Below are positions 1-64,000 of a stretch of DNA of 64,000 bases, in pieces (position 1 is the first letter of the stretch; every line of letters starts with the position of its first letter). The notes beneath the pieces are model-generated. The model saw only the letters and a program-made list of their open reading frames with translations, was not told the origin of the DNA and made no database searches. Source of the stretch: Gemmatimonadota bacterium. Lineage in GTDB: Bacteria > Latescibacterota > UBA2968 > UBA8231. Position numbers and translations under genes: made by a program. The DNA lies in contig JAYOYH010000009.1 of the NCBI GenBank assembly GCA_038153405.1, positions 28,725 to 92,724 on the forward strand, in the 5' to 3' direction.

Positions 1-420
1 GGGCGGATCTACCAAGCGCTAGAAGAACTGCATCGCTCCGCGCGCGGCCATGAAGGGGCACAGGGTCAGATTGAGGCCATGCAAGAAGAGATGCGCGAAG
101 TGATTAACGAGCTGCAGCAGCGGCGCCTAAACGAGCGCACGCTGCAGAAGCAGGAGCGCATTTTTCAGCGCATGTTAGAAGCCAGCCGATCGATTCACTC
201 GCGCGGTTTTAAAGAAGATCGCGAGGCGACGGGCGGGCGGGACCAGCCCTATAGTGGACCACCGGGAATGCCGGACGACAGAGGGCAAGTGCCCGACGCG
301 CTGCGCGAGGCGATGCGGCGAGCGTTGGAAGGCCCGTATCCGAACGAGTACCGCATACTGCTGCAGCGCTATTACGAGCAGGTATACGACGACGCCATGC
401 GAGCGGAGGGGGCTCCGTGA
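1..420 (+). CDS. C-terminal end of a larger protein entering from upstream (Arg/Gln-rich coiled-coil; DUF4175-like tail)
   Basis: Frame 1 is open from base 1 (GRIYQALEELHRSARG...) into listed ORF 79..420. Its TGA stop at 418-420 overlaps the GTG start of the next gene (GTGA). The tail YRILLQRYYEQV resembles C-termini of large proteins seen in MoxR/Bat-type operons; that family call is from memory only. Confidence 0.5.
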   Translation, partial: GRIYQALEELHRSARGHEGAQGQIEAMQEEMREVINELQQRRLNERTLQKQERIFQRMLEASRSIHSRGFKEDREATGGRDQPYSGPPGMPDDRGQVPDALREAMRRALEGPYPNEYRILLQRYYEQVYDDAMRAEGAP

Positions 421-2162
421 AATACATCGCTCTATTGTTATTATGTGCGAGTGCGCTTTCGGCGCTTGACGAGCGCGCGCTGCGGCTGCGCGTCCAGCAG
501 GCAGAACGCCGCGGCGATTGGCCGCGCGCCGTCGCCGATTACGAGGCCCTCTTTGCGCTGCAGCCCAACGACGCCGGCGTTGCGCACGGCTTGGCGCGCG
601 CGCTGGGTGCGGCGGGAATGCACGCCCGTGCAATAGAGCATCTGCAGTCATGGTTGAAAAACCATGGCGATGATGCGATGTCCTACTTGCTGTTGGGCGA
701 TGCCCAGCAGCAGGCAGGAGATGCTAGAGAGGCGGTGCAAACGTGGCGCCGGCTGCTTGCAATGCGCCCGCCCGTCGTCTCTTCATATCAGCAGGTTAGC
801 GATCGCTGTCAGGCGGCCGGACAGACGGCCGAGGCGATCGAAGTGCTCATGGAGGGAAGGCAAGCGCTGAGCGATGAGACCCTGTTTAGCTGGGAGCTCG
901 CATCGCTCAGCTTGCAGGCCGGGCACTACGAGCAGGCGCTCGAAAATTTTTTCCACAGCATTGCTCAATCGCCCAATCGACTGAACGTCGTAGAACACCA
1001 GCTAGGCCCGCTGTGCCAGCGAGACGGCGGCGCGCTGCTCGCGGCACTGCTCGAAGCACCGGCGAGCGATCCGCTGGCTAAGGCGCGCTTAGTATCGACA
1101 TGTGCGCTTTTTGCCGGCCAGCCCGCTCGCGGTTTGGAGCGGATTACGACGTTGTCCGCGCACCCCGAAGTGGAGGACTTGCTGTTCCAGTATGCTTCCC
1201 AGTGCGAGGCGCGTGGCTTTGCAGAAGTGGCGGCCGACGCGTATGGCGAGTACGCGCGCCTGCGCCCAGACGCTCCCTACGCATTTCGCGCCCTGCTCAA
1301 GCGCGCCCAAATCAGCGCACGCGGTGCGGACAAGTCGAGGGCATTAGCGCACTATGCCGAACTGGCTGCGCGCTTTCCCAATCGCCCCGAAGCCATGGAG
1401 GCTTTGGTTGGCATTGCGCGCCTGCAGCTCGAAGCGGGCCGTAGTGCAGAGGGCGTGGCCGCTGGCCTGTTGCCGGTTATTGAGGCGCCCGTGCGCGGGC
1501 CGTGGACGCTGGAGGCGTTAGATCTGATGGCAGAAAGTGCGCTGCGCATGGGCGATATGACGACGGCGTTAGACTATGCGCAAAAACTGGCTCAGCAGGG
1601 TCAGGTGGCGGCTTATAGGGCCGGTGTCCGCAGCGCAGAGTTGGCCTATTTTCGCGGTGAATGCGCGGCGGTAATCGATGGTTTACTCGCGCTAACGAGT
1701 GAAGGGGTAGACGATCCGCTGGCCAATGACGCGCTCGATTTGCTGCTCGTCTGCGAGGAATACAAGAGCGAGGTCTTGCTGCCCGATTTGGTGCAGGCGC
1801 AGCTGCTGGAGCGCCAAGGTCTGTTCGACAAAGCCGCTGTGCATTGGGATCGCGTCATTGCCAGTGCGACGCCGCGCCTGCGCGAGTGGGCACTGCTAAA
1901 GCGCGCCGAGGCAATTGGGACAAGAGACCCGGAGGGTGCACTGCGGTGCTACGAAGAGTTGACGAAAGCATTTCCCGACGGGCGTCACATGGTCGAAGCG
2001 CAGTTGGCACGTGCCGATTTGCTACGGAACTCTGGCCGCCTCAATGAGGCGCTGCGCGTATGCGAAGCGGCGCTGCTGGCCGCTCCGGCCGATGCGTTGG
2101 CACCAGCGCTTCGCCTTCGCATACGTCGTTTGCGCAGTGAATTAACCAACGAGAATAGCTAA
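417..2162 (+). CDS. Secreted tetratricopeptide (TPR) repeat protein
   Basis: 581-aa ORF with a signal peptide (MKYIALLLLCASALSALDE). It has an Ala/Leu-rich helical-repeat composition with recurring A..Y..L....P motifs. Starts and stops overlap both flanking genes. Confidence 0.75.
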   Translation: MKYIALLLLCASALSALDERALRLRVQQAERRGDWPRAVADYEALFALQPNDAGVAHGLARALGAAGMHARAIEHLQSWLKNHGDDAMSYLLLGDAQQQAGDAREAVQTWRRLLAMRPPVVSSYQQVSDRCQAAGQTAEAIEVLMEGRQALSDETLFSWELASLSLQAGHYEQALENFFHSIAQSPNRLNVVEHQLGPLCQRDGGALLAALLEAPASDPLAKARLVSTCALFAGQPARGLERITTLSAHPEVEDLLFQYASQCEARGFAEVAADAYGEYARLRPDAPYAFRALLKRAQISARGADKSRALAHYAELAARFPNRPEAMEALVGIARLQLEAGRSAEGVAAGLLPVIEAPVRGPWTLEALDLMAESALRMGDMTTALDYAQKLAQQGQVAAYRAGVRSAELAYFRGECAAVIDGLLALTSEGVDDPLANDALDLLLVCEEYKSEVLLPDLVQAQLLERQGLFDKAAVHWDRVIASATPRLREWALLKRAEAIGTRDPEGALRCYEELTKAFPDGRHMVEAQLARADLLRNSGRLNEALRVCEAALLAAPADALAPALRLRIRRLRSELTNENS

Positions 2163-3421
2163 TGGTAAAAGTGCTGGTTTGGAGTCTATCGCTCTTTTTT
2201 ATCCTGCCCGCAGCGGCTGAACGCCTGCTGGTGCCTATGGATCTCGAGCAGCGCGATCACCTCAAAGCCTACGGGTTGGCATTTTGGACACTTGAGCGCG
2301 ACGTCGCCGTCGAGTGGTTGCTCAACTATCGCGGTGGTGCGTTTATGCTCGACTACAATGCCGCCGTTGAGCGCGAGGCGCAAATTCGCGGGGTGGATGC
2401 CGTCGTCGTGTCGGAAGCGCAGGCGGCGCGGATATATGCCGAGATCGATGCGGGCAATATGGAAGTTGTGCGGCTGGAAAAGGCGCCGAAAATTGCCGTT
2501 TATACACCGCCCAATAAACAGCCATGGGACGATGCGGTAACGATGGCGCTAGAATATGCGCAGATAGAATACGAAAAGATATGGGACGAGGATGTCCTTA
2601 CGGGAAAGCTCAAGGACTACGACTGGCTGCATCTGCACCACGAGGATTTCACTGGCCAGTACGGCAAGTTCTACAGCTCGTACGGTCGCGAGGCATGGTA
2701 CCAGGAGCAACAGCGCGACTACGAGGCAATGGCTCGGCGTTTGGGCTACGAGAAAGTGTCAGAGCAAAAAAAAGCGGTGGCTTTGGCGATCTACCAGTAC
2801 GTCATTTCCGGTGGGTTTCTCTTTGCCATGTGTTCGGCTACCGACTCGTTCGACATCGCGCTAGCATCGATCGGTACCGATATCTGCCACGAAGTGTTTG
2901 ACGGTGATCCAAGCGATCCGCAGGCACAGGCAAAGCTCGATTTTAGCCGCACTGTGGCCTTTGAAAACTTCGCCCTTGAGCAGAATCCGCTGGTATATGA
3001 GTTCTCCGATATCGACACGACGCCGAAGGACGTGCGCCAAATACGCACGGCAGAAGCAGAGTACTTTACTTTGTTTGAATTTTCTGCAAAATACGATCCG
3101 GTGCCCGCCATGCTCACGCAGTGCCACACGAGTATCGTCGACGGGTTTTTGGGGCAGACAACCGCCTATAAACGCTCGCTGATAAAGGATTCCGTCATCG
3201 TGCTGGGCGAGGTGGAAGAGAGCGATGAGATCAAATACATCCACGGCAGCGCCGGCAAGGGGACGTTTACGTTTTACGGCGGGCACGATCCGGAAGATCA
3301 CAAGCACTTAGTGCACGATCCGCCGACCAATCTCGCACTGCACCCCAACTCACCTGGCTATCGCCTGATCTTGAATAACGTGCTCTTTCCGGCGGCCAAG
3401 AAAAAAGAGCGCAAAACCTGA
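2162..3421 (+). CDS. Conserved secreted protein of unknown function (family often auto-annotated 'asparagine synthetase B', but no PP-loop present)
   Basis: 419-aa ORF with a signal peptide (MVKVLVWSLSLFFILPAAA). Motifs LVPMDLEQRDHLKAYGLAFW, WLLNYRGGAF and LHLHHEDFTGQYGKFY match, as far as I recall, a conserved FCB-group family. No SGGxDS motif is present. Its ATG shares one base with the upstream TAA (TAATG). Confidence 0.65.
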   Translation: MVKVLVWSLSLFFILPAAAERLLVPMDLEQRDHLKAYGLAFWTLERDVAVEWLLNYRGGAFMLDYNAAVEREAQIRGVDAVVVSEAQAARIYAEIDAGNMEVVRLEKAPKIAVYTPPNKQPWDDAVTMALEYAQIEYEKIWDEDVLTGKLKDYDWLHLHHEDFTGQYGKFYSSYGREAWYQEQQRDYEAMARRLGYEKVSEQKKAVALAIYQYVISGGFLFAMCSATDSFDIALASIGTDICHEVFDGDPSDPQAQAKLDFSRTVAFENFALEQNPLVYEFSDIDTTPKDVRQIRTAEAEYFTLFEFSAKYDPVPAMLTQCHTSIVDGFLGQTTAYKRSLIKDSVIVLGEVEESDEIKYIHGSAGKGTFTFYGGHDPEDHKHLVHDPPTNLALHPNSPGYRLILNNVLFPAAKKKERKT

Positions 3422-3503
3422 TGCCGTTTAGGTGCAAACGGACCAGAGTTGGAACGAGTTGCAACCGCGTTAAAGAGATGCAACGAGCCATGAAAGGATT
3501 GCT

Positions 3504-4496
3504 ATGAGTGCGACGGATGTGGAGGCGGTAGCCCAGCTCAACAGAGCCCGGGATGAGATATACGCCGAAGTCGGTAAAGTAATTATCGGCCAGCGAGAAG
3601 TGATTGGCCAGATGCTGACCGCTCTGCTGGCGAGTGGCCACTGCCTGCTGGTGGGCGTGCCGGGCTTGGCCAAGACGACGTTGGTGCAGGCGTTGGCTAA
3701 GACGCTCGACCTTTCCTTCGGCCGCATTCAGTTTACGCCGGATTTGATGCCCTCCGACATTACGGGAACGGAAGTGCTAGAGGAAGATCACGAGAGTGGG
3801 CGCAAGGGCTTTCGCTTTATCAAGGGGCCGGTCTTCGCCAATGTGCTACTCGCCGATGAAATCAACCGCACGCCGCCCAAGACGCAGGCGGCATTGCTGC
3901 AGGCTATGCAGGAGCACGCCGTGACGATCGGAGGAGAGACCATGGCGTTGGGCGAGCCATTTTTTGTGCTGGCCACGCAAAATCCCATTGAACAGGAAGG
4001 CACATATCCGCTGCCTGAAGCGCAGCTGGATCGCTTTATCTTCGAACTGTTAATTGACTATCCACAGGCCGAAGAAGAAGAAGAGATTGCGCGCGCGACC
4101 ACGGGCGGTCAGCGCCAAGCCGTCGACAGCGTGCTGACCGCCGAGCAACTGGTCGCCGCCCAGCAGCTAGTGCGCCGCGTGCCGATTGCCGACCACCTGA
4201 TTAAGTATGCGGTCAATTTAGTGCGCGCTTCGCGGCCCGTCGATGCGCAGGCGCCGGACTACGTCCGGGAAATGGTTAACTGGGGTGCGGGACCGCGTGC
4301 CTCGCAGTATTTGGTTTTGGCTTCTAAGGCGCGCGCCGTGCTCGACGGTCGCCACTCGGTCGCCGAGGAAGATATTCGCGCGGTAGCCCCTGCCGTGCTG
4401 CGCCACCGACTCGTCGTCAACTACCACGCTGAGGCGCAGAACGTGACGGCCAGTGCGCTAGTCAATCGCCTGTTAGAGGACGCAAAGAGCGCGTGA
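3504..4496 (+). CDS. moxR: MoxR-family AAA+ ATPase
   Basis: Walker A GVPGLAKT and Walker B LLADEINR. The FVLATQNPIEQEGTYPLPEAQLDRF block is typical of MoxR/RavA-type ATPases. 330 aa. Confidence 0.95.
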   Translation: MSATDVEAVAQLNRARDEIYAEVGKVIIGQREVIGQMLTALLASGHCLLVGVPGLAKTTLVQALAKTLDLSFGRIQFTPDLMPSDITGTEVLEEDHESGRKGFRFIKGPVFANVLLADEINRTPPKTQAALLQAMQEHAVTIGGETMALGEPFFVLATQNPIEQEGTYPLPEAQLDRFIFELLIDYPQAEEEEEIARATTGGQRQAVDSVLTAEQLVAAQQLVRRVPIADHLIKYAVNLVRASRPVDAQAPDYVREMVNWGAGPRASQYLVLASKARAVLDGRHSVAEEDIRAVAPAVLRHRLVVNYHAEAQNVTASALVNRLLEDAKSA

Positions 4497-5401
4497 GCAA
4501 TACCGGGCGATCCAACTCCTACTTAGAACCGGAGACGCTGTCGCGCCTGTCGCGCCTCGACTTGGTGGCGCGCCTAGTCGTCGAAGGCTTTATCACCGGT
4601 TTACACCGCAGTCCCTACCACGGCTTTTCCGTCGAATTTTCCGAACATCGTCCCTATATGCCGGGCGACCCGCTGCGCGACCTCGACTGGAAGGCCTACG
4701 CCAAGTCCGATCGCCTATACATCAAGCAGTACGAAGAAGAGACCAACCTCAAGGCCTATTTGCTCTTCGACGTATCGGGTTCGATGGATTTCTGCGCTGG
4801 CGCGCCGATGAGCAAGTTTCGCTATGCCGCCTGTCTATCTGCTGCGCTGGCCTATCTAATGCTGCGTCAGCGCGATGCGGTAGGGCTCATGCTCTTTCGC
4901 GATGCCGTCGAGGCCTACGTGCCGCCCCGTTCGGTGCAGAGCCATCTGCAGGCGTTGCTCAAGGCCATCGATGCGGTCGAGCCGGCGGCCGATACGAATA
5001 TGGCACCAGCCTTCCACGACCTGGCCGAGCGCATTGCGCGCCGCGGACTCATCGTCGTGCTGTCCGACCTACTCGACGATCCGCAGGAGGTACTGCGCGG
5101 TCTGCGCCATTTTCGCCACCGCGGCCACGAAGTCGTGGTGTTTCACTTATTGGACCCGCGCGAAGTCGATCTGGCGTTCGATCGCGAAACGCGCTTTTTC
5201 GATCTGGAAGATCCCAGTCAGGTGCTGGTGACCCAGCCGTGGCAGGTGCGCCGCGAATACGCGGAGATGATGCAAGACATGGTGCAGACCTATCGGCACG
5301 GCTGTGCCGAAGCGCGCATTGACTATGCGCTGATCGATACATCGACGTCGTTTGACGTAGCCCTCTCGCGCTACCTAGTGCAGCGACGCAAGATGGGGTA
5401 G
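4493..5401 (+). CDS. DUF58 domain protein (vWA-like partner of MoxR)
   Basis: The HRSPYHGFSVEFSEHRPYMPGDPLRDLDWKAYAKSDRLYIKQYEEE motif is characteristic of DUF58. Its GTG start overlaps the moxR stop (GTGA). Confidence 0.9.
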   Translation: MSNTGRSNSYLEPETLSRLSRLDLVARLVVEGFITGLHRSPYHGFSVEFSEHRPYMPGDPLRDLDWKAYAKSDRLYIKQYEEETNLKAYLLFDVSGSMDFCAGAPMSKFRYAACLSAALAYLMLRQRDAVGLMLFRDAVEAYVPPRSVQSHLQALLKAIDAVEPAADTNMAPAFHDLAERIARRGLIVVLSDLLDDPQEVLRGLRHFRHRGHEVVVFHLLDPREVDLAFDRETRFFDLEDPSQVLVTQPWQVRREYAEMMQDMVQTYRHGCAEARIDYALIDTSTSFDVALSRYLVQRRKMG

Positions 5402-5416
5402 TAGGGGACGGAAGGC

Positions 5417-5436
5417 TCAATCTTGACTTTTTTGTC
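5417..5436 (+). repeat. Copy 1 of an exact 20-bp direct repeat TCAATCTTGACTTTTTTGTC
   Basis: Identical 20-mer recurs at 5492-5511, 75 bp downstream. It contains a TTGACT -35-like hexamer. Confidence 0.85.
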
Positions 5437-5456
5437 ATCATTGATATGTTCTAATT

Positions 5457-5485
5457 GCCTGGGCCGATGGCCTCGGGCTTTTTTT
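5457..5485 (+). terminator. Putative intrinsic terminator after the MoxR/DUF58 operon
   Basis: GC-rich imperfect hairpin gcctgggcc-gat-ggcctcgggc followed by a T7 run. Confidence 0.5.
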
Positions 5486-5491
5486 AAAGGG

Positions 5492-5511
5492 TCAATCTTG
5501 ACTTTTTTGTC
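5492..5511 (+). promoter_or_regulatory. Copy 2 of the 20-bp direct repeat, about 40 bp upstream of sufB (candidate promoter/operator element)
   Basis: Exact repeat of 5417-5436. It lies between the putative terminator and the sufB RBS (gagaggaga). Confidence 0.4.
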
Positions 5512-5549
5512 TTATTTGCAGCGGCATTCACGAGAGGAGATAGGGCGCG

Positions 5550-7049
<1,500 letters not shown>

Positions 7050-7080
7050 TAATTGAACATATTATGCGAGGAATGGCTAC

Positions 7081-7842
7081 ATGCTGAAAATTGAAAATCT
7101 GCAGGCGAGCGTGGGCGATACGCAGATTCTGCGCGGTATAAATTTGAGTGTGAACGCGGGCGAGATCCACGCCATTATGGGGCCCAACGGATCCGGTAAG
7201 AGCACGCTTGCTCAGGTCTTGGCCGGTCGCGACGGCTACGAAGTTACGGGCGGCAGCGCTTCCTTTTTAGAGCGAGACCTGCTCGATATGGAACCAGAAG
7301 AGCGCGCCCGCGAGGGGCTCTTTCTCGCTTTCCAATATCCAGTGGAAATACCGGGAGTGAACTCGACCTACTTTTTGCGCACCGGCTATAACGAGATATG
7401 CAGGCACCGCGGCAAAGAGGGGCTCGACGCAATGGATTTTCTCCGCCTGGTGCGCGAGAAACTCAAGCTGGTAGAAATGGATGAAAGCTTTCTCAAGCGC
7501 TCGGTCAACGAGGGCTTTTCGGGCGGCGAAAAAAAGCGCCACGAAGTGCTGCAGATGGCCGTTTTGGAGCCCCGTTTGGCCATTCTCGACGAGACCGACT
7601 CCGGTCTCGATATCGATGCACTGCGCGTCGTTGCCAACGGCGTCAATGCCCTGCGTTCGCCCGATAAAGCCTCCATTATCGTCACCCACTACCAGCGCCT
7701 ATTGGAATACATCGTACCGGACTACGTGCACGTGCTGTACAAGGGATGCATTGTCCGCTCCGGCGGTAAGGAACTGGCGCTCGAGCTCGAAGAAAAGGGT
7801 TACGATTGGGTCAAAGGCGAAGCGGTAGGAGCGGCGGTATGA
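7081..7842 (+). CDS. sufC: Fe-S cluster assembly ATPase SufC
   Basis: Walker A GPNGSGKST, ABC signature FSGGEKKR and Walker B AILDETDSGLD. 253 aa. Confidence 0.97.
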   Translation: MLKIENLQASVGDTQILRGINLSVNAGEIHAIMGPNGSGKSTLAQVLAGRDGYEVTGGSASFLERDLLDMEPEERAREGLFLAFQYPVEIPGVNSTYFLRTGYNEICRHRGKEGLDAMDFLRLVREKLKLVEMDESFLKRSVNEGFSGGEKKRHEVLQMAVLEPRLAILDETDSGLDIDALRVVANGVNALRSPDKASIIVTHYQRLLEYIVPDYVHVLYKGCIVRSGGKELALELEEKGYDWVKGEAVGAAV

Positions 7843-9158
7843 CGCAGGACGCAGATCGCAGTGCGTGGTACGTAGAACGCTTTGGCGAGTTTACCCAGGC
7901 GCTCAACGGCGAGGCTGCTGCGCCAATTCACCAGGTGCGCACCGACGCGATTGAGTGCTTTGCCGAGTTGGGTTTTCCCACGGCGCGCGACGAGGAGTGG
8001 CGCTACACGAGTTTGGCGGCACTGCTGCGCGAAGATCTCGGCGTTGCCTTGGGTGAGTCTCCGCTGCCAAGCGACATAGAGCAATGGCGCGTGCCCGGTT
8101 TTGATAGCCATCTGCTGGTATTTGTCGACGGCATCTACCAGCCCGCGCTGTCGAGCACAGCCGATCTTGCGGCCGGCGTATATGCCGGTGAGATGGCCGC
8201 CCCGCTGCGCGAGGCGGGGCGCGTCGATGGGTTGGGAGATATCGCGCGGCGCGGGGAAGATGCTTTTGTCGAGCTCAACACCGCCTTTCTCCGCGATGGG
8301 GCGCACGTGCGCATTGCGCGCGGCGTACAGCTCGAGCAGCCCATAGAAGTGCTCTTTATCGCCAGTCGCCCGCGCTGTGCAGTGCATCCTCGCTTGTTGG
8401 TACACGTTGAAGACAATGCCAGCGCCACGCTCGTCGAGCGCTATGTAAGCCTTGGCAACGAGGTGCATTTGACCAATGCACTTGCCGAGTTCCGCGTGGG
8501 CGAAAACGCGCAGTTTGATCACTATCGCGTGCAGTCGGAAAGCAATGCCGCGCTGCACGTCTCCGCTCTCTACGTGCGCGAGGAGCGCAGTAGCACTTTT
8601 CGCTCGACCTGCTTCACGGTGGGCGGCGCACTGACTCGCAACCACGTGCATACCCAGTTGCAGGGCGAGGGCATCGACTCGACGCTCAACGGATTGTACG
8701 TAGCTGAAGGTCACCAGCACGTGGACAACCATACGCTGATTGAACACGTCCAACCCCACTGTCAAAGTCACGAGTTCTACAAGGGCATTCTGGCCGACGA
8801 TGCGACCGGTGTGTTTCGCGGTCAGATCCTCGTGCACCAGGCCGCCCAGAAGACGGATGCCTACCAGGCAAATCGCAACTTATTGCTTTCCGATCGCGCC
8901 GAAATCAATACCAAACCGCAGTTGGAGATCTACGCCGACGACGTCAAGTGCTCGCACGGCGCCACCATCGGCCAGCTAGACGAAGACGCCATATTCTACC
9001 TGCGCTCGCGCGGAATAGGACGCGCAGCGGCGCGGCGCGTGTTGACGCGCGCCTTCGCCGGTGAGGTGATCGAACGCGTGCGCATCGAGCCGCTGCGCGC
9101 GCTGATTGAAGAGTGCGTCGGCCAGCGTTTAGAGCGAGCCGCCGCCCTGCTGGAGTAA
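7839..9158 (+). CDS. sufD: Fe-S cluster assembly protein SufD
   Basis: The SufD C-terminal block (INTKPQLEIYADDVKCSHGATIGQLDEDAIFYLRSRGI) is present. I place the start at ATG 7839 (MTQDADRS), which overlaps the sufC stop as ATGA; the listed ORF start at 7806 lies inside sufC. Confidence 0.9.
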   Translation: MTQDADRSAWYVERFGEFTQALNGEAAAPIHQVRTDAIECFAELGFPTARDEEWRYTSLAALLREDLGVALGESPLPSDIEQWRVPGFDSHLLVFVDGIYQPALSSTADLAAGVYAGEMAAPLREAGRVDGLGDIARRGEDAFVELNTAFLRDGAHVRIARGVQLEQPIEVLFIASRPRCAVHPRLLVHVEDNASATLVERYVSLGNEVHLTNALAEFRVGENAQFDHYRVQSESNAALHVSALYVREERSSTFRSTCFTVGGALTRNHVHTQLQGEGIDSTLNGLYVAEGHQHVDNHTLIEHVQPHCQSHEFYKGILADDATGVFRGQILVHQAAQKTDAYQANRNLLLSDRAEINTKPQLEIYADDVKCSHGATIGQLDEDAIFYLRSRGIGRAAARRVLTRAFAGEVIERVRIEPLRALIEECVGQRLERAAALLE

Positions 9159-9163
9159 TCTGC

Positions 9164-10420
9164 ATGAGCGTTCCCGCAAAAGATACCGCGCCCGCATTGC
9201 CGCTCGACGTCGAGCGCATTCGCCGAGACTTTCCCCTGCTACAAGAGCGCATTCGCGGCAAGGAGTTGGTCTACCTAGACAACGCGGCGACGACGCAAAA
9301 ACCACTGACGGTTATCTACGCGCTGCAGCACTTCTACGCTACCGAGAACGCCAATATACACCGCGGCGTACACTTACTTAGCCAGCAGGCGACATTTGCC
9401 TACGAGCGCGCTCGCGGTCGGATCGGGCAGTTTCTCAACGCCGCTGAACCGAGTGAGATCGTCTTCGTGCGCGGTGCGACAGAAGGTATCAACCTCGTTG
9501 CGCACAGCTACGGCCGTCGCGCCGTAGGTGCCGGCGACGAGATTATTGTCTCGCAAATGGAGCACCACTCCAATATCGTTCCATGGCAGGTGCTGTGCGA
9601 GGAAAAGGGTGCCGTACTCAAGGTTGCGCCGTTGAACGAAGCCGGCGAATTACTGCTCGATGAATACGAAAAATTGCTCAGCGAGCGCACGAAGATCGTC
9701 GCCGTGTCGCATGCCTCAAATGCCCTGGGCACGATAAATCCGATTGGGCAAATTACAGATATGGCGCATGCGCAGGGAGCCGTCGTGCTCGTTGACGGGG
9801 CTCAAGGCGTGCCGCATATGCCGGTTGACGTGCGCGCCATCGACTGCGATTTCTACGTCTTTTCCGGCCATAAGCTCTTCGCTCCCACCGGATCGGGTGC
9901 GCTGTACGGCAAGAAATCTCTCCTCGAGCAGATGCCGCCGTGGGAGACGGGTGGCGGCATGATACAGCGGGTCAGCTTTGAGCGGGGCACGACCTATGCC
10001 GATGTGCCGATGCGCTTTGAGGCGGGCACGCCGCATATTGCAGGAGGCATCGGTATAGCCGCAGCCATCGACTACGTCAACTCGGTGGGCCGCACGGCCA
10101 TTGCCCAGTACGAAGACGAATTGCTGCGCTACGCCACGGAGCTGATTGGCCAGATCGACGGCGTGCGCATCATCGGCACGGCCCGCGAAAAGGTGGGCGT
10201 GATATCGTTTGTAATGGATTCTGCGCATCCGCACGATATCGGCACAATCCTAGATGCAGAGGGTATCGCCGTGCGCGCGGGACATCACTGCGCCCAGCCG
10301 CTGATGCAGTTCTACGGCGTGCCGGCTACGGTGCGCGCTTCGCTGGCTTTTTACAATACGCATGCAGAAATAGACGCATTGGCTGCGGGCATCCGCAAGG
10401 TACAAGAGGTGTTTAACTGA
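9164..10420 (+). CDS. sufS: Cysteine desulfurase SufS (group II, PLP-dependent)
   Basis: PLP-lysine motif FSGHKL and active-site Cys motif RAGHHCAQP. The start is trimmed to ATG 9164 (MSVPAKD), just after the sufD stop. Confidence 0.95.
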   Translation: MSVPAKDTAPALPLDVERIRRDFPLLQERIRGKELVYLDNAATTQKPLTVIYALQHFYATENANIHRGVHLLSQQATFAYERARGRIGQFLNAAEPSEIVFVRGATEGINLVAHSYGRRAVGAGDEIIVSQMEHHSNIVPWQVLCEEKGAVLKVAPLNEAGELLLDEYEKLLSERTKIVAVSHASNALGTINPIGQITDMAHAQGAVVLVDGAQGVPHMPVDVRAIDCDFYVFSGHKLFAPTGSGALYGKKSLLEQMPPWETGGGMIQRVSFERGTTYADVPMRFEAGTPHIAGGIGIAAAIDYVNSVGRTAIAQYEDELLRYATELIGQIDGVRIIGTAREKVGVISFVMDSAHPHDIGTILDAEGIAVRAGHHCAQPLMQFYGVPATVRASLAFYNTHAEIDALAAGIRKVQEVFN

Positions 10421-10872
10421 TGAGCGAACTGCGTGAGCTATACCAAGAAATTATACTCGACCACAATAAAAACCCGCGTAACTTTGGCAAGCTCGAAGGC
10501 GCCAATCGCGCCCAGGAAGGCTACAATCCGCTGTGTGGGGATCACTTGCATATCTATTTGCAGGTAGCAGAAGATCGCATTGAAGGCATTAGCTTTGAGG
10601 GGTCGGGTTGTGCCATATCTAAGGCATCGGCTTCGCTGATGACTGCTGCGCTCAAGGGCAAAGGCGTAGCTGAAGCCGAACAGCTGTTCGAAGACTTTCA
10701 CGCCATGGTCATGGCCGATGTGGCAGAGCCGATAGACGAGACCAAGCTGGGCAAGATGGCCATCTTTGCCGGCGTGCGCGAGTTTCCCATGCGCGTTAAA
10801 TGCGCCACGCTCGCTTGGCATGCGATGAAGTCGGCACTCTCCGGTGCCGATGCACCCATTTCGACCGAGTAG
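10420..10872 (+). CDS. sufU: SUF-system NifU/IscU-like sulfur acceptor SufU
   Basis: NPLCGD, GSGCAISKASAS and VKCATLAW motifs. 150 aa. The start overlaps the sufS stop. Confidence 0.9.
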   Translation: MSELRELYQEIILDHNKNPRNFGKLEGANRAQEGYNPLCGDHLHIYLQVAEDRIEGISFEGSGCAISKASASLMTAALKGKGVAEAEQLFEDFHAMVMADVAEPIDETKLGKMAIFAGVREFPMRVKCATLAWHAMKSALSGADAPISTE

Positions 10873-10885
10873 GAGGACCCATTGT

Positions 10886-11224
10886 ATGACCGCGCTACAT
10901 GAGAAGAGCTTTGCAGAGGGCAGCACCGAGGCGCGCATAGTCGAAGTGCTCAAGACCTGCTATGACCCAGAGATCCCCGTGGATATTTACGAACTGGGCT
11001 TGATATATGACGTGCAAATCAACGAGGAAAACTTTGCGCAGGTCACCATGACGCTTACCTCGCCCGCCTGCCCCGTCGCCGGCACGCTGCCGCCCGAAGT
11101 GCAGCAGAAAATCAAGGACGATGTCGAGGGGCTAAGCGGTGTGTCGGTCGATATTGTTTGGGATCCGCCGTGGTCGGTCGACTTGATGTCTGAAGGCGCC
11201 AAACTGGAACTGGGTATGATGTAG
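10886..11224 (+). CDS. sufT: DUF59/SufT-type Fe-S assembly protein
   Basis: The CYDPEIPVDIYELGLIY ... MTLTSPACPVAG motif is typical of the DUF59 (PaaD/SufT) family. AGGAGGA RBS at 10871-10877 ahead of ATG 10886. Confidence 0.8.
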   Translation: MTALHEKSFAEGSTEARIVEVLKTCYDPEIPVDIYELGLIYDVQINEENFAQVTMTLTSPACPVAGTLPPEVQQKIKDDVEGLSGVSVDIVWDPPWSVDLMSEGAKLELGMM

Positions 11225-11233
11225 AGTGCGGCT

Positions 11234-11701
11234 ATGAAACTGAGTTCACAAGAGGAGTATGGACTGCGCTGCTTGCTCCACTTAGCGCGCCAGGAGTACG
11301 GCACGAGCCTGACGATTCCAGAAATTAGCCAGGCCGAAGGTATTTCGCATCACAACGTGGGCAAGCTGTTGCGGATTCTGCGTCAAAGTGGTTTTGTCGA
11401 GAGCGTGCGCGGCCAACACGGCGGCTATGCGCTGGCTCGCGCCCCGGAGCAGGTCGTCGTTGCAGACGTGTTAAACGCCCTGGGCGGCCGTCTCTTTGAT
11501 TCGAACTTTTGCGACCAGCACAGCGGTGCCGAGGAAAACTGCGCACACACGCTCAGCGCCTGCTCCGTGCGCGCGCTGTGGAGCCGTCTGCAGGATGCGG
11601 TCGACGGGGTTTTACAGCAGCTCACGCTGCGCGACTTGCTGCGCGAAGGATACCTGTTTAAAGACGCGGAAGATTCGCGCCTGTTGGACATCGTCCTCTA
11701 A
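11234..11701 (+). CDS. Rrf2-family transcriptional regulator (IscR/SufR-like)
   Basis: N-terminal wHTH (MKLSSQEEYGLRCLLHLAR ... ISQAEGISHHNVGKLLRILRQSGFVESVRGQHGGYALA) with a Cys cluster downstream (C..C......C). It is the last gene of the suf operon. Confidence 0.85.
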   Translation: MKLSSQEEYGLRCLLHLARQEYGTSLTIPEISQAEGISHHNVGKLLRILRQSGFVESVRGQHGGYALARAPEQVVVADVLNALGGRLFDSNFCDQHSGAEENCAHTLSACSVRALWSRLQDAVDGVLQQLTLRDLLREGYLFKDAEDSRLLDIVL

Positions 11702-11719
11702 GCGTCTACAGCTACCTGT

Positions 11720-12655
11720 TTAAGGCGACTCGATCGCGCGCTGTATGCGATCGAGTGCTTCCATCACCGGCAGGCATGCACTGCAACTGGTCAGCGCCTT
11801 ACGACCCTCTCTAATAGCGGCGAGAAACTCGCCGTCTTGCGCCTCGACCCCGCCGCTATCTACGATGGGTATTTCTCCCCTCTCGCAGTCGATAAGTTGG
11901 CCCTTTTCCACGATGAGCGTGGTTTCCTGACAAATGATGCGGTAATGGCTTTGGATTGGGCCGTGATGATTAAAGGAATGGGCTGAAGTCACGAGTGCTC
12001 CGCGCTGCGAGCGCATAGCGATCGACAGGTCCATGGGAATATCCAGTTCGGGATGCATGGGGCCGACTTGTCCCCACGTCTGTGCGGTCAGGTCGCCCAG
12101 CAGCCAGTGTGCCATATCTACCATGTGACAGGCCTGATGCCAAAGCAAATCGTCAACCCAAGTGCGCGGTTTGCCAAAGCGATTTTCGTTTTTCCTGCGA
12201 AAGAAGTAGGTTTGCTGCACGATGTGCAGCGGCGTTAGCTGGCCGGCATCAATGCGTTTTTTTAGTTCGCGAAATGCGCCGTTATAGCGCTGAGTGTGGC
12301 ACACCATGCACACTTTGCCGGTGCGCTGTTCTGCTGCTACTATGCGCTGCGATTCCTCTAGGGTGAGCCCCATGGGAATCTCGATCAGCACGTGTTTACC
12401 CGCCTCCATTGCCGCAATGGCCTGTGCACAATGCACCTGGTTGGGCGAGCAGAGAATCACGGCTTCGACGTCTTCTCGGTCTAAGCATTCGGAGAAATTT
12501 AGCGACCAGTGCGGAATGTTCCACGCGTTGGCAAATGCTTCTGCATCACCGGAAATACCTCCGGCTAGCGACGACACTTCTACATCGTCTAATGACTGCA
12601 GCGCCTGTAGATGAGTTAGTCCTTGAGCCCCTTCGCCAGCAACGCAAATTTTCAT
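11720..12655 (-). CDS. Gfo/Idh/MocA-family NAD(P)-dependent oxidoreductase
   Basis: N-terminal Rossmann motif MKICVAGEGAQG and an EIPMGLT (EKP-like) motif. 311 aa. Confidence 0.85.
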   Translation of the reverse strand: MKICVAGEGAQGLTHLQALQSLDDVEVSSLAGGISGDAEAFANAWNIPHWSLNFSECLDREDVEAVILCSPNQVHCAQAIAAMEAGKHVLIEIPMGLTLEESQRIVAAEQRTGKVCMVCHTQRYNGAFRELKKRIDAGQLTPLHIVQQTYFFRRKNENRFGKPRTWVDDLLWHQACHMVDMAHWLLGDLTAQTWGQVGPMHPELDIPMDLSIAMRSQRGALVTSAHSFNHHGPIQSHYRIICQETTLIVEKGQLIDCERGEIPIVDSGGVEAQDGEFLAAIREGRKALTSCSACLPVMEALDRIQRAIESP

Positions 12656-12854
12656 AGGTTATCTCCGCGATAATGATTCGATTGTAGTCGACGTGCGGCG
12701 CTAATATAACTCATAGCGCGAGAGCGATCTACAGAGTTGATAACGCAATAAATCAGCTTGCTCAATAAATGCATATTGGTTATTTTTTCACTCAGAATTG
12801 AGTTGTAAAACGATGAGCTTCGTAGTGTATCGTCACTCAAGGGAGGTAGTTTCC

Positions 12855-13073
12855 ATGGCGAAAGCGAAAGCTAAGAAGGCACCGGCCAAGAAAGCCGCTG
12901 CTAAGAAAGCTCCGGCCAAGAAAGCCGCTGCTAAGAAGGCACCGGCTAAGAAGAAGGCCGCTGCTAAGAAGGCACCGGCTAAGAAAGCCGCTGCTAAGAA
13001 GGCACCGGCTAAGAAAGCCGCTGCTAAGAAAGCTCCGGCTAAGAAGAAGGCCGCTGCTAAGAAGAAGAAGTAG
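12855..13073 (+). CDS. Histone H1-like Lys/Ala-repeat basic protein
   Basis: 72-aa product [23 protein letters not shown]... made almost entirely of AKKAPAKK(K)AA units. GGGAGG RBS at 12841-12846. A strong terminator follows directly. The listed ORF start at 12798 is an upstream extension. Confidence 0.7.
12894..13070 (+). repeat. Tandem 30/33-bp coding repeats (gccgctgctaagaa[ag]gc[at]ccggc[ct]aagaa[ag](aag))
   Basis: About six consecutive near-identical units visible in the DNA, inside the H1-like gene. Confidence 0.9.
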
Positions 13074-13097
13074 CGCTTTAATTAGCAAGTATCATGC

Positions 13098-13132
13098 AAA
13101 AAACGCCCGCTCGTATGAGCGGGCGTTTTTTA
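13098..13132. terminator. Bidirectional intrinsic terminator between the H1-like gene and nadE
   Basis: Sequence aaaaaACGCCCGCTCgtatGAGCGGGCGTttttt: a perfect 11-bp GC-rich stem with A and T tracts on either side. It overlaps the nadE stop. Confidence 0.85.
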
Positions 13133-15040
13133 TTGCCAGGTGTGCTGTGAGAGCTGCGCTATCAGATTGGGTAGCTGGCGTGGTGCGTATGCTGGGCGCT
13201 GCGTCTCGCGCAGGTCAAATCCAAAGGCGCGTTTGCTGAGCACGATAATAGGTGGAGCTTGAATGCGTTTGAAAAAGTTGATGCGCACTTGGCGCTCGAC
13301 CCACTGCAGATCATCTAACCACGCGCGCGCGTCCGGGAAGTAGCGCTTGAACTGCGCGCGGTCGTCCCATCCTAACCGCGCGAAAAATACGCCGTCCAAG
13401 TACCACTGTATAAAGTCACATGCCGAATAGCGATATTCGATGATTTGGCGCAGCAGGGCATCGTGGTATCCATACTTAATCGGATCGCCTAGGCCCTTGG
13501 TCACATCCTGTGCCGCAGAAAGCTCGGCGCTGGGGACGGTCTGTCCATTGATGATGTTGTCGGGCACAACTTCGCTTGCGTAAACGGATTCGTTTAGATA
13601 GCGCGCAAGAGCGAAGACCTGAACTTTGTAGAGGTCGGCGATGGGTGCGACCGCGCCGCTGACGTCTCCGTAGAGCGTAGCATAGCCCAGCGCCACTTCC
13701 GTCTTATTGCCGTTGTTGGTGAAGAGCATGCCGCACTTGGCCGCGAGGCCAGACAGGACATCGGCAAAGCGGATGCGCGCCTGGATATTTTCGTCTACCA
13801 AGCGCGTGTATTCGCCTGCGTGATGGGCGAATTCCGTGCCTTGGATAGTTGTGGATACGGCATCGTATAATGGGCCGATGGGACAGCTCAGATAGTCGAT
13901 GCCCAGCGCGGTGCAGACGTGGCGCGCATTGTCCTGCGTAATTTGCGAGTTGAAGCGCGTTGGCATATTGACCGCGCATACGCGCTGTGCACCAAAGGTG
14001 CGCTCGAGCAGGCAAAGGATTACGCTGGAGTCGATGCCCCCGCTAGCGGCGACGAGGAACTTGTTTTCCGCGCCGCGAATGTGATCCAGATGGCGTAGAC
14101 CGGTGCAGATTGCATGGAAGATAGCGTTTTCTTCGCTCTGCTGAGCGCGGGCAGCGACATGGTCCGTGCTATAGGCGATATCTTCCGTCCAAGGGCGCGT
14201 GCGCTGAGTTGCCGTGCCATCGCTAGCGTACCCCGTGCTATCTCCGTCAAAAACCAAAATATTTTTGCCGTTGTTTTGCGCGCCGACTTGGTTGACGTAA
14301 AAAAAAGGCAGCGGCGAAGACGACAAAATTGCGCGCACTACGCGGTTGCGCTTGTCGTTTTTTTGCCATGTCCACGGCGAGGCTGACAGGTTAAAGACGG
14401 CCTGTGCGCCGCGCTCTTTATAGACTTTTAATGTGTCGAGGACTTCGCCGCTGCGACAGTAGTCTTGGCACCACATATCCTCGCATAGCTGCACGCCAAA
14501 GTGGAACGTGCGCCCATCGCGCAGGGGCACTGAATAGGGGTAGATCCAATCAAAAGGTGAGCGCCCCTCGGCGTCGGCCAGCTGGCGCAGGGAAAAGAAA
14601 TGGCGGTCGTCGTCAAAGAAGCGATAGTTGGGGTGTAGCGTTTTGGGGTGGATGCCGTGTGGTAGGCCGGCGGGGACATCTGCGCGTTGCACATACTCGC
14701 CGTCGTGGCACACGTAAACGGCATTGTACTTGCGTTGTCGGCCGTCCTGGCCGATGTGACGAGGGGCTGTGGCGACGTTGCCAAAGACGACGGTCAGGCC
14801 GCTGCTGGCGGCGCAAATATCATCGCTGTACGAGGCAAAATCATCGACATAGGCGTCCATTTCCCAGAGGTCGCCGAGGATGTAACCGCTTATACATAGC
14901 TCGGAAAAGACGGCAATTTCGCCCCCATCGGCGCGCACGCGTACCAGCTGTTCGATCATATGGGCGACGTTGAGGTCGGGGCGGCCCGGCTTCACGTCCA
15001 TCTGCACTAGGGCGATTTTTGGCAGGTCGGTTTGCGACAT
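13130..15040 (-). CDS. nadE: Glutamine-dependent NAD+ synthetase (CN-hydrolase domain plus NAD synthetase domain)
   Basis: 636 aa with an N-terminal nitrilase-like domain (IALVQMDVKPGRP, FSELCISGY, CEDMW) and a C-terminal PP-loop ASGGIDSS. Confidence 0.92.
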   Translation of the reverse strand: MSQTDLPKIALVQMDVKPGRPDLNVAHMIEQLVRVRADGGEIAVFSELCISGYILGDLWEMDAYVDDFASYSDDICAASSGLTVVFGNVATAPRHIGQDGRQRKYNAVYVCHDGEYVQRADVPAGLPHGIHPKTLHPNYRFFDDDRHFFSLRQLADAEGRSPFDWIYPYSVPLRDGRTFHFGVQLCEDMWCQDYCRSGEVLDTLKVYKERGAQAVFNLSASPWTWQKNDKRNRVVRAILSSSPLPFFYVNQVGAQNNGKNILVFDGDSTGYASDGTATQRTRPWTEDIAYSTDHVAARAQQSEENAIFHAICTGLRHLDHIRGAENKFLVAASGGIDSSVILCLLERTFGAQRVCAVNMPTRFNSQITQDNARHVCTALGIDYLSCPIGPLYDAVSTTIQGTEFAHHAGEYTRLVDENIQARIRFADVLSGLAAKCGMLFTNNGNKTEVALGYATLYGDVSGAVAPIADLYKVQVFALARYLNESVYASEVVPDNIINGQTVPSAELSAAQDVTKGLGDPIKYGYHDALLRQIIEYRYSACDFIQWYLDGVFFARLGWDDRAQFKRYFPDARAWLDDLQWVERQVRINFFKRIQAPPIIVLSKRAFGFDLRETQRPAYAPRQLPNLIAQLSQHTWQ

Positions 15041-15043
15041 AGT

Positions 15044-16177
15044 TCAGGACGTAACGGCGGTTCCCACGCGCGCCTGATGGATGCATTCGCCGAGCAGGCG
15101 CACGCCTTGGCCAATGGATTCCAACGAGGCAAAGCCAAAGGCCAGTCGTAGATAGGGAATATCCTGGTGGCGAATGTGGAAATTGCTGCCGCGGGCGTAG
15201 ATAATGCCGCGCTCGTCGGCCAGTGCCTGCAGCTGGCCGACGTCGACGTCGTCGGGGAAGCGCACCCAAATAAACATGCCACCGGCCGGTCGGCTCCAGG
15301 AGCAGATAGCGCCGACGCTCTCCTCGAGGCCGGCGAATACGGCATCGCGCTTAATGCGCAGCAGGTCGTTGCAGTAGGCGACGTGCTGCCAGAGTCGGTC
15401 GCGGAAAAAAGCCGCGCAAATGGCAGCCGTAAGCGCGCTGTGACCGCCATCAAAGCGTCGTTTCAGCAGGCGCTTGAGCATGGTTGGTCGCGCCAACACG
15501 TAGCCCTCGCGCACGCCGGGGCCGAGAATTTTCGATAGCGAGCAGATGTAGATAATGCGCTCGCTGTCGTCTAACGCGTAAAGAGAAGGTGGCACTTCGC
15601 CTTCAAAGTGCACGTCGCCGTAGCAGTTGTCCTCGACGACGATACATCCGTAGTGGGCGGCAATCTCGAGCAACTTTTTGCGCCGCTCTAGCGGCATGAT
15701 GGAGCCGGTGGGATTCTGATAGGTCGTCAGCGTGTAGATAAAGGCCGGCGGCGTTTTCTTGGCGTGCAGATCGGCCATCGTTTCTGCCAGCGCGTCCATG
15801 CACATGCCGTGCTCATCGACGGGCACGCCGACCAGGGTGGCGCCGAGGCCCGCATAGGCGCCAATGGTGCCTGAATAAGTAAGTTCTTCGCAGACGATGA
15901 CATCGCCAGGGTGGCGCATGAGCGCTTCGGCGCACAGCGTCACCGCCTGCATTGACCCACTCATGAGGGCGATGTGGTTGGGATCGACCGAAACGCCCTC
16001 GCGCTTGGCCTCGCGTGCGGCCATCAACTCGCGCAGGTCGAGGCGGCCGTAGTCACCGGGATAGCGCACGAGTTCGGAGCCCATATCGAGCACGGCCTGG
16101 CGCGCGGCTTCGGCGAAGGCCTCTGTAGGAAAGGAAAGCGGATCGGTGCGGCCGCTGCCAAAATCAAATGCAGACAT
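15044..16177 (-). CDS. PLP-dependent aminotransferase, class I/II fold
   Basis: The YQNPTG motif, PLP-lysine motif SLSKILGPGVREGY and R..FG tail resemble 2-aminoadipate/aromatic aminotransferases. It ends 3 nt before the nadE start. Confidence 0.85.
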   Translation of the reverse strand: MSAFDFGSGRTDPLSFPTEAFAEAARQAVLDMGSELVRYPGDYGRLDLRELMAAREAKREGVSVDPNHIALMSGSMQAVTLCAEALMRHPGDVIVCEELTYSGTIGAYAGLGATLVGVPVDEHGMCMDALAETMADLHAKKTPPAFIYTLTTYQNPTGSIMPLERRKKLLEIAAHYGCIVVEDNCYGDVHFEGEVPPSLYALDDSERIIYICSLSKILGPGVREGYVLARPTMLKRLLKRRFDGGHSALTAAICAAFFRDRLWQHVAYCNDLLRIKRDAVFAGLEESVGAICSWSRPAGGMFIWVRFPDDVDVGQLQALADERGIIYARGSNFHIRHQDIPYLRLAFGFASLESIGQGVRLLGECIHQARVGTAVTS

Positions 16178-16240
16178 GGCGATTCTCCTCAGTTAGTCGG
16201 CGGGCTTGCGGGGACGGAAGTCGGTGCATACATGCGTGCT

Positions 16241-17011
16241 TTACGCGCGTTTCTTGAGGGGCAGCCAAGCCAGGACGTTGGCTATTTGCTCATCCCACTT
16301 GTCCCAAGTATGACCGCCCGGTCCCGTGCTATAGTCGATGTGGACACCGCGCTGCTTGGCTCGCTTGTAGAAGTTTTTGTTGTCTTGTATGAGGAAGTCC
16401 TCAGTGCCACACCACTGGTAGAGCATCGGCTGTCGCTTGCGCATGGCCAACTTGTCTATCAAGTGCATCAAATCGTTATCGCTGCCGGGCATGGTTTCCA
16501 ACGAGCCAAAGGTGTCCTCTAACTCTTTGCGCCATTCTGGCTCCATGCCGTCGGTGCTGTGCGCGCGGCTGGCCATATCCACGGCGCCCGAAAGACTCGC
16601 CGCTGCCGCAAAGCGTTCGGGATGGCTCAGCGCCATTTTAAACGCGCCGTAGCCGCCCATGGACAGGCCGGCGACAAAGGTGTCAGCGCGCCTGTCGGAG
16701 AGCGGAAAAAAGGCGTGCGCTAGACGCGGCAGCTCTTCGCTGACAAAATCCCAATAGCGCGCTCCGTGTGCCATATTGGTGTAGAAACTGCGGTTGACGG
16801 CGGGCATGACGACGGCTAAGCCAAGGGGATCGGCATAGCGCTCGATGGCGGTGCGCCGCTGCCAGATGGTATAGTCGTCGCTCAGTCCGTGCAGCAGGTA
16901 GAGCACGGGCAGCTTTTTGCCCCCTTCGACGGCCTCCTGCGGTAGGATGACGTTGGCACCTGTCGATATGCCGAGGGCTTGCGAGAAGAAATTCCAGTGG
17001 ATAAGGGCCAT
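16241..17011 (-). CDS. Alpha/beta-hydrolase esterase (esterase D / tributyrin esterase-like)
   Basis: The LPVLYLLHGLSDDYTIW motif, nucleophile elbow GLSMGGYGA and a GPGGHTW histidine region. Start trimmed to ATG 17011 (MALIHWNFF). Confidence 0.8.
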   Translation of the reverse strand: MALIHWNFFSQALGISTGANVILPQEAVEGGKKLPVLYLLHGLSDDYTIWQRRTAIERYADPLGLAVVMPAVNRSFYTNMAHGARYWDFVSEELPRLAHAFFPLSDRRADTFVAGLSMGGYGAFKMALSHPERFAAAASLSGAVDMASRAHSTDGMEPEWRKELEDTFGSLETMPGSDNDLMHLIDKLAMRKRQPMLYQWCGTEDFLIQDNKNFYKRAKQRGVHIDYSTGPGGHTWDKWDEQIANVLAWLPLKKRA

Positions 17012-17087
17012 ACACACCTTTCTGCACTCGCGTGCATGAGTGCGGAAAATAGATCGCCGGGCGCATTCAATGCGCCGCACGCCGTGC

Positions 17088-18413
17088 TTAGAGCTGCGCG
17101 CGCAGGTGCTCGACTATTTCGCTATCGGTCACCTCGGTGCTGCTTCCCTGTCGCAAGTCCTTGACCTGCCACGCACCGTGCTGGAGTTCGTCAGGACCGC
17201 CGATGATGGCGTAGCGAAAGCCCTTGCGGTCGGCGTATTTGAGCTGTTTGCCCATGCCTTTGGCCTCGGATGAGACCTCCGTGGCCAGGCCGGCGGCGCG
17301 CAGACGGCGCGACAGCGCGATGTATGCGCCTAGCGCATCGGGTGTAAACTGTACGATAAAAATCTGGGCAGGCGTGCTGGCGTCCGACAGCAGGTGCAGC
17401 TCTTCCATAGCGGCTAACAGGCGGTCGAGTCCAAGGGATGCACCGACGCCGGGCAGATGCTGTTTAGTATAGAGTTCGGCCAAGTTGTCATAGCGTCCGC
17501 CGCTGCAAATCGATCCGATGCCGGGCAGGTCGTCGAGCAGCGTTTCGTAGACGGTGCCCGTATAGTAATCGAGCCCGCGGGCAATGGAGACGTCTATGCA
17601 CAGGCGGCCTTCGGGGATGCCCGCCGCCGAAAAGGCATCGACCAACTGTCTTAGGTCGGCCACGCCCTGCATGGCCCGTTCGCTGGCAGCGAGCTGCTGG
17701 CCGAGCTGTTCGAGCCTCTCGCCGTTGCTGCCCTCGAGCTGCACGGCGTTTAGGATCTGCGCCGCCTGTTGGCTCGACAGCCCGACGGAAGCCATTTCTC
17801 CGGCGACCTTGTCCGCGCCGATTTTGGCGAGCTTGTCGAGGGCGCGCAGCACGGCGATCGCGTGCTCGCTCAAGCCTAGCGTCTCGAGTAGACCGCTGAG
17901 TATGTTGCGGTTGTTGACGTGGATTTGAAAGCGCTCAAAGCCCAGCGCCGTCAGCATATCGTGTATGACCAACGCCGTTTCGATATCCGAGGTATTTGAA
18001 TCGGTGCCGATCGTATCAAAGTCGCACTGGTAGAACTCGCGGTAGCGGCCCTGCTGCGTGTTTTCGCCGCGCCATACCGGTCCGACGTGGTAGCGCTTAA
18101 AGGGCAGGCCGAGCTGCTGGGCATGCTGGGCGGCAAAGCGCGCAAAAGGTACCGTCAGATCAAAGCGCAGCGCCACGTCGCGCCCGCCGTGGTCCGTAAA
18201 GCGATACATCTGCTTGTCGCTTTCCTCGCCTCCCTTGCCGATGAGAATTTCGCTGTACTCGAGCGCCGGCGTATCAATGGGGGCAAATCCGTACGAGCGA
18301 AAAACGGCTTTGGCCGCGTCAATCATCTGTTCGCGCGGCATGGCCAGAGCCGGTGGAAAGTCGCGGAACCCCTTTAGGGTGCGCGGTTGAATCAGGTTTT
18401 TTTTATCGGACAT
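17088..18413 (-). CDS. hisS: Histidine--tRNA ligase
   Basis: Class II aaRS motifs: PRTLKGFRDFPP, MYRFTDHGGRDVALRFDLTVPFAR, YHVGPVWRGENTQQGRYREFYQCDFD, GGGRYDNL. Confidence 0.96.
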   Translation of the reverse strand: MSDKKNLIQPRTLKGFRDFPPALAMPREQMIDAAKAVFRSYGFAPIDTPALEYSEILIGKGGEESDKQMYRFTDHGGRDVALRFDLTVPFARFAAQHAQQLGLPFKRYHVGPVWRGENTQQGRYREFYQCDFDTIGTDSNTSDIETALVIHDMLTALGFERFQIHVNNRNILSGLLETLGLSEHAIAVLRALDKLAKIGADKVAGEMASVGLSSQQAAQILNAVQLEGSNGERLEQLGQQLAASERAMQGVADLRQLVDAFSAAGIPEGRLCIDVSIARGLDYYTGTVYETLLDDLPGIGSICSGGRYDNLAELYTKQHLPGVGASLGLDRLLAAMEELHLLSDASTPAQIFIVQFTPDALGAYIALSRRLRAAGLATEVSSEAKGMGKQLKYADRKGFRYAIIGGPDELQHGAWQVKDLRQGSSTEVTDSEIVEHLRAQL

Positions 18414-18454
18414 AAAACGCAGCTCAGTTCGTTAATGTGCAGATGAATTGCTCG

Positions 18455-19591
18455 CTACCAATTCGTAAAGGAGCCGTCCTTGCGACGCAGCTGCGGTCCG
18501 TTCTGCCACTCGAAACCGTAGCTGGCACGGGCCACCTCCTCGTCGAACTCGAGGCCGAGACCGGGCGCCTGTGGTGGTAGGAGGTAGCCGGCCTCGTAGG
18601 GCACTTGTAGGGGAAAGAGGTCCTCCATTACCGGGTCGCCCACCAAGCCGGCTTCCTGGACGGCAAAGTTGTCGCAGGCCAGGTCCAGGTGCAGGCATGC
18701 GGCGGCTGAAACTGGGCCCAGCGGGTTGTGCGGAACGATTTTGATATAGTGTGTTTCACACCAGTTGGCGACCTTGCGCGCTTCGGTTAGACCGCCGACG
18801 ATGCACAAGTCGATGCGCGCGTAGTCGAGCAACTCCTCCTCGATCATCTGGCGGAATTCCCACTTGGTGGCATAGTGTTCGCCGACGGCTAGCGGCGTGG
18901 CGACGTGCTGGCGAACTTGTCGATAGGTCTGCGGGTTTTCGCAGCGCAGCGGATCTTCGAGAAAGAACGGGTCGTAGGGCTCCAACTCTCGTCCGAGTCG
19001 GATGGCGTCGGGTGGATCGAGGCGCGTGTGGTAGTCGATGACGATCTCGACATCGGGTCCCACTTCTTCGCGCACGGCAGCGAAATGGGCAACGCTGTCG
19101 CGCACGGCCACTCGCGGTTCGAGAATGCCGTCGCGGTCCATGACGGAGAGGCGCAGATAGTGCCATCCCTCGTCGACGCGCTGGCGTGCGGAGCGGGCCG
19201 AGTCGGCCGGCGTGCGGCCACCGATGCCCTTATAGCAGACGACCTTATCGCGCATGCGGCCGCCCAGCAGCATGTAGACGGGCTGGTTGAGTGCTTTGCC
19301 TTTGATGTCCCACAGCGCGATATCGATGGCCGATATCGCCGCGCTATTGATGCGTCCGCCGGGAAAGAAGTCGCCGCGAAACAGCAGCTGCCAGATCCAC
19401 TCTATGTTGAGCGGATCAAGGCCGATGATATGGCGCTTCATGTGCTCAATTGCGCCGAGGCCGGCCTGTTCTCTCCAGGTGATGCCAAATTCACCAAGGC
19501 CGTAGATGCCTTCGTCCGTTTCTACTTTGACAAAGGTGTAGTTGCGATGACCGTGGTAGACGGGATAGGTCTTGACGTCGGTGATTTTCAT
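18455..19591 (-). CDS. Enolase-superfamily dehydratase (mandelate racemase/muconate lactonizing family, D-galactonate/mannonate dehydratase-like)
   Basis: MKITDVKTYPV...FVKVETDEGIYGLGE N-terminus and an ALWDIKGKAL motif, followed by a barrel domain with acidic metal ligands. Start trimmed to the ATG 27 codons inside the listed TTG-initiated ORF, preceded by GGAAGGAG. Confidence 0.85.
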   Translation of the reverse strand: MKITDVKTYPVYHGHRNYTFVKVETDEGIYGLGEFGITWREQAGLGAIEHMKRHIIGLDPLNIEWIWQLLFRGDFFPGGRINSAAISAIDIALWDIKGKALNQPVYMLLGGRMRDKVVCYKGIGGRTPADSARSARQRVDEGWHYLRLSVMDRDGILEPRVAVRDSVAHFAAVREEVGPDVEIVIDYHTRLDPPDAIRLGRELEPYDPFFLEDPLRCENPQTYRQVRQHVATPLAVGEHYATKWEFRQMIEEELLDYARIDLCIVGGLTEARKVANWCETHYIKIVPHNPLGPVSAAACLHLDLACDNFAVQEAGLVGDPVMEDLFPLQVPYEAGYLLPPQAPGLGLEFDEEVARASYGFEWQNGPQLRRKDGSFTNW

Positions 19592-19640
19592 AGTGCGGCT
19601 CCTTCCTAGGAGGATAATATCAGGTCCAGCGCCCAAAAAT

Positions 19641-20486
19641 TCAAAAGCGGCGCGTCCACTCGCCGAGGGCAACGGCGATCAGGCCGAGCACCATGCCGGC
19701 TTTGAGCAGGCGACCGAGGTGGCCGCAAGCACGTTGCGCCGAATCGCGCTGGAGGCGGTAGACGACGTAGATGACGAGTAGATCTACGGCGGCGACGCAC
19801 ACCAGATAGGCGCTGCCGTAGATCTCGAGCACAAAGGGGAGCAGCGTAAGACCGATCAGCAAGGCATATATGAAGGTGGCCGCGTGGACTGCCGCGCGCG
19901 TGCCCCAGCGCAGCGGCAGCGTGCGATCGCCGCGCTGGCGGTCGCCGGCCATGTCCTCGATGTCCTTGATGATTTCGCGGCCCACGTGGAATAGCAGGGC
20001 GAATGCGGCGGGAATCCACGAGCGGCCGAGCGTGCCGCCGGCCATGGCACCGTAGGGGAAGGCGGAGGCGGACAGCAGTCCGACCAGTGCATTGCCCCAA
20101 AGCACGCTGGTCTTTAGGTAGGCGCTGTAGAGGACGAGGAGGGCCGTGATCGCCGCTGCTAGTAGGGCGTGATGCACACTGATAGATAGGGCAATGGCAA
20201 TGCCCGCAGCAGCGGCAACGGCAGCATAGGCGCCCGCCGTGCGCGGCGCGATGCGCTGGGAGGGGAGCGGTCGCTCGGGCCTATTGATGCGATCGATATC
20301 GATGTCCAGCAGGTCGTTAAACGCATTGCCCGCCGCGTTAATCAGCGCGGCCGAAAGCGCGGTAGCTACCAGCCGTACGGGGGGAATCGAACCGTCTGTG
20401 CACAGGGCACCAGCGGCGACGGATAGGGCCGTAATCAGGCCGTTTAGCGGCCGCGAAAGATCGATCAGGGCGATGAGTGTATGCAC
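19641..20486 (-). CDS. UbiA-superfamily prenyltransferase (DGGGP-synthase-like)
   Basis: 281 aa and polytopic. First Asp-rich motif NAFNDLLDIDIDRINRPERPLPS; second motif KDIEDMAGDRQRGDRTLPL. GTG start. Confidence 0.8.
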   Translation of the reverse strand: MHTLIALIDLSRPLNGLITALSVAAGALCTDGSIPPVRLVATALSAALINAAGNAFNDLLDIDIDRINRPERPLPSQRIAPRTAGAYAAVAAAAGIAIALSISVHHALLAAAITALLVLYSAYLKTSVLWGNALVGLLSASAFPYGAMAGGTLGRSWIPAAFALLFHVGREIIKDIEDMAGDRQRGDRTLPLRWGTRAAVHAATFIYALLIGLTLLPFVLEIYGSAYLVCVAAVDLLVIYVVYRLQRDSAQRACGHLGRLLKAGMVLGLIAVALGEWTRRF

Positions 20487-20594
20487 GAAATGCCGCCGAT
20501 AAAGTGCGAAAGTACGCGCCGATCACCGCGCGCGTTAAAAAAGGCGAAAAACAGACCTAAATGCTTGGAATAAAAGTATTTTTTCAAATTTTTC

Positions 20595-20623
20595 TTGACA
20601 GTGTATTGAGTGCAGTTTATGTT
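20595..20623 (+). promoter_or_regulatory. Sigma-70-like promoter (TTGACA - 17 nt - TATGTT) with an AT-rich upstream tract
   Basis: TTGACA at 20595-20600, an exact 17-nt spacer, and TATGTT at 20618-20623. AT-rich UP-like sequence at 20565-20594. It lies about 100 nt upstream of the IHF/HU-like gene. Confidence 0.5.
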
Positions 20624-20727
20624 CCCATAACATCATTATTCCCAATAAGTAAGGGATGATTTAACTCTCCCCAAGAGGCTTCTTTCTCCAAGCGCCTTGC
20701 GGCGGTCTACCAATCAGGAGATGCGTC

Positions 20728-21090
20728 TTGTCTACAGTGACAAAAAAGGAGCTGGCGCTCCTCGTGAGCGAAAGCGCGGGCTGCAAGAAGAACGTGGCCG
20801 CCGAAATGGTCGACAGCCTATTCAATGCCATGCGCGATAGCCTGATTGAGGGCAATCGCATAGAAATTCGCGGCTTTGGCGTTTTTCAAGTTAAGGACAC
20901 CCGCCCCAAACCCGCCGCTCGCAATCCGCGCACGGGTGAGATCATCTATGTCCCAGCGCGCCGCAAGACCCACTTCAAGCCTGGTCGCCTGCTAAAAGAT
21001 GCGCTGCACGAGGTGCGCGAAGCGGACGCCGTGCCAACCGCCGCTGCTGCGTCGGCCCCGCTGGGCGAATCGGACTCCAATAGTCAATAA
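20728..21090 (+). CDS. HU/IHF-family DNA-binding protein with an Ala-rich C-terminal tail
   Basis: GFGVFQVKDTRPKPAARNPRTGEIIYVPARRKTHFKPG beta-arm motif. The start is TTG 20728 (RBS caggag) or GTG 20737 (MTKKELA). About 25 extra C-terminal residues. Confidence 0.85.
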   Translation: MSTVTKKELALLVSESAGCKKNVAAEMVDSLFNAMRDSLIEGNRIEIRGFGVFQVKDTRPKPAARNPRTGEIIYVPARRKTHFKPGRLLKDALHEVREADAVPTAAAASAPLGESDSNSQ

Positions 21091-21106
21091 AAGGTCATTG
21101 CGCGCT

Positions 21107-23500
21107 GTGAACAATTGTGCGAGAGGGGTGCTTTGCGCCTCTCTCTTTTTTTTCCTGTGCGGGCTAGGTGTTGTCGACGCCGAGCAATTGGTTGGTTTGC
21201 GGTGGGAAAACCCCGGCCAATTGCGCCAGTTGCAAGAGCGCGGGCTGCAGGTGCGCTATGTCGATCGCGGCATCGTCCTCGTCGCTTGGGCGAACGACGC
21301 TGCGGTGGACGATCCCATATTTAAAGACGTGCGCTCGCCAGGCGAGCGCTACTACGTGGCCGACCACCTCGACGCGCTACCGCTCGAAGGCGTGCGTGTA
21401 GTACACGAGCGAGGTGGCCTGCGAGGCTGGGCGCTGGTGCGGATGCAGCCGCAGCGCGCAGACCAGCTGCGCGTAGAAGGAGGCCATTTTCTCTGGCCGC
21501 TGCCCGAGCGCTACAATACGCGCACCTGGCTGCAGCCCAGACCGGGTGCAAAGGCCACGCAGGGCGAACCGGTCGCGGCCGTGCGGCAACTCCTCGATCG
21601 AATCGATGCCGAACGCCTGCGCCGCGACGTCGAGGCATTATCGCTGATCGATCCGCAGGCCGGCAGCGTGGAGGGCAATTTCCGCACTCGCTTTGTATTG
21701 CATCCAGATATGCTCGAAGCTACGCAGTATATCGGCGCTCAACTGGCCGATGCACTGGGCGAAGCGGCCGTCGAGATACAGCCCTTTCCCATCAGTCGCA
21801 GCACGGCGCGCTCGCGCGTGCGGGAGAATAAAGAAGGCATTGATCTGGTCGACAGCACGGCGTTTAACGTGGTAGCGACGTTGCCCGGTTCCGATCCGAC
21901 CGCCGGTTACTACGTCATCTGTGCTCACTACGACGCCACGGCCGTGCGTTCGAGCGGCTGGGATTGGCGGCAGGACCCGGCGCCGGGAGCCGATGACAAC
22001 GCCAGTGGCACGGCGCTGGTGCTGGAGAGCGCGCGCGTGCTGGCCGGTCAAACCTTCCCGTGGACCATCAAATTCATCGCCTTTTCCGGCGAAGAGCTCG
22101 GGCTGTTGGGCAGCCGTGCGTATGCCGAAGCGGCCCTTCTCAACGACGAGCGCATTCTCGGCGTGCTCAACTTTGATATGATCGGTTTTAACGATCTCGC
22201 CGAGCGCTTGGAACTGGTGAGCAACCCCGGTTCGCTGTGGCTGGTCGACGCCATGCGCCAAGTAAACGAGCGCTATGAAATTGGTCTGCAGGTAGATGTG
22301 CTTGAAGATGCGGGGGCGGGCCTGAGCGACCACGCGCCGTTCTGGGCGCGCGGCTACGACGCGGTGCTCGGCATTGAGAACTACCTGCCGACCGATACGA
22401 CGACAGTTGGGGTTCGCCGCGGCCAATACCGAATAAACTCGCAGTACCACTCGACGATTGACCTACCGGACAGTCTAAACTACGGCCTCATGCGGCGCGT
22501 AACCCAGCTGGCCGTGGGCACGCTGGCTGAGTACGGCGTTGGCCAGGGTTTGCCCAACTTAGCTGTGTTTAACGGCGATTTGCGCGGCGATGACGAAGAC
22601 CATCTGCGCGTGCGCGTCAGCAATATCGGCTTTGGGCCGCTGTCGGCCGACTTTGATCTGCGCGTGTCGCAGTGCCAACTCGATTCAAGCGGCTGTGAGC
22701 TGGTCCATGAAGCGAGCGTGGTGGGGGGACTGGTGCCGGGCGGCAACGCCGAAGTGCGTTTTGCATGGAGCCGCTTTGGCCAACAGCTCTTTCTCGTCGA
22801 AGTCGAAGCGGGCGAGTCGGAGGTGACGTTGCAGGACAATCGACTGTTTCAGCAGGTGAGCCTGATACCCCAACGAGATATCGTCGTATTTCCCAACCCC
22901 TTTCTGCCGCTGCAGCAGTCGGCGCTGCGCTTTAGCGGGGTGCCGTTCAACGCGGAGGTGCGCATCTATGCGCCGACGGGCGAGTTGGTATGGAGCGCGC
23001 GCGAAGACGATGGGCGCCAGCGGCGTTTAGGGGCACGCGCCAACGAAGTGCTCTGGCTCGGCGTCAACGGCAGCGGCAGCAGCGATCTCGGTGCGCCGCT
23101 GGTGGCCAGCGGCATCTACGTCTACGCTATCTACGGAGCCGATGGCGCGCTGCTGCGCAAAGACAAAGTCGCCGTCGTGCGCTCCCAACGAGATATCGTC
23201 GTATTTCCCAACCCCTTTCTGCCGCTGCAGCAGTCGGCGCTGCGCTTTAGCGGGGTGCCGTTCAACGCGGAGGTGCGCATCTATGCGCCGACGGGCGAGT
23301 TGGTATGGAGCGCGCGCGAAGACGATGGGCGCCAGCGGCGTTTAGGGGCACGCGCCAACGAAGTGCTCTGGCTCGGCGTCAACGGCAGCGGCAGCAGCGA
23401 TCTCGGTGCGCCGCTGGTGGCCAGCGGCATCTACGTCTACGCTATCTACGGAGCCGATGGCGCGCTGCTGCGCAAAGACAAAGTCGCCGTCGTGCGCTAG
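21107..23500 (+). CDS. Secreted M28-family metallopeptidase with a CARDB-like domain and a duplicated Por/FlgD-type C-terminal domain
   Basis: M28 motifs: AHYDA, GADDNASGTA, FSGEELGLLGS, NFDMIG, LSDHAPFW. CARDB-like segment (LRVRVSNIGFGPLSADFDLRV...), then two identical 105-aa FPNPF-type C-terminal domains. Start is uncertain (TTG 21098, GTG 21107 or GTG 21128); the listed start at 20999 lies inside the IHF gene. Signal peptide CASLFFFLCGLGVVDA. Confidence 0.85.
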   Translation: MNNCARGVLCASLFFFLCGLGVVDAEQLVGLRWENPGQLRQLQERGLQVRYVDRGIVLVAWANDAAVDDPIFKDVRSPGERYYVADHLDALPLEGVRVVHERGGLRGWALVRMQPQRADQLRVEGGHFLWPLPERYNTRTWLQPRPGAKATQGEPVAAVRQLLDRIDAERLRRDVEALSLIDPQAGSVEGNFRTRFVLHPDMLEATQYIGAQLADALGEAAVEIQPFPISRSTARSRVRENKEGIDLVDSTAFNVVATLPGSDPTAGYYVICAHYDATAVRSSGWDWRQDPAPGADDNASGTALVLESARVLAGQTFPWTIKFIAFSGEELGLLGSRAYAEAALLNDERILGVLNFDMIGFNDLAERLELVSNPGSLWLVDAMRQVNERYEIGLQVDVLEDAGAGLSDHAPFWARGYDAVLGIENYLPTDTTTVGVRRGQYRINSQYHSTIDLPDSLNYGLMRRVTQLAVGTLAEYGVGQGLPNLAVFNGDLRGDDEDHLRVRVSNIGFGPLSADFDLRVSQCQLDSSGCELVHEASVVGGLVPGGNAEVRFAWSRFGQQLFLVEVEAGESEVTLQDNRLFQQVSLIPQRDIVVFPNPFLPLQQSALRFSGVPFNAEVRIYAPTGELVWSAREDDGRQRRLGARANEVLWLGVNGSGSSDLGAPLVASGIYVYAIYGADGALLRKDKVAVVRSQRDIVVFPNPFLPLQQSALRFSGVPFNAEVRIYAPTGELVWSAREDDGRQRRLGARANEVLWLGVNGSGSSDLGAPLVASGIYVYAIYGADGALLRKDKVAVVR
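22869..23498 (+). repeat. Perfect tandem duplication, 2 x 315 bp (22869-23183 and 23184-23498)
   Basis: The two units are identical at every base I compared by eye. They also give identical peptides in all reading frames of the ORF track (for example 22990..23250 versus 23305..23523). Confidence 0.95.
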
Positions 23501-23550
23501 CGCGATACAACACATTCCCATAAAAATAGAGTAGTGGCAGAGGGGGCGTT

Positions 23551-24249
23551 TTAATCGCGGCCGAGCGGACAGTCGCTGCAGCGTCGCGTGTCGTCGTCGC
23601 AGTGCGCTAGTTCACAGCTTAGCAGGGCATTGACTTGGTTCTGCCAGTGTGGCGGGTAGTTGATAGCGCCCTCGACGCGAAAATCGCGCACCAGCGCGCG
23701 CAGCAGGGCAAAGCGCGTCTTGCGGTCGGCCACCCGTTCGCGCACGCGCCGACGGGCTGCGGCCAGACCGTCCAGGTAGGTAGCAAAATTTTTATCAAAG
23801 AGCTCGGCGAGGTCTTGGCGCAGGCGGCTGGCCAGCGAGGGACTGGTGTTGCTGGTGCTGATGCTCAGGCGCAAATGGCCGGGATGCACCAGCGCGACCA
23901 TGCCGAAGGTGCAGTATTCGGGTTGGTCGTAGGAGTTGATGAGTATATTGCGCGCCGAGGCGTTTTCCCACACGCGCCGCGTGAGATCTGGATCGTCGGC
24001 TACGGTGTTAATGACTAGGAATACGCCGTCGAGATCGGTATCGGCAAAGGGCTGCGCGCGATGGCAGAGGCGCTTCTCAGCGGCCCATGTGCTCAGCTGT
24101 GGGGTGAGCTGGTCGGCCAGCAGCACAACGCGCGCCCCGGCGTCGAGCAGGCGTCCGGTCTTTTCTTCGGCCTCGCGTCCGCCGCCCAAGACGAGGCACG
24201 GGCGGTCCATGACGTCGAGACCGACTTGAAAGAGTGGGTTGATCTTCAC
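23551..24249 (-). CDS. Precorrin-2 dehydrogenase / sirohydrochlorin ferrochelatase (SirC / CysG N-terminal-like) with a Cys-rich tail
   Basis: Rossmann motif CLVLGGGREAEEKTGRLLDAGARVVLLA, plus ATxDD-like INTVADDP and ISTSNTSPSLASRLR motifs. The tail CELAHCDDDTRRCSDCPLG is additional. Confidence 0.75.
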   Translation of the reverse strand: MKINPLFQVGLDVMDRPCLVLGGGREAEEKTGRLLDAGARVVLLADQLTPQLSTWAAEKRLCHRAQPFADTDLDGVFLVINTVADDPDLTRRVWENASARNILINSYDQPEYCTFGMVALVHPGHLRLSISTSNTSPSLASRLRQDLAELFDKNFATYLDGLAAARRRVRERVADRKTRFALLRALVRDFRVEGAINYPPHWQNQVNALLSCELAHCDDDTRRCSDCPLGRD

Positions 24250-24725
24250 GGGCCGTGGCCCAGTTGAGCAACCAGTTCGGGCAATTGCGGCAGCACTAGC
24301 TTTTCCAGAGCTATTTCTATGGCTTGGCCATCGGCTGGTAAGGCAAAGACCAGGCGGCGCTGCTGGACGCCAGCCGCTGCGCGCGCCAGCATAGCGCGGG
24401 GGCCAATGGCTGGAAAGAGTAGGCCGCGCAGCAGCTCGCCAAAGCCGTCTAGTCGGCGATCAAAGAGCTTTTCGGCCGCATCGCTCGTCGCATCGCGCAG
24501 GCCGATGCCGCCGCCGCTGGTGAGAAAAATGGTGCGCACGGAGCTAGACTGGGCGAGCATGGCCAACTCGCCCTTTATCTGCAGCGAGTCGCTCCGGATC
24601 TTGCGCGGAGCACTGCAGGTGTGGCCGGCGGCGCTCAATAATTCGACGATGCGCTCGGCGTTGCCCACGGCGCGCTCGTCGCGGTCGCCGCCTACGGCGA
24701 CGACCGCACATCCAATCGCCGCCAT
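24246..24725 (-). CDS. MoaB/MogA-like molybdopterin-binding domain protein
   Basis: TSGGGIGLRDATSDA (compare TGGTG..RD.T.EA), GFGELLR and LARAAAGV...LVFALP motifs. 4-nt overlap with the downstream gene. Confidence 0.75.
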   Translation of the reverse strand: MAAIGCAVVAVGGDRDERAVGNAERIVELLSAAGHTCSAPRKIRSDSLQIKGELAMLAQSSSVRTIFLTSGGGIGLRDATSDAAEKLFDRRLDGFGELLRGLLFPAIGPRAMLARAAAGVQQRRLVFALPADGQAIEIALEKLVLPQLPELVAQLGHGP

Positions 24726-25633
24726 TACAGCCCTTTGGAAAGCGACAGGTAGTCGGTGCCTTCGCCGGCGCCTATTTCAATTGGCAGGCCCAGTTCGGCC
24801 CAACCCTTTTCGATGACCTGTCCGCTCTGGTCGCGCGCGCCGCCGAAGCCCCCCATTACGTTGGAGACGTCCGTAAAACCGGCGGCCACCAGCGCTTCGG
24901 CCGCTCGCTGTGAACGCCCGCCCATCTGGCATCCTAGCAGGAGTTTGGCGTTGTGTGTAAAGTGCTTTTCTACCGTGCGAACAAAGTCGTTGTTGGGAAC
25001 CATGCCCATCGCTTCTTTGTGCATGATGGGTATATTAAGAGAGTCGGCTGGGTGGGCAGCTTCGTATTCGGGCATGGAGCGCACATCGATATATACGTAG
25101 CCATCGCCGCCGTCGAGCAGTTCCTTGGCCTGGGTGGGGTTAATGGTTTTTACACTCATCGGGTATACCTCCTGTCGTATAAAAGTACCGTTCGGATCAA
25201 ATACTGGGCGCTCGCTGCGCCGCTGTTGTTTAAGGTGTTCAAACCAGCAGCGATAAGAACAAAAGTAGTACCCTTGTCGCTCGATAAAGTTGCTTTCGTA
25301 GGGCTGGGCGCAGGCGTGGCATCGACGCTGTGCTTTGGGCGTCGGCTGGCCGCGGGAGAAGCTGTCGAACAATCGATTCAAATAGTAGCCGCCGCGCCAG
25401 CCCAAAAGGAGTGCACAGCCGGCCTGTAACAGCGTGTGGCTGAGCAGCGCGCTGCCGACGAGTGCCAACCAGAAACACAGGCAGTGCGGACAGCTTATGA
25501 GCTGGTGTAGAAGGGCCGATCTTTGCTCTACGCTGTTGCGCAGTCCGGCCAGTATGGGAGAACGCCGTATAAAACGGCTCCCAAAGGCCGAGAAGGCCAC
25601 GTTGGCCGTTAGTATGTAGAGCAGCGATTCCAC
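24725..25633 (-). CDS. DUF1360-like membrane segment + Cys4 zinc-ribbon + rhodanese domain (single open frame; the rhodanese may also start independently at 25159)
   Basis: The N-terminus has SCPHCLCFWLALVG (DUF1360-like) and hydrophobic helices. The middle has CHAC...FCSYRC (TRASH/MYM-like ribbon). The C-terminal 144 aa is a single-domain rhodanese with active-site loop CQMGGRS. An internal ATG at 25159 is preceded by AGGAGG with good spacing. The full frame starts at GTG. Confidence 0.65.
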   Translation of the reverse strand: MESLLYILTANVAFSAFGSRFIRRSPILAGLRNSVEQRSALLHQLISCPHCLCFWLALVGSALLSHTLLQAGCALLLGWRGGYYLNRLFDSFSRGQPTPKAQRRCHACAQPYESNFIERQGYYFCSYRCWFEHLKQQRRSERPVFDPNGTFIRQEVYPMSVKTINPTQAKELLDGGDGYVYIDVRSMPEYEAAHPADSLNIPIMHKEAMGMVPNNDFVRTVEKHFTHNAKLLLGCQMGGRSQRAAEALVAAGFTDVSNVMGGFGGARDQSGQVIEKGWAELGLPIEIGAGEGTDYLSLSKGL

Positions 25634-25743
25634 TTGACAGTGCGTAGCGAGTAGGGCTCTTTTCGTCTATATGATAATAGACTATTGGATATGCATAATA
25701 ATACGAACACTGCATGCGTAGTGTAAAGCGAATAGGGTGTGCG

Positions 25744-26922
25744 ATGGGATGTATTTGCTCGGCTAGTCGGCTGCGCGTTGCACTGGTTGTTGGGGCGTTG
25801 GCGCTATGGTCCTGTCAGAGCGAAGAGCCGGTTGAAGGAGAGAAAGACGGCGGCATCGCGGAGGGGGCAGCAACCGATAGCACGGCGGTCGACAGCGCTG
25901 CTACAGAGAAGGCCGTCGACGCCGTCCCCGTGGAGGTTGCTCGCGCGCGTATAGGATCCATCTCCTCTTATCTGTTGTTCAATTCGACGATCGAGACCGA
26001 AGAGGCGGTGCAGGTATTTCCGCAGATCAGTGGGTTGGTAGAGCAGGTGGCTGCCGAAGAGGGTGATCGCGTCCAAGCTGGCGATACGCTGCTCTACATC
26101 GAGGACGACCAACTGGGTATTGCCTACCAGGAAGCAAAAGTCAATTTTGAATTTCAAGAGGTCAATTTTCGCCGCAACGAGGCGATGTTCGAGCGAAAAT
26201 TGATCAGCGATCAGGACTACGAGACAAAGCGTTTTGAATTGGAACAAGCGCGCCTGCGCTACGATCGTGCGCGCCTCGATTTAGATCACTCCATTGTGGT
26301 TGCGCCCTTTTCCGGTGTGATAACGGAGCGCCACGTGCAGGTCGGTGCGCGCGTCAGTTCGGGCATGCAGCTTTTCGACCTGATAAAGCTGGACGATATG
26401 ATCGCCCGCGTATTCGTACCCGGACAGTACCTGATGAGCGTGAAGCGAGATCAGGTCGCTACTATTGCCTCCGACTTTTTGCCCAATCAAGAGTTCAGTG
26501 GTTGGGTCAAGCGCATTAGTCCTATCGTCGACCCTAGGAGCGGCACCTTTAAAGTTACGGTGGGGGTGCGCGATCGTTTTGAGGCGCTGCGACCAGGCAT
26601 CTTTGTCAGCGTGCGCATCGTCACCGACACGCACGAGGCGGCCGTCCTCGTGCCCAAGGAGGCCATTGTTTACGACGGCGGCGAGCAATATCTATTTGCC
26701 GTGCGCGACACTGTGGCCCAGCGCATTCTACTGGAACCCGGCTACGAGAACCTCGACAGCGTGGAGGCGATGTCCGGTATAGAAGCTGGCGAGCGCATTA
26801 TCACCGTCGGTCAGAACGGGTTGAAGGATGGAGCGCGCGTGCGCATAATTGAAAACGAAGAAGCCGAGTCGCACATATCCACAGAAGCGCGATCCGACAG
26901 CGCAGACGGCCTTCGGGACTAG
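25744..26922 (+). CDS. Efflux RND periplasmic adaptor (membrane fusion protein, HlyD family), lipoprotein
   Basis: Lipobox LALWSC. Lipoyl/beta-barrel motifs (VAAEEGDRVQAGDTLLYIED, APFSGVITERHVQVGARV). Start trimmed to ATG 25744. Confidence 0.9.
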   Translation: MGCICSASRLRVALVVGALALWSCQSEEPVEGEKDGGIAEGAATDSTAVDSAATEKAVDAVPVEVARARIGSISSYLLFNSTIETEEAVQVFPQISGLVEQVAAEEGDRVQAGDTLLYIEDDQLGIAYQEAKVNFEFQEVNFRRNEAMFERKLISDQDYETKRFELEQARLRYDRARLDLDHSIVVAPFSGVITERHVQVGARVSSGMQLFDLIKLDDMIARVFVPGQYLMSVKRDQVATIASDFLPNQEFSGWVKRISPIVDPRSGTFKVTVGVRDRFEALRPGIFVSVRIVTDTHEAAVLVPKEAIVYDGGEQYLFAVRDTVAQRILLEPGYENLDSVEAMSGIEAGERIITVGQNGLKDGARVRIIENEEAESHISTEARSDSADGLRD

Positions 26923-26931
26923 CTGCGCGCA

Positions 26932-29900
26932 ATGGGACTATCGGCCGATTCCAACCCAGCGCCCCAGTCGGGCTTTGCCATAACTACGCGTCGTCCCGTG
27001 GCCATTCTCATGGTGGTAATGGCCATTTGCGTTTTTGGTTGGGTCTCCTACCAGCGTCTTTCGCTCAATTTGATGCCGGATATCTCCTATCCTACGCTCA
27101 CCGTGCGCACCGAATATCCGGGCACGGCACCGGAGGAAGTGGAGATGCTGCTCTCGCGCCCGCTAGAGCAGGAAGTGGGCATCGTGCCGCACCTGGTCAA
27201 TATGAGCTCCATTTCCAAGGCCGGTCAGTCGGATATCATACTCGAGTTCGAGTGGGATACCGATATGAACGTCATCTCTCAGGAAGTGCGCGAGAAAGTC
27301 GACCGCGTGTTTTTACCCCAGGGCGCGGAAAAGCCCCTCCTGCTGCGCTACGATCCATCCCTCGACCCCATACTGCGCGTAGGTTTACATGGACCACAGG
27401 ATCTCTTCGTGCTGCGTTATATAGCCGAGCACGAGATCAAGCGCGAGTTGGAGGCACTGACGGGCGTGGCCGCCGTCAAGGTCAAGGGCGGACTTGAGGA
27501 AGAGATACACGTCGAGCTCAACGAGCGCCAAATCGCCATTATGGGGTTGGACATTGCTCAAATCAATAGTCGACTGGCGCAGAACAACGTCAACCTGCCC
27601 GGCGGGAACCTGCGCGAAGGACAGGTCGAATACTTGGTGCGCACGCTCAACGAATTTCGCACCCTCGAAGAAATTGGCGAATTGGTAGTGGCCCGCGAGG
27701 CCGGCGCCGACGTCTATCTGCGCGACATTGCCCGCGTTTATCGCTCGCACAAGGACCGCGAAATTATTACGCGAGTCAACGGCGGCGAAAGCGTCGAAAT
27801 CGAGATATACAAAGAAGCCGATGCCAATATTGTCGCTGTGGCCGAGCGCGTGCGCGCCGTGCTATACGGCTTGCCCTTACAGCAGGCCTACGTCGAGGAA
27901 CTGAAAAAGGAAGGAGAGCAGCCCGGTGAAGCAGAAGGCGCATCGGGCATGGCGGAAAAGGAAGACAAAGAGCGCGGCGAAGAGAGTGAAGAGAGCGGCG
28001 AAGAGGGGGTTGAACGTCGCCGCATGGAGGCGGCACAAAAGGCGATGAATCACTTGACGATGACCGACTTCATCAGCTATCGCCTACCGCAGGGTGCGCG
28101 CTTAGAGATTCTTTCAGACCAGTCGACATTTATCAAGAATTCGATCGACGAGGTGCAAAACAGCGCGCTGATCGGCGGTGGGTTTGCCGTATTGATTCTC
28201 TTTGTGTTTTTGCGCAACGTCGTCCATACGCTGATTATCGGCCTGACCATTCCGGTGTCGATCATCGCGACCTTTGCACCGATGTTCATCTTTGACGTGT
28301 CCATGAACATCATGTCGCTGGGCGGTCTGGCGCTGGGAGTGGGCATGTTAGTCGATAACTCGATCGTCGTGCTCGAGAGCATATTCCGCTGTCGAGAAGA
28401 GGGCGACGATATCGTGCGCGCCACCGTGCGCGGCACCACCGAAGTGGGTACGGCTGTCTTTGCGTCGACGCTGACGACGATCACGGTGTTTTTTCCCATC
28501 GTCTTTGTCGAAGGAGTCGCCGGACAGGTCTTTGGCGATATGGGCCTCACGGTTGTATTCTCGCTGCTGGCTTCGCTTGGCGTCGCGCTCTTTTTTATTC
28601 CGATGCTGGCTTCTCGCCAGGTACACAGCGACGGCGATGGCGCGTTGATGCAGCTCGTCCGCAGCGATTTTCTGCGCATGGAAGCTATGCAGCGCGCACG
28701 CGCTGCGCTGAATGATGGCGACCGACCGATGCCCGTTCGCCTGCTGCGCGGAGCGCTGTCGCTGCCCTACCTCGTCTTTGAAACGCTGCTGCGCGTCGGG
28801 CTGGCTGCCGCCGCATTGGTAGCGGCCGTGCTGAAAGCGGTCGCTCTGCTGCTGTTTTACTTGCTCTATCCGCTGGTCTACCTGACCGAACTGTTGGTCA
28901 AGCTACCTCGGCCCATCGAGCAGATAGTGCGCACCTGGTCCGCATCGAGTCGCGTCGGCCGCTTAGACTTCTTTGAGCGTCTGTGGCCGGGTATACTCGC
29001 CTACGGCGGTCCTCAGCACCTGTGTGGAAGTATGGCGCTCTACGCCCAGTGGGTGCAGCAGTCGCTCGGTAATGTATCAAAGGTACTCAAGTGCATTCTT
29101 GCCCCTCTAGTGCTGGTCTATCTAGTCGTGCGTTTTGTTCTGGCCATGGTCCTGCGCCTGTTGGGCATTGTATTGCATGTGGCCATTATGCTTGTCGGCC
29201 TGCTGCTCGTCGTCCTGCTCTTTCTGTTGGGCCTGCTGCTCATGCCGTTATTTGCGCCCGTGCTCTTTACTTTTGAAAAAGGCTTTGGCCTAGTGCAGGT
29301 CGCCTATCCCAGAATGCTGAGCGTGGCGTTGCGCAACAGCGTGGGAGTCGTCGCCATTGCGGTCGCGGCGCTGGTCTTTTGCTGGCAGTACCTGCTACCT
29401 CAGTTGGGTCAGGAGCTCATACCGCAGGTGCACCAGGGCGAGTTCAACCTAGACGTCGCCCTGCCCGTTGGCACGCCGTTGGAAAGGACGGCATCTGTCG
29501 TCGGTCGCATGGAGGTGGTTGCCTCGCGCCAGCCCGAAGTCGAGCGCATGTCTTCTACTATTGGCACCGACCAGTCGGCTAATAGCGCTTCCGACGAGGG
29601 CGAGAATACGGCCAAGATAACGCTTAAGCTAGTGGATGGATCGACAGCCACTCAGGAAGACGCCCTCATTGCTCGCCTGCGCGATCTACTTTCCGATATT
29701 CCAGAAGTCGAATTGGAGATATCGCATCCATCGCTATTTAGTTTCAAAACCCCTATCGAAGTTGAGGTGCGCGGAAACGACCTGCGCGAGCTGCGCCGAC
29801 TCAGCAAAGACGTCGAGGCGCGTCTGGCCCAAATCGAGGGATTGGTCGACGTGCGCTCTTCGCTGCAGGTGGGCAATCCGGAGTTGCAGATCAGCTACAG

Positions 29901-30807
29901 GCGCGACCGCTTGGCCAACTACGGACTGCGCCTGCGCGACGTGGCCGAATTGGTGCGCAACAAAGTGCAGGGGCGCGTGGTGACCGATTTTCGCGAAGAA
30001 GAGCGGCAGATCGACGTGCTAGTGCGCCTGCGCGAGGAAGACCGACTCGGCTTGGCTGAGCTCGAACGCATCGTAGTAAACCCAGGTGCCGCTGTGCCCA
30101 TTCCTCTGTCGGCTGTCGCCGATATACGCATTGACGAGGGACCGAGCGAAATTCGCCGCATCGATCAGCAGCGCGCCGCACTGGTTACAGCCAATATTCA
30201 GAACACCGATTTGGGCACGGCTTCCGGGCGCATCTATACGGCACTGCGCCAAATGCGTTTTCCAACGGGGTTTGACTTCCTGATTAGCGGTCAGAACGAG
30301 GAAATGGAAACCTCGCTCAACAGCCTCTACTTTGCGCTGGCGCTGGCTATTTTTCTCGTCTATATCGTCATGGCCTCGCAGTTTGAATCGCTGGTGCACC
30401 CGTTCGTGATCATGTTCACCGTGCCGCTGGCCCTCATCGGCGTGCTGACGGTGCTCTACCTCGTGCAGGTGCCGCTGAGCATCGTGGTATTTATCGGCCT
30501 TATCATGCTGGCCGGTATTGTCGTTAACAACGCTATTGTTCTGGTCGACTACATCAATACGCTGCGCCGTTCCGGTATGGAAAAAGTGGAGGCAATCGTG
30601 CGCGCCGGCAGCGTGCGCCTGCGTCCCATTCTAATGACGACCTCGACGACGGTGCTCGGCCTGTTGCCCATGGCGTTGGGGCTGGGCGAGGGAGCCGAGA
30701 TCCGCACGCCGATGGCCCTGACGGTAATCGCCGGCCTGACCAGTTCCACCGTGCTTACGCTGATCGTCATTCCCACCGTCTACGCGCTGGTCGATCGCGG
30801 GGAATAG
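26932..30807 (+). CDS. RND efflux permease (AcrB/MdtB-like) with large insertions, 1291 aa
   Basis: The N-terminal TM1, VDNSIVVLESI (TM4 motif), C-terminal half motif VVNNAIVLVDY and ending LIVIPTVYAL are all RND hallmarks. It is about 250 aa longer than typical. Confidence 0.93.
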   Translation: MGLSADSNPAPQSGFAITTRRPVAILMVVMAICVFGWVSYQRLSLNLMPDISYPTLTVRTEYPGTAPEEVEMLLSRPLEQEVGIVPHLVNMSSISKAGQSDIILEFEWDTDMNVISQEVREKVDRVFLPQGAEKPLLLRYDPSLDPILRVGLHGPQDLFVLRYIAEHEIKRELEALTGVAAVKVKGGLEEEIHVELNERQIAIMGLDIAQINSRLAQNNVNLPGGNLREGQVEYLVRTLNEFRTLEEIGELVVAREAGADVYLRDIARVYRSHKDREIITRVNGGESVEIEIYKEADANIVAVAERVRAVLYGLPLQQAYVEELKKEGEQPGEAEGASGMAEKEDKERGEESEESGEEGVERRRMEAAQKAMNHLTMTDFISYRLPQGARLEILSDQSTFIKNSIDEVQNSALIGGGFAVLILFVFLRNVVHTLIIGLTIPVSIIATFAPMFIFDVSMNIMSLGGLALGVGMLVDNSIVVLESIFRCREEGDDIVRATVRGTTEVGTAVFASTLTTITVFFPIVFVEGVAGQVFGDMGLTVVFSLLASLGVALFFIPMLASRQVHSDGDGALMQLVRSDFLRMEAMQRARAALNDGDRPMPVRLLRGALSLPYLVFETLLRVGLAAAALVAAVLKAVALLLFYLLYPLVYLTELLVKLPRPIEQIVRTWSASSRVGRLDFFERLWPGILAYGGPQHLCGSMALYAQWVQQSLGNVSKVLKCILAPLVLVYLVVRFVLAMVLRLLGIVLHVAIMLVGLLLVVLLFLLGLLLMPLFAPVLFTFEKGFGLVQVAYPRMLSVALRNSVGVVAIAVAALVFCWQYLLPQLGQELIPQVHQGEFNLDVALPVGTPLERTASVVGRMEVVASRQPEVERMSSTIGTDQSANSASDEGENTAKITLKLVDGSTATQEDALIARLRDLLSDIPEVELEISHPSLFSFKTPIEVEVRGNDLRELRRLSKDVEARLAQIEGLVDVRSSLQVGNPELQISYRRDRLANYGLRLRDVAELVRNKVQGRVVTDFREEERQIDVLVRLREEDRLGLAELERIVVNPGAAVPIPLSAVADIRIDEGPSEIRRIDQQRAALVTANIQNTDLGTASGRIYTALRQMRFPTGFDFLISGQNEEMETSLNSLYFALALAIFLVYIVMASQFESLVHPFVIMFTVPLALIGVLTVLYLVQVPLSIVVFIGLIMLAGIVVNNAIVLVDYINTLRRSGMEKVEAIVRAGSVRLRPILMTTSTTVLGLLPMALGLGEGAEIRTPMALTVIAGLTSSTVLTLIVIPTVYALVDRGE

Positions 30808-30817
30808 GAGAAAGGCA

Positions 30818-33800
30818 ATGGACAACGAGCGCCAATACCCGCTGCCGCGCTTTTCGGTCAACCGCCCGGTTACCGTCGCCATGATCTTGGTGGCGCTGCT
30901 GGTCGTCGGTGCCATCGCCTACACGCGCATTCCTCTGACCCTCTTTCCCGAAGGCATGGAGTATCCGCGCCTTTTTGCTTGGGCACCCTATCCCAACGCC
31001 GGCGCGATCGAAGTCGAAAAAAAAGTCGTGCGCCTGATGGAAGAAGCCGTGGCGCAGGTCAGCAGCGTCAAGCGCATCCAGTCCGGAGCCAACAGGGGCA
31101 ATGGCTACGTCAATGTCGAGTTTCAGAAGGGTACGGATCTGCAGGTGGCCTTTGCCGAGATGAAAGATCGCCTCGATCGCATCATGCCGGAACTGCCCGA
31201 CGAAATCGAGCAGATGTGGGTGCGGCGCTGGGACCAGAGCGACATACCTATTCTCGCCGGCGCCATCGCCTTTCCGCCCGGAACGGTCGACCCGCGCTTT
31301 TTGCTCGACACCTATATAGAGCCCGCCTTTCGCCGCATCGACGGCGTCGGCAATGTCGAACTATGGGGCACGCCGGGCAAGCAAGTGCTCGTCGAGGTCG
31401 ACCAGAACAAGCTGCGCAGCCACGGGGTCAATATGTTTCAAACGGTCAACGATCTGCGCAGTCAGAATCTAACGGTGCCCGGCGGCTGGATTATTGAAGG
31501 TGGCAAGAAAATCTACCTGCGCTCGATGGGGCGTTATAGCACGATTGACGAGCTGCGCGAAACGGTCATTGATCCACAGCACCAGCTCAGCTTGGGCGAT
31601 ATCGCTTCGGTGTCGTACAAGCCGCCGCGCAAGGACTGGGCGAACCGAATCAACGGTCAGGAGTCGATGGGGTTTGAGATCGTTCGCGCCGCCGAGGCCA
31701 ATATCGTGCACATTTCGCGCGAGGTCGAAGCCACGCTGAAAAAACTAGAGCAGCATCCCCAGCTGCAGGGTATAGAGTACGTGATCTTTTGGGACCAAGG
31801 CGATCACGTAACATCGTCGGTCTACAACCTGCAAAACTCGGGGTTGTGGGGTGGGCTGTTTGCCGCGCTCGTACTCTTTTTTTTCCTGCGCGCCGTGCGC
31901 ATGACGTTGATCATCACGCTGGCGATTCCGCTGTGTATTCTCGTTACGATCACGGTTCTCTACTTTGCCGGCTGGTCGCTCAATATGGCGACGATGATGG
32001 GGCTTATGCTGAGTCTGGGCCTAGTCGTCGACAATGCCATCGTCATTGTCGAAAATATTTTCCGCATGCGCCAGAACGGCGTCGATCCGCGCCGAGCGTC
32101 GATTGAAGGAGCCGGTGAAGTGGGACTGGCCGTCACCATGGCCACGCTGACGACGGTGGTGGTTTTCCTGCCGCTCATTCTGATGGGTTCCGACGACAAT
32201 ATGGCTTTTTGGATGCTGCGGATTGGCATACCCGTTATCGTCGGTCTCGTCGCATCGCTGCTCATTGCTCTACTCATTATACCCCTGGCGGCGCTGAAAA
32301 TGGGCGCGGCCAAGGAGCGCGGGGATCTGGCCGCCATAGTGTGGATGCGCCGTCGCTACGAAGGCGCGCTGCGCTGGGTTCTAACCCATCGCCTCGACGC
32401 GTTTATTCTGGTCGCTCTAGCCGTCGCTAGCATGAAAATCCCCATGGACGGCCTGAAGAAAACCGACCAAAACGATCGCGACGAGACGCGTATGGACCTG
32501 GCGTTTGATATGCCGTCGGGACAGGGCTTGGAGCAGGCCGAAGCCTTTATGATTGCCGTTGAGGATACGCTGGTCGCGCACGCGGAGCAATACAACATTG
32601 AGAATGTGCGCACTTATGTGCGCGCAGGCCAAGGTCGCATATCGATGTTTCTCAAGGAAGAGAAAGATCTCGATTGGTATTCGGTGGCTTGGGATGACTT
32701 GCTGAAGAGCGTTGGCCTGCGCGAGCAAACCCATCTCAACTACAAAGAGATGGAAGAGGATATTCGCAAGCGCTTAGTGGTGCCCGCTGGCACATCGCTG
32801 CGCATCAATTGGGAGAACGCGCAGCAGGATGCCGCTGTCAACGTCACGCTCTACGGAGAGGATACGCACGTGCTGATGGGGCTGGCCCTAGAGGTGGAGC
32901 GGCGCTTGGAAAATATCCCCGGCCTGCTGTCGGTCGACACCGATATGGACCGCGGCGGCACCGAACTCCAGCTGCGTCTTGACCGCGGTCAGCTACAGCG
33001 ATTGGGCGTTAGTGCCCAAGTGGTATCGGGCAATATAGCCTATGCACTGCGCGGGCATAATATCAATAAGTTCCACACCGAAGACGGGCGCGAGGTGGAT
33101 ATACAGGTGCAGTTAGAGGAGTTTGATCGCAAGAATATGCAGGACCTGCGCGCCATTACCTTTCCCACCGAGGACGGACGCGAGGTGCCGCTCGAGTCGC
33201 TGGCCGATATCTACGTAGAGCGCACGCTGGGCGGCATCCGCCGCGACGATCGCCAGACGGTGCTCAACGTCGTCGCCCGCGCCAACAAAGACGACGCTCA
33301 GGCGCTCTTTGGCCAAGTCGACTTGGCGATGCGGGGTTTTGAAATGCCGCGCGGCTATCGCTGGGATAAAGGCGACCGCTACGTGCGGCTCGAGGAACAG
33401 GATAGTTCTATGAAGTTTGCCGTCATCATGTCGGTGACGTTTGTATTTTTGCTCATGGGCGTTCTCTTTGAGTCGTTCGTGCTGCCCCTTTCTGTCATCA
33501 TATCGATTCCCTTTTCGTTTCTCGGCGTCTATTGGACGCTCTATCTGACGAATACGCCGCAGGACATTATGTCGGTTATCGGCATGGTCATCCTCATCGG
33601 CGTCGTCGTCAACAACGCCATTGTGCTGATCGACTTGGCCAACCGACTGCGCGACGGGGGCATGGAGCGCACGGAGGCGCTAATGGAGGCGGGCATGCAC
33701 CGCTTTCGACCCATTTTAATGACGACGTTTACCACGGCGTTTGGTCTGATTCCGATGGCCGTAGGCAATTCCAAGCTGGTTGGGCTGGCCTACGCGCCGC

Positions 33801-33967
33801 TGGGGCGCACGATGATGGGTGGTCTGCTCGCGTCGATGGTGTTGACGCTCGTACTCGTGCCACTGTTTTACACGTTCTTCGACGATTTTCGCACACTGGT
33901 GCAAAACGTCATGGCATCGGCCTTTGTGCGCCGAGAGAAAAAAGAAGCGGCGGAAACGGCCGGGTAG
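30818..33967 (+). CDS. RND efflux permease (AcrB/MdtC-like), 1049 aa
   Basis: FSVNRPVTVAMILVALLVVG, VDNAIVIVENI, VVNNAIVLIDL and RFRPILMTTFTT motifs. Canonical length. Confidence 0.95.
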   Translation: MDNERQYPLPRFSVNRPVTVAMILVALLVVGAIAYTRIPLTLFPEGMEYPRLFAWAPYPNAGAIEVEKKVVRLMEEAVAQVSSVKRIQSGANRGNGYVNVEFQKGTDLQVAFAEMKDRLDRIMPELPDEIEQMWVRRWDQSDIPILAGAIAFPPGTVDPRFLLDTYIEPAFRRIDGVGNVELWGTPGKQVLVEVDQNKLRSHGVNMFQTVNDLRSQNLTVPGGWIIEGGKKIYLRSMGRYSTIDELRETVIDPQHQLSLGDIASVSYKPPRKDWANRINGQESMGFEIVRAAEANIVHISREVEATLKKLEQHPQLQGIEYVIFWDQGDHVTSSVYNLQNSGLWGGLFAALVLFFFLRAVRMTLIITLAIPLCILVTITVLYFAGWSLNMATMMGLMLSLGLVVDNAIVIVENIFRMRQNGVDPRRASIEGAGEVGLAVTMATLTTVVVFLPLILMGSDDNMAFWMLRIGIPVIVGLVASLLIALLIIPLAALKMGAAKERGDLAAIVWMRRRYEGALRWVLTHRLDAFILVALAVASMKIPMDGLKKTDQNDRDETRMDLAFDMPSGQGLEQAEAFMIAVEDTLVAHAEQYNIENVRTYVRAGQGRISMFLKEEKDLDWYSVAWDDLLKSVGLREQTHLNYKEMEEDIRKRLVVPAGTSLRINWENAQQDAAVNVTLYGEDTHVLMGLALEVERRLENIPGLLSVDTDMDRGGTELQLRLDRGQLQRLGVSAQVVSGNIAYALRGHNINKFHTEDGREVDIQVQLEEFDRKNMQDLRAITFPTEDGREVPLESLADIYVERTLGGIRRDDRQTVLNVVARANKDDAQALFGQVDLAMRGFEMPRGYRWDKGDRYVRLEEQDSSMKFAVIMSVTFVFLLMGVLFESFVLPLSVIISIPFSFLGVYWTLYLTNTPQDIMSVIGMVILIGVVVNNAIVLIDLANRLRDGGMERTEALMEAGMHRFRPILMTTFTTAFGLIPMAVGNSKLVGLAYAPLGRTMMGGLLASMVLTLVLVPLFYTFFDDFRTLVQNVMASAFVRREKKEAAETAG

Positions 33968-33971
33968 GCTA

Positions 33972-35504
33972 CTAGTGCAAGAGGTAGAGGTCGTAATAGA
34001 CGGCTGTGCAGCCAACAGCTTCGCGTTTGGCGCTGCCGATGAATCGACTCGAGCGATCGTGCAGTGAGCGCGGAACGGGGGTGTCCTGCCGCGCCACAAA
34101 GAGGATCGCCGCGCTCGGTGCCAGACGGTTTCTCGCGTCGGTTAGATCGCGGAAGCGCGGGTCGTCCACCGTGTAGTAGGTGCGCGGTGTATTGGCGTAG
34201 TAGGCCAGGCCGAAGGGAATGCTGTACTGATTGCTCACTAGCGGCGTCTGCACGGCGATGTTGCGCTGTGCCAGCAGCGCGTCCACGCTGTGGCTAAAGG
34301 CACTCCAGCCGCCGTATTCACAAACTCTTTCGCTCCACGAATAGGAGGGCTCGCGCGCGCGGTCTACACGCGAAACGAGGCCGACGTAGCTCTGGTCGAT
34401 TCGACTGCGCTCGACCCATGCGCCGACCGTTCCCGGATATTTGAGTGCCCACCCGATCCCCACGGCTTGCAGCAGGCCGCTGAGGATCAACGCCGGATAG
34501 AGCCCGCGTCGCGCAGGCAGGTTAAAGGCTAGCGGCCACAGGCTGAGAAAACCGACGAGAATCCAATTGCCCTTTATTTGACCCCTGTGAAAGGCGAAGA
34601 ACAAGAAGGCGCCGAGCGTGCACAGGGCCGGTAGAAGGGCTAGCGCCACATCGGGACTCCACGCGCGCCGGACGCTGCCCAGTGCTTTCCACAGCGCGCT
34701 GTAGAGCAGGTAGAGCAGCAGGGGCGAGGCAAAGAGGAGTGGGTTTATGGCAAAGAATAGCAGTCGGGCAAGTGGGCTGTCGAGCGCCTCTATTTTCGAC
34801 AACGTGCTGAGGGTGTGCGGCAGGTAAAACGCCGTGCTGAGCTGGGCGTAGACAAGTGGGGAGGACACGCACAGGGCCGCAATGGCAAATGCAGCTATTG
34901 CCATAGGGTGCTGTTTAGCAGGGCGAGAAAAGAGCAGAAACAGGCCCAGGCCTGCGGTTAGAAAGGCGCCAGAGTACTTGCACAGCACGGCCAGCCCGCA
35001 GGCTGCGCCCATACACAAATAATCGGTCAGGCGATGCGTATTGCAGGCGCGCCGCGCGGCGCGCAGCGCCAGTAGCCAGCAGGCGGTTAGGAAGGCGTCG
35101 GGATGCAGGTATGAACTCGTATGCCAGGCCCAGTGACTGCAGGCAAAAGCCGCCGCCGCCCAGCGCGCGCGCGCGGTTGGTAGTCCGCAGTCTAAACACA
35201 GGCGATAGAGCGAATATACCGACAGCGAGCCGAGGAGCAGAGACGGCATGCGCAAGAAGTGTTCGCCGTGCGGAGCCAGCGCTTCGGCCAAGGCAATGAG
35301 CGAAAAAGGAACGAGGGCATAGCTGGCATCGAGATGCTGGCTCCAATACCAGTAGAGGGCCTCGTCTTTGCCCAACTCGACGCCGTAGGTTAGCCAGCCT
35401 TTTGCTAAGGTATACGCGGCCAGTGCCAGTGCCCAAGTCGCATTGACTAGGTATGGGCTCCCCTTTATATTCTGGTCTCTGTTGGATGCGGTATTAGATA
35501 TCAT
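33972..35504 (-). CDS. Polytopic glycosyltransferase, GT39/ArnT-PMT-like (family 39/83)
   Basis: 510 aa with many TM helices and the first-loop motif GKDEALYWYWSQHLDASY typical of ArnT/PMT-like enzymes. Start trimmed to ATG 35504, because the listed 635-aa ORF extends antisense through clpP. Confidence 0.82.
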   Translation of the reverse strand: MISNTASNRDQNIKGSPYLVNATWALALAAYTLAKGWLTYGVELGKDEALYWYWSQHLDASYALVPFSLIALAEALAPHGEHFLRMPSLLLGSLSVYSLYRLCLDCGLPTARARWAAAAFACSHWAWHTSSYLHPDAFLTACWLLALRAARRACNTHRLTDYLCMGAACGLAVLCKYSGAFLTAGLGLFLLFSRPAKQHPMAIAAFAIAALCVSSPLVYAQLSTAFYLPHTLSTLSKIEALDSPLARLLFFAINPLLFASPLLLYLLYSALWKALGSVRRAWSPDVALALLPALCTLGAFLFFAFHRGQIKGNWILVGFLSLWPLAFNLPARRGLYPALILSGLLQAVGIGWALKYPGTVGAWVERSRIDQSYVGLVSRVDRAREPSYSWSERVCEYGGWSAFSHSVDALLAQRNIAVQTPLVSNQYSIPFGLAYYANTPRTYYTVDDPRFRDLTDARNRLAPSAAILFVARQDTPVPRSLHDRSSRFIGSAKREAVGCTAVYYDLYLLH

Positions 35505-35519
35505 TTTGGAGATTGTTAA

Positions 35520-36128
35520 ATGGCCGAAGAGAACGAAGATCTGCTCAAGAACCTCCAGGAAAAAAACTTGGAATTGAGCCTGTATAAAGCGCGCAAAATC
35601 TTTCTGTGGTCCGACGTCAACGACGAGTCGGCACGGGGTATCGTCACGCGTTTGCTGTCGCTCGATACAGAAGATCCGGAAAAGGAAATCGTGCTCTATA
35701 TCAACAGCCCCGGCGGCTCCGTGCACGATGGCATGGCCATCTACGATGCCATGCGCGCCATCAAGGCACCGGTCTCTACCGTGTGCATCGGCATGGCGAT
35801 GAGCATGGGCTCGTTTCTCCTTTCGGCCGGCGAACCCGGCCGCCGCTTTGCCTGGCCGCATGCGCGCATCATGATCCATCAGCCGCTGATTATGGGCACG
35901 GTGACGGGCACGGCAACTGACTTAGATATTCGCGCGCGAGAGACCATTCGCCTGCGCGAAGAGTTGAACCAGATCTACGCCGAGCACACGGGTCAGGACG
36001 TGGAGAAAATTGCCAAAGACACTGACCGCGACTTCTTTATGTCGGCGGCGGAGGCCAAGGACTACGGGATCATAGACGATGTGATTACCACCACCGCGCC
36101 GATGCCCAACGGCCAGGTAAAGAGCTAA
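35520..36128 (+). CDS. clpP: ATP-dependent Clp protease proteolytic subunit
   Basis: INSPGGSV, catalytic Ser in [11 protein letters not shown], His in IMIHQP, Asp in DTDRDFFM. Confidence 0.96.
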
Positions 36129-36151
36129 AATCCGCCCCCTTTGCTGCGGCG

Positions 36152-36191
36152 AAAAAGGGCCGATTCCCCGTGCGGGGAGTCGGCCCTTTTT
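36152..36191. terminator. Bidirectional intrinsic terminator between clpP and mutM
   Basis: Sequence aaaaaGGGCCGATTCCCCGtgCGGGGAGTCGGCCCttttt: a 13-14 bp GC-rich stem with A and T tracts on both sides. Confidence 0.8.
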
Positions 36192-36999
36192 ATTGCTGGC
36201 AGCGGGGGCAGAAAAACGTGTTGCGCCCGCCCATAACGATGCTCTCCAGCGCATCGTTGCAGCGGCGACAGGGCTGGCCGGCCCGCCCGTAGACGGCCAG
36301 GCGCTGCTGAAAGCGTCCTCCTTCGCCCGAACCCAAATAATCGCTGATGGTGGTGCCGCCTTTGCGCACGGCGTTGCGCAGCACGCGCTTGATGCAACGC
36401 ACCAGTTCGGCTAGCGCCTCATCGGCAATTGTCCCTGCCGGCGTCTGCGGATTAATGCCGGCGTAATAGAGCGATTCGCTGGCGTATATATTGCCGACGC
36501 CAACGACGATGTGGCCGTCCATAATGAGATTTTTAATGGGCGTGCTGCGTTCGCGGCAGGCGGCGGTCAGATAGCGCCCAGTGAACGCGGTCGTCAGCGG
36601 TTCTGCGCCGAGACTGTTCAAGTAGCGACACTGCGCCTCTTCCCCCTCCTCGAGCACGATGACCAGGCCAAAGCGCCGCGGATCGTTAAAGACGAGCGGG
36701 CGTTCACCATCGAGATAAAAGACGACGTGGTCGTGTTTGGCGCCGGGGTCGCGCAGCAGCAAATTGCCGCTCATGCCCAGGTGGACGAGCAGCGTTGTGC
36801 CAGAGTCCAGGTCGAGTAAGAGATACTTGGCCCGGCGCCGGGCACTGGTGAAGCGCTCGCCGCGCAGACTCTGCAAGCGCGGTCGGTCTAGCTGTTCGCG
36901 AAGCCGTTTGTCGGATGTTTCTACGCGGCAGATTGCACGACCGGGTAGGGCTTCTTGCATCGCGCGGCGCACGGTTTCCACTTCGGGTAGTTCGGGCAT
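36190..36999 (-). CDS. mutM: Formamidopyrimidine-DNA glycosylase
   Basis: MPELPEVETVRR N-terminus, an H2TH region, and a C-terminal zinc finger CRRC...CPRCQ. Start trimmed to ATG 36999. Confidence 0.94.
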   Translation of the reverse strand: MPELPEVETVRRAMQEALPGRAICRVETSDKRLREQLDRPRLQSLRGERFTSARRRAKYLLLDLDSGTTLLVHLGMSGNLLLRDPGAKHDHVVFYLDGERPLVFNDPRRFGLVIVLEEGEEAQCRYLNSLGAEPLTTAFTGRYLTAACRERSTPIKNLIMDGHIVVGVGNIYASESLYYAGINPQTPAGTIADEALAELVRCIKRVLRNAVRKGGTTISDYLGSGEGGRFQQRLAVYGRAGQPCRRCNDALESIVMGGRNTFFCPRCQQ

Positions 37000-37096
37000 G
37001 CGAAGGAGTATATACGGGGGTGCACACGGCGTCAATATTGCTGCATTGGCGCGCCGCCGTATTTTGTACGAGCACACGCAAAAGGAGTGAGTACAT

Positions 37097-38407
37097 ATGG
37101 ATTTGACTAGACAACCGCCGCGCCGCCCTTCAAATGTGAATATGGCGGGCATCGTGGGCCTGGCCCGCATGACCGACAAGGCGCGCGCATACAACAGCGA
37201 GACATTGGAACCCTATCTGTACGGCGATGACTCGAATCTCGATACGGAAGTGCTGGGCCTTATCGGTATGAATGCAGGTGACTTTGCCGAGGCGGCCGAG
37301 GCGATGAGCGACGAAGAACTCGTGGTTCGCGTGCGCGAGTCGATCGAGCACATTGGGCGCATGCACAGTGAGATAGACGCGTTTAATCGCGAGCGGCTCG
37401 AACGTCATCCACACGACGAGCGCCACCGCGCTCTGCTGGCGGAGCGCTTGGAAAAGTACGCGCCCGGCCGCACCGATATAAAGACGATCTTCGCCTCGCT
37501 CGAGTTAGACGACTGGGGTCAGTTTCGCGAGATGGACCTGACGATAGAGCCGCCGCGCACGCCCTATTTGCGCAGTGTATTTGGCGTAATGGGTGCGGCG
37601 CGCATGGCCGATAAGGCCCGCGCTGCCCGCGCGGGTAAGTTGGGCGCCTATCGCTACGGCGACGATTCGGGTTTGGACAAGGCGATTCTCGAATTCCTTG
37701 GCATTGGCGCCGAAGACTTTATGGAGGCGGCCTATGCCAATCCCAACGATACGGAGCTTTCCGAGTGGGTCGCCCAGCAGGTGGAAAAGACGCCGTCGGA
37801 AAAGTGCACATTTAATGCGCTGCGCGCCCAGTTCGGGCGCTTTGGCGACGTGCGTGCCGCTTTTCTGCGCCGCAGGGACGAGGTTGGATGCAACAGCGGC
37901 AACGTCGACACCTATTTTGATCTGATGGACGTTGACGACGAACAGAGCTTTGGCGTGGTCGATCTGCGCCGGCATGCTCCGCGCAGCATCTACGATACGA
38001 GCGTGGCCGGCATTGCCGGGTTGGCGCGGGCCATCGACAAAGCGCGCGCCCACAACGGCCGGATGTTGGGCGCCTACTGGTTTGGCGACGATTCCGGCTT
38101 TGATCGGGCGGTGCTCAAATTGGTCGGTAGCACAGCGGCCGAATTTGCCGAGGCGACCAATGCATGTGCCGATGATGAGGCCGTGCTGGCGTGGTTGGGC
38201 GACCGAGTCAGCGGTAAGAGCGACGAGGAAAAGGCGGAGTTTAATCAGTCGCTGTGGACTGCATCGCCGCGCGACGATCACCAGTGGGCCGCTGTACGGA
38301 AAGTGGTGGGTGCGCTCGATCCACGGCGCCAGGACGTATGCTGCTTTGCGGCAATGACGGCGCTCGACGACAGCGTGTTCTTTGCGCGCATGAAGGCCGG
38401 CGTCTAA
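37097..38407 (+). CDS. Protein made of three tandem DUF5069-like domains
   Basis: Three copies of about 145 aa share the core G..GLARM.DKARA......LG.Y.YGDDSGLD...L..LG....DF.EA. They begin near 37121, 37560 and 37966. Confidence 0.75.
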   Translation: MDLTRQPPRRPSNVNMAGIVGLARMTDKARAYNSETLEPYLYGDDSNLDTEVLGLIGMNAGDFAEAAEAMSDEELVVRVRESIEHIGRMHSEIDAFNRERLERHPHDERHRALLAERLEKYAPGRTDIKTIFASLELDDWGQFREMDLTIEPPRTPYLRSVFGVMGAARMADKARAARAGKLGAYRYGDDSGLDKAILEFLGIGAEDFMEAAYANPNDTELSEWVAQQVEKTPSEKCTFNALRAQFGRFGDVRAAFLRRRDEVGCNSGNVDTYFDLMDVDDEQSFGVVDLRRHAPRSIYDTSVAGIAGLARAIDKARAHNGRMLGAYWFGDDSGFDRAVLKLVGSTAAEFAEATNACADDEAVLAWLGDRVSGKSDEEKAEFNQSLWTASPRDDHQWAAVRKVVGALDPRRQDVCCFAAMTALDDSVFFARMKAGV

Positions 38408-39102
38408 TGGCGCGACCGCTCATTGGCATTACCACGAGTCTGACGGAAACGGCCCAGGTGCTGCAGCGGCGCTACGTCGATGCGGTCGAGCGCGCCGGCG
38501 GTGCGCCGGTTATCGTCGCCCAAACGGCTGTCGCGGAAGCGCAGCGCCCGCTGCTCGACGCGCTAGACGGACTGATCATTACGGGCGGTCCCGGTATTAC
38601 GCAGGGCCTGGTCGGCGAACTGCCGGACGATTTGCCCGCCGTGGATCTGCACCGCTGGCAGTCCGATTGTACTGCTTTTGACGCACTGCAAGAGCGGCAC
38701 CGTCCAATGCTGGGCATCTGCTACGGCATGCAGTTTATCAATGCGCGCCTAGGCGGTACGCTCTACGCCGACGTCGAGGCCCAGCTGGGCGTAGTGCCCC
38801 ATTCGCCCAAGCGGACGGAAGGGCGCGAGATTGCGCACGATATTGCGCTGAGCGAGGGGTCTACCCTGGCTTCGATTGTCGGAACCCGTCGCGCTGTGGC
38901 TAATAGCTTTCACCTACAGGCCGTTGAGCAGGTGGGCCAGGGACTGAGGGTAAGTGGATACTCTGACGACGGGTTGATCGAAGCCATTGAGGGAGAAGAG
39001 GGGCGATTGGTGGGCGTGCAGTTTCACCCCGAGGCGATGCCGGGGTCGGCGTGGGACCGCCTCTTTGAACACTTAGTCGCCCGCGCCAACCAGCGGGACT
39101 AG
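38407..39102 (+). CDS. Class I glutamine amidotransferase, peptidase C26 (gamma-glutamyl-GABA hydrolase PuuD-like)
   Basis: MARPLIGITT N-terminus, nucleophile GICYGMQ and GVQFHPE histidine motif. Its ATG overlaps the upstream TAA (TAATG). Confidence 0.88.
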   Translation: MARPLIGITTSLTETAQVLQRRYVDAVERAGGAPVIVAQTAVAEAQRPLLDALDGLIITGGPGITQGLVGELPDDLPAVDLHRWQSDCTAFDALQERHRPMLGICYGMQFINARLGGTLYADVEAQLGVVPHSPKRTEGREIAHDIALSEGSTLASIVGTRRAVANSFHLQAVEQVGQGLRVSGYSDDGLIEAIEGEEGRLVGVQFHPEAMPGSAWDRLFEHLVARANQRD

Positions 39103-39791
39103 GCGTCGCGCGAACGCCACGCGTCGCGGGCCTGCCGGCTCGCGACCTGCACGAGGCGATTTTCCTCGAGGAGATAGCCGGTAAGGGCGCGCCCGTAGAC
39201 GCAGCCGGTATCGAGGCCCAGCAGGTAGGTAGAGCCGTCGCGCTCTTTGACGACGAGGCCGCCCGGCGCATCGTGGCCAAAGATTAGCAGCGGATGCTGA
39301 GATGGCTCGTACGCATCGTGCCAGCGCGGTCCCTCAATGCGGCCTTCGACAGGCGGCCAGGTGCGGATGGCAATGAACTCCTCAAAACGCGTGCCGGACA
39401 GTCCGCGCTCTGGGTTGATGCCCGCGTGCACCAACAGAAACGCAGTGTCCTCTAGGTAGAGCGGCAGTTCGTCGAGCCAAGAACGCAGCGCGCTCCACAC
39501 CGGTTCGAGCTGGCGCAGGGCGTAGCGCTGGTCGGGTCTGGCGTGCTGCAGATCGCCTCCCAGCAGCCGATCGCCCAACTGCTGGCGCAGACGCACGTCG
39601 TGATTGCCCAGCACCATCTCTGCCTCGCATTCGCAGATGCGCTGCCAGACGCCGAGCGGATCGGGTCCGCGGGCAAAAGCGTCACCGGTCAGCAACAGGC
39701 GGTCTTGCCCAACGGCAAAGTGGGCCGCAGAAAGAAGTTCGTCGAGTTCCTCTGCACATCCGTGTACATCGCCGACGACTAGCGTGCGCAT
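39099..39791 (-). CDS. Calcineurin-like metallophosphoesterase (ApaH/PrpE-like)
   Basis: VVGDVHGC, LLLTGDAFARGPD, GNHD and VHAG motifs. Confidence 0.85.
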   Translation of the reverse strand: MRTLVVGDVHGCAEELDELLSAAHFAVGQDRLLLTGDAFARGPDPLGVWQRICECEAEMVLGNHDVRLRQQLGDRLLGGDLQHARPDQRYALRQLEPVWSALRSWLDELPLYLEDTAFLLVHAGINPERGLSGTRFEEFIAIRTWPPVEGRIEGPRWHDAYEPSQHPLLIFGHDAPGGLVVKERDGSTYLLGLDTGCVYGRALTGYLLEENRLVQVASRQARDAWRSRDA

Positions 39792-39876
39792 CGCATATCC
39801 TCTACTTGGTATTGCATCCGAACGGTGAAAAGGCTATCATAAGCCCCATATACGAACGCTGTTTAGAGCGAGCCCT

Positions 39877-41232
39877 ATGAGTGAAAACGCCGCAACACAA
39901 CCCGGAGTCAGAACAGAGCCTGCATACTGTCATGTGATGGCCAAGCCGTCGGGTTCGGTGTGCAATATTGACTGCAAATACTGTTTCTATTTGGAAAAAG
40001 AGAAGCTCTATCCGGATGCGCGCAAGAGCTGGCGCATGGAAGACGAAACGCTAGAGCTATACGTCAAGCAGTACATCGAAGCGCAGGATGTGCCGGTCGT
40101 CAACTTCGCCTGGCAGGGCGGCGAGCCGACGCTGATGGGCTTGGACTTCTTTCGCCGCGCCGTCGAACTTCAGCAGCGCTATGCCAACGGCAAGGCCGTT
40201 ACCAACGCCTTTCAGACCAACGGCATCCTGCTCGACGACGAGTGGGGCGCCTTCCTTCATGAGCAGAAATTTCTCGTCGGCCTATCGATTGATGGGCCGC
40301 GCGAATTCCACGATCGCTACCGCGTCGACAAGGGACAGAAGCCGACCTTTGATCGCGTCTACGCCGGCCTGCAAACGCTCAAGCGCCACGCGGTCGAATT
40401 CAATACGCTGACCGTGCTGCAGAACCACAACGCCGATCACCCGCTGGAAATCTACCGCTTTCTGCGCGATGAGGGCAGCGGCTTTATGCAGTTTATTCCC
40501 ATCGTCGAACGCTCGGCCGATCAGCCAGAGGACGATGGACTGGAGCTGGTCGATCCGACGTTTGAAGGCAAGGCGCTGGTGACGCGCTGGTCCGTAGGCT
40601 CGACTCAATACGGGCGTTTTTTGTGTCGGATCTTCGACGAATGGGTGCGCAACGACGTCGGTCGCGTGTTCATACAGATGTATGATACGGCGCTGGGCGC
40701 TTGGATGGGTCAGGATCCCAGTCTCTGCATCTTTGCCCGCACCTGTGGCAAGGCGCTGATTATCGAGCACAACGGCGATCTCTACTCCTGCGACCACTTC
40801 GTCTATCCAGACTATAGACTGGGCAATGTGCACGAGACATCAATCCGCGATATGGTTGCCAGTCCGCAGCAGGAGAAGTTTGGCAACGACAAGGAAGATG
40901 CGCTGCCCCAATACTGCGTCGAGTGCGACTATCGCTTTGCCTGCAACGGCGGCTGTCCCAAACAGCGCTTCACGCGCACGCCACAGGGGGAAGCCGGCCT
41001 GAACTACTTGTGCAAGGGCTACAAGATGTTTTTCTCGCACGCCGATCCCTACATGCGCTTTATGGCCAACGAAGTGGGGCGTGGGCGACCAGCGGCCAAC
41101 GTCATGCAGTGGGCGCGACAAATGGATGCGCAAAGGGATGCTGTGCGCCTGCGCGTCGATCCGGGGCGCAACGATCCGTGTCCATGTGGCAGCGGCAACA
41201 AGTATAAGCGGTGCTGTGGCAAGGCCGCTTGA
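39877..41232 (+). CDS. Anaerobic sulfatase-maturating enzyme (radical SAM/SPASM) with a C-terminal SEC-C motif
   Basis: HVMAKPSGSVCNIDCKYCFY (CxxxCxxC). SPASM cysteines (CDHFVYP, CVECDYRFACNGGCPK). The tail DPCPCGSGNKYKRCCG is a SecA-type metal-binding motif. Confidence 0.9.
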   Translation: MSENAATQPGVRTEPAYCHVMAKPSGSVCNIDCKYCFYLEKEKLYPDARKSWRMEDETLELYVKQYIEAQDVPVVNFAWQGGEPTLMGLDFFRRAVELQQRYANGKAVTNAFQTNGILLDDEWGAFLHEQKFLVGLSIDGPREFHDRYRVDKGQKPTFDRVYAGLQTLKRHAVEFNTLTVLQNHNADHPLEIYRFLRDEGSGFMQFIPIVERSADQPEDDGLELVDPTFEGKALVTRWSVGSTQYGRFLCRIFDEWVRNDVGRVFIQMYDTALGAWMGQDPSLCIFARTCGKALIIEHNGDLYSCDHFVYPDYRLGNVHETSIRDMVASPQQEKFGNDKEDALPQYCVECDYRFACNGGCPKQRFTRTPQGEAGLNYLCKGYKMFFSHADPYMRFMANEVGRGRPAANVMQWARQMDAQRDAVRLRVDPGRNDPCPCGSGNKYKRCCGKAA

Positions 41233-41297
41233 GCCGAGTCCAGTGCAATGTAACCCGGCCCGACGGGCCTCAGAACGATTTGAACGGGAGTGGGCAA

Positions 41298-42197
41298 ATG
41301 ATCGATATCCAGTTGCAACCGGAAGAAAACAAGGCGGTCGTGACAGTCGACGGCGCGCTCTTTACGGAGTATCGCTACGGCCACTATGCGTGCCGGCCCT
41401 ATTTTTACCCGCTGCACACGCCAGATGGTCAGGGCCTAACGCGCGCCTATCCGATGGAAGACGTCGAAGGTGAGAACCAGGATCACTACCACCATCGCAG
41501 CGTCTATACGGCGCACGGTCTGGTCAACGGCTATAACCTGTGGGACGAAGGCACCAACCACGGCGCCATGCTGCAGCGGGGCCAGCCCGTAGTCGGCGTC
41601 GTCGATGGCGTTGCGCAGATCGATGGCATCGTCGACTGGTACGGTCCAGAAGGTCAGAAACTGCTGGAAGAGCGGCGGAGTATTTCCATTCGCGTCGATG
41701 GCCAACTGCGCATTATCGATCAGCGCAGTGCGTTTCGCGCCGTTTACGGCGATGTGACCTTTGGCGATACGAAAGAGGGCGGACTTTACTCCATTCGCGT
41801 GCCGACATCGATGGACGCCAAAGACCATGGGCGCATCGAAAACGCCGAGGGCCAGGTGTTTGAAAACGGCGAAGGCAAGGAAGAAACGTGGGGTGTGCAG
41901 GCGGCTTGGGTCGACTATTCGGGGCCGCTGGCCAGCGGACAGCAGTGGGGCCACACCGTCGTCGACCACAAGGATAATCCGCTTTTCCCCACCTATTGGC
42001 ACGTGCGCGGTTACGGACTGTTTACCGCTAATCCCTTTGGCGTGCACGATTTCAAGAGCGACGACAGCATCGATGCCAGCTGGACGATTCCCGGCGGTCA
42101 GCAGCGCGTCTTCCGCTTTCGCCACATCGTGCATCCGGGTCGCGGTGTCGATGGGCACGCCGCGGTCAGAGCGCATATCGCGGCATTCCAGCAATAG
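41298..42197 (+). CDS. PmoA-family (DUF6807) protein
   Basis: RPYFYPLHTPDG and NQDHYHHRSVYTAHGLVNGYNLWDE motifs. Start trimmed to ATG 41298 (MIDIQLQ). Confidence 0.72.
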   Translation: MIDIQLQPEENKAVVTVDGALFTEYRYGHYACRPYFYPLHTPDGQGLTRAYPMEDVEGENQDHYHHRSVYTAHGLVNGYNLWDEGTNHGAMLQRGQPVVGVVDGVAQIDGIVDWYGPEGQKLLEERRSISIRVDGQLRIIDQRSAFRAVYGDVTFGDTKEGGLYSIRVPTSMDAKDHGRIENAEGQVFENGEGKEETWGVQAAWVDYSGPLASGQQWGHTVVDHKDNPLFPTYWHVRGYGLFTANPFGVHDFKSDDSIDASWTIPGGQQRVFRFRHIVHPGRGVDGHAAVRAHIAAFQQ

Positions 42198-42218
42198 GTC
42201 TCCGCTCAGTCTGCAGGA

Positions 42219-42244
42219 GGCGCGTAGCTTGTTGACTACGCGCC
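42219..42244 (+). other. 9-bp perfect hairpin GGCGCGTAG-n8-CTACGCGCC without a U-tract
   Basis: Inverted repeat seen directly, located 22 nt after the PmoA-family stop. Confidence 0.6.
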
Positions 42245-42398
42245 CCCATCGCATATGCAGCACGCGTGTGGCGGCGCTGGCTGCCAGCTAACAATGCGCC
42301 TCTCTTGCCGCCAGCGCAAAGCCCGTTAACTTATCTGCTACACTGCATTACACACCATAACTAGCTAACTCAGCTACCAGCACGAAAAAAGGGGAAAA

Positions 42399-43445
42399 AT
42401 GGGCAAGAAAAAACTGCGCGTTGCCTTTATTGGCGCCGGCGGTATTGCCGGAGCGCACATGCGCTATTTCAAGGATATGGACGACGTCGAAATGGTGGCC
42501 GCATCCGACGTGGTAGCCGATAGTGTGCAGCGGCGCTGCGAGGAGTTTGGCATCGGCGAAGCGTTTACTGACTACAAGAAGATGCTGAAGACCGTCAAAC
42601 CCGATGCCGTAAGCGTTTGCACGCCCAATGGCCTGCACGCCCCCTGCTCAATTGCCGCACTCAATGCCGGTGCCCATGTCATCGTCGAGAAGCCGCTGGC
42701 GATGAACGCGCGCGAGGGGCAGAAGATGCTCGATGCGGCCAAGAAAAATCGCCGTAAACTCGTCATCGGCTTTCAGTATCGCTTTGATTCCAAAACAGCT
42801 TTTGTCAAAAATGCCGTCGATAGGGGCCAAATGGGCAAGGTCGTCTACGCTCGCGTGCATGCCCTGCGTCGCCGCGGTATCCCCAATTGGGGCGTCTTTG
42901 GCCGCAAGGACCTGCAGGGTGGTGGGCCGATGATCGACATTGGCGTACACGCCCTAGAAATGACGCACTTCGTCATGGGTTCGCCCAAGCCGGTGGCGGC
43001 CAGCGGCAGCACCTACACCTATTTGGGAGACAAGAAGTCCGACGTGGTTTCGCAGTGGCCCAACTGGGATTACAAGACCTACACCGTTGAAGACCTGGCC
43101 GTTGGTTTAATTCGCTTTGACAACGGCGCGACGCTACACTTAGAAGCCAGTTTCGCCGCCCATATCGAAAAAAACGCTTGGAATTTCACTATCATGGGTG
43201 AGAAGGGCGGTGCATCGTGGGATCCACCTGGCCTGTTCAGCGACGAGAACAACTACATGGTTAACACGGAACCCAACTGGCTGCCGAATACGGACGCGTT
43301 TGCAGCGAAGATGCGCAACTTCGTCGATCACGTTCTGTACAACCAGCCGACCATGGCGCCGGGCGAGCACGGCCTGATGGTGCAGAAGATGCTCGACGGC
43401 ATCTACGAGTCGGCCGCCAAGGGTAGGGAAATCGCTATTAAATAA
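42399..43445 (+). CDS. Gfo/Idh/MocA-family oxidoreductase
   Basis: LRVAFIGAGGIAGAH Rossmann motif and EKPLA motif. 348 aa. Confidence 0.9.
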   Translation: MGKKKLRVAFIGAGGIAGAHMRYFKDMDDVEMVAASDVVADSVQRRCEEFGIGEAFTDYKKMLKTVKPDAVSVCTPNGLHAPCSIAALNAGAHVIVEKPLAMNAREGQKMLDAAKKNRRKLVIGFQYRFDSKTAFVKNAVDRGQMGKVVYARVHALRRRGIPNWGVFGRKDLQGGGPMIDIGVHALEMTHFVMGSPKPVAASGSTYTYLGDKKSDVVSQWPNWDYKTYTVEDLAVGLIRFDNGATLHLEASFAAHIEKNAWNFTIMGEKGGASWDPPGLFSDENNYMVNTEPNWLPNTDAFAAKMRNFVDHVLYNQPTMAPGEHGLMVQKMLDGIYESAAKGREIAIK

Positions 43446-43465
43446 GAGGCCGTCTGTCGATTCGG

Positions 43466-43497
43466 GAACCGGCTCCAGAGCGGGGCCGGTTCTTTCT
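43466..43497 (+). terminator. Intrinsic terminator after the oxidoreductase gene
   Basis: GAACCGGC-n11-GCCGGTTC followed by TTTCT. Confidence 0.65.
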
Positions 43498-43569
43498 GAT
43501 CGAGCTCGATCACTGTTTATAGTTTATTTTTTTGCATTGAGTCCGATAAGATAAGGCAGGAGGAAACCC

Positions 43570-44046
43570 GTGATGAGTATACAAAAGACAGTGAAGTTCC
43601 TGCTCTGCTGCGCACTGTTTACGAGTGCTGCAGTCTGGGCAGAAGATGAGCAAAGTGGCGAAGGACGCATCGAGTATCGCGAAAAGGTAATGAAAGTCCT
43701 GGCGGCTCAGTCGGGTGCCGTTGGCGATATTCTCAAATACAAGCTGTCCTACGGCGGCGATATCCTCGTGCACGCCAAGGGCCTGCAGGCGGCTAGCAAA
43801 CTAGTGATGCCCTCGTTCAAGGCCAAGGCGATGAAAGACGGGGGCGGCGCCCGTGCGGAAATCTGGGAGAAGTGGGAAGAATACGTCGCGGCAGCGAAGG
43901 TGCTCGAGGATGCTACCAATGAGTTGGTAGTCGCTGCTGAGAAGGGAGATATGAAGGCGGTCGGCGCGGCGATGCGCGCCGTCGGTGGGTCCTGCGGCAA
44001 CTGCCACAGGCCATTTCGCAACAAACACGATCACCACGATCACTAG
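43570..44046 (+). CDS. Class II cytochrome c (cytochrome c' / c-556-like four-helix bundle)
   Basis: Signal peptide, helical body, and a single haem motif CGNCH close to the C-terminus, as in class II cytochromes c. His-rich tail HDHHDH. AGGAGG RBS. Confidence 0.8.
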   Translation: MMSIQKTVKFLLCCALFTSAAVWAEDEQSGEGRIEYREKVMKVLAAQSGAVGDILKYKLSYGGDILVHAKGLQAASKLVMPSFKAKAMKDGGGARAEIWEKWEEYVAAAKVLEDATNELVVAAEKGDMKAVGAAMRAVGGSCGNCHRPFRNKHDHHDH

Positions 44047-44086
44047 TCCACATGCTCTAAACGGCGCGTGGGCATATAGTATGAGG

Positions 44087-44121
44087 AGCGCGGGGTAGAT
44101 TGCATACAGCCCCGCGCTTTT
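44087..44121 (+). terminator. Hairpin AGCGCGGGG-n14-CCCCGCGCT plus TTTT between the two cytochrome genes (terminator/attenuator)
   Basis: 9-bp GC stem seen directly. Its T-run abuts the start region of the dihaem cytochrome gene. Confidence 0.5.
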
Positions 44122-44125
44122 GCGT

Positions 44126-45016
44126 ATGAAGCGAATACGCCGTATGGTCCTTTGGGGGCTATGGGGTCTGTATACAGCGGCGGCCCAGGCCCAGTCGCCC
44201 ATTGAGCGCGGCGAGTATCTGTTTCGCGCTAGCGGCGGCTGTAGTTGCCATACCGACTTGGCCAATGGCGGTGCGTTTATGGCCGGCGGCCGCGCGATCG
44301 CAACGCCGTTTGGCTCCATTTATTCCACCAATATTACGCCAGACGCCGAGACGGGTATCGGTCGCTGGAGCGATGCCGATTTTGTGCGCGCCATGCGCGA
44401 GGGGATTGCGCCAGATGGCTCGCACTACTATCCGGTTTTTCCCTACACGTCCTTTGCGCGCATGCGCGAACGCGACGTTCTCGACTTAAAGGCTTATTTG
44501 TTTAGCCTACCAGCAGTCAGCAAAGAAAATCGCGCAAACGAATTGCCGCCGCCTTTTAGCTGGCGCTTTGTGCTCTCGCTGTGGAAAGCGCTGCATTTTT
44601 CCGCGGGCGAGCACCAGGCCGATGCCAGCCAGTCGGCACAGTGGAATCGCGGTGCCTACTTGGTCGAAGCGCTGGCGCACTGTGCGGAGTGCCACACGCC
44701 GCGGACGGCAACGGGAGGCCTACTAGGCGATATGGCTTTTGCCGGCTCGGTCGAGGGGCCGGAGGGCGAATGGGCGCCGAATATTACGCCGGATAGCACT
44801 ACGGGCGTGGGGACGTGGAGCAAACCGGATATGACCTGGTATCTGCAGACCGGCCTAGAGCCAGACGGCGATTCGGCACAGGGGCTGATGTGGGAAGTTA
44901 TCGAGCAGGGCTATCAGCACCTCAGCGAAGAAGATCTCGGCGCCATAGCCACGTACTTGCAATCCCTCAACTCCATTGAGAACGCCTTGGGCAAAGAGCG
45001 GGCTGCGGCCGATTAA
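44126..45016 (+). CDS. Dihaem cytochrome c
   Basis: Signal peptide MKRIRRMVLWGLWGLYTAAAQA and two CxxCH motifs (CSCH, CAECH). It resembles cytochrome subunits of membrane dehydrogenases. The listed ORF starts at TTG 44120. Confidence 0.85.
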   Translation: MKRIRRMVLWGLWGLYTAAAQAQSPIERGEYLFRASGGCSCHTDLANGGAFMAGGRAIATPFGSIYSTNITPDAETGIGRWSDADFVRAMREGIAPDGSHYYPVFPYTSFARMRERDVLDLKAYLFSLPAVSKENRANELPPPFSWRFVLSLWKALHFSAGEHQADASQSAQWNRGAYLVEALAHCAECHTPRTATGGLLGDMAFAGSVEGPEGEWAPNITPDSTTGVGTWSKPDMTWYLQTGLEPDGDSAQGLMWEVIEQGYQHLSEEDLGAIATYLQSLNSIENALGKERAAAD

Positions 45017-45302
45017 CGGGAAGCACTCCGCTGCGCACGTACTGCGTCTCGCGCAATTCTGGCGCGTAGCGACTTGGCCCCAGCAGCTGCGGCAGCGCCG
45101 CGTCGTCCTCATCGGTTCCGGCCAGGTCAAACTGGTCGCCCCTATCCCAACCCATTCGCTCGGCAAAGAGGCGGTCGTATATGAGGCGGAGCCGCTCGAC
45201 TTCTTCGCCGGCGATAAGCGCGTTGAGGGCGAGAAAGCCATCGCGGTGGAATTGTTCGATCTGACCTTGGGTCAGTTCGGTAGTAAGTGCACTCATTGCC
45301 AT
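44967..45302 (-). pseudogene. 5' fragment of a phytanoyl-CoA dioxygenase (PhyH)-family gene
   Basis: The first ~85 aa or so (LTQGQIEQFHRDGFLALNALI ... GDQFDLAG ... LPQLLGP) look like a PhyH N-terminus. No HxD...H iron ligands follow, and the frame runs 50 bp into the convergent cytochrome gene and stops. The start is coupled to the upstream gene's stop (ATGA at 45293-45296). Confidence 0.5.
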
Positions 45303-46069
45303 TCCCCCAAGATGGCGCGCACGAGGGCTAAGCTATTGCTGAGCGCGGCGACCGGGTCGGGTAGGGTGGGATGGAGTTCTAAGCTAATGGGGCCCGTGTA
45401 GGCACTCTCGTCGAGGGCTAGGAGGAGGTCGCGCAGCGCGGTGCGGGTTAGCACGCCGTCGCCCAGCGCCCAGTGCAGGTCGCTGCGGCCGTCGTTGTCG
45501 TCGAGGTGCACGTAGCCAAGGCGTCTGCCTGCTCGGGCAATGACGGCGGCAGGATCTTCACCGGAAATCTGCAGGTGCCCGCTGTCCATTAGCAGGTAGA
45601 GGTTGTCGTGGGCGAGGGCTTCCAAATAGTCGAGCGTGCCGGCCGCCGTCGGCAGCGCTTTGCCGGGAAAGTGCTCGACGCCGAGCGCAATATGGCGCGC
45701 GGCGGCCATATCGGCGATTGCGACCAGGCTTTCGCCAAAATAGCCGAGCAGGTCGCTGTCGTCGCCCGGCACGACGTAGGCCGTGTCGATTTGGCTGTTG
45801 GCGGCTTGATCGAGACCTCGCTCCACGTGATCAATGGAGCGCTGGCGTGCGGTGGCATCGCCGCTGTCGAGCGCGGCTCCTGCATCCATATTGAACGACA
45901 GGCCCACGCAGCGCATGCGCATACCGAGCGCATTGACCCGCGCTCGCACAGAGGAACTGGTATAGGTCTGCGCCTGCACGTCGAGTTGGGCAAAGCCCAA
46001 GTCGGCGAGGCGTTGCAGTGCCTCTTCTTCGGGAGAGGGCAGGGCCCAGGCACAACAGGAGATATCCAT
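45293..46069 (-). CDS. Sugar phosphate isomerase/epimerase (xylose isomerase-like TIM barrel)
   Basis: 258 aa with a family-typical layout (LGF..L, GVEHFPG, GYVHLDDNDG, SLELHP). Confidence 0.8.
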   Translation of the reverse strand: MDISCCAWALPSPEEEALQRLADLGFAQLDVQAQTYTSSSVRARVNALGMRMRCVGLSFNMDAGAALDSGDATARQRSIDHVERGLDQAANSQIDTAYVVPGDDSDLLGYFGESLVAIADMAAARHIALGVEHFPGKALPTAAGTLDYLEALAHDNLYLLMDSGHLQISGEDPAAVIARAGRRLGYVHLDDNDGRSDLHWALGDGVLTRTALRDLLLALDESAYTGPISLELHPTLPDPVAALSNSLALVRAILGEWQ

Positions 46070-46081
46070 GGTAGACCTTTC

Positions 46082-46882
46082 TTACTGGCCGCAGTCGATG
46101 CGTCCAAAGCAAAAGCGCCGCGTCTTTTTGACGATGGCAAAGCCAAGCGCTTCGAGCGTGCGTCCCGGCATGGAGTCTTTCATTAGCACGGCTCGGCGCG
46201 CCACGCGCACGGCTTGGTCGATATCGCTCGACTGCGGTGTGCCCGGTTCGGCGAAGGTGCGCACCAAGTCTAGCCCGTTGGACGCGGTGACGGTTTGGCA
46301 AAACATAGGATCGAAATAGACTACGTCAAAAGAGGCATCGGCGCAGGTCGGCAGGATGTCCTGATAGTGAGCGTTAGAAACCCGCACGCGGCGCATTGCG
46401 TTGGTGACGGCCGTATGCACGGGATGCTGGTAGGTTTGCATGCCGCGGCGAGTTAGCAGAGCCAGCAGCGGCGACGCTTCGAGCGCGTGGACTTCGCCGT
46501 CGACTCCGACTGCGTGGGCGGCGGCAATGGCGTCGGAGCCCAGTCCGCAGGTGCAGTCGAGCAGGCGATCGCCCGGCGCTAGCTGTGCGAGGTCGACGAG
46601 CGTGTCGCGGCGGCCGCGCAGCAGATTGACGATGCGCAGCACGGCCGCGTTCGGGTGATGCTGGAGGCGCGCCTGGCCGACGTGGACGACTAAACGGCAG
46701 CGGCCGACCACGATGAGCGCATCGACGTGCAGTGCCTGCACGGCATCTTCGAGCCGGCCTTCGGGGCGCGGCCAATAGGGACAGGCCATTTCCGCGGCAA
46801 TGGCCAAGGCCTGCTGGCGCAGCGCTTCATCGGCACGAGCGCTGCAGGTAACGGCTAGCGTGGGCATATCAGACAGAGGCAT
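46082..46882 (-). CDS. Class I SAM-dependent methyltransferase, RsmJ (16S rRNA m2G1516)-like
   Basis: LLDCTCGLGSDAIAAA (compare DATAGLGRDAF) and VVYFDPMF (compare VVYLDPMF) motifs. Start is ATG 46882 or 46867. Confidence 0.7.
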   Translation of the reverse strand: MPLSDMPTLAVTCSARADEALRQQALAIAAEMACPYWPRPEGRLEDAVQALHVDALIVVGRCRLVVHVGQARLQHHPNAAVLRIVNLLRGRRDTLVDLAQLAPGDRLLDCTCGLGSDAIAAAHAVGVDGEVHALEASPLLALLTRRGMQTYQHPVHTAVTNAMRRVRVSNAHYQDILPTCADASFDVVYFDPMFCQTVTASNGLDLVRTFAEPGTPQSSDIDQAVRVARRAVLMKDSMPGRTLEALGFAIVKKTRRFCFGRIDCGQ

Positions 46883-47055
46883 AGCATCTTTTGGGGTGCG
46901 CGCAGCGAGAGAAAACAGGTATAAAAGTTTCGCTATTGCCGGATGCACCGGCAAATGCAATGGCCATCTCAGCTCTCTTTGCAAAAGCGGGAGGCGCGTT
47001 GATATTTACGTATAGTGCACGTGTCGTGCACGGGAAAAATCGGCCGCGCGCTGGC

Positions 47056-48387
47056 ATGCGGCTAAATAGGGGATTGAGGATGAGATACGGCATCGCCTTT
47101 TGTGCACTATTCCTGCTGGCCTGCGGCGGGGCCGATGCGCCAACCGTGCGCTCGGTCGACCTAGAACAGGTCGACCCGACAGGTCAGCAGGTGACGTTCT
47201 GGTACCAGCACACGCTCCAACGCGAGGAATTGCTCAAGCAGATGTTGGCTGAGTATACGGCTACCAATCCGCACGGGATCGAGGTGCGCGGCGAGTATGC
47301 GGGGAATTATCGAGATATCTTTAACAAAATGCTGGTCGGCATGCAGGGGGGCGTGCTGCCCGACCTGGTCGTCGCCTACAACAACCAAGCCTACACCTAC
47401 TATAGCAACGGCGGTGCAATTGATTTAGTGCCGTATATGGATTCGCCCCAATGGGGTCTGAGCGCGTCTGCGCGCGCCGATTATTTCCCTTCGTTTTTGC
47501 GCGAGGATAATTTTGACGGCGCTCAGGTCGCGCTAACGCCCAACCGCTCGTTAGAAGTCATGTACTACAACGTCGACTGGCTGCGTGAAATGGGCTATGC
47601 GCAGCCGCCTGAGCGCTGGGAGGACTTTGCCGAGATGTGCCGCCGCGCGCGCAATCGGCCCTTCAGCGGACGAGTCAACGAGGGCCAGAGCACGGGATTT
47701 ATGCTCGACGACGACGCCAGTCAACTCGCCTCGCTGGTGTTTAGTCGCGGCGGGCGCTTTATGGATGAGGCGCGTTTGGCCTATCGCTTTAATGGAGACG
47801 AAGTGCGCGCTTCGCTGGAACTGGTGCGCCAGCTCAAACGCGAAGGAGCGGCCGCCTTGAAGATTGACGAAGGCGCAGATATGGCGGGTTTTGCCACCGG
47901 CAATGTACTGTGTTTTCTCGCCTCTTCGACCGGCATACCCTATGTGAAGAATGCCGTCGATGCCGGCGCGCGCTTTACTTGGGTGCTGGCCCCACCGCCG
48001 CGCACAGTAGCCGATCCAGTAGTCAATATTTATGGGGCCAGCATCGCCCTGGCTAAATCGACGCCGGAGCGCCAACTGGCGTCCTGGCTTTTTCTCAAGT
48101 GGTTTACCGAACCGGCACAGCAGGCGCGCTGGGTAGAGGTCAGCGGCTATTTTCCGGTGCGGCGCAGCACCGCCGAGTCGCTCGCAGCGTATATGCAGTC
48201 CAACCCAGAATATGCCAGAGCCTATGGTTGGCTAGACAATGCACAGGCCGAGCCGGGGGTTATGGGCTACGAGCGCGTGCGGAGGTTGGTGGCGCAGATG
48301 ATGGTTAGCGTGCTGGAGGACGGCGATCTAACCGCCGAACTGGTCGATCTCGACGAGAAGGCCAATGCGACGTTGAGCGAGTTCTAA
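47056..48387 (+). CDS. ABC-transporter extracellular solute-binding lipoprotein (family 1, sugar-type)
   Basis: Lipobox FLLACGG. QVTFWYQH ... motifs typical of family 1 binding proteins. Alternative start at ATG 47080. No permease or ATPase gene is adjacent. Confidence 0.82.
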   Translation: MRLNRGLRMRYGIAFCALFLLACGGADAPTVRSVDLEQVDPTGQQVTFWYQHTLQREELLKQMLAEYTATNPHGIEVRGEYAGNYRDIFNKMLVGMQGGVLPDLVVAYNNQAYTYYSNGGAIDLVPYMDSPQWGLSASARADYFPSFLREDNFDGAQVALTPNRSLEVMYYNVDWLREMGYAQPPERWEDFAEMCRRARNRPFSGRVNEGQSTGFMLDDDASQLASLVFSRGGRFMDEARLAYRFNGDEVRASLELVRQLKREGAAALKIDEGADMAGFATGNVLCFLASSTGIPYVKNAVDAGARFTWVLAPPPRTVADPVVNIYGASIALAKSTPERQLASWLFLKWFTEPAQQARWVEVSGYFPVRRSTAESLAAYMQSNPEYARAYGWLDNAQAEPGVMGYERVRRLVAQMMVSVLEDGDLTAELVDLDEKANATLSEF

Positions 48388-48419
48388 AGGGCAACGCGGC
48401 CGATATGCGGCCCGCCGTA

Positions 48420-49274
48420 TCAGCGCATATGCGGTGGGGGGACCGACCCTTGGTACACGTAGTTGATGGGCGGCTCGACAAAGGTCGCGCGCGTGGTTAG
48501 AACGGGGTGGTCAAAGAATGGTTCGCAGCCTCTTTCAAAGCGCGTGCCGCCGCGGAACCACGGTTTGGCGTGGCCCATGGCAATCATCGTACGCGCTCGG
48601 TCGCTTTCGTTGGGCATACCGCCGTGCCACAGCCGCACGTCGCGGATGACGATATCGCCCTTCTGCGAACACATGCGCTCTGGCGGTCGCCGATGCGCCC
48701 ACTCGTCGAGCTGGGCCTGCTGGGGATATTTATCGTCGAGCGCGGTGCGCGGATCGGCATGCGTGCCCGGGTAGTAGAGGGTGGCACCGTTGTCTTCAGT
48801 CACGCCAACCAGCGGCACGTTAACGACTAGTGCGTAGGCCGGCGTGCTGCGCGATAAGCCGCTCCACAGGTGGGCAACGTCGGCATGTATGCGCTGTGGC
48901 GCGGAGCCAGGAAACGCGGTATTGGCATTATAGCCGATGTTGCCAACGCCGTCGCCTAGGACGGCGTGTGTGACCTGAATGACCAGCTCGTTGAGCAGAA
49001 TATCTCTGAATAAATAGGGGCGAAAGGGCGGTGGGTTGAGGCCTTGGTAGTTCCGTTCGACGCTGTGGCGGCGCTGGAAATAGGCTAGGTCGTCGGCCAT
49101 GCGCGCATCGAGCAGGTCGAGATGCGCATGCGCAACGATATCGGGTAACAGCACGAGGCCATCGTCCGCTAAGGCGCTGACGGCTTGGCGCAGATGGACG
49201 TCCGTCATGCGTCCGGACCGGCGCTCGAAATCGGTGAGGTCGATGCGTATCACGTCGTGCTCCCATGCGCTCAA
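48420..49274 (-). CDS. Phytanoyl-CoA dioxygenase (PhyH)-family Fe(II)/2-oxoglutarate oxygenase
   Basis: HxD motif in QRIHADVAH and distal His in RLWHGGMPN. 284 aa. Confidence 0.8.
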   Translation of the reverse strand: MSAWEHDVIRIDLTDFERRSGRMTDVHLRQAVSALADDGLVLLPDIVAHAHLDLLDARMADDLAYFQRRHSVERNYQGLNPPPFRPYLFRDILLNELVIQVTHAVLGDGVGNIGYNANTAFPGSAPQRIHADVAHLWSGLSRSTPAYALVVNVPLVGVTEDNGATLYYPGTHADPRTALDDKYPQQAQLDEWAHRRPPERMCSQKGDIVIRDVRLWHGGMPNESDRARTMIAMGHAKPWFRGGTRFERGCEPFFDHPVLTTRATFVEPPINYVYQGSVPPPHMR

Positions 49275-49381
49275 TAAGAAGATGTTCTAACTAGCGCGCA
49301 TCGGACTGCACGCGCAAATGGGTGCGGCGTTTCAGGTAGAGCATACCGATCCCATTGGTCGGCGGGAGTGCGCGTCGGTCT

Positions 49382-52300
49382 TCAGCGCAGGAGCGTCATT
49401 TTGCGCATCTGCACCTGGCCGTCGACTTCGAGACGATACAGATACATACCAGAGGAGACCGGAGAGCCGCTGTCGTCGCGCGCGTCCCATTCCAGCACGT
49501 GCCGTCCGGGCACAAAGAGCCGATCGGCCAGCCGCCGCACGCGCTGCCCGGCACTGTTGTAGACGGTCAGTTGTACGGGCTGCGCCACATAGATGTCAAA
49601 GGGAATGGCCGTCGACGGATTAAAGGGATTGGGGAAGTTCTGCAGCAGGCCAACGGCCTGTGGTAGGGCATCACCGCGTGCCGAAAACGCCAGGGTGCCT
49701 ATGTTGCCGGCCTTATCGGTTGCCCGCACGCGCAGTGCGTTGTCTGCGGCCGGCATGTGGGTCGGATCGAGCGCCAGCGTCTCGCCATCCCAGCTGTAAG
49801 CCGAAGGCAATAGGGGAATTTCTTCCAGCAAGACCTCGATCTGAGCTAGGCCACTGCCGGCATCGGCAATGGTGAGGGCGTATTCGTCGCGCGCGACAAT
49901 GCGCGGCGGCGTGCGGTCCTCCATCAGGGCATAGCGCCCCAACTGACTCAATTCCACTTGCAGCGAACCGCCGCTAAGGGTCGAATGCATCCACTGCCAG
50001 CGCCCGTCTGCATAGCGGTAGATCCCCGCTCGCTCGGAAGAGCCATTGGGCAGCGCCGCGCGCAGACGGCTGCCGCGCCCTGCGTAGGGCTGCGGCGAAT
50101 GGGCCGTATAGGCGGGAGATAGGGGAATCAGTTCGGGGCCTGGATGGTCGATGCGGCTCGGTAAGAGAGCGATGACGGCGTCGTCGGCGAACGCTCCCTC
50201 GGCTATCTCAATGCGCATATCTGCGTGCGCAATGATCTTGCCGCGCCCGACGCGCACGGTGCCGACCTCAAAGGCATAGGAAGACCGAAAAAGCTGGCCG
50301 TCGACGATAGACAGGGCTAAGATGGATACGCTGCCCTCCTGGCCCGGCGTCAGCACGTGGCTGCTCTGCCAGATGCCCTCGGGACCTTCGCTCAGTGCCA
50401 AATCGGACCAGCTGCCGTCGTTGAGGCGCAGCTGCGGCGGCGCATCGGCCGCCATGCGGTCGATTAGGAATAGATCGATAAATTCCGGCTGCAGTGCGTT
50501 GGGCAGCGGCACGAGTACAAAATCCTCGCTCTCGGTGCCTGCGCTGCCGTCGGCCGGATAGACCTGAGCGATGACGAGCGCGGTGACTGTGCTGCCGTCG
50601 GGCAGGGTGGCGCGTAGCTCGATGATGTCGCTGCCCTGCCAAGGCGTAGCGCGCGTCAGCACCAGTGCCCCGCGTTCTACATCTAAGTTAACGCTGACAG
50701 GCTGCAGTCCTTGGGCCGTCCACTGCGCGTTGGCAGGGTCTACCTCGCCCGCTATTAATTCGCTCAACTGCAGGCGTATTTCTGTCGTGCCGGCAAAGAG
50801 TCCGACGGTCGTTTGCTCTGTTAGCTCTAGGGCAGATCGGGGAAGAACTACGGCGATGCGCAGCGTCGCTTGCAAGCGCGTGCCGTCGTCGCGCACGCCG
50901 ACCAGCGTAAAGAATTCCTCGCCGTGCCAGTCCTCGCCGGCAAAGACGATGAGCCGATGGGTTTCCGGATCGATGAGCACGCGTGCATGCAGCCCACCGC
51001 TTATGCTCCAGTCAAATTCGTCGGCGTCGGCGTGCGCAACGAATTGATCGAGGTCGATGCTCTGGTCAAATGCGCCGGCATCTAGGTTGAGTTCAGGCAG
51101 CGCGGCCAGTTCCGGCGGCTGGGCCGTTTCGACGGGTGCCTGTGCCACAATGCGCGCGCTCAGGCGCTGCTCGGGCAGGTCGGTTGTGCTGGCGACAAAG
51201 TAGATCGTCCCCTCGCCGTGCCATCCGCTGGCCGCGCGCAGCGTGACGTAGCGACTGAGCGGATCAATGTCAACGACGACGTTTGCATCGCTCTCTACGC
51301 GCCAGCTAATATCGCTGGGCGCCACGTCGCCTACCACATAGCTATCGAGGGGGAAACTGTATACTTGGCCGGCGGCTAGCTCGATGTCGGGCAGGGGAGA
51401 TAGCGCTAAAAAGGGGCCGCTCTGGCCCTCGGCGTTTAATAGGTGCAAGCGAAGCGTTTGCACCGCTTCGTGCCCATCGGGGTCGACGACGCGCACTTCG
51501 ATTTCCACCACAGAGGGAACGGCGCTTTCGCGCGGGTCGATGACCAGCACGTGGCTTTGGGGATCGACGCGCAGGGCGATATCGTCGCGCTGCGGCAGGA
51601 AGAAATCCATTTCGCTGGTCGCATGGTCGAGATCGAATACGAAGAGGTCGAGGTCGAGCGAGGCATCGACGCCGTCTACGGGAACGCGCACGTCGGGCAG
51701 TTCGGCAAAGAGCGGTTCGCCGCTGGCCGGCAGGGAGTAGACATCGACGGAAAAGGCCATTTGTTCGCCGGTGGGATCGGATACGATAAAGCGCAGCGTT
51801 TCGACGCCGACAAAGCCGCTTGGAGCGGAGATGCGCGCCATGCGACCGCTGCTCAGCTGCACGTTTAGCTGTTGCGAACCGGTTACTTCCCACGTCAGCG
51901 TCTCATCGGCGTCATCGGGATCGACGACGAGCTCGTCGAGGCCCAGCACGTAGCTATCGCCGGACGCCAGACTGAGGCGCTGGGGCTGTGCCACCAGCGT
52001 TGGGGCCAGCGAGGGGACGACGGTGACGACGAGGGGGCCGCTGGCCGTGAGGAGGCCCGAATCTTCGACGACCAGCGTAATTTCTTCGCTGCCGGTCCAC
52101 CCCCCGGCGGCCGAGACGATCAGGCGTCCTTCGGCCATTTCGAGTTGTACCTGCTCGTTGCCTACCCAGGAAAGTCGCAGATCCTCGCTGCGATCCTCCA
52201 CATCGGACAGCAGCTCGCTCAGGAGCAGGCTGTCGTCGCTGCGCCCGCGCGTCAGGCGAAGATTGGGCGCAGTCAAGAACTGGGGTGGATCGTTTATCGC

Positions 52301-53425
52301 AGCGACTTCGATATCTATCTGCAGTGAATCGGAAAAATCAAATGGGTCGCGGGCGATCAGCACAGCGCGCGTCTGGCCGTGCCAGTTGGCCTGTGGCGCG
52401 ATATGCGCCACGCGCGCTGCTGGGTCGATTGCAATGGCAATTTCCGGGGGGGCATCGACTGTCCATTCGAGCTGTTCGAAAGGCGTGTCGCTATCGGAGA
52501 CCAGCGCATCTAGGGCCAGCGCGTAGGCCTGGTCTTCGTTCAAGCCAAGTGCGCCAATAGGAGAAAAGGTCGGAGCGGCGTTGACGAATATTTCCAGCGT
52601 GTCGGATGTAGTCTGGCCGGCGGGGTTGCGCGCCGTCAGCACCAGCTGCTCCCACGGTGAGGCGTCGCTCGGAGCTTGCAGCAAGAGCGCGTTGTCCTCC
52701 ACATCGTGCGTGCTGTGCAGGCCCCCTATGGGGGAAATGGACCAGGTTATTTCGCCCAGCTCGTATATCGGGTCAAAGACGTAGTCGTCGAGGTCGAACC
52801 GATACGTGCCACCGCGCGGCAGCACCAGTCGCTCGGGCAAACCGCTGATTGTGATGCCCTGCACCGTGAGGCGCAGCGGGTGGATAAAGCGAAACGAGTG
52901 CTGGTCGCCTTCGGGGCGGAAAAAGCGCGTTTCGCGGGTGCCGCTTTCGTCGATGTGCACCTGCATTTCTGCGGCTGGTGCGAGCGCGCGCAGGCGGAAA
53001 GAGGCGATCGGTCCAGAACCCTGATCGGCGGCGCGCACGACGCTGTAGTCAAGTTGGATGCCCGGTGCGCTGGCCGCTGGATCTTCTTCGTCGAGCAGGT
53101 AGTTGCGGAAGATCTCGCCGTTGGCGAGAAAGGCGCCCGGAGCGAAGGGTTGGAAACCCGTCTGGGCCGCGCGGTCCTCGTCGACGATTTCTAGGTAGTC
53201 CGAGTCAACCGTGAGAAATACGGCGGCGCCGGACAGCGGCTCGTTTTCCGAGTCGATCCACAGCTCCACTTCAATTTCGTCGCCGACCATCACGGAAGTC
53301 GTGCTGGTATTGGCGCCCGCCGGGCGCAGCTCGAGGCGTGCCGCCATCAACGATGTGGGCGGAGTGATAACGACGAAAATGAGGAGAAATGCGAGGGCAA
53401 TCCGTTGTTTCATAAGAAGCTCCAT
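49382..53425 (-). CDS. Giant secreted protein A (1347 aa): cohesin-like N-terminal domain, about eight Ig-like repeat modules, Por/FlgD-type C-terminal domain
   Basis: Signal peptide MKQRIALAFLLIFVVITPPTSLMA. A cohesin-like segment (VMVGDEIEVELWIDSENEPLSGAAVFLTVDSDYLEIV). Repeats of about 97 aa, each carrying a [LI].W.[VI] motif. C-terminus LLQNFPNPFNPSTAIPF...GMYLYRLEVDGQVQMRKMTLLR. Confidence 0.9.
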   Translation of the reverse strand: MELLMKQRIALAFLLIFVVITPPTSLMAARLELRPAGANTSTTSVMVGDEIEVELWIDSENEPLSGAAVFLTVDSDYLEIVDEDRAAQTGFQPFAPGAFLANGEIFRNYLLDEEDPAASAPGIQLDYSVVRAADQGSGPIASFRLRALAPAAEMQVHIDESGTRETRFFRPEGDQHSFRFIHPLRLTVQGITISGLPERLVLPRGGTYRFDLDDYVFDPIYELGEITWSISPIGGLHSTHDVEDNALLLQAPSDASPWEQLVLTARNPAGQTTSDTLEIFVNAAPTFSPIGALGLNEDQAYALALDALVSDSDTPFEQLEWTVDAPPEIAIAIDPAARVAHIAPQANWHGQTRAVLIARDPFDFSDSLQIDIEVAAINDPPQFLTAPNLRLTRGRSDDSLLLSELLSDVEDRSEDLRLSWVGNEQVQLEMAEGRLIVSAAGGWTGSEEITLVVEDSGLLTASGPLVVTVVPSLAPTLVAQPQRLSLASGDSYVLGLDELVVDPDDADETLTWEVTGSQQLNVQLSSGRMARISAPSGFVGVETLRFIVSDPTGEQMAFSVDVYSLPASGEPLFAELPDVRVPVDGVDASLDLDLFVFDLDHATSEMDFFLPQRDDIALRVDPQSHVLVIDPRESAVPSVVEIEVRVVDPDGHEAVQTLRLHLLNAEGQSGPFLALSPLPDIELAAGQVYSFPLDSYVVGDVAPSDISWRVESDANVVVDIDPLSRYVTLRAASGWHGEGTIYFVASTTDLPEQRLSARIVAQAPVETAQPPELAALPELNLDAGAFDQSIDLDQFVAHADADEFDWSISGGLHARVLIDPETHRLIVFAGEDWHGEEFFTLVGVRDDGTRLQATLRIAVVLPRSALELTEQTTVGLFAGTTEIRLQLSELIAGEVDPANAQWTAQGLQPVSVNLDVERGALVLTRATPWQGSDIIELRATLPDGSTVTALVIAQVYPADGSAGTESEDFVLVPLPNALQPEFIDLFLIDRMAADAPPQLRLNDGSWSDLALSEGPEGIWQSSHVLTPGQEGSVSILALSIVDGQLFRSSYAFEVGTVRVGRGKIIAHADMRIEIAEGAFADDAVIALLPSRIDHPGPELIPLSPAYTAHSPQPYAGRGSRLRAALPNGSSERAGIYRYADGRWQWMHSTLSGGSLQVELSQLGRYALMEDRTPPRIVARDEYALTIADAGSGLAQIEVLLEEIPLLPSAYSWDGETLALDPTHMPAADNALRVRATDKAGNIGTLAFSARGDALPQAVGLLQNFPNPFNPSTAIPFDIYVAQPVQLTVYNSAGQRVRRLADRLFVPGRHVLEWDARDDSGSPVSSGMYLYRLEVDGQVQMRKMTLLR

Positions 53426-53692
53426 CCTCCCCGGAGGGAACGTGTAAGGCCTTGGGAGGCAAAAGCTATGCCAGTGCGCTCAGAGGGAGCAGCAGTGGAA
53501 AAAGCAGCAATCTGGTGGAACTTTCTGCCGTATATGGGAAGAATCTTCCATGCTGCACGTAGGTAGAATGCCCCTTTGCATGGGGTGACGGTGGGATCTC
53601 ACCCCTATAAGTAGTATGGCATTGATCTTGCTGAAGAGCAGGCGTTGAAGGGAATCGAACGTTGCCAAGATGGCGGCATTCTAAGGAATGGA

Positions 53693-56600
53693 ATGGTGAA
53701 GTCCTTCTCTGCTCAGAGTACATTGCGCGTGCACCAATCCTATTGGCAGCGGTCGACGCGCTACTCCATCCCGTGGATCACTGCGGGCCTGCTGCTGCTG
53801 CTGTGGTTGGCACCTCGGGTCTACGGTGCGGCGCCGATCTTTGAGAATCGCACGCCGGTGGGCTTTTCCACGGCCGATAGCACGACGCAGCAGGATTTCG
53901 TGCTGGGCGGTGAGATTGTGGTGCGCGCCGATCTCAACCAGGCGGCGACGCCGACCTACCCTGTCATTGGACACTTTCACAACATCGAACGCAGCGTGCA
54001 GGTTGAAGGCAGCGATGTCGACGGTCTGCAGACCGATATCGCCGTAGATGGCGACGGCACGGTGCACATGGCCTGGATTGCGCAGGAGGTCGTCAGTCCG
54101 GTCTCGACGCCGGTCTACTACGTGCGCTACGCGCGCAGCGAAGACAGCGGACGCACTTTCTCGGCGCCGGTCAGCGTGTCGGGTGGTTTGCGATTTGACT
54201 TGTTGACCGTCAATACGGCAGCCAATAGCAGCGGGTTTTCGACGCTCGACCTGGAAGTCGACAGCCGCGGCAATCCGCGCGTTGCCTACGCGATGAATCA
54301 CTCACCCGACGGCCACACCGCCAAGTTTAGCGGCAGCGGCGACGCCGACAACGTCTATTTCAACTACTCGCAAAACGGCGGCGCCTCGTGGCTGCCGTCC
54401 GATCGCGCTATCGTCGTCAACGACACCGTTACGCTCGGCAACCTGCAGGGCCGTGCCAGCGCCTTCCCGCGCCTAGTCGTCGACCAGCGCGACAATATAT
54501 TCATCAGCTACGTGCGCGGTTCGAGCCAGGGTTCGGGCAACGACGACATTATGTTGGCCAAGGTCGATCGTTCGACGACGCCCTTTGATATGGAGCGCGT
54601 CGGCTCGCTTGGTGGGGTGGGCAGCAGCGGCGGGGTCCGCATATCGCCAGAGGCCGGGCGCCACAGCGGGCCGGATCTAGCCGTGGGCACCGGTGACGTG
54701 CTGCACCTGATCTACTTCAACGATACCGGCAACGACATCGAGCATAAGACGCTGCTGGCCGACTCGTGGAATACGGTAGGCGGCACCGGTTGGAACCAGT
54801 CGGTCGACGGCGCCGACGTAGACGACTTTGTCGATGAGGCGACGGTGGCGGCCATTGAGTCGGACGCCAACTTCTTCTTTCCCAGCATCGCCGTTGATAA
54901 GCAGAGTTCTCCCGACAAGGTCTATGCTGTTTATAAGTTTGGCGATGCCACCTTTGAGACGGTAGCATTTAATCGCTATACCTACGACAATGCTATCGGC
55001 GGCAGTGCCGGTTGGAATACGGCCGCGGCGATGCCGGTGTGGAGCACGGCGACTTCACCGGTCTTTGCCGACGGCAACGCAGCGTATAATATCGAGTTGG
55101 AATGGACGCACACCGAACGCGTCGCCGTGTTGGTAGACGACCGCCTGCCCGATCGCGGCGAGGTGCACATCGCATTTAGCGCAGGTTATTCTAGCAGCGG
55201 TGAACACGACATCTACTACGGCTATTACAACGGTGCTTCGTGGATTTTGCCGGAAAAGGTGGCCGACGACGATTCAGATACCGGCGTCGAGGACGGCATC
55301 GCCACCAGCGACGTATATCTCGCCTCGCCTGCCTTGGCCAAGGCGACCGGGCAGTCCAACCTATTTATGGCATTTTCCGGCGGTGCAGGCGAGGGGTTGG
55401 GTATCAACGGCGTCAGCGATGTAAACGGGCACGCCTATTTTAAGGTACTGGGCCGATCCATAACGTCGGAAGACGAGTCGGTGCCCGTGGGGGCCTTTGC
55501 CTACAACCTCAGCTACACGCCGGTCAATCCGCAAAATCACAGCAGCGCAATCGACGACAATCTGGTCTACGTGCACGTGGCCGACAATGTCGACGGCACG
55601 AGATTGGGCGCGACCGGCAGGCGCCAAACGGACGGCTTTCTGGCCGGTGACTGGGAGTCGGTCGGCGTGCGTTCGAGCGATGACGACAAATACTTCGAAG
55701 GTCGTTTTAACGAAGACGCTAGCTCCGGCCAGGAGTGGGGCGACGACGACGATAAAATTGGTCTGCTCGTCAAGTTCAATGTACTGGGCAGCGATTCGCC
55801 GGTTAATGTGCAGGTCATAACTAATAGTACGGCCAGCGCCAGCGGCACGGGGTTGGGCGCGCGCTCTGTGCGCGTGGGGACGGACCCATCGGCTATTGCG
55901 GGAGTGGGCTCGTTTTTTATGCTGGGCGCCGATATCGACATTATCGATTCCAATACTGCCCCCAGGGTGCAGGTGCTGCAGCCCGACGGCGTGGGCGACG
56001 AGGCCAATACATCGTATCCCATTATGTACAACCTCAGCGACACCGACGACCAAATAGTCAGCGGTGGGTTGAAGGCGGCGCTGTATTTTTCTCCCGACTC
56101 TTCGCTGGCCTCAGTGCAAGATATCCGCATTTTCGCAACGCTTATCGCCGATGAAAACGACCAGACGAGCGTATTTTCCAGCGGCACCAACGATCTATCG
56201 GAAGGACTGAGCGAGAGCTATACCTGGGATGATCCGCCCACTGCGTTAAAGGCCAAGCTCTTTGCCAGCATCAATCAGGTCATAAGCGGTAAGTATTACA
56301 TTTACCTTGTCGCCGACGACCAGAAAAATCCTCCGGTCTTCGCGCGCAGTCCCGGTGCGCTGACCATAAAGCACGTGCCGATTATTGTGCACGTCGATCC
56401 AGCTATGGCTGACACGGTCGACACCGGCGTGCGCTCGGGTGCCACGGCCAATCCCTATGATCTCGATTTTACCGTGCGCGATTTCGACCTGCAGGGAGCC
56501 GCGGAAATACAGCTATTCTACTCCTCGGTCAGCGGGCTGCAGTCGGTGTCAGTTATCGGCACGTTTCCCAACCAGAAATTTACCCTCGGCAAGAGCGCGT

Positions 56601-59431
56601 CTGGCGTGCGCGCCATTCCCATCACGCATACGGATACGCTGACGAGCAGCTATGTAGAATTCTCGTGGGATATTAGAGATTCAGTCGCCGTGCGCGTCGG
56701 GGCGAGCATCGACTCGCAGACGGTAGCTGAGGGCAGCTACTTTATTTACCTGGTCGCCAGCGACTCAATTTCTACCACCGTGGGGCAGAGCGAGGCGATG
56801 CTGACGGTTAAGCATTCGCCTTCGTTTACCTTTTACGAGCCGCCGCGCGACACGCATCGCCGCATCAATACGGGATCGCAGCCCATTTTCACCGTGCAGT
56901 GGCAGAAGGGACGCAGCGACCTCGACTTCGACGACAATGCGACGATAGATCTCTACTTTACGACGGACAGTCCCGCCGTCGTCAACTACGAGAACTACGC
57001 CGATTCGCTGCTCAAGGACAGCGATACGCGCGTGATCGTCAAAGGCCTGCGCGAAGATGCTGAAGGCGCATCCGATATGTATGTCTGGGATTTGCGCAAT
57101 CCACCCAACGATACGCCGCTCAGCGGGCAGAAAGTCTGGCTATACGCCATGATCAGCGACGAGCGCGGCAACAGCACTACGGCACTGGGTGGCGCGCTAA
57201 CCATGACGCACGATCCGCATATCAACTTGCTCAGTTCCAAGTTGGACGACTACGATGCATTCGTTAAAAACGACGTTCTACGCCTCAAGTGGGATGATTA
57301 TATGGTAGACGATGGTGTGGGCACAGACGATGCCTACATCCGCCTCTATGCATCCACGCAGGCCAATCTGACTACGCTGTCGGCGTTAGAAGCCGACGTG
57401 GGCGTCAACGGCTTTCTCATCAATAGCTCGAACGGATTGACGACGGGAACGATTGCCAGCGTGCGCGAGGACAGTGCTAATTTTTTCGATTGGAACACCA
57501 AGCTATTTGGTGCCGCGGTCAACTATTACGTGTATGCAGCTATCAGCAGGGATGCGACGTTTAGCAACAATGCCGCGACGACGTTTAGCCGCAGCGCCAC
57601 GGCGCTGACTATTGGCGCGGGTAGCGCCACGCCGAATATCAGCTTGAGTCCAACGGATCAAACTGTGGCGGTCAATGATACCGTGACGCTGGACGTCATG
57701 GTGCAGCACAGCAGTGCGATCAATTTCGTGCAAGTTGTGCTCAACTTTGGCGATTCCAGCTTCTCTATAGTCGACCAGAGCACGGACGCCGGACTGCAGC
57801 CCTTTATCGATTTAAATCAGGTATTTTCCGGGGCCACGCCCATCGAGAATGCCTACGATTCATCCGCTTCTAAACTGCGCTTCGCCAAGTCTACGTTCCA
57901 AGGTGAGCTAGTCGGTTCGGCTACGCAGCCAGCTCGCCTGGCGCGTTTTCAGCTGGTGCCAACCTCCAGCCTAGCGGCGACGCCGTCCGTCACTTTTCAG
58001 ACGGGGGAAACGGGCACGGTATTGGGCGTAGTGGGCAAAACTGATCCGCTCGACAACGGCGAGGGATTATCGCTGCTAGACCCCAATTTCAAGCGCGTCG
58101 AGCGCGGCAGCATTACGGCGGTGGTCGAGTTGGAAGGGCGCACGCTGGGATCGGGTGACTTCTCCTCTCTGTTGGATATACATCTGCGCCACCCCGGCAG
58201 CACAATCGACATTGCAGATGCCGTTTTTCTCAGCGCTAACGATGCCAACGTCTCTACGACGGATACGCTCGAAAAACAGAGTGCCGCCAATGGCGCACTG
58301 ACGTTGACGAATGTGCCGGCTGGACGCTACGTGCTGACGGTCAAAGACACCAGCCACGTCAGCGCGCGCACGGATACGTTTACCGTAAGCAATGGGCAAA
58401 CGGTTGCCGTTGGCAGCGACATTCCCGGGTTTTTTGGCTCGGACCTGCGCGGCGATCCGACGACGACGCTGGCCAATTCGGGCAGGCGGCTGATTGCCGG
58501 GGATGCCAGCGAAGACAACGAAATTAACGAAGACGACGTCAATATTATAATTGCCGCCTGGGGCGCCAATAGCGCGGTGGCCAATTTTCGCCAGGCCGAC
58601 CTAAACAACGACAACCAAGTCGGCGCGGCCGACCTAACGGCGACGACCTCTAATTTTGGCAATAGCGAGGGCTTTGGTGCACCGCCCGTATACAAGCGCG
58701 CTGCGGCGGGAGATAATGCAGGTTCATCCATTGAAGTCGTTCCGCTCTTCGATCGCCGCGTCGCTCCCTTTGTCGGCCAGCGCGTAGATGTGGTCGTGCA
58801 GGCGCGCGACTTGGACGATCTGGCCGGCTATGAGTTCGATCTTCAGTTCGATCCGCGCGCCCTGCGCCTGCTGCCGGGCGGCCAACAGGCCGGCGACGTA
58901 TTTGGCGGCAATCCGCGCGGGGCAGTATTCGACGCGCGCGTCGACGATGCCGGGCATCTGCGCGTCATGGCCTCGCGCTACGGCAAGGAGTGGTCGGCAC
59001 AGGGCGATGGCCAGTTGGTCAGGCTGCGCTTTGAAGTGCTGCGCGAAGATGCGCTGCAGACGCTGCAGCCGGGCGGCGGCACGCTGTTGAGCACGCTATA
59101 CGACCAACAGCCGGTTCGTTGGGGAGGGTCGCTGCTCGACTGGATCCTGCCGCAGGTGCCTGATTTAGCGCAAAATTTCCCCAATCCCTTTAATCCGAGC
59201 ACCAGCATTCCACTGGCGCTGCCCCAGCGCACCCAGGTGCGCCTAGCCGTCTTTAACGTGCTGGGTCAGAAGGTGCGCACGCTGATCGACGGGCCGATGG
59301 AAGCCGGCTATCACACCATGGTGTGGAACGGTCGCGATGAAGCGGGTAGCCAAGCGGCAGCCGGCACCTACTTCTACCTGCTGGAAGCCGACCAATTTCG
59401 CCAGACGCGCAAGATGACGTTGGTTAAGTGA
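53693..59431 (+). CDS. Giant secreted protein B (about 1912 aa): BNR/Asp-box propeller-like region, four unknown ~140-aa modules, cohesin-like / dockerin / cohesin-like region, Por/FlgD-type C-terminal domain
   Basis: Asp-box motifs (ARSEDSGRTFS, YSQNGGASW). A dockerin-like pair of Ca loops (DASEDNEINEDD and DLNNDNQVGAAD). Cohesin-like segments (VTLDVMVQHSSAINFVQVVLNFG, VDVVVQARDLDDLAGYEFDLQFDP). C-terminus LAQNFPNPFNPSTSIP...GTYFYLLEADQFRQTRKMTLVK. Start trimmed to ATG 53693; the listed start is TTG 53645. Confidence 0.9.
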   Translation: MVKSFSAQSTLRVHQSYWQRSTRYSIPWITAGLLLLLWLAPRVYGAAPIFENRTPVGFSTADSTTQQDFVLGGEIVVRADLNQAATPTYPVIGHFHNIERSVQVEGSDVDGLQTDIAVDGDGTVHMAWIAQEVVSPVSTPVYYVRYARSEDSGRTFSAPVSVSGGLRFDLLTVNTAANSSGFSTLDLEVDSRGNPRVAYAMNHSPDGHTAKFSGSGDADNVYFNYSQNGGASWLPSDRAIVVNDTVTLGNLQGRASAFPRLVVDQRDNIFISYVRGSSQGSGNDDIMLAKVDRSTTPFDMERVGSLGGVGSSGGVRISPEAGRHSGPDLAVGTGDVLHLIYFNDTGNDIEHKTLLADSWNTVGGTGWNQSVDGADVDDFVDEATVAAIESDANFFFPSIAVDKQSSPDKVYAVYKFGDATFETVAFNRYTYDNAIGGSAGWNTAAAMPVWSTATSPVFADGNAAYNIELEWTHTERVAVLVDDRLPDRGEVHIAFSAGYSSSGEHDIYYGYYNGASWILPEKVADDDSDTGVEDGIATSDVYLASPALAKATGQSNLFMAFSGGAGEGLGINGVSDVNGHAYFKVLGRSITSEDESVPVGAFAYNLSYTPVNPQNHSSAIDDNLVYVHVADNVDGTRLGATGRRQTDGFLAGDWESVGVRSSDDDKYFEGRFNEDASSGQEWGDDDDKIGLLVKFNVLGSDSPVNVQVITNSTASASGTGLGARSVRVGTDPSAIAGVGSFFMLGADIDIIDSNTAPRVQVLQPDGVGDEANTSYPIMYNLSDTDDQIVSGGLKAALYFSPDSSLASVQDIRIFATLIADENDQTSVFSSGTNDLSEGLSESYTWDDPPTALKAKLFASINQVISGKYYIYLVADDQKNPPVFARSPGALTIKHVPIIVHVDPAMADTVDTGVRSGATANPYDLDFTVRDFDLQGAAEIQLFYSSVSGLQSVSVIGTFPNQKFTLGKSASGVRAIPITHTDTLTSSYVEFSWDIRDSVAVRVGASIDSQTVAEGSYFIYLVASDSISTTVGQSEAMLTVKHSPSFTFYEPPRDTHRRINTGSQPIFTVQWQKGRSDLDFDDNATIDLYFTTDSPAVVNYENYADSLLKDSDTRVIVKGLREDAEGASDMYVWDLRNPPNDTPLSGQKVWLYAMISDERGNSTTALGGALTMTHDPHINLLSSKLDDYDAFVKNDVLRLKWDDYMVDDGVGTDDAYIRLYASTQANLTTLSALEADVGVNGFLINSSNGLTTGTIASVREDSANFFDWNTKLFGAAVNYYVYAAISRDATFSNNAATTFSRSATALTIGAGSATPNISLSPTDQTVAVNDTVTLDVMVQHSSAINFVQVVLNFGDSSFSIVDQSTDAGLQPFIDLNQVFSGATPIENAYDSSASKLRFAKSTFQGELVGSATQPARLARFQLVPTSSLAATPSVTFQTGETGTVLGVVGKTDPLDNGEGLSLLDPNFKRVERGSITAVVELEGRTLGSGDFSSLLDIHLRHPGSTIDIADAVFLSANDANVSTTDTLEKQSAANGALTLTNVPAGRYVLTVKDTSHVSARTDTFTVSNGQTVAVGSDIPGFFGSDLRGDPTTTLANSGRRLIAGDASEDNEINEDDVNIIIAAWGANSAVANFRQADLNNDNQVGAADLTATTSNFGNSEGFGAPPVYKRAAAGDNAGSSIEVVPLFDRRVAPFVGQRVDVVVQARDLDDLAGYEFDLQFDPRALRLLPGGQQAGDVFGGNPRGAVFDARVDDAGHLRVMASRYGKEWSAQGDGQLVRLRFEVLREDALQTLQPGGGTLLSTLYDQQPVRWGGSLLDWILPQVPDLAQNFPNPFNPSTSIPLALPQRTQVRLAVFNVLGQKVRTLIDGPMEAGYHTMVWNGRDEAGSQAAAGTYFYLLEADQFRQTRKMTLVK

Positions 59432-62400
59432 TGCTGCGCTCGGCAATCTACATGGCGTGTGCAGCACTCTGGGTAAGCGCGGCGCAGGCTGCCAAACCGG
59501 TATTTGAAAACGCCACGCCGGTCGGCTTTTCGCCGCAGGACAGCACCGTCGTCGAGGACTTTACGGCGGGCTCTACCGTCAGCGTGCGCGTCGATTTGGA
59601 CCGCGCGGCTACCTACGACTATCCGGTTGTAGGCCATTTTCACAATCTGGAAAAGAGCGTGCAGCTGGGATCGGTCGATACCGACGGCATGCAGGTCGAT
59701 ATCGCCATGGTCGACGTCGCGCCGTTTGGCGTGCGCGCCGAGGGGCCGGCCCTAGGACTTACCAGCACGGCCGTGCATCCGTCAATTCACATGGCGTGGA
59801 TTGAGCAGACGACGTCTGTGCCGCGCGCGAGCTTTCCCTATACGGGCGGCAGCACGCCGCTCTACCGCGTCATGTATGCGCGCAGTTCCGACGGCGGTGC
59901 GAATTTTTCCTCGCCGGTTGCCGTAAGCGGAAATATCACCTACCACCCACTGACGACCAACGGCAGCGGCAACTCGTTCTCGACGCTCGATTTGGAAGTA
60001 GACAGTGGCGGTCAACCGCGCGTGGCCTATGCCTTTGTCTCGACGGCCGATCACGAGCGCAAGAAAAACGTCTACTTCGCCTATTCGCAGGACGGGGGCG
60101 GCTCGTGGCAGACCCCCATTGTAGTTAATGACACCAAGGTAGGTGCGACGGAGAGTCGCAACACGGCCTTTCCGCGCATGATCGTAGACGATCGCGACAA
60201 CGTGTTTATCAGCTACGTGCGCGGCGCCAGTACGGGTGCGGGTAGCGACGACATTATGATGGCCAAGGTCAATCGCTTTTCCTCGCCCTTTTCCATTCTA
60301 CCCATAGGCGAGAGCGGCGGAACGGGCACGGGCGGCATTCGCCTGACGCCCAATGGCGATCGCAGCACGGGGCCCGACGTAGCGCTGGGTGACGGCGACG
60401 CGCTGCACGTGGTCTACTTCAGCGACACCAACAACCGCATCGAACACAAGCGCCTCGCCACCGATACGACGTGGGTGGACGTGAGTGCCGCGGGTTGGAA
60501 TCAGAACGCGGCCGGGGCCGCACTCTCTTCTTTTGTTGACGAAGCGGCGTCCAATGCGGGCATAGAAACAGATGCGACTTACTATTTTCCCAGCGTCGTC
60601 GTCGATCGCAACGCGTTGCCCGATCGGGTATACTCGCTGTTTAAGTGGGCCGACAATACGCCCGTAGAAGGCATCTACTTTAACGCCTACCGCGACGTAG
60701 GTGCGCTCGGAGGGAATGCTGCGTGGGGCACGGCGACCTCGCTGTGGAATACGGCGGGGACGGCCCTTTTTAGCGATGGCGCCAATGCCTACAACGTCGA
60801 GCTCGACTGGGAAATAACCGAGCGCGTAGCGGCCGTAGTTGACGATCGTCTAGAAGATAGGGGCGATCTCCACATCGCCTTTAGCGCCGGTTATAGCGGC
60901 GGCGGTGAGCATGATATCTACTACGCGCGCTACAACGGGACCTCGTGGACGCTGCCGGAAAAGGTCGCCGACGACGATTCGGACAGCGGCACGGAAGACG
61001 GCATTGCCGCGGCGGATGTGTTTCAGCTGAGTCCGGCGCTGGCCATGCATCCCGATTCGCTCAACGTATATATGGCCTTTGCCGGCGGCGCGGGCGAGGG
61101 ATTTGGTCTCGGACACGTGACCAATGTAAATCACCACGCCTATTTCAAGGTGCTAGGGCGCAATGCGACGTGGGAGGACGACTCGGTGCCGGTGGGCGCC
61201 TACCAGTACACGCTGTCCTATAAACCGGTTAACGCGCAGACGGTAGCTTCACAGGTGGACGACAATGTGATCTACGTGCACGTGGCCGATGCTGGGGATG
61301 GATCGGGGTTGGGTGCGCGCGCCGATTCGTCGGATGGGTTTTTGGCCGGCGACTGGGAGTCGGTGGGTCTGAAGCTAGTAGACAACGACAAGTATTATGA
61401 GGGAAGAGTAAACGAAGACAGCGCCGGTTCAAACGAGTGGGGAGACGACGACGACAAGATCGGTCTGCTGGTAAAGCTCAATGTACTAGGCAGCGATTCG
61501 TCGACCAATGTGCAGGTCATTACCAATAGTACGGCCAGCGCCGGAGGCACCGGATTGGCGGCGCGCAGCGTGCGCGTGGGCAGCAATCCATCGGGCGCGT
61601 TTGTCGGCGCCGGTTCGTTTTTCATGCTCGGTGCAAATATCGATATCGTCGCCAGCAATACGGCCCCGAGCGTTTCTATCGCCCAGCCCGACGGCAGCGG
61701 CGATACGGCCAATACGTCCTACGCCATTCAGTATAGCGCCACCGATGCCGACGACGATCTGGGCGGCAATTTAAAGATAGCCCTCTATGCCTATCCGACG
61801 GGCGGCCTGCGCAGCGTGCAGGACATACGCATCTTCGCGACGTTGATCGCCGACGAGAACGACCACGTGGCCGTCAACGCCAATGGCACGGGTGATCTGG
61901 CAGAAGGTTCCAGCGAGACCTATACCTGGGACGATCCGCCGCAGGCGCTGAAAAACGCGGCGCTCTTCGCCTCGATTCTCCGCGTGCCGAGTGGAAATTA
62001 CTACATCTACGCCGTGGTTGATGACCAGCGCAACCCGCCGGTCTATGCCGTCAGTCCCGGCCCCCTTACCGTGCGCCACGGCCCGATCGTCCAGCAGATT
62101 GATCCGGTGGTGGCCGATACGGTCGATACCGGCGTGCGCACCGGCCTGAAGGCCAATCCCTACGACCTCGACCTAAGCGTAGTCGACTACGATAGCGATG
62201 CGCGCGTGCAGCTTTTTTACTCGTCTGCCAGTGGTTTGACGTCGGTCTCAGTGCGGGGTAACTATCCCAACAACGCCTTTGTTCTGGGCAAGAGCATTGC
62301 CGGCACGCGCGCTACGGCCATTACAGCTTCGACGACTATGACGGCGCACAAAAGAGAATTTAGCTGGGACGTCACGTCGCCGCTCGTGGCACAGGGGGCC

Positions 62401-64000
62401 TATTATATCTACGCTGTCGCTACCGATTCGATTACGACTACCGTAGGACAGAGTAGCGTTCCGCTGGTGGTGCGCCACTCGCCTTCGTTCGCTTTTTACG
62501 AGCCGGCAGTCGATACGCAGCGCCGCATCGACTCGGGTTCGCAGCCGATCTATACAATTCAATGGCAAAAGGGACCTGGCGATAAGGATTTAGATAGCAA
62601 CGCCTCGATCGCGCTTTACTTCACGACGGACGACCCAGCCAGTACCGATCACGCGACGGCCTCCGGTGCTTCGCCGACGTCGCTGACGAGCGACGGCGAT
62701 ACTCGGCTGATTGTCAGCGGACTGACCGAAGACAGCGACGGTCCGGCCGATATGTATGCGTGGGATCTGCGCAATCCTCCCAATGCGCTGCCCAAGAGCG
62801 GACAGCGCGTGTGGATCTATGCGTTGATCAGCGATGGTACCAACACGACGGTTGCGCGCGGCGGTTCGCTAATTTGGACGCACAACCCCTTTGTCCTGCT
62901 CAAGACGCGCCTGCCCGATATAAGTCGCGGCGATATCGTACGCCTCGAGTGGGAAGACTATTTGGTCGACGATGGTTCGGGCACAGACGACGCCTACATA
63001 CGCCTCTACGCTGCTTCCAATGCTACGCACACTACGCTGCAATCTATTGAGAGCGATCTAATCGACGGAGGCAATGACGTCTTCATTATCAACAGCTCTG
63101 ACGGAACGGCGGGCGGCGCGATAACCAATCTGCGCGAAAGCGCGGACGATGCCTTTAACTGGGATACGAATACGGCCAGCTTTTCCATGGCAGAGGGTTC
63201 GTTTTCCATCTATGCGGGCATTAGTGCCGATCCGACTTTTGCCGACAACTCGACGGGGCGCCTGAGCAAGGCGTCCAATCCGCTGGTCGTTGGCGTCAGT
63301 AGCGGCACGACGCCACAGCTGTCGCTCAGCCCCAACAAAGTGGTGGCGGCAGCGGGCGATACGCTGACATTTGATGTGGTTGTTCAGTCCAGCGGCGAGT
63401 CGATTGAGTCGATTAGCGCCGTGATCGATGTGGACGCCAGCCTCTACACCGTGCTCAATAGCGGTACGCCCTTTACTGACCGAGGTGCGGTATTTGTAGG
63501 CGGTACGATTGCGGAAAACGCGTTTTCGAGCGGCAAACTGCGCTTTACCAAAAACAAGGCGGGCGGTGAAATCGTTGGCTCGACGCAAACGCAAAAGCCC
63601 CTGGCGCGCTTTCAGGTCGTGCTCAAGAGCGATTTCAGCAATGCGCATATGCTGCCTTTTGGGGCAGAAGCGGCCCTCAGCGTCAGCGGGGCATCCGCCG
63701 CTATCAAGCAGAGCAGCGGTCTGTCGGTGCAGAGCGCGCAGATCCGCTCCGTGGCGCGTGGTGCGTTGCTGGCTACGGTGATGCTCGAGGGGCGTGCGCT
63801 GGGCAACGGCAATCACGCGACGCTGCTCGACGTGCATCTGCGCCAACCGGGCAGCACCATCGATATTATAGATGCAACCTTTCGCGCCGCCAACGATGCC
63901 GATGCAACGAGTGCCGACACCGTCGAGGTGCAGACCGCATCGACGGGCGACTTTTCGCTCACCCATATTCCATCTGGGCGCTATGTGCTGACGGTTAAAG
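59431..64000 (+). CDS. Giant secreted protein C, a paralogue of B (more than 1523 aa, 3' end outside the window)
   Basis: Not in the ORF track because there is no stop in the window. ATG 59431 shares a base with the stop of B (GTGATG). My translation gives MLRSAIYMACAALWVSAAQAAKPVFENATPVGFSPQD..., colinear with B. It contains Asp-boxes (YARSSDGGANFS, YSQDGGGSW) and runs to LDVHLRQPGSTIDIIDATF...IPSGRYVLTVK at the window edge. No other forward ORF in this frame is listed between 59431 and 64000. Confidence 0.85.
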   Translation, partial: MLRSAIYMACAALWVSAAQAAKPVFENATPVGFSPQDSTVVEDFTAGSTVSVRVDLDRAATYDYPVVGHFHNLEKSVQLGSVDTDGMQVDIAMVDVAPFGVRAEGPALGLTSTAVHPSIHMAWIEQTTSVPRASFPYTGGSTPLYRVMYARSSDGGANFSSPVAVSGNITYHPLTTNGSGNSFSTLDLEVDSGGQPRVAYAFVSTADHERKKNVYFAYSQDGGGSWQTPIVVNDTKVGATESRNTAFPRMIVDDRDNVFISYVRGASTGAGSDDIMMAKVNRFSSPFSILPIGESGGTGTGGIRLTPNGDRSTGPDVALGDGDALHVVYFSDTNNRIEHKRLATDTTWVDVSAAGWNQNAAGAALSSFVDEAASNAGIETDATYYFPSVVVDRNALPDRVYSLFKWADNTPVEGIYFNAYRDVGALGGNAAWGTATSLWNTAGTALFSDGANAYNVELDWEITERVAAVVDDRLEDRGDLHIAFSAGYSGGGEHDIYYARYNGTSWTLPEKVADDDSDSGTEDGIAAADVFQLSPALAMHPDSLNVYMAFAGGAGEGFGLGHVTNVNHHAYFKVLGRNATWEDDSVPVGAYQYTLSYKPVNAQTVASQVDDNVIYVHVADAGDGSGLGARADSSDGFLAGDWESVGLKLVDNDKYYEGRVNEDSAGSNEWGDDDDKIGLLVKLNVLGSDSSTNVQVITNSTASAGGTGLAARSVRVGSNPSGAFVGAGSFFMLGANIDIVASNTAPSVSIAQPDGSGDTANTSYAIQYSATDADDDLGGNLKIALYAYPTGGLRSVQDIRIFATLIADENDHVAVNANGTGDLAEGSSETYTWDDPPQALKNAALFASILRVPSGNYYIYAVVDDQRNPPVYAVSPGPLTVRHGPIVQQIDPVVADTVDTGVRTGLKANPYDLDLSVVDYDSDARVQLFYSSASGLTSVSVRGNYPNNAFVLGKSIAGTRATAITASTTMTAHKREFSWDVTSPLVAQGAYYIYAVATDSITTTVGQSSVPLVVRHSPSFAFYEPAVDTQRRIDSGSQPIYTIQWQKGPGDKDLDSNASIALYFTTDDPASTDHATASGASPTSLTSDGDTRLIVSGLTEDSDGPADMYAWDLRNPPNALPKSGQRVWIYALISDGTNTTVARGGSLIWTHNPFVLLKTRLPDISRGDIVRLEWEDYLVDDGSGTDDAYIRLYAASNATHTTLQSIESDLIDGGNDVFIINSSDGTAGGAITNLRESADDAFNWDTNTASFSMAEGSFSIYAGISADPTFADNSTGRLSKASNPLVVGVSSGTTPQLSLSPNKVVAAAGDTLTFDVVVQSSGESIESISAVIDVDASLYTVLNSGTPFTDRGAVFVGGTIAENAFSSGKLRFTKNKAGGEIVGSTQTQKPLARFQVVLKSDFSNAHMLPFGAEAALSVSGASAAIKQSSGLSVQSAQIRSVARGALLATVMLEGRALGNGNHATLLDVHLRQPGSTIDIIDATFRAANDADATSADTVEVQTASTGDFSLTHIPSGRYVLTVK

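Follow-up and report, generated by a model that had tools for sequence, protein, structure and literature searches.

The three genes at the right-hand end of the window (the whole stretch of 64,000 nucleotides analysed here) are best read, tentatively and with a confidence that falls a little short of even, as encoding an inducible surface assembly that would be exported by a secretion system of type IX (T9SS) and held together by cohesin-dockerin pairing. A, B and C proved to be real genes carrying the modules named in an earlier note on this DNA, and the divergent three-gene layout described there, with A on the minus strand and B and C on the plus strand, stood and is kept across relatives.

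Gene layout, conservation and predicted regulation

49382-53425, minus strand: gene A, 1347 aa
53693-59431, plus strand: gene B, 1912 aa from the ATG at 53693
59431-64000, plus strand: gene C, ATG start, open to the window end, 1523 aa

The second ATG of gene A, at 53413 (MKQRI...), is more likely to be the conserved start, and the protein is then probably 1343 aa long. Three start candidates were found for B (TTG at 53645, ATG at 53693 and GTG at 53696, with the end at 59431), and the GTG may be the conserved start of this gene. The start of gene C overlaps the TGA stop of B by 1 nt (TGATG), and the gene is cut by the window end within its X module. In all 24 loci compared (24/24), the B stop and the C start are coupled, overlapping by 1 nt at one extreme and standing about 12 nt apart at the other.

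The A(-)/B(+)/C(+) arrangement was found, beside hflX and lon, in about 20 independent Latescibacterota-like MAGs, which confirms the conservation of the trio in related genomes. Since the identical arrangement recurs in these independent assemblies, an assembly chimera is ruled out. In about 18 loci an A orthologue is transcribed divergently to B, and the lengths of these orthologues range from 975 to 1347 aa. A divergent relative, P0127, is a singleton without A or a paralogue. No further cohesin or dockerin genes were seen near the trio in the window and related loci. The window also encodes an anaerobic sulfatase maturase.

Only two matches to the sigma-54 promoter consensus were found in the 64-kb window, with 0.38 expected, and both lie in the 267-bp spacer between A and B, together with the following elements:

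53459-53473, minus strand: sigma-54 -24/-12 promoter consensus facing A (TGGCATAGCTTTTGC), in 18 of 19 spacer-holding loci
53517-53549, no strand assigned: tandem palindromes GGAACTTTCTGCC and GGAAGAATCTTCC, 20 bp apart, between both promoters
53617-53631, plus strand: sigma-54 -24/-12 promoter consensus facing B (TGGCATTGATCTTGC), in 19 of 19 spacer-holding loci
53661-53677, plus strand: hairpin in the 5' leader of B, directly upstream of the AAGGA ribosome-binding site

The promoter pair recurs in 18 of the 19 loci holding the A-B spacer. Both predicted transcription starts are about 90-105 bp away from the palindromes. An exact GGAA-N5-TTCC lies between the promoters in 14 of the 19 loci and is frequently accompanied by a second one at a distance of 20-22 bp; the palindrome pair may be bound by a sigma-54 enhancer-binding protein. 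Structure prediction places a hairpin of 5-9 bp at the position given above in 17 of 18 loci; the stem sequences differ. No rpoN or enhancer-binding protein gene was seen within the 64-kb window. The predicted sigma-54 control and B-C translational coupling are additions to the original observation.

Module architecture of the three proteins

52841-53344, minus strand: cohesin-like module of A, residues 28-195 (hhalign to B cohesins)
50546-52840, minus strand: tandem Ig/cadherin-like repeats of A, residues ~196-960 (Pfam Big_9, NCBIfam tandem-95)
49385-49639, minus strand: C-terminal sorting domain of A, residues 1263-1347 (TIGR04183, FlgD_ig)
53825-55462, plus strand: head of B, possibly a sialidase-like beta-propeller, residues 45-590 (weak BNR_4, Foldseek)
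55463-55960, plus strand: conserved segment of B, fold without match, residues 591-756 (orthologue conservation)
55961-57622, plus strand: homologous repeats R1-R4 of B, ~135-145 aa each, residues 757-1310 (hhalign)
57623-58117, plus strand: cohesin-like module 1 of B, residues 1311-1475 (AF2 and hhalign)
58118-58432, plus strand: CarboxypepD_reg-like beta-sandwich of B, residues 1476-1580 (PF13620, sub-threshold)
58493-58696, plus strand: dockerin of B, with two EF-hand-type calcium loops, DASEDNEINEDD and DLNNDNQVGAAD, residues 1601-1668 (profiles)
58739-59137, plus strand: cohesin module 2 of B, residues 1683-1815 (Pfam Cohesin and Foldseek)
59171-59428, plus strand: C-terminal sorting domain of B, residues 1827-1912 (TIGR04183, FlgD_ig)
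about 63307-63780, plus strand: cohesin-like module 1 of C, within gene C

All three proteins begin with a hydrophobic leader ending in an AxA-type site, as read by eye, in agreement with the signal peptides noted earlier, and the mature forms contain zero cysteine and have a pI of 4.3-4.5. The tail shared by A and B, previously assigned to the Por/T9SS or FlgD type, scored above the cut-offs of NCBIfam TIGR04183, the T9SS type A sorting domain (24.8 bits in A and 27.0 in B, cut-off 23), and Pfam FlgD_ig (31.3 and 37.3 bits, cut-off 27). No T9SS machinery genes were seen within the 64-kb window.

Protein A consists of the leader, a cohesin-like module, about eight tandem repeats of ~95 aa of Big_9/cadherin-like type (Pfam Big_9 at 2e-13, NCBIfam tandem-95 repeat at 3e-9), about 300 unmatched aa and the T9SS type A tail. 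The paralogues B and C are old (about 50% identity); B orthologues are 58-95% identical, and lengths are nearly fixed among relatives (1870-1995 aa). The missing end of C was obtained from the relative L001 (94% identical), where the full-length form of 1883 aa carries at its end the same dockerin and tail as B. In each of the two paralogues the order is Coh-X-Doc-Coh, with one dockerin and two cohesins, and the trio as a whole has five cohesins and two dockerins.

A Pfam scan of whole proteins found no cohesin, and the C-terminal 608 aa of B scanned alone matched Cohesin PF00963 in module 2 with 39 bits (threshold 24.1, E 1.2e-9); 12 of 20 relatives also matched. In the AlphaFold model of this 608-aa fragment (pLDDT 75.6), which Foldseek matched to a type II cohesin dyad, the CipA Coh-X-Doc fragment and single cohesins, module 1 reached a pLDDT of about 88-93. 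The model aligned with 3l8q, a type II cohesin dyad, over 543 columns, and the module order of B matches that of 3kcp_A and 4fl4_I. No Pfam match was obtained for module 1 of B or, in the window sequence, for the module of A. Profile-profile comparison by hhalign joined the A module to both B cohesin modules (93% each, or more exactly 92.7% for module 1; E 3e-7 and 4e-7; controls <1.5%), a PDB profile search with it returned only cohesins (R. flavefaciens, weak E of 0.03), and 4 of 13 of its orthologues matched Pfam Cohesin weakly. The A N-terminal module and B module 1 are thus cohesin-like by fold search and profile-profile comparison, so that the cohesin-like modules proposed for A and for both positions in B were upheld.

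The dockerin proposed for B was likewise recovered, at the level of the family: B itself scored 16-17.7 bits in Pfam, below the threshold of 22.9, and 17 of 20 relatives matched (best E 1e-5), a distant relative passed the threshold with 30 bits, and the family profile matched solved dockerin structures (E 7e-4). In the AF2 model, confidence is low for this part of B (pLDDT 25-65). The two calcium loops are invariant across 51 sequences, and the dockerin is the most conserved module, with an identity of 0.80 within the B group and 0.75 within the C group and with fixed differences between B-type and C-type dockerins. The cohesins are the most diverged modules between B and C (0.30-0.33 identity). 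The beta-sandwich between module 1 and the dockerin occupies the position of the X module in CipA Coh-X-Doc; it matched PF13620 with 21.6 bits, below threshold, and P0127 passed with 33.3 bits.

In the N-terminal part of B, the earlier description of a BNR region lacking an obvious sialidase FRIP motif stood: sequence inspection found two Asp-boxes and no RIP motif, and Pfam gave a weak BNR_4 match. Foldseek with the AF2 model of the head (pLDDT 51, pTM 0.6) returned GH33 sialidases, a PL24 lyase, GH145 and PLL lectins with E-values of 1e-9 to 1e-7 and low TM-scores (0.25-0.31 on query), and outside its own family the head profile found generic BNR blades only. The model suggests, with low confidence, that the head may be a sialidase-like propeller. 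Residues 591-756 show 64-68% identity within orthologue groups and an AF2 pLDDT below 35, with no family or PDB match in profile searches. Repeats R1-R4 matched one another by hhalign (24-97% probability, E 5e-10 to 8e-4) and had no Pfam match. Pfam and NCBIfam scans of A, B and C bore out the reported lack of a recognisable GH or peptidase module and gave no PL or CBM module either.

Proposed assembly and alternative readings

The genes, their modules, the conserved layout, the B-C coupling and the promoter motifs are observed, whereas T9SS export, surface attachment, the choice of pairing modules and the ligand of the head are inferred, as is the step taken earlier from the modules to a self-assembling scaffold or adhesin. 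According to the preferred reading, A, B and C would be type IX (Por) cargo, passing through Sec by their leaders before recognition of the C-terminal sorting domain. Type IX secretion implies an outer membrane, and the proteins would most likely stay attached on its outer face, where they could assemble through putative cohesin-dockerin pairing. Protein A would offer one cohesin at the tip of its Ig/cadherin-like stalk, and translational coupling on a shared message would yield B and C jointly and in about the same quantity. Two distinct conserved dockerin types and five all-different cohesins suggest specific, reciprocal pairings, which might yield a hetero-oligomer or network with sialidase-like, probably glycan-binding, propeller heads at its periphery. 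One enhancer-binding protein acting on the two divergent sigma-54 promoters might switch on the whole trio, in which case the surface structure would be inducible and not a constitutive coat. Co-inheritance, B-C coupling and shared promoter motifs count for this reading, as does the extracellular character given by the lack of cysteine and the low pI; dockerin conservation with fixed B/C differences, together with cohesin divergence, may point to pairing specificity. The cohesin, dockerin and sorting-domain matches also speak for it, as do the lack of an enzyme or CBM module and the lack of more cohesin or dockerin genes in the vicinity. On the other side, the B dockerin is sub-threshold in Pfam and modelled with low confidence, module 1 and the A module have no Pfam match, and T9SS machinery, rpoN and enhancer-binding protein genes were not seen in the window; the codon bias of the trio gives no sign of very high expression, and the existence of the singleton P0127 indicates that the protein can apparently work alone.

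Because the five cohesins outnumber the two dockerins, some of them may take other partners. This surplus is the basis of a different and rather unlikely explanation, in which A, B and C would be cell-bound scaffoldins of a cellulosome-like system and their spare cohesins would recruit dockerin-bearing hydrolases, lyases and peptidases, encoded elsewhere in the genome, concentrating polymer degradation on the cell surface. The Coh-X-Doc order of the CipA scaffoldin C-terminus is consistent with it, the sulfatase maturase fits a polysaccharide-degrading lifestyle, and a precedent combining a scaffoldin with a cell-attachment CTD and dockerin-bearing enzymes has been inferred in Cloacimonadota (PMC8542988); Latescibacteria are cited for "cellulosome-affiliated enzymes" (PMC7081726, citing Farag 2017). 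However, neither the window nor about 450 kb of related loci yielded a dockerin-bearing enzyme, CBMs are absent, and classical scaffoldins have many near-identical cohesins in varying copy number, whereas here the cohesins are unique and the lengths fixed.

The fold matches of the head raise the possibility, which we consider improbable, that the B and C heads are catalytic, as a divergent exo-sialidase or a lyase of the GH33/GH145/PL24 kind, with cohesin and dockerin modules merely joining two isoenzymes like the sialidase/GH84 complexes of Clostridium perfringens. GH33 sialidases, PL24 ulvan lyase and GH145 were the best Foldseek matches, no other conserved block is as long as the head, in which many R, D, E, H and Y residues are invariant, and the C. 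perfringens GH84C cohesin-FN3 fragment (2w1n) is among the top fold matches; yet the RIP motif is absent and there are just two Asp-boxes, no GH or PL family model matches, the low-confidence head model aligns with the poor TM-scores given above, and lectins of the same fold match equally well. An equally improbable explanation is that the proteins are independent adhesins, with cohesin-like and dockerin-like modules acting as beta-sandwich spacers and a calcium-binding hinge that do not bind each other. Two of the three cohesin-like module types have no Pfam match, P0127 stands alone, and Peer et al. are said to have described in 2009 many non-cellulosomal cohesin-like and dockerin-like modules without demonstrated partner. 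Independent adhesins, however, would not need strict co-inheritance, translational coupling and shared regulation, and their lengths usually vary, unlike those of B and C; the dockerin, moreover, is the best conserved module and differs in a fixed way between B and C.

Comparison with known systems

Non-cellulosomal cohesin and dockerin modules have long been known. The C. thermocellum CipA Coh9-X-DocII, with SdbA/ScaA-type type II cohesins, combines cohesin jelly-rolls with a two-loop calcium dockerin as the trio does, with the same Coh, beta-sandwich, Doc order in structures 3kcp_A and 4fl4_I, and the assembly principle of the clostridial cellulosome would equal the putative one of the trio. 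In contrast with that cellulosome, the trio locus belongs to an FCB-superphylum bacterium and lacks CBMs and dockerin-bearing enzymes, B and C hold cohesin and dockerin in one polypeptide followed by another cohesin, each cohesin is unique instead of repeated, and the putative anchor is a T9SS sorting domain, not SLH or sortase.

In C. perfringens, large secreted glycosidase-headed proteins are joined by cohesin-dockerin pairs without a cellulosome (GH84C; the NanJ sialidase dockerin), and 2w1n was the sixth-ranked fold match of the B fragment. Their heads are proven enzymes with recognisable GH33/GH84 domains, whereas the trio head fails sequence tests; the T9SS tail is absent there, and the sequence relationship is limited to shared modules. 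Tannerella forsythia TfsA/TfsB are two large, adjacent, co-transcribed paralogues with T9SS C-terminal domains that build a surface layer. They have no sequence similarity to the trio and no cohesin or dockerin modules, and no lattice is known for A, B and C; the predicted sigma-54 control argues for an inducible, not a constitutive, layer. Archaeoglobus fulgidus AF2375/AF2376 are adjacent genes of a non-cellulolytic organism, one of them with both module types, cohesin and dockerin, and binding takes place within the pair, but they encode small archaeal proteins of other architecture, with no propeller or secretion tail.

The Ca. Stygibacter (Cloacimonadota) scaffoldin-like protein, inferred in silico, has 3,755 aa with tandem cohesins and CBMs, alongside separate dockerin-bearing GH18, GH57 and peptidase genes, and its conserved C-terminal domain was proposed, citing a T9SS review, to attach it to the cell surface (PMC8542988). 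Anchoring of a cohesin scaffoldin by such a domain has already been inferred in silico for another FCB phylum (PMC8542988). Both systems come from the FCB superphylum, join cohesins to a conserved C-terminal domain and are known from sequence only; the trio differs in having no enzymes and in being formed of three proteins with mixed cohesin and dockerin modules and propeller heads.

Gene organisation and conservation of the locus

ORF calls confirmed the positions of the three giant open reading frames that an earlier note had proposed from the sequence, of which A is transcribed divergently from the paralogues B and C:

49382-53425, minus strand: gene A, 1347 aa
59431 (ATG) to the window end, plus strand: gene C, open at the window end, 1523 aa

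For the predicted start of A, both the orthologue alignment and the placement of a GGAGG ribosome-binding site point to the second ATG, at 53413, rather than the first. Gene B ends at 59431 on the plus strand and has candidate starts at TTG 53645, ATG 53693 and GTG 53696; the block AAGGAATGGAAT-GTG is kept across loci, and the start should therefore be 53693 or 53696. The start ATG of C shares one base with the TGA stop of B (overlap TGATG, 59429-59433), and in 24 of 24 loci the B stop and the C start either overlap by 1 nt or stand at most about 12 nt apart, implying that the two genes share a message and are translationally coupled. Conserved coding motifs of A were separated from those of B by 491-524 nt in 18 of the 20 loci compared.

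A search with protein C, limited to one genome per species, gave 26 loci, almost all from MAGs, labelled mostly as Candidatus Latescibacterota and otherwise as Gemmatimonadota, Handelsmanbacteria or "uncultured bacterium". The top match was locus L001 (94% identity), and the closest relative of the window proteins was 94-95% identical. When A, B and C were compared by BLAST with all ORFs of the 26 loci, the order A(-)/B(+)/C(+) was found in every locus with a long enough contig. Identity to the window gene was 58-94% for orthologues of B and likewise 58-94% for those of C; B and C are only about 50% identical to each other, indicating an old duplication of which two copies were retained. The complete C of L001 has 1883 aa, including the dockerin and tail absent from the window portion, and is followed by hflX, lon, glnD and an LRR gene. 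Downstream of C, hflX was present in 11 loci and lon in 7, and the constancy of these housekeeping neighbours points to a chromosomal locus with vertical inheritance and rules out a mobile island. The gene past A varies by genome, encoding PhyH in the window and a solute-binding protein in the related locus L021. An assembly chimera, raised by the earlier note as a possible refutation, was ruled out by the arrangement being shared across assemblies and by a GC content that is uniform along the window.

The search with protein B retrieved 154 relatives; among the matches listed, almost all were 1870-1995 aa long, with a few partial sequences as exceptions, and their names were solely "hypothetical", "T9SS type A sorting domain-containing" or "FlgD Ig-like domain containing". 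An exhaustive search of the head-domain profile against 1.84 billion representative proteins gave 38 proteins at E <1e-30, chiefly fragments of the B/C family together with a small number of long, more divergent members, and weaker matches were generic BNR blades only. On this result the B/C family is considered lineage-restricted and unnamed. One distant member, P0127 (2142 aa), has the B/C architecture and is encoded by a single gene (L027, 1398-7826) adjoining rpsT, with no A-like gene and no paralogue adjoining it, so that a protein of this family can exist without the trio.

Neither tRNA genes nor Rfam matches were found in scans of the window. Among its other genes, that of an anaerobic sulfatase-maturating radical SAM enzyme (39877-41232, plus strand; 528-532 bits, over the cut-off) precedes a DUF6807 gene and one for a dehydrogenase of the Gfo/Idh/MocA type, a neighbourhood that hints at sulfated-glycan use. 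An RND efflux operon (25714-33967, plus strand) encodes an adaptor plus a tandem pair of permeases, and of these the first is unusually long (1291 aa) and is matched by the family model in three separate stretches, suggesting a large insertion. The gene of a DUF5069 protein, matched in three stretches, adjoins that of a PMT_2-type glycosyltransferase with many cysteines (37097-38407, plus strand, and 33972-35879, minus strand, respectively); the glycosyltransferase could be involved in envelope glycosylation but is not tied to the trio. Of two small ORFs, one (12744-13070, plus strand) has a Lys/Ala/Pro-rich repeat resembling histone H1-like nucleoid proteins, and the other (about 20665-21087) has an N-terminus resembling HU/IHF.

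Module composition of A, B and C

The two cohesin-like modules previously proposed for B and the one at the N-terminus of A were borne out by Pfam, Foldseek and hhalign. When the last 608 aa of B were scanned alone, module 2 matched Pfam PF00963 above the gathering threshold of 24.1 bits:

about 58772-59053, plus strand: Pfam Cohesin match, B residues 1694-1787, 39 bits

This match was missed when the 1928-aa protein was scanned whole, and whole-protein Pfam negatives were thus not trusted; for giant multidomain proteins such negatives can mislead. PF00963 was matched in 12 of 20 relatives and, weakly, in 4 of 13 A orthologues, and neither B module 1 nor the A module gave a Pfam Cohesin match of its own. 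The AlphaFold model of the C-terminal fragment of B (overall pLDDT 75.6; about 80-93 across both cohesin-like modules) retrieved from the PDB by Foldseek the type II cohesin dyad 3l8q (E 5e-10, 543 aligned columns), CipA Coh9-X-DocII (4fl4_I, 3kcp_A) and the C. perfringens GH84C cohesin-FN3 structure (2w1n) among its top fold matches, together with single cohesins at TM-scores of 0.54-0.68 on the target. As modelled, both modules of B adopt the flattened beta-sandwich (jelly-roll) fold of cohesins. The fold of the A module was judged by hhalign only, which aligned it with B module 2 (93%, E 3e-7) and B module 1 (92.7%, E 4e-7), whereas five control modules gave at most about 1% each; the sole PDB matches of its profile were three Ruminococcus cohesins with weak E-values (0.03-0.06). 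Conservation was lowest in the cohesins, which also differ more between B and C than any other module does (identity 0.30-0.33).

The dockerin proposed for B stood on its calcium loops, its relatives and the family profile, but not on the Pfam score of B alone (PF00404, 16.0-17.7 bits, under the gathering threshold of 22.9). PF00404 was matched in 17 of 20 relatives at E <0.01 (best 1e-5), the dockerin of P0127 passed the Pfam threshold with 30 bits, and the family profile matched the solved dockerins 3kcp_A (E 6.7e-4) and 2b59_B (E 1.6e-3). In the calcium loops DASEDNEINEDD and DLNNDNQVGAAD, EF-hand positions 1, 3, 5 and 12 are occupied by D, N or S, and residues D1604, D1608, N1609, D1615, D1636, N1639, D1640 and D1647 were invariant in 51 sequences. 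B is thus predicted to contain a dockerin with two tandem calcium-binding loop-helix segments; its model shows three helices at low pLDDT. The dockerin is the most conserved module within orthologue groups (identity 0.80 in B and 0.75 in C), and fixed differences separate the B type from the C type (IIAAW/IDAAW, GAxDL/GVEDL and NFGNS/NISNS, respectively). By this survey of modules, the dockerins of the locus fall into two types and its cohesins number five, all distinct, and no further cohesin or dockerin genes were found in the window or the 26 loci.

Between cohesin 1 and the dockerin lies a CarboxypepD_reg-like beta-sandwich, at the position of the cellulosomal X module, and the middle of B holds four homologous repeats of about 135-145 aa with no family match. 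Protein A contributes roughly eight Big_9/cadherin-like repeats, together with some 300 aa that have no match. Nothing significant was found with the A profile in the PDB, and its top match, the Deinococcus HPI S-layer protein (E 0.21), was rejected as chance. Pfam and NCBIfam scans detected no CBM or GH modules in A, B and C, in line with the initial impression that GH, peptidase or other catalytic modules are absent, as none was recognised by family models.

Two Asp-boxes each were found in the heads of B and C, and BNR_2/BNR_4 matches reached 13-19 bits, far under the thresholds of 27-31. The AF2 model of the B head (pLDDT 51, pTM 0.6, about 24 strands) is of low confidence, and Foldseek matched it to GH33 sialidases, PL24 ulvan lyase, GH145 and propeller lectins (E 1e-9 to 1e-7); against sialidases the E-value was 1e-9 but the TM-score only 0.3-0.4, and 7-bladed lyases and lectins matched too. 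Owing to the poor model, the fold class alone was used, and the head was taken as a putative sialidase-like propeller. A motif search of the B and C heads returned no [FY]RIP-like motif, in agreement with the earlier note, which had seen no sialidase FRIP motif in the BNR region. GH33 sialidases are recognised by a RIP motif/arginine triad and a family-model match, and the head sequences appear to have neither.

The Por/T9SS or FlgD-type tail claimed for A and B was substantiated by matches to TIGR04183, the T9SS type A sorting domain, at their extreme C-termini (24.8 bits in A and 27.0 in B, cut-off 23) and by FlgD_ig matches above threshold; the C orthologue of L001 has the same kind of tail (FlgD_ig, 36.3 bits). 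None of the T9SS machinery components PorK/L/M/N, SprA/Sov, PorU and PorV was found among the window genes scanned. A secreted 833-aa protein (20999-23500, plus strand) with a LapA-like aminopeptidase core has a C-terminal stretch matching the end of the T9SS protein PorZ (E 5.5e-11) and may be a further T9SS cargo; its tail is missed by the A/B/C tail HMM and is not of that subtype. Mature A, B and C are acidic and contain no cysteine. Codon bias was dropped as an indicator of very high expression, the Nc of the trio (41-42) being unremarkable within the window range of 38-50, and an abundant constitutive S-layer is therefore unsupported.

The A-B spacer

Alignment of the intergenic region between A and B from 20 loci revealed conserved blocks, two of which fit the sigma-54 consensus GG-N10-GC (-24 TGGCAC/-12 TTGC), searched as TGGCAY-N5-TTGC; each is correctly oriented upstream of one of the two genes, a layout that the earlier note does not mention. 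The following features were located in the window:

53459-53473, minus strand: match to the sigma-54 promoter consensus, toward A
53517-53529 (one mismatch) and 53537-53549: tandem GGAA-N5-TTCC palindromes between the sigma-54 sites
53617-53631, plus strand: match to the sigma-54 promoter consensus, toward B
53661-53677, plus strand: B leader hairpin GTTGCCA-AGA-TGGCGGC, directly upstream of the ribosome-binding site

These are the only two matches to the sigma-54 consensus in the whole 64-kb window, where 0.38 were expected. The oriented pair was present in 18 of the 19 loci holding the spacer, and the remaining locus had the B-facing site only. An exact GGAA-N5-TTCC occurred between the sigma-54 sites, at a similar position, in 14 of the 19 loci, frequently accompanied by another copy at a distance of 20-22 bp. 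The palindromes of the window are placed some 90-105 bp upstream of the predicted starts of both genes, where sigma-54 activators usually bind, which makes them a candidate site. By consensus, A and B would each have a sigma-54-dependent promoter with an upstream candidate activator site. Among the genes of the window, neither rpoN nor an activator gene turned up. At locus L027, an exact sigma-54 consensus (584-598) lies about 800 nt upstream of the P0127 start, in a 940-bp stretch without a called gene.

A hairpin equivalent to that of the B leader was predicted in 17 of 18 loci by single-sequence folding, with differing stem sequences, which looks like compensatory change and may affect mRNA stability or translation. 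RNAalifold returned no structure from the MAFFT alignment of the B leader because the stems are misaligned in it.

Possible function and relation to known systems

The most economical reading is that A, B and C are exported by T9SS, stay attached to the cell surface and are joined by cohesin-dockerin pairs into an inducible assembly that exposes the propeller heads; we hold it tentatively, at somewhat short of an even chance. It is unlikely that the trio instead anchors dockerin-bearing enzymes encoded elsewhere in the genome. A cellulosome combines a scaffoldin of repeated cohesins, a CBM and dockerin-bearing enzymes, whereas A, B and C have no CBM or GH, and the window and the 26 loci contain no other dockerin or cohesin genes. 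The propeller heads might themselves be catalytic, making the proteins surface-displayed enzymes; the fold class includes sialidases and lyases, the RIP motif is missing from both heads, and we regard this as distinctly improbable. Equally doubtful is that the cohesin and dockerin modules do not pair and that the three proteins act as independent adhesins.

An extension of the surface-assembly reading, which we offer as speculative and rather unlikely, is that B and C form a copolymer by reciprocal dockerin-cohesin binding, giving a T9SS-anchored two-component outer-membrane coat, with A as a third cohesin-bearing component, an on-demand sigma-54 switch and the standing of a lineage-defining envelope structure of Latescibacterota. 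Such a coat would be an S-layer-like or capsule-like network made from plug-and-socket modules, not by crystalline self-association.

The modules are found here fused to a T9SS tail, in the products of three conserved and co-regulated genes that include no recognisable enzyme, within an uncultured lineage of the FCB superphylum. If the modules pair as proposed, the locus would clearly exemplify the use of cohesin-dockerin assembly to build an outer-membrane surface structure, and would give a first handle on the Latescibacterota cell envelope. Two dockerins and five cohesins form a small, defined and directly testable interaction set, and the paired sigma-54 promoters with a shared candidate activator site provide a concrete regulatory hypothesis.

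To our knowledge, the understanding of cohesin-dockerin pairing comes almost wholly from Gram-positive cellulosomes, and non-cellulosomal cohesins and dockerins have reportedly been described. In Cloacimonadota, a cohesin scaffoldin attached by a conserved C-terminal domain has been inferred (PMC8542988), and a passage of PMC7081726 citing Farag 2017 ascribes cellulosome-affiliated enzymes to Latescibacteria. Youssef 2015 mentions no dockerin, cohesin or T9SS, and our literature search found no paper linking Latescibacteria with dockerin plus cohesin or with T9SS, nor a description of the A/B/C family. In comparison with these systems, what is new here is the conserved A/B/C trio, its cohesin and dockerin modules mixed inside each of two coupled paralogues, and its combination of paired predicted sigma-54 promoters with proteins that are free of enzyme or CBM modules.
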